Positions 1 to 32,000 are shown, counted from the first letter of the stretch. The stretch: 32,000 nt of DNA from Candidatus Poseidoniaceae archaeon (GCA_943789275.1 CALSTM010000003.1:390001-422000); one strand, 5' to 3'. Notes: a model not told the origin generated them from the sequence alone. Numbers and translations: made by a program.

Positions 1-3000
1 TCATCGGTTCAATTCCGATTGTGTTTCCAAACGAGTTCGGCCGTTGGAGTACGCGGAGGATGGTTTGTTGATAATTTCGAGGTCCGAAACCAAGGCGATG
101 AACGGGGGGCATGGTTTCACGGCAACCTGTCGGCAGATTATGCTCCGAACGCCGATGGAGATTTGGTACTGCCCGTTGATTTCTCGAACATGACCGGTCA
201 AAACGTCGAACTTGAAATCTGGTCGAATTGGGACCTTCAGGGTGCGGCTTTCGATACCTTGACCGTGGATATATCGTACGACAATGGATCCTCATACTAT
301 TCGCTTTCCACCTACCCTGGCGTTCCTTCGTCAGGTGCCATCTGCAACGGTCAGTGGTTTAATGGCGGTGACTCCTCAAACCAATGGTGTCCGTTCCGAT
401 TTGTTTTGCCGTGGGGCACCAATGTCCCACTCAATGCAAACAATATCTATCTGCGATTCAATGTTCAAACGAACAATCAAATCAACTACGGAGGAGCGAC
501 TTCATCTGGGTGGGAAGGTATCGCAATAGATGATTTGGGCGTATGGATAAATCGAGGGACAGCGAATCAAAACTATACGCGTTTCAAGAACTTCACATCC
601 CAGCCAACCGGGGTGAACGGCTCAGCAGACGGCTGGCTTGAATCTCGATTGGCTCCCAACGAGTGGCAGTGGCTTACCTTTTTCGAACACAATTCAGTAA
701 ATGCCGCAGTCTTCGACTTCGAATCCGGGAATGAGTTGCCAGCTGGCTGGTCACTTTGGTCTCAGACCAACCGACGCTGGGAAGTTGGAACCACCAGCAA
801 TTCCTCTGGTTTTGGACCAGGTGTTTGGCATTCAGGTTTGAACGGAGCAGGGATCTATCTTGATGATGAATATCGCAACGATATGTGGACTGAGCTCTTT
901 ACTCCAGAATACTTCATCCCTGAAAACTCAACATCACGATTGACGTTTAGGAGTTGGGTTTGTACCGAGGCGAATTGGGACGGTGGTGCCGTCTCAATCT
1001 CAACGGATGGCGGCGAGAATTGGTGGTTTATCCCTCCGACTTACAATGGGTTTCACGATCAACTCTCGACGACGAACATTTACTCGCCGTTGTACAATCA
1101 GGGCATATTCGATGGCTCGCGAGTCGTGGGGGGTTGTCATAACGTCCAAAGAGGATTTGATTTGAAAGAATACGACCTCTCCAACCTTACCGGTTCTTCA
1201 GTCCGTGCGAAATTCACTTTTTTCTCAGACCAATTGGTCGAACTCGATGGCTGGTATATCGACGATGCGGGTATTGAAATCGATGTCTATGAACCAAATG
1301 GCTCATGGACTTCTGAAGTTCTCACGCCCGACCCATTGTTTGGATGGGGGCAACTGGATGGATTTGTGGTCGAGCCTTCAAACACCAGTGTCCGATTCGA
1401 TGTTTTGGACGCAAACGGCACGCTGATTGACGGATATCAGAACAGAACTCTACCCATTGACTTGCCGTTTGATGCAGACAAACACCCAGAACTCTTCATC
1501 CGCGTTCACCTGTCGAGCCTTGACCGTTTAATCACGCCGAGTATCGAGCGTCTTTCGGTTGGAACTCTCACTTTTTTTGACGCTTACCATCTGTCCTACC
1601 CCGGAGATTTCACCGGCTCAAACCTTGAACAACTTGAGACGGGTGGAGATTATAATTTGAGGACCTCTCCTGCTGCCAGTTATGTGTCGTTGATGTGGGA
1701 AAGCAAGGCTTTTTGCCCATTCCAGATTGCTAAATACCAACTCATTGCTGGAAACCTAAGCGTTTCACACAGCGATTATTCCGTCGTTGCCTCCGATTGG
1801 GACCTCACCCCTTATCCGGTCTTGTCCCAGACCATAGAGCGTCAAGGAAGGCCGAAAATATCAACCGATTTGGCCCTCACATGGTCACCTGGACAATCAT
1901 CGAAAGGATTCCTTTTCGAACCGTTTTGTTCTGTGGCGCCTGAGGAAACTGAAGTCGAAATCGGCTCACCGCCTACTCCATTGTTCACATGGCCAGAATC
2001 CACTGCAAGTTCCTCACTCGGACTAAATCGGCACTTCTACAGTTTCCAACATTCTCAATCTGAAACGCTGAATGGCACCCAGAACCTTTCTTTTTCTCAT
2101 TCTGGCGGGGTGAGTTCTGCACACATATCGGTACTTGTGGCTCGTAACCGTGATTCGACGTCACCTTCCAGTTTTGACATCACGTATCTGTTTGAGGCCA
2201 CCAGCGATGGCACTACAGCCTCATTACGACATGGGAACCTCCAAACTGTAGATCTTGTACCCGTAGAAACCACTCAATTTCATCGCCTACAATTCACTTC
2301 GGCGTGTTCAACTCAAGTTCAGGTCACCGAACATCTTGACATCTGTACGCTTCCATTGCAATTGGAAGGTAATTTTACTGCCGTTCTTTCGCACTTGCAA
2401 TTCATCCCTCACCAACAAACCTTGACTGCACAATTGAGTCATCAAACGCTCAATGCCCTCTTGCAGCAAGCCTATTCTCAGAGCCCAACACCACTGGTTG
2501 ATTTGCCTCTGAATGTACAATCTGCACGAGGCTCGATGATGGTGAACTTCAGTTATACCATGCAGACCAAACTTGTTGACAAAGTGCTTACTCCAGCTCA
2601 TGAACGTTGGTTGCCAAAGCAAACAGTGCAGTTTGAAACCCACCACTGGAGGGGAGATGCGCACAGTATGGAAGTTGACGCACCCGATATTTCATCGATA
2701 ACACTGGCCCTTTCTACACAGCCAACTTACAATGGACGGTTGGTAGAGGTTGAAGCCTACAACCTTGATACAAACCCTCAATTCCGACAATTATCCGGTG
2801 CAGGCTTTGCTTCCTTGAACACGCCCCTCTCGTTGGCACAATGCACTATGAACACGTGTTCAGTGAATTGGTCTCTTACCAGCCACTGGCTAATGGATGA
2901 TGTGGACGACTTGTACATACTTTCCAAGGCCACGGATGTCGAGGGCTTCTCGACTGGACCGGACGTAGAAGTTCGACAAACGTTCTTCAACGAAGTTGAG

Positions 3001-5532
3001 AACGACTTAGAAGTTGTCAATTTCAATGTAGTTGACGACACGAACCGCATACTCAGCGATTGGTCGAACCCTCAGTGGCCTTTCCATTTGAACGCAAGTC
3101 AGGGAATGGAGGCAACCGGCAAAGTTCGCTTCGAAGGGATGACGGGCGCTTTTATCCAAGAAGGCGACGCTGAAATCCGAATAGATGCTACGGCAGTCCC
3201 CCCGTTAAATCTCAGCGGAGGCCCGAACCAGTGGCCAGGGGAAACGGTGGAATGGAGCGCTTCGTGGTTTGGAGAAGTTGACTCAAGTGGCGCTTTTTCA
3301 ATGGCAATCCAAGCACCCGGTCTCGAAGCGGAACTTCCGAGTAACACCCGTATTCTCATCTCGCCGCACATCCATCGCGCCGGTCCTGTTCACGAGGACA
3401 CATCCTCCAGCGAAGACCGAACAAGTTCTTCGATAAGTATACCGTTCTTATTCGATAAAGTTCGTCCTTCAACCCTCTCGATTGAAGCTCTTGAATCGGG
3501 TGATTATGTTTCAGCGGACGGACATATCTGGACAGCGCAACAAGATGTAGCATTGCGTTTGACCCTTGAAGACCCCGAAGGGCTGTCCAATTCATTGCAG
3601 TTCTATTCGTGGTTGGAATCAAGTCACGATACGAACAAGAATGGTATAATGGAGGAAAACGAATATGCCGTTCAAACGATAACGTTCAATTCGGGTTTGA
3701 CCTCGGCAGAGATTGATCTTCCACTGCTGTCATGGCAGCAGATTTTGCCGGCCGGCCAATCTTCAGGAAAAGCGAGCATTGTCATCAAAGGTTTCGACCT
3801 GGCGGGGAATTCACTCGATGGCGGGGGTCAATTTGGTGAACAATTCGACCTTGCTACATTTGAGGTCCAAGAACGGTACGACACCACCATCGACACAGAA
3901 ACCGTCTCCTTTGATTTGATTCAATCCCAATTATTGCCCGGCCACGAACATCGCTTCTCCTTCATCGTTACAGATGGAAACGGTATTGAATCGTTTGATT
4001 TCATCGAGTTTGCTCTGCTCGGCCGTGATCAGAACGAGGTTTGCGCAGTGAAGTTCGAACCGCGCTTCCATGAAGTCGAATACGACCAAGACTGTTTCGA
4101 AACAGTACCACTCGTCAATGTGACCAAACAACCTTTGCTTTCGGAATGGAAGGTGGACATCCATTTCCGTATGGCTTGGAGTCTTCTGGATTCTTCGATG
4201 ACAGGTACTCCCTCGTTGAAAATTTACGATGAAGGGCAAGACCTCGGCCTCGGTTTGTCTCGCATGACCGTGTTCGACTGGACACTTTCCAGCCAACTCG
4301 AGTTGGGGGCTCTGGTTCTTCGTGATGAAACTCTACCGCATGGTACTGTCGAGGAGTTTAATATCTGGGTTCACAAGAACGATACGCTTTCTGTGAGCAC
4401 AGGTTTGTACCACGCCAATACTTCGATTGCAGCAGAGTATTTGCCCGACGATGTACTTCTTCAAGCCGTATTGAGCGATGGAGAACGAACATCGTATTCC
4501 AACGTCAATTTCTCCATCTCCGGACAAGCCATGATGTCCATTCACCTTGACCCGAACATTGTGAAACTTCAGGAAGCAGTACTTGAATTAGAAGTGGTTG
4601 GTTTCCAAAGTTTTTCACCGTCCAAAACAATCAACATTACCTTTGATAGCGATTCCCCTCGTCTTTCAATCCCTCCTGGCATTTTATCCCAAATCGATTC
4701 GAATACTTTGCATGATGTGGAAGTCATCCTCATGGTGAACGATGAGGTTGGAATGAACCGCTCCTCGGTTCAGATGCATTGGTATTTTACCCGTGCAGGC
4801 TCTCAAGTCGATGGCTCTCAAGGGTCATCATCGATCGATTATTTGAGCCAAACCAGCATGACTACGACCTTTTCATCTCAAGTCAACATGCAACCGGCCA
4901 ATGCATCCTTACTCGCTAAGAACGACCAGTTGGTCGTTTGGTTCAGTGGTAAAGACCCATCAGGAAACCTTCTGTCAGGATTTGGAACTGAAAATGAACC
5001 GATTACGCCAAATTTCCGATGGATTGCGTTTGAACCTCAATTTGAAAACATTGTTGCGACGCCGTATCGCGCTAAAGTTGGAGAACAAATTTCCATCTTT
5101 GTTCGGGTATCGAACATTGGCGTTCTTCCAGGCAACATGACTGTAGAATGTTATGACGACGAAGGTACGCTTCTGGCGACAAATACGAGTTGGATCGAAG
5201 GAGGCTCCTGGGTTGACCATTTGTGGGAAGTTGAAGCATGGAAAACAGGTCGACTTGGCCTTACGGTCAAAATTGTCAACCATACGGGAAATGTTCCAGT
5301 CTCGATGGCGAATGTTAACGAATACGACCAAAACAGTGGCCAGACGACGACTGCGCTTGGTTTCGCAGTGCTCGTTGTCTTGCTCTCTGGGGGAATTTTC
5401 GTGGCGTCTGTTCTCCGACGACGAGAGCGAATTCATCAATTCACTGCCGAACAAGTCCACATTGCACTGGACCGTAGTAGCCTTCCACCTCCTCGCCCGA
5501 AAGATTTGGTGGAGTTAACCCAAGAGGAATAG
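1..5532 (+). CDS. Giant cell-surface (adhesin/S-layer-like) glycoprotein, 5'-truncated by the window edge, with a C-terminal transmembrane anchor
   Basis: Frame 1 is open from nt 1, and the ORF-track 'M' at 19 is a TTG, so the N-terminus and signal peptide lie upstream of the window. More than 1830 aa with no catalytic motif seen (no HExxH). Three domain ends carry a W[FY][VI]D[ND]-type beta-sandwich signature (GGWFVDNFEV, GIAIDDLGVW, DGWYIDDAGIEI). More than 25 N-x-S/T sequons. A single hydrophobic helix ALGFAVLVVLLSGGIFVASVL is followed by RRRER and a roughly 45-aa tail containing PPPRP. Confidence 0.75.
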   Translation, partial: SSVQFRLCFQTSSAVGVRGGWFVDNFEVRNQGDERGAWFHGNLSADYAPNADGDLVLPVDFSNMTGQNVELEIWSNWDLQGAAFDTLTVDISYDNGSSYYSLSTYPGVPSSGAICNGQWFNGGDSSNQWCPFRFVLPWGTNVPLNANNIYLRFNVQTNNQINYGGATSSGWEGIAIDDLGVWINRGTANQNYTRFKNFTSQPTGVNGSADGWLESRLAPNEWQWLTFFEHNSVNAAVFDFESGNELPAGWSLWSQTNRRWEVGTTSNSSGFGPGVWHSGLNGAGIYLDDEYRNDMWTELFTPEYFIPENSTSRLTFRSWVCTEANWDGGAVSISTDGGENWWFIPPTYNGFHDQLSTTNIYSPLYNQGIFDGSRVVGGCHNVQRGFDLKEYDLSNLTGSSVRAKFTFFSDQLVELDGWYIDDAGIEIDVYEPNGSWTSEVLTPDPLFGWGQLDGFVVEPSNTSVRFDVLDANGTLIDGYQNRTLPIDLPFDADKHPELFIRVHLSSLDRLITPSIERLSVGTLTFFDAYHLSYPGDFTGSNLEQLETGGDYNLRTSPAASYVSLMWESKAFCPFQIAKYQLIAGNLSVSHSDYSVVASDWDLTPYPVLSQTIERQGRPKISTDLALTWSPGQSSKGFLFEPFCSVAPEETEVEIGSPPTPLFTWPESTASSSLGLNRHFYSFQHSQSETLNGTQNLSFSHSGGVSSAHISVLVARNRDSTSPSSFDITYLFEATSDGTTASLRHGNLQTVDLVPVETTQFHRLQFTSACSTQVQVTEHLDICTLPLQLEGNFTAVLSHLQFIPHQQTLTAQLSHQTLNALLQQAYSQSPTPLVDLPLNVQSARGSMMVNFSYTMQTKLVDKVLTPAHERWLPKQTVQFETHHWRGDAHSMEVDAPDISSITLALSTQPTYNGRLVEVEAYNLDTNPQFRQLSGAGFASLNTPLSLAQCTMNTCSVNWSLTSHWLMDDVDDLYILSKATDVEGFSTGPDVEVRQTFFNEVENDLEVVNFNVVDDTNRILSDWSNPQWPFHLNASQGMEATGKVRFEGMTGAFIQEGDAEIRIDATAVPPLNLSGGPNQWPGETVEWSASWFGEVDSSGAFSMAIQAPGLEAELPSNTRILISPHIHRAGPVHEDTSSSEDRTSSSISIPFLFDKVRPSTLSIEALESGDYVSADGHIWTAQQDVALRLTLEDPEGLSNSLQFYSWLESSHDTNKNGIMEENEYAVQTITFNSGLTSAEIDLPLLSWQQILPAGQSSGKASIVIKGFDLAGNSLDGGGQFGEQFDLATFEVQERYDTTIDTETVSFDLIQSQLLPGHEHRFSFIVTDGNGIESFDFIEFALLGRDQNEVCAVKFEPRFHEVEYDQDCFETVPLVNVTKQPLLSEWKVDIHFRMAWSLLDSSMTGTPSLKIYDEGQDLGLGLSRMTVFDWTLSSQLELGALVLRDETLPHGTVEEFNIWVHKNDTLSVSTGLYHANTSIAAEYLPDDVLLQAVLSDGERTSYSNVNFSISGQAMMSIHLDPNIVKLQEAVLELEVVGFQSFSPSKTINITFDSDSPRLSIPPGILSQIDSNTLHDVEVILMVNDEVGMNRSSVQMHWYFTRAGSQVDGSQGSSSIDYLSQTSMTTTFSSQVNMQPANASLLAKNDQLVVWFSGKDPSGNLLSGFGTENEPITPNFRWIAFEPQFENIVATPYRAKVGEQISIFVRVSNIGVLPGNMTVECYDDEGTLLATNTSWIEGGSWVDHLWEVEAWKTGRLGLTVKIVNHTGNVPVSMANVNEYDQNSGQTTTALGFAVLVVLLSGGIFVASVLRRRERIHQFTAEQVHIALDRSSLPPPRPKDLVELTQEE

Positions 5533-5564
5533 TCAAAAACAGATTGTCCCACGCCCAACAAGAA

Positions 5565-5646
5565 GCCGGGGTTCCCGAGCGGTCAAAGGGGGTGGACTCA
5601 AGATCCTCTGCGTAAAGCTTCGCAGGTTCGAATCCTGCCCCCGGCA
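5565..5646 (+). tRNA. tRNA-Leu (anticodon CAA), class II with long variable arm, no encoded CCA
   Basis: Hand-folded. Acceptor GCCGGGG/CCCCGGC. Anticodon stem GTGGA/TCCTC with loop CTCAAGA (anticodon CAA). 13-nt variable region TGCGTAAAGCTTC. T arm GCAGG-TTCGAAT-CCTGC. Discriminator A. Confidence 0.9.
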
Positions 5647-5681
5647 CTTCTCCACTGAACAATACAGGTCTGCATGTACGC

Positions 5682-5686
5682 TTTTT
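5682..5686 (+). terminator. Oligo-T tract downstream of tRNA-Leu (archaeal-type terminator candidate)
   Basis: T5 run (cgcTTTTTgc) about 36 nt after the tRNA 3' end. Archaeal RNA polymerase terminates at oligo-T. Confidence 0.3.
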
Positions 5687-5695
5687 GCTGCGGGC

Positions 5696-6421
5696 TTAGC
5701 GTTTTGTCCGGGATTTCAAAATAGCATCAACAAGAGGTTCAAAGGTATCTCCATGCATGTGGGGGGAGCAGACATCTGCGGCCTTCGATACCGATTCAAA
5801 AGCGCCCTTCACAGCAACCGACCAGCGGGCTGTTTCAAACATCGATAAGTCATTGGGGGCATCTCCAACACACAACATGTCCTCGGCCGACCACCCCATG
5901 TGTTTCAACAAAATCTCTAGACCGTTGCCCTTGGAGAGATGCGGCTCCATGAGATGAATGGCGAATCCAGTTCGAAGTGCAGTGAGGTGCGACCATTCGC
6001 TTTGGGCTAAATGTGTTTGAATTGCTTCGAGATCTTCGTTTGGATTAAGACACCACTCACTTTCCCTCCACTGGTTGGATTCAATACCCACTGGGTCAAT
6101 ATCCATCACTGTAGAAAGCCATTCAGCGGCTTGCCTTGCCTCGTTTCCATCTGCTTGAAGCAGTGGCTTATCGAAACTCGGATGCCAAAGAACACCGCCG
6201 TTTTCGCAACAAATCGGACCGGAGAGTTTGAGAAATCTCCACAGACCATAGGTAATGGCTCGAACGTTTCCGGTAGCCAATACGACTGGAATACCGTTTT
6301 GTTCAAGTCGCTTGAGGGCATCCAGGGCCCTTGTATTGAGTTGCTTCTTTTCGTCGGTGATGGTACCGTCAATATCGACAGCGATGAACTTTGGAGTCCA
6401 GTCCTTCGGTAGCCATTCCAT
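5696..6421 (-). CDS. HAD-superfamily phosphatase, archaeal-type phosphoglycolate phosphatase-like (Cof/IIB)
   Basis: Motif I is IAVDIDGTITD and motif IV is GDAPNDLSMF. ENGG, NQWRE and HLM blocks are arranged as in archaeal phosphoglycolate phosphatases. The ORF-track start at 6484 is TTG. The first ATG (6421, MEWLPKDWTPKFIAVDIDGT) gives a family-typical 241 aa. Confidence 0.8.
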   Translation of the reverse strand: MEWLPKDWTPKFIAVDIDGTITDEKKQLNTRALDALKRLEQNGIPVVLATGNVRAITYGLWRFLKLSGPICCENGGVLWHPSFDKPLLQADGNEARQAAEWLSTVMDIDPVGIESNQWRESEWCLNPNEDLEAIQTHLAQSEWSHLTALRTGFAIHLMEPHLSKGNGLEILLKHMGWSAEDMLCVGDAPNDLSMFETARWSVAVKGAFESVSKAADVCSPHMHGDTFEPLVDAILKSRTKR

Positions 6422-6525
6422 GATTCGGCCAGCGTGCTGTTCATCATCAATTTTCGCCTCTTTTTCGTTGAGGTTATATGGCAAAGAAAGCGAGAGATTA
6501 TCTAAGACCGCTCCGAGGGTGAAAT

Positions 6526-9228
6526 ATGTCTACGAATGAAGAGAGCGAAGTCTTTCTCTCGTTCGATGACGAGGTACCTGCTATTCCCGAACCCGTGTTA
6601 GGTCCGAATTCACCCAAATCTCGGATACGTGCCTTGAGAAAGTCCGTCAAAAAATCGCAACCTGAAGTCCTTGATGCGGAGATTCTTGATGCTTCAATAG
6701 TCACTCAAGCAACCGGAGTTTTTGATGTGAGTTGGCCTTTGCTTGGGATGGATTGTCCAGATTGTGCAAGTAAAGCCACCCGCGCTTTGAATTTCCTCCC
6801 TCAAGTGAAGTCCACGAAAGTTTCCGCCACGGCTGGAAAGGTGACCATCGAGGTCGATCTTGAATACGGTTCGTTGTCCGAAGCCTCGTCCGTACTCCGT
6901 TCATTAGGTCACGCACCCGATGTTGCCTTCCATGAAATTGTCGGCGTTCGCAGTTCCCAAGTCGCTCAGCGAAACGAAGTTGACCAGCGTAAATTGATGA
7001 AAATTATCAAACAACAACCCGGTATTTTGGATATCGAAATTACCGATGATGAACGCATTCTCCTGCAACTGGCTACAGAAGTTTCGAAAGAAATCTTCGA
7101 AATCCGTGATGCTTCGCTTTCCGAGATTATCGGTTCACCTGTACGCTACGTTCAGGCCGAGTCAAACCGTATCCGTCCAGACCAATGGCGATTGATTGGT
7201 GGAGGCATTGCACTTCCCCTTCTCATTTTGGTTCTTCTCGGAGAAATCATTGGCCTACCTGAATATGTTCTTGCAGCGCTTGCTCTACCTGGCTTGGCCA
7301 TTGGCGGTTCTCAAATGTTCAAAGAAGCGGCTGCAAGTATTCATAACAAGCAACTTGGTTTCCAAGTTCTCACCAGTCTTGCCGTGATTGGGGCAGCCAT
7401 TCTTGGAATGTGGGAAGAGGCGCTTGTTGTTGCTATTTTGGTCGCTTTTACCGCACATTTAGAAGGCGATGCCCTTGTCAAAGCGCGCAAAGCCATGCAA
7501 GGTGGCCTCGATCGTTTACCGCGTACTGCTCGAAAGTTGACAAGCAGTAAACCTAAGCATGCATCAGAACTTGTGAACTCAGGTTTTACATTGCAGATGG
7601 CAGCCCCTGCTACTGGCCCCCTTATCGGCGCTGATGGCTGCGCTCTTCCAGACCCTGAAGCCTCGCATGAAACCGTTCCCATTGAACTCATCCGTATTGG
7701 CGACTCCATCGAGATTCGAAGCGGAGAACTCATTCCTGCTGACGGGGTAATTATTGATGGCCATGGTTCACTGGACAAGGCACCTTTGACCGGAGAGTCC
7801 GTTCCAGTCGAAGTATCCAACGGAGATGAGATACAAGCCGGATTGGTTCTTGCCCGCGGCCCCGTGGTCGTACGAGTGACTGCAGTAGGCGATAATACTC
7901 GCCTGTCCGGACTTATTGATGCAGTTCACACCTTCCGTGAAGAACCCCCTCGGTTGCAGAGCAGCATTGAACTTTTCACTGCGATATGGGTCCCTGTTGT
8001 CCTTCTTGGAGCGGTCGCTGTTTGGTATTTCATGTTCCCCGAGAATTGGAAAATCATCCTGTTGATATGGGTTGTTGCATGTCCTTGCGCTTTGCTTTTG
8101 GCAACTCCAGTGCCGCACGCTGCAGCTCTGTCACGCTCAGCCCACTTCGGGGCTATAGCACGAGGCGGCGATGTGATTGAACGTCTCTCTCGAGTCAACC
8201 ATATACTCCTCGATAAAACGGGAACACTGACCTCTGGTAAACCTCGATTAGGCGAAGTCATCATGTCGAAAGGTAAACAACGCTCTGCTGCGCTGAAACT
8301 CGCAGGTGGCCTCGAAGCCCGCTCTTCTCACCCATATGCATTATCCGTGATGGATTACCTCAAACAAGAACAAATTGTTCCAACTCCGGTCACTGCGATT
8401 TCAGACATTGAAGCGGGCGTGAAGGGCATAGTTGGTGGAAAAGAAGTGATGTTCATTCGATTTGACCGTGCAGCATCGCTCAAGGTAAGCGTCCCTGACG
8501 ATTTGAAAACTGCATACGCTGCTGCTGAGGCTGACGGTCATGGGGCAAGTTTACTGGTTCGAGGAGGAGAAGGGATTGCTTTGGTTACGTTCATTCACGA
8601 TGATACCCATGCCGGAAGCAAGGAATTGATTTCGTCGTTAAAGAAACGTTCGATTAATGTGGAAATACTCTCAGGAGACCATCAATCTGCAGTTTCCGCT
8701 TTTGCGAAGAACGTCGGTTTACCCGAATCTGCTGCACACGGCGGTTTCTCTCCAGAACAGAAAGTAGACTGGGTAAGGAACCGTTCAAAAACGCACATCA
8801 CCATGATGGTTGGAGATGGATTCAATGATGCTGCGGCATTGGCTCTGGCCGATGTTGGCGTCGCTGTGGGCACCGGTGAGACCGTGAACCTCGAGGCAGC
8901 GGATGTTTTGATTCCGAGTGACAATCCTCTCATGCTTACCGATTTGGTCGACTTAGCACGAAGTGCTCAACGCATCCTCATAGGCAATCTTTTGATTTCA
9001 GTTGGAATCACTCTCGCGCTGGTTGCTGCGGTTATTCTTCAATTGTATGACGAGTTGTGGGTTGGCGTTCTTATTCACGAAGCATCGGTCATCCTTGTCA
9101 TCTTGAACGGAGCACGGCTTGCAGGAGGGGAAGGAGCAGTAACCCTCCTGCGTTCAATCTTCAGCTCATTATGGGTGGACACCAAAGAAGCCTTCAAACT
9201 CCTCAAGTTACGGTATCAGCCCCAGTGA
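6526..9228 (+). CDS. Heavy-metal translocating P1B-type ATPase (Zn/Cd/Co-class exporter, specificity unresolved)
   Basis: ATG start. N-terminal HMA domain with GMDCPDC. TGES (PLTGESVP). TM6 CPC (VVACPCALLLATP). DKTGTLT phosphorylation site. SSHPYA (HP motif). MVGDGFNDAAAL hinge. The last TM carries HEASVILVILNGARL. Confidence 0.9.
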   Translation: MSTNEESEVFLSFDDEVPAIPEPVLGPNSPKSRIRALRKSVKKSQPEVLDAEILDASIVTQATGVFDVSWPLLGMDCPDCASKATRALNFLPQVKSTKVSATAGKVTIEVDLEYGSLSEASSVLRSLGHAPDVAFHEIVGVRSSQVAQRNEVDQRKLMKIIKQQPGILDIEITDDERILLQLATEVSKEIFEIRDASLSEIIGSPVRYVQAESNRIRPDQWRLIGGGIALPLLILVLLGEIIGLPEYVLAALALPGLAIGGSQMFKEAAASIHNKQLGFQVLTSLAVIGAAILGMWEEALVVAILVAFTAHLEGDALVKARKAMQGGLDRLPRTARKLTSSKPKHASELVNSGFTLQMAAPATGPLIGADGCALPDPEASHETVPIELIRIGDSIEIRSGELIPADGVIIDGHGSLDKAPLTGESVPVEVSNGDEIQAGLVLARGPVVVRVTAVGDNTRLSGLIDAVHTFREEPPRLQSSIELFTAIWVPVVLLGAVAVWYFMFPENWKIILLIWVVACPCALLLATPVPHAAALSRSAHFGAIARGGDVIERLSRVNHILLDKTGTLTSGKPRLGEVIMSKGKQRSAALKLAGGLEARSSHPYALSVMDYLKQEQIVPTPVTAISDIEAGVKGIVGGKEVMFIRFDRAASLKVSVPDDLKTAYAAAEADGHGASLLVRGGEGIALVTFIHDDTHAGSKELISSLKKRSINVEILSGDHQSAVSAFAKNVGLPESAAHGGFSPEQKVDWVRNRSKTHITMMVGDGFNDAAALALADVGVAVGTGETVNLEAADVLIPSDNPLMLTDLVDLARSAQRILIGNLLISVGITLALVAAVILQLYDELWVGVLIHEASVILVILNGARLAGGEGAVTLLRSIFSSLWVDTKEAFKLLKLRYQPQ

Positions 9229-9296
9229 TGTTCCGCTTCGTCGCTTCACGCGGCATATTCAAACCTTAGGAGCATCTCTCAGCCAACGGTGAGAAG

Positions 9297-9809
9297 ATGG
9301 CTCGAGTTCGCGCAGACCCCGTGACCACCGCACTTGCCCACCCTACACGTAGAGCACTGTACATCGCTCTTGCTGGTACTGAAGAGATGAGCACGGTGCA
9401 ACTGCAGACAGAAGTGGATGTTGAACGATACAACCTCTATCATCACTTGAAAAAACTCGCATCCTTAGGCTTGGTAGAGAATCACAGAGATGTCGGACGG
9501 GCACGATGGTGGAAAAAAACGGCCCACGTTGACCTACCTGAGATACTCACATCCCGCTCCAACTCTGCCTCTGTACCCGCGCCTGCTTCGGTCGAAGTCG
9601 GCGTCGGAGATCATGATTCTCTTCCCGCCACACTTTCAGAAGCCGTGTCAGATGCCGGGGAAATTCACATTCTTCAACTCGAAGGTTCCCGGGATCAAGT
9701 CGGTGCAAAGCGAGTGTTGGAACTTCTTGCTCAAGAGCACGGTATTGAACTGAACCTCCCCTGGAATTTCCTTCCAGCCAGCATCGCTTTGATTGCGAAG
9801 AAAAAATAA
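9297..9809 (+). CDS. ArsR/SmtB-family winged-helix transcriptional regulator with a roughly 80-aa C-terminal extension
   Basis: The sequence AHPTRRALYIALAG..MSTVQLQTEVDVERYNLYHHLKKLASLGLVE matches the ArsR HTH core. GGTGA lies 4-5 nt upstream of the ATG. No obvious alpha3 (CxC) or alpha5 (DxHx10HxxH) metal site is visible. Confidence 0.75.
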   Translation: MARVRADPVTTALAHPTRRALYIALAGTEEMSTVQLQTEVDVERYNLYHHLKKLASLGLVENHRDVGRARWWKKTAHVDLPEILTSRSNSASVPAPASVEVGVGDHDSLPATLSEAVSDAGEIHILQLEGSRDQVGAKRVLELLAQEHGIELNLPWNFLPASIALIAKKK

Positions 9810-9861
9810 AATCAACACGTAGAAGCAAACATCTCAAGAGGAGAGAACTGGAGCGGTAGGT

Positions 9862-10254
9862 ATGAGCGAAGAACTGACAGTTGAATCACGCATTTCACCA
9901 CCTGCTCTCTCTTGTCCCAAATGCGACGGTCTGCTTCCCAATGAACTGGGTGAACTCACTTGTACCCTCTGCGATGCCCGTGTACGTGTCGATCATCCGG
10001 TCACCCGTAGAAAGTGGAGTGAAGAGAAGATCGGTTGCCCAGAATGCGGTAAAGTACTCGTGACTGGTGTAGATAAGCGCCCGGCCCATTTACGCTGCGC
10101 TTCGTGCTCAACACACTTCACCCTCACCCCTCACATACCACGAGTGGAAGTTTCGTGTCCCGGATGTGAACGCCAATTGAGAATGAAACGCAGGCCAGGT
10201 GAACGGCAAATCGATTGCCCTGCATGTTCAAAGAGTTTCAAGGTCACCTTCTGA
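9862..10254 (+). CDS. Small protein made of three tandem CxxC...CxxC zinc-ribbon modules (MJ0042-like zinc fingers)
   Basis: Twelve Cys arranged as CPKC-x16-CTLC, CPEC-x18-CASC and CPGC-x16-CPAC. Each second pair is followed by a short beta-like segment (RVRV, HFTL, SFKV). GGAG lies upstream of the ATG. Confidence 0.7.
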   Translation: MSEELTVESRISPPALSCPKCDGLLPNELGELTCTLCDARVRVDHPVTRRKWSEEKIGCPECGKVLVTGVDKRPAHLRCASCSTHFTLTPHIPRVEVSCPGCERQLRMKRRPGERQIDCPACSKSFKVTF

Positions 10255-10311
10255 ATCATCTGCTTTCCTCTTGGGTTTTCCAATGGGCCAATCGCTCGCG
10301 AATGTGAGAAT

Positions 10312-10357
10312 AATAATTCAGTAACCACCAATTATTAGTTTTCATTAAATAGTTAAT
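10312..10357 (+). promoter_or_regulatory. AT-rich palindromes plus a TATA-like element upstream of the ZnuA-like gene (candidate operator/promoter)
   Basis: A perfect inverted repeat AATAATT-n11-AATTATT lies at 10312-10336. A second palindrome ATTAA-atag-TTAAT (10344-10357) overlaps an AT-rich TATA-like stretch 16-30 nt upstream of the ATG at 10373, which would give a short-leader or leaderless arrangement. Confidence 0.4.
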
Positions 10358-10372
10358 AGGAAACCGCACGGC

Positions 10373-13174
10373 ATGAACAACAACCGTATGAGAGTCGTTT
10401 TCGTTAGCCTAATTATGATTTTTTCAAGTCTTGCTGGATGTCTTGGTGATGAAGAAATTGAAGCAATTGAAGAGGCCACTGACCTCTTGGATGATGGAAC
10501 AAATTCCACAATGGATGGAAACAATTCGACCGTTTTGGGCGTGTTGGGAAGCGTCATGGTTTCAACATACCACATTGGAGAACTCGTGAAAGGAATTGCC
10601 GGCGAACATGTCGATATGGAATACATGAGTCTTGACAACATTCCAGTCCACGATTTTGAGCCATCAGCTTCAGATCTCATACGATTGCAGAACTCTGATG
10701 TTTTCTTCTACCACGGATTGGGACTCGAGCCTTGGGTCGATGCAACTCTCGATTCACTTGGTAGCGACGCTCCTACCGCAATTCAAGTCCACACTATGCC
10801 AGATGGAGAGGCTACACTTGACTATGAATCTCTCCTCGTATCCAATTTGTGCGAGACTCTTTCCGAAGGGCCGTACGAAGCCGTTGAACTTGCTGACGAA
10901 GAAGAACACGCTGACGATGTAGAAATCCACGCTGAATTCGTCGCACACAACATTTCTTTTGCTGAGGATGACCACGATGACCACGATGACCACGGTGAGG
11001 AAGACAATCACACAGAGGATGGTCATGACGTCCATGCTGGTGAGGAAGAGGAGCATGACGATCATGGCGATGGTCACGAAGGCCACAACCACGTTGAGGC
11101 TGAAGAAACCATTGCCAACCCTGCAGGATGCCCTGCTGACACAATGATCTCCATCTTCCACCTTGAAGAAGGAGAATATGTCCTTGAATTCGATGCTGAA
11201 CACGCTGAAGATTTCACCATGGCAGTTCTCAAGATGCTCGGCGGCCACGCTCACCACGACCACGGAGACGAGCACGGAGACGAGCACGGTGACGAACATG
11301 GCGAAGAAGGACACGGCGTTTGCCATGACATGTCTGACCACTCCAACAATGACATCGACAATGAAGAGGACTGTGAAGCAGGCGGATTCATCTGGATGGA
11401 AGAAGACGACCACGATGACCACGAAGGCGATTATTGTCACGATACAACAACGCATCAAAACACGAACCACACCACTGAGGCAGACTGTGAAGCAGCAGGT
11501 CACATGTGGATGGAAGAAGACGGACATGACGGCCACGATGATCATGACGGTCACGAAGACCACATGACTCCAGAACAAGCGCTCGAAGATTGCGATTCAA
11601 ACAACGACAGTTACATGTCTTGGGATGAATTTTCGGATTGCTATCATGATGACCATGATGACCATGATGAGCACCATGAGGAACACCACAACGTTGTTGT
11701 CATGTACCCCGACAACAGTATGGCAATGTACGAAGCCGAACACGACGCTCTACCAGAAAACGCTACAGGATGGAACCTAACGCACGCTGCTTTGATGGTG
11801 AATGGTAACATGAATGTCAACATCACGACCCATCCAGATTACGGTACCAGCCTGAACGGCATCAACGGAACCGATGCTCCTGATGACTATTCATGGTACT
11901 GGCAACTCCTGCTTTGGAACTCCACATCCACCCCCCCCTCATGGGAGTCAAGCGAACATGGAATTGATTCAGTTATGATTGGTGAAAATTTCAGTAACCT
12001 TTTGGGCTCCGGTGCATCTGTATCCGAACACATCGCTTGGATGGCAAACTCATCGAACATGTCCCTCTTGCCTGACCCAACAATGATGGAAGACGACCAT
12101 GATGAACACGATGACGGCCACGGTACAGACATGGTATGCTACGATATGAGTACCCACACAGTCAACCCAGCCTATACAACTGAAGCCGATTGCGAGGCTG
12201 CTGGCCTCATGTGGACCGCAGGAACAAGCGGGCCAGGCGACCTGATGACCGATGACCATGAGGACCACGTCGAACTTACCGAAGGACAACTTATGGAAGC
12301 GTTCAACGCATCAGATGCTGATGGTGACCAATTGTTGAACATCTCCGAAATCGGTGAACTCATCGAAAGGATTGAAGAACTCGAAGAGGGTGACCACCAC
12401 GCTGGATACATGACCATTCACATTCAAGCAGAAGGTGACTATGGCTTTGCTCTACCAATGGATGTAGAATTCCATATCCTGATGGGCGAAGGCGGCCATG
12501 ACGACCACGCAGGCCATGATGACCACGACATGGCAAAAGACGATACACGACGACCACGCTGGCGAAGAACGACTGATGACCACGAAGGCGAAGAAGGCGA
12601 TGACCATGATGACCACGCTGGCGAAGAAGGGGCTCTTGATTACGACCCACACAGTTGGCTCAACCCACTTGCTTTCATGGCTCAAGCCAGCATCGTTGAG
12701 GACGCTCTAACCGCTGCTTTCCCTGCTGGCGAGGAAGTCTTCAAGGCAAACGCTGCGAGTTACACTACACAGTTACTTGCTCTTCACGTTGCTTTTGATA
12801 CTGCCTTCGGAGAAGGTGGAGCTTGTATGGTTGAAGGTCAAGAAAAGATCGTGGCTGCTAACCACAACGCCTACTCCTACATCGCAGTACAATACGATAT
12901 TCAATTCATGACTGTCCACGGCCTTGACCCTGAAGGAGAACCTTCTCCTGAAGATGTTGCAAAGGTTGTTGACTTCATCAATGAAGAAGGAATCACTGTT
13001 CTGTTTGTAGAGGAATACACCGATCAATCAGCAGTGCAAAGCATTGTTGATGAAACCGGCGTATCGATTCAAACCCTTTACACCATGGAAATGGCACCAA
13101 GTGATACTGATGACACGTACATGACCATGATGACCAAGAACTTGGAAAACCTTGTTGCCGGAATCGGTTGCTGA
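10373..13174 (+). CDS. znuA: ZnuA/TroA-family (cluster 9) zinc-binding lipoprotein with a roughly 616-aa His/Asp/Glu-rich multi-module insertion
   Basis: Signal peptide plus lipobox (FSSLAGC). The N-lobe has PVH(93)DFEPSASD and LGLEPWVD. The C-lobe has DPH(760)SWLNP, ANH(831)NAYSYI and VLFVEEYTDQS. His at the third ligand position is the Zn-type rather than Mn/Fe-type signature. Residues about 141-756 occupy the position of the family's His-rich loop. Confidence 0.85.
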   Translation: MNNNRMRVVFVSLIMIFSSLAGCLGDEEIEAIEEATDLLDDGTNSTMDGNNSTVLGVLGSVMVSTYHIGELVKGIAGEHVDMEYMSLDNIPVHDFEPSASDLIRLQNSDVFFYHGLGLEPWVDATLDSLGSDAPTAIQVHTMPDGEATLDYESLLVSNLCETLSEGPYEAVELADEEEHADDVEIHAEFVAHNISFAEDDHDDHDDHGEEDNHTEDGHDVHAGEEEEHDDHGDGHEGHNHVEAEETIANPAGCPADTMISIFHLEEGEYVLEFDAEHAEDFTMAVLKMLGGHAHHDHGDEHGDEHGDEHGEEGHGVCHDMSDHSNNDIDNEEDCEAGGFIWMEEDDHDDHEGDYCHDTTTHQNTNHTTEADCEAAGHMWMEEDGHDGHDDHDGHEDHMTPEQALEDCDSNNDSYMSWDEFSDCYHDDHDDHDEHHEEHHNVVVMYPDNSMAMYEAEHDALPENATGWNLTHAALMVNGNMNVNITTHPDYGTSLNGINGTDAPDDYSWYWQLLLWNSTSTPPSWESSEHGIDSVMIGENFSNLLGSGASVSEHIAWMANSSNMSLLPDPTMMEDDHDEHDDGHGTDMVCYDMSTHTVNPAYTTEADCEAAGLMWTAGTSGPGDLMTDDHEDHVELTEGQLMEAFNASDADGDQLLNISEIGELIERIEELEEGDHHAGYMTIHIQAEGDYGFALPMDVEFHILMGEGGHDDHAGHDDHDMAKDDTRRPRWRRTTDDHEGEEGDDHDDHAGEEGALDYDPHSWLNPLAFMAQASIVEDALTAAFPAGEEVFKANAASYTTQLLALHVAFDTAFGEGGACMVEGQEKIVAANHNAYSYIAVQYDIQFMTVHGLDPEGEPSPEDVAKVVDFINEEGITVLFVEEYTDQSAVQSIVDETGVSIQTLYTMEMAPSDTDDTYMTMMTKNLENLVAGIGC
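11261..11308 (+). repeat. 12-nt tandem repeat (4 units) encoding (HGDE)n inside znuA
   Basis: The units are cacggagacgag, cacggagacgag, cacggtgacgaa, catggcgaagaa. The array is in frame (HGDEHGDEHGDEHGEE) and is slippage-prone. Confidence 0.8.
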
Positions 13175-13230
13175 TCAGAAGATTATTCAGTCTCACAATC
13201 GAATCTTAGATTCAAATAGAGGTGAAGGAA

Positions 13231-13350
13231 ATGCATTATGTAGACGCACTGCCAATTCTTTTTGTGGGTACTGTATTTGTCTGCTTCTTCGGATACTTGC
13301 TGTTTGAATCTTTCTGGATAAGACAATCGAATCAGGACGAAGAATGGTGA
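13231..13350 (+). CDS. Unannotated 39-aa single-pass membrane peptide between znuA and znuC
   Basis: The ATG is preceded by GAGGTGA with a 5-nt spacer. Translation is MHYVDALPILFVGTVFVCFFGYLLFESFWIRQSNQDEEW*. It has a hydrophobic helix followed by a polar/acidic tail. It falls below the 60-aa ORF-track cutoff. Confidence 0.5.
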   Translation: MHYVDALPILFVGTVFVCFFGYLLFESFWIRQSNQDEEW

Positions 13351-13440
13351 TGAAAGTCCGATTGATTGTTCGAATTGAATGCAAAGAACTCACCCAACAT
13401 GGTAGTGCTTAATATGCAACCTCTAGCGGTCGGTCAAGTG

Positions 13441-14262
13441 ATGAAACAATCGGAATCAATCCTCGACATCAAGGATTTGACCGTCAGCCGTTCGGGCAAG
13501 GTTGTTCTCAACAAAGTCGATTTGGCAGTAAAGAAAGGTGAATTTATTGGCCTTGTGGGGCCGAATGGTAGTGGTAAATCAACGCTTTTACTTGCTATAC
13601 TCGGTGTTTTGAAAGCCCAGCAAGGAACCATCGATATATACGGCCATAAACCGATGTCCAGAAATATACTTGGCAAAATTGGTTGGGTCTCTCAAGCTGC
13701 TGCAGTGATGCCGAAGAACGTCCGAATCACTGTTCGAGAACTTATTCAACTTGGAACTTTGAACTCGAGGAACATGTTCTTGAGAAGAAGAAGTATTCAT
13801 CGAGAGAAGGTCGACAGGGCAATGGAAATGGTCGGTTTAGAAGGTGTTGGAGATCATGCCATCGCTCGACTCTCTGGAGGGCAACGTCAGCGTGCTGTTA
13901 TTGGCCGAGCTTTAGCATCCGAAGCAGAATTTATTTTGCTTGATGAACCTCTTGTAGGCATTGACCGCAACTCTCGCAACTCATTGTTGAAGTTACTCGA
14001 CAAACTTTGTCACGACGAAAACAAGACAATTCTCATGGTATCACACGACCTTGCTGCTATACGTCAGACTGCCCATCGTATGATTTACCTCGAAGAATCG
14101 ATACGATTCGATGGACCGACTCAAGAGTTCCCGGACCTCACAAGTCTTGCTGGACTGCGAGGTATTGAGCCGGTGCATGGGCATGAACATGAAACGAATA
14201 TTTCGAATTCTATTATGATCGAAACCGATAACGCAGAACTGTCCAAAAAGGAGGAAGAATAA
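13441..14262 (+). CDS. znuC: ABC transporter ATP-binding protein, ZnuC-type
   Basis: Walker A GPNGSGKST, signature LSGGQRQR, Walker B ILLDEP, H-loop SHDL. The ORF-track start 13366 is TTG. ATG options are 13399, 13414 and 13441, and 13441 gives the family-typical spacing to Walker A. The C-terminal tail contains HGHEHE. Confidence 0.85.
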   Translation: MKQSESILDIKDLTVSRSGKVVLNKVDLAVKKGEFIGLVGPNGSGKSTLLLAILGVLKAQQGTIDIYGHKPMSRNILGKIGWVSQAAAVMPKNVRITVRELIQLGTLNSRNMFLRRRSIHREKVDRAMEMVGLEGVGDHAIARLSGGQRQRAVIGRALASEAEFILLDEPLVGIDRNSRNSLLKLLDKLCHDENKTILMVSHDLAAIRQTAHRMIYLEESIRFDGPTQEFPDLTSLAGLRGIEPVHGHEHETNISNSIMIETDNAELSKKEEE

Positions 14263-15176
14263 TGGGAATCGGTATGATGATTTTAGACTTGGTTTCTCCG
14301 ATTCTCGAGTTCATTGCACCGATGGTTCCGGGAGATACTTTTCCATATTTCTTCACTATGGAAATGTTTCAACGTGCACTTGTTGCAGCAATACTGGTAA
14401 CAATGGTTGCTGGTGTACTCGGCTCGTTTTTGTTGATTCGAAACCTTGCACTTATTGGAGATGGTTTAGCTCACGTTTCTTTTGGTGGTGTGGCTGTAGG
14501 CGTAGTATTAGGTGCTTCATCACCACTCTGGTACGCATTGGTATTCAGCGTGATTTCGGCGATCATCATTCATGAAATGCAGACCAGAGAATTGCTTACA
14601 GGCGATGCTTCAATTGCGATATTCTTGACCGGAATGCTGGCACTGGGGCTGGTTGTTTTACGCGTATTTGGTGGAGGTATCACAAGCGATATTGAAGGAT
14701 ACCTGTTCGGTAGTTTACTTCTTATTGATGAGCAAAGTCTTGATTTAATTGCCACCATCACGATTCTATCACTCATTTCACTTATGGCACTCTATTCTGG
14801 TTTGCTTTCGACCACCATTGACCCGCTTGCTGCACGCGTTCAGGGGCTTCCAGTTCGAGCGATTGGGCTTGTGTTCAGCATCATCACTGCGGCTGTAGTT
14901 GTGAGCATGGTTCAAGTGATTGGGGCTTTACTTGTCACGGCGTTACTGGTAACGCCAGCTGCTACGGCACAATTGGTTGGTCGCAGTTTCCGTTCTTGCC
15001 TCATTTGGACACAAATCTTTGGTCTTTCTGCCGTTTTCCTCGGCCTGTATTTTTCTGCAGAACACGATTCTGGAAGTGGAGCGATGATTGCGCTTGTTGC
15101 AGCTTCCCTTTTTGCCATAGTGGCCATTTTCAAAACCGTCGTTCTCGGTTTGATGAGTCCGAAGGATAACTTCTAA
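14262..15176 (+). CDS. znuB: ABC-3 family permease, ZnuB-type
   Basis: Polytopic hydrophobic protein following ZnuC with a TAATG stop/start overlap. GGAGG lies 8 nt upstream. A T5 run follows the stop. Confidence 0.85.
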   Translation: MGIGMMILDLVSPILEFIAPMVPGDTFPYFFTMEMFQRALVAAILVTMVAGVLGSFLLIRNLALIGDGLAHVSFGGVAVGVVLGASSPLWYALVFSVISAIIIHEMQTRELLTGDASIAIFLTGMLALGLVVLRVFGGGITSDIEGYLFGSLLLIDEQSLDLIATITILSLISLMALYSGLLSTTIDPLAARVQGLPVRAIGLVFSIITAAVVVSMVQVIGALLVTALLVTPAATAQLVGRSFRSCLIWTQIFGLSAVFLGLYFSAEHDSGSGAMIALVAASLFAIVAIFKTVVLGLMSPKDNF

Positions 15177-15239
15177 TTGTGATTTTTGGGCCTAAACGAA
15201 GTTCTTTCTTTGTAGAAGCAATTTTTCAATCAGCAAACC

Positions 15240-16040
15240 ATGCGTTTGATTCGTTGGCGTTTTATATCAGTCGGTGCAGCAACTCTCATGGGACAAAGCA
15301 AGTGTTCGTGGGTTTTGCTTTTGCTTCTTTTTTCGAGCTTAAGTGGCTGTTTATCGGGCGACCAGTCGGAATCATCTCTTTCCCTTAACGTCGTTGCTGA
15401 TATCGAAAACACCACTCTTGTCGAGACGTATTCCAACGGGGAATTGGTTTCTGTAACGAACATCTCGGTGATGTATGACTTTTCACAGACCACCTCGAAC
15501 CACCCACTGGTCACGTTCGGAATCGACCCTATGGATGGAAGATCTCCGACAACCGTAGATGCTGGCACCGAATCACAAATAGAAATGAATTTTGAAAACC
15601 ACGGAATCTACAACATTCTTGCCTACGCAATTGATTCAAACGGCGGCGAACAACGAATAAATCTCACGTTGCGAATAGACTTGATGATCGATTGGACCGA
15701 ATCGAATACCCGCAACCCGAAGGCATTGATTTTCGACCCCATACCGGTGAACGGTGGGCCAAATCCGACAATGGTTGAAATTCAATCAACCGTTGAAAAC
15801 CCCAGTTTCCTCGAAAATCTAGACAGCAGTTCTCAACCAGTTCAGGTGACTTGGAATATCGTTGATGAACTCGATGATGTCTGTCAGCAGAAAACCGCAC
15901 AAATTGATGACGGAGAATCAGATGATTGGTACACTTTGCACTTCAATACCTTTCTGGTTCACGAGTTGGAAGTGTCCTATGATGACGGGCAAGATACGGT
16001 GGACATCTCTCATTTGGTGACTATCTTGTATTCCTCATGA
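15240..16040 (+). CDS. Predicted secreted lipoprotein, unknown function (Ig/PKD-like beta-rich)
   Basis: Signal peptide with lipobox LLLLLFSSLSGC. Beta-rich, with a PKD-like segment (GIYNILAYAIDSNGGEQRINLTLRID). An alternative start is M17 at 15288. Confidence 0.5.
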   Translation: MRLIRWRFISVGAATLMGQSKCSWVLLLLLFSSLSGCLSGDQSESSLSLNVVADIENTTLVETYSNGELVSVTNISVMYDFSQTTSNHPLVTFGIDPMDGRSPTTVDAGTESQIEMNFENHGIYNILAYAIDSNGGEQRINLTLRIDLMIDWTESNTRNPKALIFDPIPVNGGPNPTMVEIQSTVENPSFLENLDSSSQPVQVTWNIVDELDDVCQQKTAQIDDGESDDWYTLHFNTFLVHELEVSYDDGQDTVDISHLVTILYSS

Positions 16041-16116
16041 GACCCCTACTCAATAGGATTTAGACGGTGTAAAGCACGATACCACGGTTTAACTACAGTT
16101 CACTTCACGGCGTAAT

Positions 16117-17028
16117 ATGAAGAAGATTGGTATCAAGTGGAAGGCCCAGGACGTGGCTCATCAAAGTGGCAAAATCGCCGTTGTTACCGGTTCCAATACG
16201 GGCATAGGTTTCCAAGTGGCACTCATATTAGCTGACAAAGGCGCTCATGTTGTTCTTGCATGCAGAAATCTCGAGAAGGCTGAAGCGGCGAGGGAAAAGA
16301 TGCTCAAGTCTTCACCTCATGCTCAGATTTTTGTAGAAGAATTGGACTTAGCTGACCTTTCCAATGTTGAGGCTTTTGCAACGAGATTAAAGAAATCGCA
16401 TCAGCATGTGGACATACTCATCAATAATGCAGGGGTAATGATTCCTCCTCAATCAACGACAAAAGACGGTTTTGAATTACAGATTGGCACAAATCATTTC
16501 GGTCATTTCGCATTGACTTCACACATGATGCCTTTGCTTTCAGCAGCGGAAAAACCGAGAATAGTCACCCTTTCCAGCATTGCTCACTGGTCGGGTGTTA
16601 TCGACCTTGAGGATATCAACGGCGAGAAGAAAAAATACAACAAATGGGGAATGTATTCGCAGAGTAAATTGGCGAATTTACTGTTTGCTCTGGAACTGGA
16701 CCGACGCCTAAAGGCAGCAGGCTCACACATTGAGTCGTTTGGCAGCCATCCTGGTTACTCCAATACCGATTTACAACGGTATTCTTTGGCTTGGCGGATT
16801 CTCAATCCATTGTTTGGCATTCAACCGATTAAGGGTGCTGCCCCTACATTGTATGCAGCAACAGAACCGGACGCCATTGCACATCGTTACTGGGGGCCAA
16901 TTGGACTGTTGGAGGCCCGCGGGTGGACTGGAAAAGCGAAGATTACCTCGCGTGCTGCCGATGAAGAAATGGCTCGTAAACTATGGGAATACAGTGAATC
17001 TTTACTTGGAATTCATTTCCAAATTTGA
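16117..17028 (+). CDS. Short-chain dehydrogenase/reductase (classical SDR, retinol-dehydrogenase/WWOX-like)
   Basis: TGSNTGIGF (TGxxxGxG), NNAG, and the catalytic S...YSQSK (YxxxK). A TTTAA element lies about 25-29 nt upstream of the ATG, suggesting a leaderless-type promoter. Confidence 0.85.
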   Translation: MKKIGIKWKAQDVAHQSGKIAVVTGSNTGIGFQVALILADKGAHVVLACRNLEKAEAAREKMLKSSPHAQIFVEELDLADLSNVEAFATRLKKSHQHVDILINNAGVMIPPQSTTKDGFELQIGTNHFGHFALTSHMMPLLSAAEKPRIVTLSSIAHWSGVIDLEDINGEKKKYNKWGMYSQSKLANLLFALELDRRLKAAGSHIESFGSHPGYSNTDLQRYSLAWRILNPLFGIQPIKGAAPTLYAATEPDAIAHRYWGPIGLLEARGWTGKAKITSRAADEEMARKLWEYSESLLGIHFQI

Positions 17029-17042
17029 GTGTAAAAGTCCAC

Positions 17043-17058
17043 TTTTTCTTTCTTCTTT
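17043..17058 (+). terminator. T-rich tract after the SDR gene
   Basis: The sequence tttttctttcttcttt begins 15 nt after the TGA stop. Confidence 0.35.
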
Positions 17059-17139
17059 CCAACACTTTGGGGAGGTCAGGAACCCCTAAAAATAGGCTTG
17101 TAGCCTCGCGTTCGTGTCGCGCTCCTTATCTATGATGAG

Positions 17140-19677
17140 ATGTCCATGAAGCACTGGATGGATACGATGGGAATGAGCGCAAGCAACAACGGCGATGCTC
17201 TCGAAGAGGCTCGCAAGAAGCGAGAAAATACCTCCAAAGTTTCCCTTTCAGCACTGCGTTCACAGTTCACTTCGACGGCTACATCCACCCTCGATCAAGC
17301 AACGATGACCAGTGCACGATTCCGGCAAGAAGAACGCCTGCGTGCAGACCTGCGTCGAGAACGTAGAATTCGACAGCAAGCAATTACCGAACGCGTATCA
17401 GCCATGCAAGAAGCGCTTGCAACTGATTTGGCCGTCCAGCATGAACTCACGCTCGACTCGCTTGAAAAGGAAATGAGAGAAGAAATGGAGCGTGACCTCA
17501 GCACATTGGAACGCGACTCACTTGCTCGGGAAGAATCCAGAATGCGTGGCGAACTCGATCTGCGCCTCAACAGACAATTAGAGGCGCTTCAAGATAAACT
17601 GGATGTTGAGCAAGACCGTCGTTTGGAAGAACACAAAGCCCAACTCAAAGCACAAATTGAGACCCAACTTCAAGACGAACACCGCCAAAGACTCGATATT
17701 CAAAAAGAACGCTTGGCTATGGACTACAATCAAGAACTTCAACGCCGAGTTCGAGAAATTGAAGCGAACATCGAACTTGAAATGGAAGACCGTTTCAAAG
17801 ATATGGAAGTTGCAGAAATATCACGACTTGAGGAAGGGCATGCAGCACGCCTTGCTGAACGTGAAGAACAACTTCGACGAGGTATCCGCACTCGCCTTGA
17901 ACAGCAACTCCGTTCTCGCCTCAAGCAACGTGAAGCACGGCTCAAGGCAGAATACGAACGTCGTAGTTTGCGTCTTGAAGAAGACATTGCAGAGCAATTA
18001 CAGATGGAACTCGAAGGCCAATTGCGCAAGGAAACTGAAGATTTAGAGGAACGAATGCGAGAGGATGTCGAACTGGCTCTTGCTCGGCGACGTGATGAAC
18101 TTCGTGTCGAAATCGAGCAGCAATTACAGGCTCGCCATTCAGAACGCTTGTCCGACCGTAAATCCAGGCTTCGTGAAAAGTACGACATTACCTTCTCGAA
18201 AGCCATTGATGACATCTCCCGTTCGCTCAAATCCGATGTAGAATCTGAACTCGAAGTTCGAATGGATGAAGAATTTACCAGTTACAGAACAGCTCGTGAA
18301 GCAGAGATTCAGAACCGTCTCGCACGCTTCCGTTACGAACGGGAAGCAGAACTACGTGAGCAACTTGAAGATCAATACAATTCGAAGAAAACGGATTGGT
18401 CCGAGCGTTTGGAATTGGAGTTCCAATCCCGGGAAGCATCTGCTCGAAAGGCGATTATGTCCGAAGTGGATGCCGGCCTAAGGAACGAAAGACTCACCTT
18501 TGAAACAGACCTCGACCTTCTCAAAGAGGAAACTTCGCTTGAACTGGAAGTGGAAATGGAAGAACGCCTCAACAACTTCCGGGTGCGCAAGGAAGAAGAA
18601 GTCGCTACACAATTAGAGCGACAACTCGACAAGCGTGAAGAAATTATGCGAAACAAAGCACTCATCGATGTACGAAAGCGTGAAACTCACATTCGGGCAG
18701 AAATTGAGGCACAACTTGGCCTCAAGAGAGCAGAAATCCGTACTCGCTTACAGAGTCTAAGTGAGAAAATGGACGCTTTCAAAGATATGGCTGAGGACAA
18801 GATGCGGGATGCAATCACCGGTCAAATCGAAGGCGAACTTAATGCTGAAGAATCTGATTTGAAGACCAGAGAATCTGAATTCCGAGACCTTCAATCAACC
18901 GATACTCGAGCTGAAAAGCGCCAAATGTGGATGCAATCAATCTCCGGACAAGGCCCGGCACAAACTGGCAGTACAATGAATCCATCCGCACTTGGCGCAC
19001 GCCCAGATGCACTTGGTTCAAGCGGAGGCCGACCAATGCGTGGCATTCTCGAAGGTCAACAACAAGCGCCTCAATCTCGAATGGGCCTGGGCGGGATGAG
19101 AACACCAATGACCAGTTCAAAGCCGCTTCAACCGCTAACAGGTGTTCCGCTCGCTAAACCTGTCAAGGCCCCACTTGGCGGTGGAGTTTCACAGCAATTG
19201 CCTCAGCCTGTTCAAAAGTTGGTCCGTAAACCACTCTCGCCGATTACTTCGCCACTCGCAGAGACTCAAATGGAGCAAGTGCCTGAACCAGTGAGTGAAC
19301 CTGTGATTGAACCGGAAGTTGAAGCAGAAGCACTACCGGATGAGCCAATCATCGAAGAGACGGTTGTTGAATCGATCACAGAAGAGATCGAGGAACGTGA
19401 AGACGGCCCTGAAATGACAGCCACTATGCGCCCAATCACTGCAGTTCTTCAGGCTCATGAAGCGCCTGAACCGGTTAAAACAACGACATTGACAGCACGC
19501 CCTCCACAGTTGATTCCAAAGAAATCCCGTGGAGCTCCTCCTCAATCGAAGGCCGGTGAAGTTCCTCAAACCGTTTCAACAACGACCTTGAAACCTGTTC
19601 GGAAACTCACTCCGTTGAAACTCACGAAACCGTCTTCAGATGAAGAGGAAGAAGTAGAGGCTGATTCTGACGAGTAA
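17140..19677 (+). CDS. 845-aa coiled-coil protein (E/R/L/Q-rich repeats) with a Pro/Gln-rich disordered C-terminus and acidic tail, function unknown
   Basis: ATG start. No signal peptide or TM. Residues about 60-600 are nearly continuous heptad-like E/R/L sequence with roughly a dozen recurrences of a [RK]x[EQ][ILV]Ex[QE]L... module. The C-terminus is P/Q/S/G-rich and ends in SSDEEEEVEADSDE. Confidence 0.6.
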   Translation: MSMKHWMDTMGMSASNNGDALEEARKKRENTSKVSLSALRSQFTSTATSTLDQATMTSARFRQEERLRADLRRERRIRQQAITERVSAMQEALATDLAVQHELTLDSLEKEMREEMERDLSTLERDSLAREESRMRGELDLRLNRQLEALQDKLDVEQDRRLEEHKAQLKAQIETQLQDEHRQRLDIQKERLAMDYNQELQRRVREIEANIELEMEDRFKDMEVAEISRLEEGHAARLAEREEQLRRGIRTRLEQQLRSRLKQREARLKAEYERRSLRLEEDIAEQLQMELEGQLRKETEDLEERMREDVELALARRRDELRVEIEQQLQARHSERLSDRKSRLREKYDITFSKAIDDISRSLKSDVESELEVRMDEEFTSYRTAREAEIQNRLARFRYEREAELREQLEDQYNSKKTDWSERLELEFQSREASARKAIMSEVDAGLRNERLTFETDLDLLKEETSLELEVEMEERLNNFRVRKEEEVATQLERQLDKREEIMRNKALIDVRKRETHIRAEIEAQLGLKRAEIRTRLQSLSEKMDAFKDMAEDKMRDAITGQIEGELNAEESDLKTRESEFRDLQSTDTRAEKRQMWMQSISGQGPAQTGSTMNPSALGARPDALGSSGGRPMRGILEGQQQAPQSRMGLGGMRTPMTSSKPLQPLTGVPLAKPVKAPLGGGVSQQLPQPVQKLVRKPLSPITSPLAETQMEQVPEPVSEPVIEPEVEAEALPDEPIIEETVVESITEEIEEREDGPEMTATMRPITAVLQAHEAPEPVKTTTLTARPPQLIPKKSRGAPPQSKAGEVPQTVSTTTLKPVRKLTPLKLTKPSSDEEEEVEADSDE

Positions 19678-19734
19678 AAACCCCGTGATGCCTCCAAGGG
19701 CACGCTTCATATTGATTGAGGTACTGGGGTTGCT

Positions 19735-22146
19735 ATGAAGAGGTCGATTGTCCTTCTTGTAGCGGTACTGATGCTGCCTCTTGCAGCGTTCGTCCCTCAT
19801 GTTGCAGCAACGGGCTCGAACCTTGTTGATGCGGGGTATACTCAAGAAACTGAACCGAGTTTTGTATATTGGAAGGAAATGTTCGATGGCTCTATTCTGA
19901 CCGTTGATACATCGGGCAATTTGACGGTGAACAGTTTTAGCAACGGCATACTTCTTCCCCAGTGGAGTCTTGAGTTGAACGTTGATGCGAACGCTGCTCG
20001 TTTGGATGACGCTCAGCAATTGACCGTCGTTTGCCATGATAACGGTATTTACACCGTACATATGGATTTGCAAATAGCCAATCGTAACATCACCACCAGT
20101 GACCCTGTTAACGATGCTGATTGGGATGATGAAGGTGACCTTTGGTTGGCCTTCTTTGCAGGACGACGCCGAGCGGAAGAGTACGATACTTCTGGTGCAA
20201 CCGGAGTGTACTCTCCTGTTATTCAATCCGGTATGAATGCGTTTGAAATCATCTCTGGTGGTCGTCTTGTTCTTGGCTCATACGACACGAAAGTCTACAT
20301 CGCTGGCAATGATGGAATTAGCATCACCACACTTACAGACTCCAGTGCGATTGTCAATGCTGTTCTTGAAGACCATAACGGAGATTTATTGGTCGGAACT
20401 TCGAACGGTAAGTTGTTCCGATACGACACAAATTCATGGGCTGTTGAAACGCTTTCGCTCAGCCACGGTAAATCGATTGTATCCCTTGAAGAATACAATA
20501 ACCTCACCTACCACATCGGTACACAAAACGGTAAATTGACCCATGTCCAGGTTTCAACTTTCTCTGAAGGCAGTACGTACTCATCGACTGGGCGCGTTGT
20601 CGGCTCGGTTCAGGAGTTTTCAGGTGAACTTTACATTGTCACTTCCTTTTCTCTTTCTTCTAAAATCCGCTTGTACGACCTCGATACAGATGGTGATGGA
20701 ATTACCGACCAAACTGACGCATTCCCATTGGAATTTACGCAATGGTCTGATGTCGACGGCGATGGTTTTGGAGACAATCAAAACGGATACCTTGCCGATG
20801 TATTCCCCAATGAACCGTCCCAATGGGAAGATGCAGACGGCGACGGCTACGGCGATAATGCGAATGGATTTGAGGGCGACAGTTTCCCATCCAATGCCGA
20901 ACAGTGGTCCGACACAGACGGTGATGGATACGGTGACAACGCCAATGCACTTGATGGTGACAAATTCAAGGATGAGCCTTCGCAATGGTCGGATACAGAC
21001 CAAGACGGATTCGGTGATAACCCCAATGGAGTTACCCCCGATGCTTGTCCTTTGGAAAACGGTTTTTCCACGGAAGACCGATTCGGATGTCTTGATTCGG
21101 ATTTAGACGGTTGGTCCAATCCGACCGTAAATTGGACCATTGCGCAAGGAGCAGATGCTCTTCCTCTGCAAAAATCACAATGGCGCGACGGCGATGGCGA
21201 CGGCTACGGTGACAACTTGACAGGCGAACTTGCTGACGATTGCAACTGGAAAGCCGGAACTTCCACCAAAGCCTGGATTGCGAACTCTTCATCTGAATTC
21301 GGTTTCAAGGAAGTCCCATCGTATGGCTGCGAAGACTTAGACGGCGATGGATGGGTTGATGTTACTGAATCACAAAACATGGATCTTGATCCGAACGAAC
21401 ACTTTGATGGCGACAACGACGGCGTTGGTTCAAATTCCGATTACGATGATACTCGACCACTTATTCAAACTGAAGAAGACCATTGTCTGCTGAACTTTGA
21501 TGACCAGTCTCTTGAATGCCAGGGTTGGAGAAGCAAAGAGTACCAAAACTACCTTTCACGGGACAAAGAAGATGGAGAAACTGATTTGAGTTTCGCTGCT
21601 TGGAACACGAGTAAAAACGCAGGACTTCTTGATACCAATTCTGTAGATTCCAATACCGTACAACAGGTCGTCATGGTCGGCGGCGGGGCTTTCCTTGCTC
21701 TTACAGTCGTGATTTTAGCGGTTGGTTTTGTTGTAAAGCGCAAGAAGACCAACGCCTTGGTGAAGATGTACGGTGTACCTTTTATTCCTACCGAAAACAA
21801 ATCTGCAGAAAACGAAGCATTGGAAGGTACTGCAGGGCTCTCTGCACAGGGTGGCATTGTTTCTGATTCCTCTTGGGACGATGAGATTGAAAGTCTTGAC
21901 TTCTCTGAAATTCAAGACGAATTCGGTGAAGATAATGAGGAAATTCAAACCATTGATGCAGCGAGCTTGTATGGAGATGAGGGAAGCCTCGAAGTTATTG
22001 CAGGTGTTGAAGTCTCGTCTTCACCCGAGCCGGTAATGGAAGCACCCGTTGAAGCCCCTCCACTGCCGCCTGGTGGACTACCAGAAGGTTGGACAACGGA
22101 TCAATGGAAATGGTACGGTCAAGAATGGCTCGACAAGAACCAATGA
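19735..22146 (+). CDS. Secreted type-I membrane protein with an N-terminal beta-propeller-like region, thrombospondin type-3-like Ca-binding repeats, a TM helix and an acidic cytoplasmic tail
   Basis: Signal peptide MKRSIVLLVAVLMLPLAAFVPHVAA. Repeated GKL(F/T)-type blades. Multiple D-x-DGDG-[FY]-GDN motifs. TM VVMVGGGAFLALTVVILAVGFVV followed by KRKK. The tail is acidic and ends in PPLPPGGLPEGWTTDQWKWYGQEWLDKNQ. Confidence 0.75.
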   Translation: MKRSIVLLVAVLMLPLAAFVPHVAATGSNLVDAGYTQETEPSFVYWKEMFDGSILTVDTSGNLTVNSFSNGILLPQWSLELNVDANAARLDDAQQLTVVCHDNGIYTVHMDLQIANRNITTSDPVNDADWDDEGDLWLAFFAGRRRAEEYDTSGATGVYSPVIQSGMNAFEIISGGRLVLGSYDTKVYIAGNDGISITTLTDSSAIVNAVLEDHNGDLLVGTSNGKLFRYDTNSWAVETLSLSHGKSIVSLEEYNNLTYHIGTQNGKLTHVQVSTFSEGSTYSSTGRVVGSVQEFSGELYIVTSFSLSSKIRLYDLDTDGDGITDQTDAFPLEFTQWSDVDGDGFGDNQNGYLADVFPNEPSQWEDADGDGYGDNANGFEGDSFPSNAEQWSDTDGDGYGDNANALDGDKFKDEPSQWSDTDQDGFGDNPNGVTPDACPLENGFSTEDRFGCLDSDLDGWSNPTVNWTIAQGADALPLQKSQWRDGDGDGYGDNLTGELADDCNWKAGTSTKAWIANSSSEFGFKEVPSYGCEDLDGDGWVDVTESQNMDLDPNEHFDGDNDGVGSNSDYDDTRPLIQTEEDHCLLNFDDQSLECQGWRSKEYQNYLSRDKEDGETDLSFAAWNTSKNAGLLDTNSVDSNTVQQVVMVGGGAFLALTVVILAVGFVVKRKKTNALVKMYGVPFIPTENKSAENEALEGTAGLSAQGGIVSDSSWDDEIESLDFSEIQDEFGEDNEEIQTIDAASLYGDEGSLEVIAGVEVSSSPEPVMEAPVEAPPLPPGGLPEGWTTDQWKWYGQEWLDKNQ
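20719..21042 (+). repeat. Four tandem 81-bp (27-aa) repeats encoding xFPxxPSQWxDxDGDG[FY]GDNxNGxxxD
   Basis: Units begin AFPLEF, VFPNEP, SFPSNA and KFKDEP. Each is exactly 27 codons. Degenerate further copies lie downstream (ALPLQKSQWRDGDGDGYGDN, CEDLDGDGWVD, FDGDNDGVGSN). Confidence 0.85.
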
Positions 22147-22162
22147 TGGCTGCGCGGTTGCG

Positions 22163-22417
22163 TTATCGCCAGACGATGGGTAACGATTCACGAAGGGCTT
22201 TCAGCTCTTCACCGGTATAGACGGGTTTTCCATCTTGCTTGAGGGTGTTCATAATGAGCCAAAGTACGCCGTTCCAGGCATTCGTGCCAGCAAAAATTTC
22301 GATGTATCCACATGCAGCAGCTTCGAGGAGTTTCCCTTCATCGGTATCCTCGCTGAACAAAGCACGAATCAGATTCTTTGCATCAAATTCGTAACCGTTG
22401 GGGCGCCATTCCATCAT
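22163..22417 (-). CDS. Small hypothetical protein (84 aa), last gene of the parA operon
   Basis: The ORF-track start 22426 is TTG. The first ATG at 22417 lies 5 nt after the upstream gene's stop. No recognisable motif. Confidence 0.45.
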   Translation of the reverse strand: MMEWRPNGYEFDAKNLIRALFSEDTDEGKLLEAAACGYIEIFAGTNAWNGVLWLIMNTLKQDGKPVYTGEELKALRESLPIVWR

Positions 22418-22422
22418 GTGAA

Positions 22423-22773
22423 TCAAACCTTGAATGGTGAGAGATTAAGCCGGTCTACCAGATGTTCAACTTCAACATCAGCAATCGCTTTCATGCGCTC
22501 ACGTAGCGTTTCAATTTCACCGTTCATGGTTTTCATCTTGTGAGCTCGGACCAAGTCTGTGAGCAATTCATTGACGCTCTTGTGTCCACTCATTGTACGC
22601 ATCGTGTTGAGTTGTCGGCGTACTTCGTAACTCACGCTGACCGAAGTCATCCCTTCACCTGTCATGGCTATCCCGAACCTCCTCTGTTCTATAGCATACT
22701 TAACCTGCGCGAAGAGATGAGGCATTGAAACGGTGATTTGGCGAGTAGCCGAAGGTTGCGGCAAGCCCTTCAA
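22423..22773 (-). CDS. Ribbon-helix-helix (CopG/ParG/SegB-like) DNA-binding protein, start uncertain
   Basis: The RHH core is TSVSVSYEVRRQLNTMRTMSGHKSVNELLTDLVRAH (beta strand, helix, helix), followed by a C-terminal helix. The ORF-track start is a TTG overlapping the parA stop (TTGA). ATG alternatives are 22725, 22665 (GAGGAGGT 11 nt upstream) and 22650 (GGTGA 4 nt upstream, 75 aa). Confidence 0.6.
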   Translation of the reverse strand: MKGLPQPSATRQITVSMPHLFAQVKYAIEQRRFGIAMTGEGMTSVSVSYEVRRQLNTMRTMSGHKSVNELLTDLVRAHKMKTMNGEIETLRERMKAIADVEVEHLVDRLNLSPFKV

Positions 22774-23729
22774 CTGTTTTTTCGCTCAAGAAGAAGTCGG
22801 GGGTCTTCACTGACACCAAATTCACGACGCATCTCGATGACCCGCTGGTGGAACTCTTTGGAAAGTGTCCAGTACTCGAGAGAGCCTGCTCCTGCACCGG
22901 AGTTCGTTGGTTTGTTGAGTAATACTGTTGGCGCTCCACTCCACGGGGCTTCAGCTACCTTCACCAGTCTGCGAACGGTTGTTTTGAACAATTTATTTGG
23001 CATCTTTCGGTTCACTTCATCACAGACGTGTCGGCTGAGTTTTGAGCGAGCATCGACCATGGTCATGGCTATGCCAAAAATCTTCAAGTTTCGATTGATT
23101 CGGCGCTGAATCATCTTAATTGAATTCATCAACATACTGAAACCTTCCAGTGCATAGTATTCCGCTTGAACAGGCACCATGACCCAGTTGGCAGCACACA
23201 TGGCGTTTATTGACAGCAGGCCGAGGGAAGGAGGAGTGTCAATGATGATGTAATCGAATTGGTCGATAATGGGGAGGAGAGCTTCACGAAGTCGGGTTTC
23301 TCGACCAATTTTGTGGCTCAATTCAATCTCAGCACCGGAGAGATGAATGTCGCTTGGTAAGAGCCAAAGATGACCTACAGAGAGGTTTTCAGGTGGTTTC
23401 TTGTTGTTGTTTCTCAAACTCCAAGCGTCACGCATGGATTGCGTGAGTTCATCAGGCCCAATCAGATACTCTTCCATGAGTGGAAGATCTTCACCAGAAT
23501 CGTTGGTGAGCAGGTCATAAGCCGTTTTTTTGATGTTTTTCTTTTCCACGCCAAATGAGGTTGCACAATTTCCTTGCGGATCAAGGTCAATCAGCAAGAC
23601 CTTGGCTTTCGGAAGTCCTTGTCGCGAAGACCCTTTGGCGAGGGCAGCGGCCATGTTCACTGCAGTGGTTGTTTTTGCACATCCACCCTTTTGATTGGCT
23701 ACTGCGACGACCATCTTGTAAGGATTCAA
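22770..23729 (-). CDS. parA: ParA/Soj/SegA-family partition ATPase (deviant Walker A)
   Basis: AVANQKGGCAKTT (KGGxxK[ST]), DLDPQGN, IIIDTPPSLG. The TTG at 23729 has GGAGGT 7 nt upstream. An alternative ATG at 23714 (MVVAVANQKGG) is 5 codons shorter. Confidence 0.85.
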   Translation of the reverse strand: MNPYKMVVAVANQKGGCAKTTTAVNMAAALAKGSSRQGLPKAKVLLIDLDPQGNCATSFGVEKKNIKKTAYDLLTNDSGEDLPLMEEYLIGPDELTQSMRDAWSLRNNNKKPPENLSVGHLWLLPSDIHLSGAEIELSHKIGRETRLREALLPIIDQFDYIIIDTPPSLGLLSINAMCAANWVMVPVQAEYYALEGFSMLMNSIKMIQRRINRNLKIFGIAMTMVDARSKLSRHVCDEVNRKMPNKLFKTTVRRLVKVAEAPWSGAPTVLLNKPTNSGAGAGSLEYWTLSKEFHQRVIEMRREFGVSEDPRLLLERKNS

Positions 23730-23801
23730 CTTAGCAACCTCCTCTCACAATTTGATGAGAGAGGCCTCCCCCTTTCAATGCAAGCCTTGAGGTATCGGAA
23801 A

Positions 23802-24812
23802 TCAAGCAGGTTGAATGACTGGAACAGGGACTTCGGAGAGAATCTTTCGAACGATATGCATTCCTGTAATCCCACGAATCTTTGCTTCAGGTTTCATGTT
23901 AATACGGTGAGATATAATCTGCAATGCAATGTCTTTGATGTCATCAGGAATGACGTAGTTTCGGCCAGCGATTGCTGCTGCTGCACGGCCGGTCTTGAAC
24001 AGTGACTGAGATGCACGAGGCGATGCACCGTTGGTCACTCGGTGATCTTCACGAGTACGTTGTACGATTTCGACGATGTATGAAAGAATGGCAGGGTCGA
24101 CATGAACGGTTTCAAGCGCTTTCTGCATGGCGACGAGTTTCTTAGGCGTGGTAATCTGTTCCACATCGTGGCCGTCCTTTCCTCGGAGTTTTCTACGAGC
24201 GAGAATGGCCTTTTCTTGTGGGCGGTCAGGGTAGCCCATGCTCAATTTCATCAAAAAGCGGTCCATTTGTGCTTCAGGTAACGGGTATGTTCCTTCTTGC
24301 TCGATTGGGTTTTGTGTCGCTAGAACAACGAAAGGTGCGGGTAATTTGTGGGTAATCCCCTCAATAGTCACTTGCTTTTCTTCCATTGCTTCAAGCAAAG
24401 CAGCCTGCGTCTTTGGCGGAGCACGGTTGATTTCGTCAGCCAAGAGAATGTTGGAGAAAAGAGGTCCTGCACGAAGTTTGAACTCTCCAGATTTCTGGTC
24501 GTACATGTAGGTCCCCATGATATCTGAAGGAAGCAGGTCAGGGGTAAATTGAACACGCTTGAACTTGCACCCCAGTGCACGAGCGAAAGTATTTGCCAGC
24601 AAGGTCTTGGCAAGTCCAGGGAAATCTTCCAAAAGCATGTTTCCGTTTGAAAGAATACCAACGGTTACTCGACGGAGGTTTTGTGGCTTTCCAATAATGA
24701 CCTTTCCAACCTCGTTCATGAGGCTGTTCGAAATCGCCGAAACAGTTCCGATTAAGTCTTGCGCGGCGGGGTTTTGACCCATTGCGGGTGCTCCAATTAT
24801 ACCAGGTTCCAT
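23802..24812 (-). CDS. MoxR-family AAA+ ATPase
   Basis: Walker A FPGLAKT, Walker B ILLADEINRAPPKTQAALLEAMEE, and a VLATQNP sensor region. The ORF-track start 24845 is TTG. The ATG at 24812 has GGAGG 8 nt upstream. Confidence 0.85.
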   Translation of the reverse strand: MEPGIIGAPAMGQNPAAQDLIGTVSAISNSLMNEVGKVIIGKPQNLRRVTVGILSNGNMLLEDFPGLAKTLLANTFARALGCKFKRVQFTPDLLPSDIMGTYMYDQKSGEFKLRAGPLFSNILLADEINRAPPKTQAALLEAMEEKQVTIEGITHKLPAPFVVLATQNPIEQEGTYPLPEAQMDRFLMKLSMGYPDRPQEKAILARRKLRGKDGHDVEQITTPKKLVAMQKALETVHVDPAILSYIVEIVQRTREDHRVTNGASPRASQSLFKTGRAAAAIAGRNYVIPDDIKDIALQIISHRINMKPEAKIRGITGMHIVRKILSEVPVPVIQPA

Positions 24813-24850
24813 GTTAATGCCTCCGAGGATATTTGACAACCACAACTATC

Positions 24851-24858
24851 CATATATG
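24851..24858 (-). promoter_or_regulatory. TATA-like box upstream of moxR
   Basis: TCATATATGG (minus strand) lies about 40 nt upstream of the ATG at 24812. That leaves room for a transcription start site and a short SD-containing leader. Confidence 0.35.
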
Positions 24859-24915
24859 AATGTGAGGTGTGGTTATGTCAAACAGTTTCCATGGCAAGAG
24901 GAGCAACGAGTCAAG

Positions 24916-26916
24916 TTACAGTTTCCAGCCGAAACCATACCTACGGTCTTCAAGAATCATGTTATGTATCTTTTTTATTTCATCGAATGCTGACTTTTCT
25001 GATTCGGTCATGGCTACATTCCTCATCATTTTAGCATCTACAGGGGGTACATCTGCCCAAAACTCTTCATCGTCTACGATTTTACTTCGGGTGAATCTGA
25101 TGTTCATTTTAATCGGAACTTGTTCGCCCTCTCGGGCTACGGTTTGACCTTCTTTACCAATGGACATGACTTTGCCGAGCGTTCGACCTGTTCCATCGTT
25201 CCGGAGTAATTCTTGACCGACTCGTAAACTTCCTTTGAGAACGTGAACTCCGAAAAGTGCTGGATTGTCGTTCATCATTCCATTTTTTGTGAGGTATCGA
25301 ACTTGGCCAGGCATGAATACAGGGCCTGAAGAGGAAGACGCCCTTTCACGGATTGCGTCTTGTATTTCGTCGATTTTCTCCATCACTTGGTAAATGATTT
25401 CGGCTTGGATGAAATGGTAAGAAGACGCCCCTTTCTTTTTTATTGCTTCATCCAGTTCCTTTTCCACTTGGTCGTTTCCTTTGACTGAAAGAGCCACTAA
25501 GAAACGATGTTCTTCCTTTTCGGTAGCCATAATTTGTCGAAGGTCGCGACGATTTACTGGGCCAACTTCCGCTCGACTGATTGGGATTTTTCTTTTGGCC
25601 AGCTCGTAAATGAGTGCTTCAAGTCCACCCACTGTTCGGGCTTTAACAACTGCTCCTTCACGAAGTTCTTCCGCATTTTGACACCCTGCGGAAAAACCAC
25701 TACCCATTGCATCAGGATTTGTGTGAATATCCGAGAACATCTTTCGCGATACAACATCTTTGCAGATGCTGCACATGATTGGCGTCTCGTTACGAATTCG
25801 TTTGTTTTCTCGGTTCATCTCGTTGAAAACTGAACGGTAATCATCCCCCGGTTTAGGAAAGTAGATTTTGCTACCAATGTGTATGTCTTTGAGATGTGGA
25901 ATAATAATTTTCAATCCCGCAGCGGCTGACGCTTGTTTGACATCGTTCCACCGTTTCCCGGCATCTCTCATTTCAGCCATGTCTTTTGGTTGGCGAATGG
26001 CTCGAATCCGAACTGCATCCTCTCCACCAATGTTTCCAACAGGACCTTCATTGGTGTTGTAAGCAACGTCATCACCCACTCCAATGGTACCCTTGGTGAG
26101 GATAATATCGATTGTTTTCCCAAGCCCTACCTCTTCGCGAGATTCCAAAACATAGCCCTCAGCCATTTCATTTGGATCGACAATCAAGTCTTGGCGGGCA
26201 AATTTCTCTGCCATTGCCAAAATCACGAACAAAAGGTCTTGCAAGCCTTCGCCTTCTTTGGCACTCATTGGAACAAAGAAGCGGTCGTTTTCAATATCGA
26301 AACTTTTGATTCCTTCCCAGTACTTCGTGAGGTTAAATTTCGAATTTGTAGCCACTTGTCCGAGGAGTTTGTAGTAGAATTCGTCTGCGGAGTTCTGAAC
26401 ATCTTTTGATTGCTCTTTCCACGATTGCCATGATGAACGTCCTCGCTTCGACTCCCATTGATGGACTCGGTCGATTTTATTTCCGACGATAATAAACGGG
26501 ATGTCGTTCTTTTCGAGGATTTTGATGCTCTGTATGGTTTGAGGTTTGAAACCTTCAACCAGATCAACAATGAGAACAGCAATATCAGCAACGCTTCCGC
26601 TTCTTTTGCGTATTGAGCCAAACGACTCGTGCCCAGGCGTATCGATGAAAATGATTCCCGGGCTATCAAACACTGGCTTTTCTTTGAACGGCATGGTTTG
26701 AATGGCGTTGTTCAGGAGAACCGCTGGAACATTGGTCACACCGAGTTCTTGTGTGATTCCACCCGCTTCTCTGTTCATCACATTGGTTTGGTTCTTGTCA
26801 CCAATCGAGCGAAGCAAGTCGAGTAGACTTGTTTTACCGTGGTCAACGTGCCCCGTTACTGCCACAATTGGTTGGCGGAGAATCTCACCAACTTCTTCTG
26901 CGACATCATCGGACAT
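24916..26916 (-). CDS. infB: Translation initiation factor aIF5B (archaeal IF-2)
   Basis: G1 GHVDHGKTS, EAGGITQ, G3 DTPGHESF, G4 GNKIDR. Domain III has GGLEALIYEL. The ORF-track TTG at 26925 is replaced by the ATG at 26916 (MSDDVAEE). Confidence 0.9.
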   Translation of the reverse strand: MSDDVAEEVGEILRQPIVAVTGHVDHGKTSLLDLLRSIGDKNQTNVMNREAGGITQELGVTNVPAVLLNNAIQTMPFKEKPVFDSPGIIFIDTPGHESFGSIRKRSGSVADIAVLIVDLVEGFKPQTIQSIKILEKNDIPFIIVGNKIDRVHQWESKRGRSSWQSWKEQSKDVQNSADEFYYKLLGQVATNSKFNLTKYWEGIKSFDIENDRFFVPMSAKEGEGLQDLLFVILAMAEKFARQDLIVDPNEMAEGYVLESREEVGLGKTIDIILTKGTIGVGDDVAYNTNEGPVGNIGGEDAVRIRAIRQPKDMAEMRDAGKRWNDVKQASAAAGLKIIIPHLKDIHIGSKIYFPKPGDDYRSVFNEMNRENKRIRNETPIMCSICKDVVSRKMFSDIHTNPDAMGSGFSAGCQNAEELREGAVVKARTVGGLEALIYELAKRKIPISRAEVGPVNRRDLRQIMATEKEEHRFLVALSVKGNDQVEKELDEAIKKKGASSYHFIQAEIIYQVMEKIDEIQDAIRERASSSSGPVFMPGQVRYLTKNGMMNDNPALFGVHVLKGSLRVGQELLRNDGTGRTLGKVMSIGKEGQTVAREGEQVPIKMNIRFTRSKIVDDEEFWADVPPVDAKMMRNVAMTESEKSAFDEIKKIHNMILEDRRYGFGWKL

Positions 26917-26941
26917 GTGAATCAACTACTGTCTGATTCGA

Positions 26942-27388
26942 CTATTCATAAACCCAAGAGGTAATGGTTTGTTCCCAATCCATGAGCCCCTCAGGGAACC
27001 AAAGTCCAAGTTCGAACTCAGCAGTATCAGCAGCATCTGAGCCGTGAATCATGTTGTATCCCATATCCATGCCGAAGTCGCCACGGATGGTTCCAGGCGC
27101 TGCTTCTCGGCCGTTGGTTGCGCCAATAAGTGTGCGAGCGACGGCGATAGCGTCTTTCCCGGACCATGCCATGCAGACAACAGGTCCAGAGGTTACGAAA
27201 TCAATCAATCCAGGATAGAATGGGCGTTCAGCGTGAACGGCGTAATGGGTCTCAGCGGTTTCTCTGCTTGGGACAACCGACTTCAAACCGACGAGTTTGA
27301 GTCCTTTCTGCTCAAATCGTCCAATGATTTCTCCGATTAATCCGCGTTGTACACCGTCAGGCTTGACCATTATGTAGGTAGTTTCCAT
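26942..27388 (-). CDS. ndk: Nucleoside diphosphate kinase
   Basis: [13 protein letters not shown] and the active-site NMIHGSD. The ATG at 27388 has GGTGA 6 nt upstream (the ORF-track start is TTG). Confidence 0.9.
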
Positions 27389-27501
27389 GTTGTTCACCAA
27401 TTCAGCCGACTTGACACCCCTTTATGAGCCATACGGCCGAAAAGATACAGCGGTTGCACTCTCGCTCAGTAAGAAAACATGGCATTGCGCAGAAGAGCGC
27501 T

Positions 27502-27690
27502 TCAGAAGCCGCCCTTCACAAAGTGACGAGTCCACTTGACTCGGCGAGAGTTTCGCTTGAGTTTCACCATGTTCTTGCGTGCTTTTGAGTTCTTGAACCA
27601 CAAGACGCTACCGTCTCGTCGGACGAACATCATGCCCGTACCAGGTTCGATCTCTTCTCCAGAAAAATTGCAAATACGTCGTTCAGGCAT
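27502..27690 (-). CDS. rpl24e: 50S ribosomal protein L24e (Cys-depleted, eukaryote-like form)
   Basis: MPERRICNFSGEEIEPGTGMMFVRRDGSVLWFKNSKARKN matches the L24e fold signature. Only one of the four usual zinc-ribbon Cys positions is retained. Confidence 0.85.
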   Translation of the reverse strand: MPERRICNFSGEEIEPGTGMMFVRRDGSVLWFKNSKARKNMVKLKRNSRRVKWTRHFVKGGF

Positions 27691-27696
27691 TGTTCA

Positions 27697-27921
27697 TCAC
27701 CGTGCGTTCAATTTACGGGCTTCTCGGCCAGTATCCTTGAGCATCAAAATATCGCCAACACGAATTGGTCCCAAGACGTTTCGAGAAATGATTCGTCCAA
27801 CGTCACGAGGGTTTGGTGCGTCGTTAACACGAACTTTCACTTGAGTTGCTTCGCCTGTCATACCGGTTCGACCGACAATTTCGACGACTTCAGCAGGCCA
27901 TCCACCGAGTTCTTCGCTCAT
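27697..27921 (-). CDS. rps28e: 30S ribosomal protein S28e
   Basis: [26 protein letters not shown]...[25 protein letters not shown]. The ORF-track start 27948 is TTG. The ATG at 27921 ([12 protein letters not shown]) matches the family N-terminus. Confidence 0.9.
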
Positions 27922-27944
27922 CTTTGTCATCTCCAATATTGGTT

Positions 27945-28325
27945 TCAAGCCTTGAGCCCGTTAATGGCTTCAACAACTTTGCTAAAATCTTCTTGTGCTC
28001 CTTTGGTGATTTCCATCACAGCAATGGAGGCTGCTTTGACACCTGCTGGAAGTCCAGCAGCTTGTGCGAGGTGTTCTTGAGAAGGAACGTATCCGAATGG
28101 GATTCCCTTTTCAGCGCAGATCAAAGGAACGTGAGCAAGAAGTTCAGGTGGGTTAACGTCTTCTGCGAGGATGATGAATTGGGCAGTTCCGCGTTCTGCG
28201 GTCTTGGTCACTTCATTGCTACCTTTTTTGATACGGCCATTGGAATTGGCTTGCAGCATGTCGTAGATTTGGTTCGATACTTCTTCAGGGGTTTCAAATT
28301 GCACGTGTACAGTCACTGGAATCAC
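27945..28325 (-). CDS. rpl7ae: 50S ribosomal protein L7Ae (K-turn binding)
   Basis: VQFETPEEV...[17 protein letters not shown]...[34 protein letters not shown] start with GAGGA 4 nt upstream. No in-frame ATG is available. Confidence 0.9.
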
Positions 28326-28367
28326 TCTGTCCTCATGTTAAGGGCGTTCCTCCGCACAACCTCGCGG

Positions 28368-28374
28368 ATATAAA
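28368..28374 (-). promoter_or_regulatory. TATA box (TTTATAT on minus strand) for the rpl7ae-rps28e-rpl24e operon
   Basis: TTTATAT lies about 43 nt upstream of the GTG start, consistent with a transcription start site about 25 nt downstream and a short SD-bearing leader. Confidence 0.45.
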
Positions 28375-28461
28375 CACAGCGGAAAGAATGACCTGACCGA
28401 ATCTGCAACAAAGCGTCCTTATTCACTGTAGACTGTCTGTACTTTTCGATGTACTGGGCGA

Positions 28462-29409
28462 CTATTGGCTCCATTCAAGCCGTTCAAATAATTCATTTAC
28501 GCCCCGAGCCAGTGCCGGGCCGCCGGATATCACATCGCGAGGGTTTGACAACGAACCAGTAGCATGTACGCCATCGACGTATCGAATCAAGCGAGCGATT
28601 GCTCCACCTGTGAATAATCCGTGCGAGCAAGCAGCGTGAACAGCAATCGCACCTTGATTTCGCAGTGCTTCAGCCGCTCTGCATATTGTCCCACCAGTAG
28701 CAATCATGTCGTCGACAATTGCCACGGTCTTTCCATCGACATCCAGGTCCTTCGCCTTGTGAACAATTGTATGGGCGTCAATTCGTGTTTTCTCAAGATA
28801 CGAAAACTCACAATTAATTTTCTTGGCGACGGTTGAGGCCCGTTCAATAGCACCCTTGTCTGGTGAGAGTATGAAGTCGGGTTGAACCGTCTCTTGTAAG
28901 TGAAGGGCAAGTTCTGGCATTGCAGAAGTAAACGCTACAGGAACCGACAAATCCTCCAATACAGAAGGTGCGTGTAAATCAAAGACGATGATTCCATCGC
29001 AACGAGAGGCGAGAAGGTGGCCGATTGCTCGAGCCGAGATTGCTTCGCCTGGTTTGAATCGCTTATCTTGCCTTGAATAGCCGAAGTAAGGTACTGCAAG
29101 AAGGATTCCGGGGCCAACATCATCCATGTTCTGCGGACCAATTTCCCTGAGGTTTTCCATATTTCCTTTCCGGACATCGTTGATCGCTTCGAGCATGAGG
29201 AGTGTTTCAACAATACCTGCATCAGGGAATGTATTGGACACCAACACGACAGGCTCCTTACGAACGGCTTCTATGGTTTCACTCGGTATACGGATATAGC
29301 CTTCCGAATCGGGGAAACGCCGAGTTTCAAGTTGGTGGTGTTCCCAACCAAGCGAGGCTGCTAATTGTTCAGCCAACAAACGAGAATTGCTTCCGGATAA
29401 GACGACCAT
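28462..29409 (-). CDS. prs: Ribose-phosphate pyrophosphokinase (PRPP synthetase)
   Basis: FPDSEGYIRI, YFGYSRQDKRF, DLHA, and the PRPP loop VDDMIATGGT. The 387-aa ORF-track call reads through a tRNA gene. The true start is the ATG at 29409 (MVVLSGSNS). Confidence 0.9.
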   Translation of the reverse strand: MVVLSGSNSRLLAEQLAASLGWEHHQLETRRFPDSEGYIRIPSETIEAVRKEPVVLVSNTFPDAGIVETLLMLEAINDVRKGNMENLREIGPQNMDDVGPGILLAVPYFGYSRQDKRFKPGEAISARAIGHLLASRCDGIIVFDLHAPSVLEDLSVPVAFTSAMPELALHLQETVQPDFILSPDKGAIERASTVAKKINCEFSYLEKTRIDAHTIVHKAKDLDVDGKTVAIVDDMIATGGTICRAAEALRNQGAIAVHAACSHGLFTGGAIARLIRYVDGVHATGSLSNPRDVISGGPALARGVNELFERLEWSQ

Positions 29410-29499
29410 ACGATTCCCTTGATGTAAGCGAAACGCTGACCCTTCATGTTCTTTGCGAGTGACAATTCCTCGAAAAACCCCGTCAACCAGGTGTAAGAG

Positions 29500-29573
29500 T
29501 GCGCGAGGCAGGACTTGAACCTGCGACCTCCCGGTTATCAGCCGGGTGCTCCAACCGACTAAGCTACCCGCGC
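29500..29573 (-). tRNA. tRNA-Ile (anticodon GAU), 74 nt, no encoded CCA
   Basis: Hand-folded from the reverse complement. Acceptor GCGCGGG/CTCGCGC (one G:U). D arm GCTT-AGTCGGTTG-GAGC. Anticodon arm CCCGG-CTGATAA-CCGGG. Variable region AGGTC. T arm GCAGG-TTCAAGT-CCTGC. Discriminator A. Confidence 0.9.
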
Positions 29574-29650
29574 AACTGTAGTTCGGCCGACTCACCTCCC
29601 CGTCATAAGAGTGACGGAGGGTCAAAGCCCTCGATGCCAGCGTTGAACAA

Positions 29651-30238
29651 TTACTCTTCTTCGCTCATGGCGTTAATCGAAACGAACGACGGAAGTGTAA
29701 GCACTTTGTCAAACGTCCGAGAAAGGACAACCTCGTCGAGGCGCTCTCGAGTTCTTGAGAACGCATTAATTGGAATGCGAAGTTGTGGTCCAACTCCGTA
29801 TTGCTTCTGGATTCCAATTCGAACTTGTACGATAACGCCACGGTATGTGCGCTTTACTTTGAACAGGTCCGTAATAACGCCGATTTCATCACCTTGATTA
29901 TCGAGCACAGCTCGGTCAAGCATTTCATCTGGTGCGTACAGCTTCTCATCAATTCGGACGGTGTTTCTCCATCGTCGTTGCAATTCTCTCATTGACTTCG
30001 AAAGTTTAACAGTTCCATCGTTTCGAATACTGTGGACCAGTTCCTTTGGCAGTGGTACGAGTTCCGCGGGTTTCCGCATGAATTCATCAGCCACATCCGA
30101 TTCAACTTGCAATCGCATAGATCGCACGCGTGCTTCGTTCGGGTGGTGGCGTTCACCAACTATCTTTCCTACTTTCTTATCGTTCACATAAACATCTCTT
30201 TGGAGTAACTCCTGGATGTCATATTTGTCGTTCGGCAT
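29651..30238 (-). CDS. Tandem PRC-barrel-like domain protein
   Basis: There are two segments of PRC-barrel character: LLQRDVYVNDKKVGKIVGE...MRLQV and MLDRAVLDNQGDEIGVITDLFKV...VIVQV. The ORF-track start 30286 is GTG. The ATG at 30238 has GGAG 9 nt upstream, and the ATG at 30247 is an alternative. Confidence 0.5.
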   Translation of the reverse strand: MPNDKYDIQELLQRDVYVNDKKVGKIVGERHHPNEARVRSMRLQVESDVADEFMRKPAELVPLPKELVHSIRNDGTVKLSKSMRELQRRWRNTVRIDEKLYAPDEMLDRAVLDNQGDEIGVITDLFKVKRTYRGVIVQVRIGIQKQYGVGPQLRIPINAFSRTRERLDEVVLSRTFDKVLTLPSFVSINAMSEEE

Positions 30239-30337
30239 TTTTCCCATCTCCTTCGCCAGTTTGTTCCGGCTTACCCCCTGCTTCACTTGAAAGGTCTTAT
30301 ACTCTTTGGCGTTTGAAATGCTAAATCCAATTGCATT

Positions 30338-30661
30338 TGTCGTATAATTTATCCCCGTTTCAATTGAAAAACCGATTATTTTTCAATTTTAGTCGATGTC
30401 GTATAATTAATTCTTGCAATAGGAGTTCCATCTCGCCGAAGCAGTTTTTGCACATATTCTATAGATTTCCTTTTTGTGGATGTAAAGAGTACATTTGAGG
30501 ATTCTTTCGAATTGAATATCCAATATTCCACCGATGAGCTAAGGCCGTAGGGGTTGCTTTTTTGATTGCGGTTCAGACAGTCGAGCCGATCATCTGCATT
30601 CGAAACAGCGACTCGTTAAACTAATTTTATCAATTAGATATTCATATTTTCAATTGAAAAA
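30338..30661. repeat. Repeat-bearing AT-rich intergenic region (TGTCGTATAATT x2; palindromic TTTCAATTGAAAAA x2; multiple CAATT cores)
   Basis: TGTCGTATAATT occurs at 30338-30349 and 30397-30408. TTTCAATTGAAAAA occurs at 30358-30371 and 30648-30661, and its first 12 nt are a perfect palindrome. CAATT-containing variants lie at about 30328, 30384, 30510 and 30631. Confidence 0.7.
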
Positions 30662-30726
30662 TGTAATTTTCTTGATGCTCAATGGATTTGAACATCTTGA
30701 TGTAGAACTCATCTTCAGCAGAACAT

Positions 30727-31587
30727 ATGCGCCACGTTCCTGTCGTTCATTTGAGAGGTATTGATTCCTCTCTGGGTGACGCAATGATTGAGCGATTGCT
30801 ACGTACGCATGTGCGGATTGTCGTACCACAATCTTCGGTCGACATGCTCACTGACCGGTTTTCTGCAGATCTTGAATTTGGGGAGTGTGAACTGTTTGGC
30901 TCCGAACAAGTACCACTGGAAGCAGGTCACCGGCTGTTCCTTATGGGGCTGGGACCCTTCAATCTCTCAAGTGATGATGGCAAAGGGTTTGATGTCGATG
31001 GCCTTGAAATTGCTCTGGCCATACCCGGCCATCTTGGCATTGAGGCTGAACACGAATGGATTGATTCGCTCATCGAAGTGTTTGACCTTCTCCCTCGGCG
31101 GCAGGATTCAGTTTGGCAATCACCCAATTTCCGTCCATGGATGGAGCGTCTGGAATCCTCAGGTTCTGTCATGGCTGGTCAGTCGGCCGAATATTGGTGG
31201 GTAAGCGACATTGACGTGGCCGATGCTCTTGTACGAATCCTTCTGAGCAGTGAACCTTTTCCGAAGCAAATGAAAATCTCAGGTCGCCGCTCATGGTCTG
31301 AGGAGCAGACTTTGGAGGAACTCTCCTTACTTTACCATCGGACCATTGCAGGCCGTACGGGTCGCTTTAACGTCGAGCACTTGACAGCAGCACCAACTCC
31401 AACTATTGAAGTTCAATCTTTGATGGTCAGCCCTCAGCTTCCTCTTGGTGTGGAGCAGAACGCTAGAGAACGCCCGGACCTTTCTCCACTGCACGACCTT
31501 TTGTACCGCATTGATGGAGACGGTTGGCGTCCGCTTGTTCCGATTCGAACGGCGCTCATGCACGCCCTTGCCGACTATATTGATTGA
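30727..31587 (+). CDS. Hypothetical protein, distant NAD(P)-dependent epimerase/dehydratase-like fold with a degenerate glycine-rich loop
   Basis: ATG start. The N-terminus VVHLRGIDSSLGDAMIERLL occupies the position of VLVTGGAGFIGSHLVxxLL but lacks GxxGxxG. YWWVSDIDVADALVRILLS resembles the epimerase 'HVxDVxxA' block. Confidence 0.35.
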   Translation: MRHVPVVHLRGIDSSLGDAMIERLLRTHVRIVVPQSSVDMLTDRFSADLEFGECELFGSEQVPLEAGHRLFLMGLGPFNLSSDDGKGFDVDGLEIALAIPGHLGIEAEHEWIDSLIEVFDLLPRRQDSVWQSPNFRPWMERLESSGSVMAGQSAEYWWVSDIDVADALVRILLSSEPFPKQMKISGRRSWSEEQTLEELSLLYHRTIAGRTGRFNVEHLTAAPTPTIEVQSLMVSPQLPLGVEQNARERPDLSPLHDLLYRIDGDGWRPLVPIRTALMHALADYID

Positions 31588-31589
31588 GT

Positions 31590-32000
31590 TCAAAGGGTTT
31601 GAACGCCACCTTCCGGAAGCATACTCAGTTGAGTAACGTTGCCGTAAAGGGTTGGTCCAGTTTGAAATGTGCCCATGATTCCAGTGTCGCCACTTGGGTT
31701 GTGGGACAGGGAAAGCCATGGCCGGCCAAAGGCGTCGATCTGCATGTCGATGAAATCTCCGAAGCCACCACAGCGCTCATATCCGCAGGTAGGGCTGGCG
31801 TTGTCAAGAGGGTCATCCGGGGCATTGAGTTGAACCGTGGTAATCAATGGAGTTTCGTTGAATGCATCGGTAATCACTGAAATGTATCCATGCCACACGC
31901 CGTCACCTTCTGTGCCAACATACCCAAACGCAACTCGGCCCGGGTCGCCAGCAATGACAACGGGGAATCCTGTCCCTTCAAGGTGGCTTGGCCCAACCAT
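31590..32000 (-). CDS. C-terminal part of a secreted beta-propeller/sialidase-like protein (N-terminus beyond the window)
   Basis: The ORF is open to the window edge. The sequence FIDMQIDAFGRPWLSLSHNPSGD and Gly/Asp-rich beta-strand pattern are typical of BNR/propeller proteins. Only 136 aa are visible. Confidence 0.35.
   Translation of the reverse strand: MVGPSHLEGTGFPVVIAGDPGRVAFGYVGTEGDGVWHGYISVITDAFNETPLITTVQLNAPDDPLDNASPTCGYERCGGFGDFIDMQIDAFGRPWLSLSHNPSGDTGIMGTFQTGPTLYGNVTQLSMLPEGGVQTL

What the first reader, a model, noticed from the sequence alone, without database searches (positions are those of the whole stretch)
10793..12640. ZnuA-type zinc-binding protein whose His-rich loop is expanded to about 616 aa and has become a multi-module array
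Both lobes of a cluster-9 (ZnuA/TroA) solute-binding protein are present and intact. The N-lobe spans residues about 55-140 with ligand His93 in PVHDFEPS. The C-lobe starts at DYDPH(760)SWLNP, with H831 in ANHNAYSY. In characterised ZnuA proteins, the acidic/His-rich loop sits immediately before the DPHxWL histidine and is a few tens of residues long. Here exactly that position carries about 616 aa, two-thirds of the 933-aa protein, with 66 His by my hand count. The insertion is not just low complexity. It contains (i) DHDDH/HGDEH/HDEHHEEHH tracts. It contains (ii) two copies of a beta-hairpin-like module (MISIFHLEEGEYVLEFDAEHAEDFTMAVLKM and YMTIHIQAEGDYGFALPMDVEFHILM). It contains (iii) a thrice-repeated Cys-pair motif, (iv) two EF-hand-like loops and (v) a 120-aa beta-rich module. 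This looks like a high-capacity extracellular metal capture or storage antenna grafted onto an ABC-importer binding protein. I do not recognise it as a described architecture.
Basis: partly seen in the sequence, partly recalled or inferred. Interest (0 to 1): 0.85.

Follow-up and report, generated by a model that had tools for sequence, protein, structure and literature searches.

The report
Giant modular archaeal zinc-binding protein
This gene encodes the zinc-catching surface protein of an ABC importer from Marine Group II archaea, in which a loop that is normally about 20 residues long has grown into a roughly 610-residue chain of small folded modules and histidine/acid-rich strings; the design is shared by the whole archaeal order but has not, as far as I could find, been described or tested.

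Summary
ORF 10373..13174 (+) encodes a 933-aa lipoprotein. Residues 59-143 and 756-933 together form one cluster A-I (ZnuA/PF01297) domain with an intact AdcA-type His3+Glu site (H93, H760, H831, E906). Residues 144-755 (612 aa, 66 His, net charge -164) sit exactly where the His-rich loop belongs.

It is not a misassembly. Every top relative carries a 333-835-aa ligand-to-ligand spacing. These come from Poseidoniaceae and Thalassarchaeaceae MAGs, single-cell genomes and long contigs. In every locus that reaches far enough downstream of znuA, znuC and znuB follow it.

The insert is nested. A family-specific beta-sandwich scaffold, split into three pieces, is itself interrupted by eight disordered His/Asp/Glu tracts and by accessory modules:
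- three Cys-pair minidomains
- two EF-hands
- one probably DUF4430-like beta domain

The most likely function is a tethered, multivalent antenna that captures Zn and hands it to the primary site, suited to zinc-poor surface seawater. This is inferred, not shown.

I found no paper describing the architecture. Databases label these proteins only as a zinc ABC transporter binding protein.

Verdict: a real, new variant of a known kind, of moderate to high interest.

The parts
10373..13174 (+). znuA-like gene: 933-aa substrate-binding lipoprotein with the giant insert
   Evidence: ORF; Pfam ZnuA E=1.3e-49 in 2 stretches; 727 homologues
10373..10441 (+). Signal peptide and lipobox (SSLAGC, Cys23)
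   Evidence: Sequence. S18, G22 and C23 are invariant and the lipobox is present in nearly all homologues
10442..10546 (+). Acidic, poorly conserved tether (aa 24-58)
   Evidence: pLDDT about 40; covered by only 33/87 homologues, at 27% identity
10547..10801 (+). N-lobe of the cluster A-I SBP (aa 59-143) with ligand His93
   Evidence: Aligned to AdcA chain residues 5-76; H93 invariant; pLDDT above 90 over most of the lobe (blocks 78-96)
10802..10987 (+). Scaffold piece A (aa 144-205): helix carrying invariant Cys160, plus strands
   Evidence: Found in 114/121 relatives; part of the one-domain AF2 model, pTM 0.73
10988..11092 (+). His/Asp/Glu tract 1 (aa 206-240), disordered
   Evidence: pLDDT<50 for 206-237; 7 His and 15 D/E in 32 aa; 11-173 aa long across the family
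11093..11245 (+). Scaffold piece B (aa 241-291), beta-hairpins; Cys253 is the presumed disulfide partner of Cys160
   Evidence: Single copy in 119/121 relatives; 67% mean identity; pLDDT 86-94
11246..11317 (+). His tract 2 (aa 292-315: HAHHDH(GDEH)3...)
   Evidence: pLDDT<50; 12-nt tandem array at 11256-11295
11318..11518 (+). Cys-pair minidomains 1 and 2 (aa 316-344 and 354-382), separated by a DDHDDHE tract
   Evidence: 84-nt direct repeat D5; motif C-H-D-x4-H...C-E-A-A-G-x-x-W present 1-5 times in about 111/121 relatives; folded beta-beta-alpha-beta in AF2
11519..11563 (+). His tract (aa 383-397)
   Evidence: pLDDT<50 for 383-396
11564..11656 (+). EF-hand 1 (aa 398-428; loop D408-E419, flanked by Cys407 and Cys423)
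   Evidence: Weak Pfam EF-hand_1 hit, E=0.0039; helix-loop-helix at pLDDT 92-95; homologues pass Pfam EF-hand thresholds
11657..11683 (+). His tract (aa 429-437)
   Evidence: pLDDT<50 for 429-436
11684..12091 (+). Beta-rich accessory domain (aa 438-573), probably DUF4430-like
   Evidence: Present in only 36/121 relatives. Exhaustive phmmer gives 65 hits, including proteins with several DUF4430 repeats. 3/27 aligned members hit PF14478 directly. hhalign probability 70%
12092..12130 (+). His tract (aa 574-586)
   Evidence: pLDDT<50 for 574-585
12131..12226 (+). Cys-pair minidomain 3 (aa 587-618)
   Evidence: Motif CYDMSTH...CEAAGLMW; folded in AF2
12227..12274 (+). Linker and His tract (aa 619-634)
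   Evidence: pLDDT<50 for 619-632
12275..12394 (+). EF-hand 2 (aa 635-674; loop D648-E659)
   Evidence: Pfam EF-hand_1 at 640-665, E=3e-4, 20.6 bits against a cutoff of 25.4; pLDDT about 95
12395..12493 (+). Scaffold piece D (aa 675-707), three strands
   Evidence: Single copy in 116/121 relatives; packs with A and B into one domain
12494..12637 (+). His/Asp/Glu tract leading into ligand His760 (aa 708-755); the positional equivalent of the classical His-rich loop
   Evidence: pLDDT 34-43; aligned with the AdcA His-rich loop; 59-nt 1.9-copy repeat; 23-180 aa long across the family
12545..12568 (+). Out-of-frame repeat copy: TRRPRWRR in frame, HDDHAGEE in the +1 frame
   Evidence: absent from all 15 homologues inspected in this region
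12638..13174 (+). C-lobe of the SBP (aa 756-933) with ligands His760, His831 and Glu906, and the invariant Cys818/Cys933 pair
   Evidence: Foldseek top hits AdcA, AdcAII and Lbp at rmsd 2.6-3.5 A; invariant columns
13366..14262 (+). znuC-like ABC ATPase
   Evidence: PF00005, E=1.4e-30; follows znuA in every related locus that extends far enough downstream
14262..15176 (+). znuB-like ABC-3 permease
   Evidence: PF00950, E=5.5e-59; conserved synteny

Best explanation
What it is: the membrane-anchored substrate-binding lipoprotein of the ZnuABC-type (cluster A-I) zinc importer of a Marine Group II archaeon (Poseidoniales). Its two lobes and its His3+Glu primary site are ordinary.

What differs: the flexible His-rich loop that precedes the second ligand histidine is replaced by a nested insert of about 610 aa.
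- A family-specific beta-sandwich scaffold is inserted into the loop.
- The scaffold is interrupted at two of its own loops. One interruption holds a His/acid tract. The other is an 'expansion slot' that holds variable numbers of Cys-pair minidomains (presumed disulfide-bonded), Ca-binding EF-hands and, in some lineages, a DUF4430-like beta domain.
- All of these are strung together by disordered (H/D/E/G)n tracts.

Inferred mechanism:
1. The roughly eight tracts (35 His, 70 Asp/Glu) plus His-bearing modules act as many weak, fast-exchanging Zn(II) sites on a flexible tether. This enlarges the capture radius and raises the local metal concentration.
2. The last tract (aa 708-755), which abuts His760, hands the ion to the high-affinity site. 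This is the role proposed for the short loops of ZnuA, AdcA and AztC.
3. The loaded protein then docks on ZnuBC.
4. EF-hands (seawater holds about 10 mM Ca) and disulfides keep the modules folded and the tracts spaced.

Rationale: a cell without an outer membrane cannot retain soluble helpers such as ZinT or AztD, so the capture capacity is built into the anchored SBP.

Shown: architecture, family-wide conservation, operon context and ligand set. Inferred: metal identity, stoichiometry, hand-off, the Ca role and the disulfides.
For: Identity of the protein:
- One ZnuA domain split by the insert.
- H93, H760, H831 and E906 align with AdcA His63, His140, His204 and Glu279 (PMC7858048) and are invariant in 88 sequences.
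- znuC and znuB follow the gene in every Poseidoniales locus that reaches far enough downstream.
- A lipobox is present in nearly all relatives.

Structure of the insert:
- Folded modules score pLDDT 70-95 and the His tracts below 50.
- The three scaffold pieces fold as one domain, pTM 0.73. They are as conserved as the lobes: 56-67% against 65-70% mean identity, in 86-87 of 87 homologues.
- Length variation is concentrated in the B-D slot (48-568 aa; r=0.94 with total length).
- 66 His and net charge -164 in the insert.

Precedent for the mechanism:
- Short His-rich loops add 2 extra Zn sites in C. koseri ZnuA (PMC8900738).
- They aid Zn recruitment under Zn restriction in AdcA (PMC7858048).
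- They are essential for Zn transfer in AztC (PMC7463823).
- In marine Dehalococcoidia a complete AztD zinc chaperone is inserted at the same loop, showing that this loop is a grafting point for Zn-capture devices.

Ecology: Rinke et al. 2018 report that the zinc transporter is present in most Poseidoniales but absent from deep-water genera, and read it as an adaptation to Zn-poor surface water (PMC6461757).
Against: - No metal-binding measurement exists for any member.
- The function of even the short loops is called 'enigmatic' (PMC8900738). Deleting them gives mild phenotypes unless a second accessory region is also removed (PMC7858048).
- Marine Group II proteomes are acidic in general, so part of the Asp/Glu excess may be compositional.
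- The Cys-pair minidomain has no known-function relative, the scaffold matches solved folds only weakly, and the DUF4430-like link is tentative. Their roles are therefore guesses.
- The query's own EF-hands are below Pfam's threshold.
- NCBIfam equivalog cut-offs for AztC, ZnuA and AdcA are not reached, so Zn specificity rests on the ligand set and the His-rich character alone.
Confidence: 0.6

Rival explanations
1. Regulatory or buffering device. The His/acid array does not feed the transporter. Instead it senses or buffers external metal, for example by folding over or blocking the primary site when Zn (or Cd/Cu) is high, or by sequestering toxic metals at the cell surface.
For: A sensor role has been proposed for the Synechocystis ZnuA loop (cited in PMC8900738). 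In the closest relatives the gene lies next to a P1B heavy-metal exporter, an ArsR/SmtB regulator and a triple zinc-ribbon protein, which looks like a homeostasis island rather than a pure scavenging island.
Against: That neighbourhood is conserved only in the nearest relatives, whereas znuA-znuC-znuB is universal. The transporter is missing from deep, Zn-richer genera (PMC6461757), which fits scavenging better than protection. Open-ocean surface Zn is rarely high enough to need a brake (general knowledge).
Confidence: 0.15
2. Mainly structural or spacer role. The insert is a stalk or surface-matrix element that lifts the binding lobes through the S-layer, or that mediates adhesion (as Lmb/Lbp bind laminin). 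On this reading the His/Asp/Glu tracts are tolerated low-complexity linkers that drift by replication slippage.
For: The tracts are encoded by 9-12-nt arrays and vary widely in length between close relatives. The accessory modules come and go. The DUF4430-like module also occurs in giant surface proteins with SLH or CHU_C anchors. A tolerated out-of-frame segment exists.
Against: A spacer would be expected at the N-terminal tether, not inside the metal-site loop. His is enriched 3.6-fold over the lobes and the tract His positions are near-invariant (H201, H221, H228, H235, H238, H240, H292-297, H709, H712, H715). The tract abutting His760 is present in 85/87 homologues.
Confidence: 0.12
3. A different or broader cargo. 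The system imports Mn, Co, Ni or Cd, or the DUF4430-like domain recruits a corrinoid, so the array is tuned to something other than Zn.
For: NCBIfam scores for the Mn-type MntC (114 bits) and the Zn-type AztC (121 bits) are similar, and both are far below their cut-offs. His/Asp/Glu tracts bind many divalent metals. DUF4430 is the Pfam family found at the C-terminus of transcobalamin-type B12 binders (PMC4350170).
Against: The ligand set is His3+Glu as in AdcA, AdcAII and Lmb, not the His2+Glu+Asp set of Mn/Fe SBPs (PMC7858048). His-rich loops are a hallmark of Zn-specific members (PMC7858048, PMC8900738). The DUF4430-like module is present in only 36/121 relatives, and the similarity is weak.
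Confidence: 0.1
4. Assembly or annotation artefact: a chimeric or collapsed contig, or two genes fused by an error.
For: Low-complexity DNA; one local out-of-frame stretch; in at least one related MAG the gene is split by a frameshift.
Against: The reading frame stays open for 2.8 kb. The same order of modules recurs in over 100 independent sequences, including single-cell genomes and long contigs. The repeats are short and imperfect.
Confidence: 0.01

Closest known systems
AdcA / AdcAII / Lmb-type zinc SBPs of streptococci (cluster A-I; PDB 7JJ8, 3CX3, 3GI1)
   Same: Best sequence and fold matches. Lipoprotein anchored on a cell without an outer membrane. The His3+Glu primary site, with the His-rich loop at the same position. 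AdcA also carries a built-in accessory Zn-recruiting domain.
   Different: The AdcA loop is 17 residues (120-136) and its accessory ZinT domain is fused at the C-terminus (PMC7858048). Here there is no ZinT; the accessory material (612 aa) is inserted inside the loop and consists of unrelated modules.
ZnuA of E. coli, Salmonella, C. koseri and Synechocystis
   Same: Same Pfam family, and the operon also encodes an ABC-3 permease and an ABC ATPase. A disordered His/acid loop adds extra Zn sites (PMC8900738).
   Different: The loop is about 20-25 residues. The protein is periplasmic and soluble, and the fourth ligand is Glu59 next to His60. The NCBIfam ZnuA equivalog score is 49 against a cut-off of 268.
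AztC-AztD system (Paracoccus denitrificans) and the AztD-in-loop fusions seen here in marine Dehalococcoidia (L037, L038)
   Same: A Zn chaperone works through the same flexible loop (the D-loop) of the SBP (PMC7463823). In the Dehalococcoidia proteins the chaperone is physically inserted in that loop. This is the same design principle as in the window.
   Different: The Poseidoniales insert shows no similarity to the AztD beta-propeller. It is built from a beta-sandwich scaffold, Cys-pair minidomains, EF-hands and a DUF4430-like domain.
Other His-rich periplasmic or surface Zn recruiters (ZinT, PhtD, PA4063, Zcp/DUF4198)
   Same: Proposed role: low-to-moderate-affinity capture of Zn, with delivery to an SBP or transporter.
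   Different: Those are separate proteins with their own folds. No sequence or fold match to them was obtained.

Membership tests
Cluster A-I metal SBP (Pfam ZnuA, PF01297) | Both alpha/beta lobes match one family profile in the correct order | tested here: met
   PF01297 at E=1.3e-49 and 169.6 bits (cut-off 29), in 2 stretches. PDB phmmer aligns residues 61-132 and 738-927 to AdcA chain residues 5-76 and 94-277. Foldseek top 50 hits are all cluster A-I SBPs.
Cluster A-I metal SBP (Pfam ZnuA, PF01297) | Four metal ligands at the canonical inter-lobe positions | tested here: met
   H93, H760, H831 and E906 align with AdcA His63, His140, His204 and Glu279 (PMC7858048). All four are invariant in 88 sequences.
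Cluster A-I metal SBP (Pfam ZnuA, PF01297) | Encoded next to an ABC-3 permease and an ABC ATPase | tested here: met
   PF00005 and PF00950 lie immediately downstream. The order is conserved in every Poseidoniales locus that extends far enough downstream.
Cluster A-I metal SBP (Pfam ZnuA, PF01297) | Exported: signal peptide or lipobox | tested here: met
   Hydrophobic N-terminus with SSLAGC; C23 is invariant. Judged by sequence pattern only; no dedicated predictor was run.
Zn-specific subgroup (ZnuA/AdcA/AztC equivalogs) | Reaches the NCBIfam equivalog cut-off | tested here: not met
   AztC 121 bits against 350; AdcA 62 against 700; ZnuA 49 against 268. The protein is therefore not an equivalog of any named Zn SBP.
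Zn-specific subgroup (ZnuA/AdcA/AztC equivalogs) | His3(+Glu/Asp/water) site plus a His-rich loop before the second ligand His | tested here: met
   The ligand set is as listed above. The tract 708-755 (7 His, 18 D/E) aligns with the AdcA loop.
Zn-specific subgroup (ZnuA/AdcA/AztC equivalogs) | High-affinity, selective Zn(II) binding and Zn import | not testable with these tools
   Needs ITC/ICP-MS and transport assays.
EF-hand (PF00036 / PF13499) | Helix-loop-helix with the 12-residue DxDxDG-type loop, passing the Pfam gathering score | tested here: inconclusive
   Two canonical loops (D408-E419, D648-E659) with flanking helices at pLDDT 92-96. The query scores 20.6 bits against a cut-off of 25.4. 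Homologues pass clearly: P0018 EF-hand_7 at 61 bits and P0044 EF-hand_1 at 65 bits.
DUF4430 (PF14478; C-terminal beta domain of transcobalamin-type proteins) | Match to the Pfam profile | tested here: inconclusive
   No direct hit for residues 438-573. The link is transitive: phmmer hits carry multiple DUF4430 repeats, 3/27 aligned members hit PF14478 with best E=4e-7, and hhalign against bona fide repeats gives probability 70% over 30 columns.
PPC / collagen-binding-domain type beta-sandwich | Fold match to solved structures | tested here: inconclusive
AdcA-type two-domain SBP (SBP + ZinT) | C-terminal ZinT domain | tested here: not met
   The protein ends with the C-lobe at residue 933. There is no ZinT match in Pfam or NCBIfam.

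The most novel reading that the evidence does not exclude
The conserved beta-sandwich may be a dedicated 'module rack' that evolved inside the metal-site loop of an ABC binding protein. On this reading its expansion slot lets Poseidoniales lineages plug in and swap Ca-dependent, disulfide-locked metal-binding cassettes. The cell-surface SBP would then be a tunable, high-stoichiometry (tens of ions) zinc reservoir and antenna whose size tracks ocean zinc scarcity. That would be a new class of tethered extracellular metallochaperone. The Cys-pair minidomain would be a previously unrecognised metal-binding fold.
Probability: 0.2. Interest if true: 0.8.

Novelty: new variant of a known kind. Interest (0 to 1): 0.6.

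Why it matters
Marine Group II archaea are among the most abundant archaea in surface seawater (PMC6461757), where free zinc is scarce. If their only ZnuA-type binding protein carries a built-in multivalent capture array 30 times longer than any characterised His-rich loop, three things follow.
- It would show how an uncultured, outer-membrane-less plankter competes for zinc, which bears on ocean Zn cycling and on reading metaproteomes.
- It would offer a natural, exaggerated test case for the still 'enigmatic' function of His-rich loops in zinc SBPs.
- Together with the AztD-in-loop fusions of marine Dehalococcoidia, it would show that this loop is a recurrent grafting site for metal-recruiting devices.

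The Cys-pair minidomain and the split beta-sandwich have no characterised relatives and could be new metal-binding folds.

Tried and rejected
- Pfam scan of each insert module on its own at E<=10: only weak EF-hand hits.
- Word-indexed homologue search with the beta module alone: 3 candidates, useless. The exhaustive search was needed instead.
- Profile of the beta module against PDB sequences: no hit at E<=1.
It was accepted once full-length homologues served as the alignment for the concatenated window construct.
- Foldseek of the scaffold against the PDB: only weak PPC/CBD and GOLD beta-sandwich matches.
- Profile search with the scaffold: returned only short fragments of the same ZnuA family, with no other protein context.
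- Literature searches for any description of the Poseidoniales or Marine Group II ZnuA architecture, or of domain insertions in cluster A-I loops, found none. Only open-access and bioRxiv text was searched.
- Sigma-70 and terminator scan: no better than shuffles, and not applicable to archaea.
- Downstream lipoprotein against the PDB, Pfam and NCBIfam: nothing.
- Rejected readings: an intein or mobile-element insertion (no such domains; the insert shares the host composition and is conserved in frame), and two fused genes (one ORF in all relatives).


Full report

The window holds one uninterrupted ORF, 10373..13174 on the + strand, of 933 aa.

Pfam's ZnuA model (PF01297) matches at E=1.3e-49 in two separated stretches. 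The C-terminal stretch covers residues 738-929 and profile positions 97-262 of 263. A phmmer search of PDB sequences gives AdcA of S. pneumoniae (7JJ8) as best hit. Query residues 61-132 align to chain residues 5-76, and query residues 738-927 align to chain residues 94-277. The two ends are therefore consecutive parts of a single cluster A-I solute-binding domain. The roughly 600 residues in between occupy exactly the place of AdcA's His-rich loop.

Foldseek of the full AF2 model returns only cluster A-I SBPs among the top 50 hits. Residues 144-755 are 612 aa with 66 His (10.8%, against 3.0% in the lobes), 163 Asp+Glu, only 8 Lys+Arg and net charge -164.

**2. Is it an artefact?**

No.
- The coding DNA contains only short, imperfect 9-12-nt arrays, one 84-nt two-copy repeat (the first two Cys motifs) and one 59-nt 1.9-copy repeat. 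Nothing here would collapse or chimerise an assembly.
- A search of 5.8 billion proteins found 727 relatives. The best 120 are all 519-1080 aa, and nearly all start with the same SSLAGC lipobox.
- Where both ligand motifs could be located, the spacing between the first and second ligand histidines is 333-835 aa, median 574. In the characterised SBPs aligned here it is about 75-90 aa (PMC7858048, PMC8900738).
- In GTDB species representatives the architecture occurs in Poseidoniaceae and Thalassarchaeaceae MAGs from many studies. It also occurs in single-cell genomes (AG-343-E09, AH-287-M04, AG-422-I18) and on contigs up to 533 kb.

The organism is therefore a Marine Group II archaeon, and the giant form is that order's normal ZnuA.

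**3. The core**

By alignment, the ligands are His93 (PVHDFEPS), His760 (DPHSWL), His831 (ANHNAYSY) and Glu906 (YTMEM). They correspond to AdcA His63, His140, His204 and Glu279 (PMC7858048). All four are invariant across 88 aligned family members. This is the His3+Glu set of Zn-type members, not the His2+Glu+Asp set of Mn/Fe members.

Cys818 and the C-terminal Cys933 are also invariant, presumably forming a disulfide. The gene is followed by an ABC ATPase (PF00005) and an ABC-3 permease (PF00950). The order znuA-znuC-znuB is kept in every Poseidoniales locus that extends far enough downstream.

NCBIfam equivalog cut-offs for AztC, AdcA and ZnuA are not reached. The protein is a family member but not an orthologue of any named SBP.

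**4. Anatomy of the insert**

AlphaFold2 with an 88-sequence alignment (mean pLDDT 77.8) gives a beads-on-a-string picture.

Segments with pLDDT<50:
- 206-237, 292-313, 345-351, 383-396, 429-436, 574-585, 619-632 and 708-755. These are the eight His/Asp/Glu tracts.
- 540-548, a ninth low-confidence segment that is a His-free loop inside the beta module.
- Together these nine segments total 166 aa, with 35 His and 70 D/E.

Segments with pLDDT of about 70-95:
- 144-205, 241-291, 316-344, 354-382, 398-428, 438-573, 587-618, 635-674 and 675-707.

A phmmer census over the query plus its 120 listed relatives (121 sequences) separates a constant part from a variable part.
- Constant: pieces A (144-200), B (241-297) and D (675-708) are single-copy and present in 114, 119 and 116 sequences. 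They are as conserved as the lobes: 56-67% against 65-70% mean identity.
- Variable: the Cys-pair motif occurs 1-5 times in about 111 sequences, EF-hands vary in number, and the beta module is present in only 36.

When A, B and D are concatenated and modelled, using full-length homologues as the alignment, they form one compact domain. It has an N-terminal helix plus about ten strands, with pTM 0.73.

Invariant Cys160 (helix) and near-invariant Cys253 (before the first B hairpin) presumably bridge it.

The architecture is a nested insertion: the sandwich sits in the ZnuA loop and is itself interrupted twice.
- Between A and B there is only a His tract, 11-173 aa across the family.
- Between B and D lies everything else, 48-568 aa. 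This explains nearly all of the length variation (r=0.94 with total length).

A profile of the scaffold retrieves only fragments of this same ZnuA family. Foldseek finds only weak resemblance to PPC/collagen-binding-domain and GOLD beta-sandwiches (best E=3.2e-4, TM 0.33-0.47). The scaffold appears family-specific.

**5. The accessory modules**

(a) Cys-pair minidomain.
- Consensus: C-H-[DN]-x2-[TD]-H-[EQ]-N ... [DE]-C-E-A-A-G-[HFL]-x-W.
- Predicted as beta-beta-alpha-beta.
- Three copies here. In all loci I hold it occurs only inside znuA genes.
- It has no Pfam match. Conserved His and acidic residues make a metal site plausible, and the two Cys most likely form a disulfide in an extracellular protein (inference).

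(b) EF-hands.
- Two canonical 12-residue loops, D408-E419 and D648-E659, with flanking helices at pLDDT 92-96. The first is bracketed by Cys407 and Cys423.
- The query's Pfam score is sub-threshold: 20.6 bits against 25.4.
- Homologues pass clearly, for example at 61 and 65 bits. JGI already labels some relatives 'ZnuA / Ca2+-binding EF-hand'.

(c) The beta module, residues 438-573.
- An exhaustive phmmer scan of 1.84 billion representatives gives 65 hits.
- Besides ZnuA relatives, these include large surface proteins with 3-10 Pfam DUF4430 repeats (P0157, P0147, P0153, P0131), and a 4276-aa protein with 27 copies alternating with HYR_4C domains.
- Three of 27 aligned module copies hit PF14478 directly. 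hhalign of the ZnuA-embedded copies against bona fide DUF4430 repeats gives 70% probability over the YG..INGI...YW core.
- I call it DUF4430-like with moderate confidence. DUF4430 is the family found at the C-terminus of transcobalamin-type proteins (PMC4350170). No function follows from that here.

The 13 Cys are accounted for as the lipobox Cys plus six sequence-local pairs.

**6. How the tracts evolve, and one defect**

The tracts are encoded by short in-frame arrays (GATGACCAC x3.6, ACGAGCACGGAG x3.3, and others). They differ greatly in length between close relatives, which is consistent with replication slippage.

In the window, residues 725-732 read TRRPRWRR, a basic patch in a protein that otherwise has about 1.8% Lys+Arg. 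The same DNA in the +1 frame reads HDDHAGEE, identical to the repeat unit 60 nt downstream. None of the 15 homologues inspected in this region has the patch. It is a copy of the repeat read out of frame between two compensating indels. It is either a tolerated mutation in a disordered tract or a consensus error.

In one related MAG (L015) the gene is split by a frameshift in the first tract. Many database 'proteins' of this family are such fragments.

**7. Context**

Upstream, in the nearest relatives only, lie three genes:
- a P1B heavy-metal ATPase with an HMA domain; TIGR01512 (Cd/Zn-type) scores above TIGR01511 (Cu-type)
- an ArsR/SmtB-type regulator
- a 130-aa protein made of zinc ribbons

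Downstream of znuB is a 266-aa lipoprotein with no database match. It is also found next to znu genes in distant relatives (L013, L031, L036).

**8. Mechanism**

What is known of short loops:
- In C. koseri ZnuA the 20-residue loop creates two extra Zn sites, and its function is called 'enigmatic', either chaperone or sensor (PMC8900738).
- In AdcA the 17-residue loop and the ZinT domain together aid Zn recruitment under Zn restriction (PMC7858048).
- In AztC the loop and its three His are essential for Zn transfer from the AztD chaperone (PMC7463823).

A parallel found here: marine Dehalococcoidia (L037, L038) encode AztC-like SBPs of about 790 aa in which a complete AztD (NF038015, E=2.4e-32, residues 194-572) is inserted at this same loop. 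A paralogue there has a pure His/acid loop of about 130 aa. Nitrosopelagicus has a loop of about 165 aa. The loop is thus a recurrent grafting point for Zn-recruiting material in marine microbes.

For Poseidoniales, Rinke et al. note that the zinc transporter is present in most genera but absent from deep-water ones, and read it as adaptation to Zn-poor surface water (PMC6461757).

Putting these together, the best-supported reading is a tethered multivalent capture antenna:
1. Many weak His/Asp/Glu sites sit on flexible tracts.
2. Ca-loaded EF-hands and disulfide-locked minidomains on a beta-sandwich rack keep the tracts spaced.
3. Zn is concentrated near the primary site.
4. The terminal tract (708-755) passes the ion to the His3+Glu site.

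A cell without an outer membrane cannot retain soluble helpers, which would favour building them into the anchored SBP. This is inference; I put it at about 0.6.

Rivals:
- a sensor or buffer role (0.15)
- a mainly structural or spacer role with drifting linkers (0.12)
- another cargo (0.1)
- an artefact (0.01)

**9. Comparison and novelty**

The protein is a member of the cluster A-I/ZnuA family: profile, ligands, operon and export signal all tested and met. It is not an equivalog of ZnuA, AdcA or AztC (tested, not met), and it lacks ZinT.

It probably works like AdcA, with built-in accessory recruitment, or like AztC-AztD, with transfer through the loop. It achieves this with unrelated parts and a nested topology.

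I found no paper that describes the architecture. The two Poseidoniales papers that mention ZnuA or the zinc transporter use it only as an annotation or a tree marker. The sequences themselves are abundant in public databases under generic names.

I therefore rate it a new variant of a known kind, not categorically new. Interest is 0.6: a metal-homeostasis specialist would be surprised by a 30-fold expanded, modular, order-wide loop, and it offers a handle on the unresolved role of His-rich loops. However, the function is untested and the family itself is familiar.

Noticed in passing
window 12545-12568 (aa 725-732 of the ZnuA-like protein): The basic patch TRRPRWRR in a hyper-acidic tract is the repeat unit HDDHAGEE read out of frame between two compensating indels. 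It is absent from all 15 homologues inspected in this region. It is either a tolerated mutation or a consensus error.
   Followed up: yes
L038 4147-6522 and 6930-9326; L037 4165-6525 (marine Dehalococcoidia MAGs): AztC-like SBPs of about 790 aa carry a complete AztD zinc-metallochaperone beta-propeller (NF038015, E=2.4e-32, aa 194-572) inserted at the same His-rich-loop position. In L038 two such genes lie close together on the same strand. I found no paper mentioning such a chaperone-in-loop fusion.
   Followed up: partly
L037 6876-8234; L039 5857-7218: Other marine lineages have intermediate loop expansions. A Dehalococcoidia paralogue (452 aa) has a pure Asp/Glu/His loop of about 130 aa. 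A Nitrosopelagicus ZnuA (453 aa) has a partly helical His/acid loop of about 165 aa.
   Followed up: no
window 15240-16040 (+): A 266-aa lipoprotein (SLSGC lipobox) lies directly after znuB, with no Pfam, NCBIfam or PDB match. Relatives lie beside znu genes even in distant Poseidoniales (L013, L031, L036), so it may be an unrecognised accessory component of the system.
   Followed up: partly
window 6526-10254 (+): A metal-homeostasis cluster sits upstream of znuA: a P1B heavy-metal ATPase with an HMA domain (Cd/Zn-type model scores above the Cu-type), an ArsR/SmtB-family regulator (170 aa) and a 130-aa protein made of zinc ribbons with several CxxC pairs. It is conserved only in the closest relatives (L001, L002, L006, L007, L008).
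   Followed up: partly
L015 6001-8536; short hits: In at least one MAG the giant znuA is split into two ORFs (270 aa + 604 aa) by a frameshift in the first His tract. Many database entries of this family are 100-290-aa fragments even on contigs of 100 kb to 1.5 Mb, so gene calls for this family are often broken.
   Followed up: partly
P0141 (4276 aa), P0157 (2038 aa), found with window aa 439-573: The beta module of the insert recurs up to 27 times in giant surface proteins, alternating with HYR_4C domains and ending in a CHU_C sorting domain. It also appears as 10 DUF4430 repeats with SLH domains. It is therefore a mobile extracellular module, not something unique to ZnuA.
   Followed up: partly
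window 17140-19677 (+) and 19-5532 (+): An 845-aa Glu/Arg-rich coiled-coil protein has no family match, and its best aligned segments are 89-98% identical in related loci. This gene, not a second His-rich gene, explains the positive AT skew at 17-19 kb. Separately, a 1837-aa ORF carries only an InhA-like MAM domain hit.
   Followed up: no
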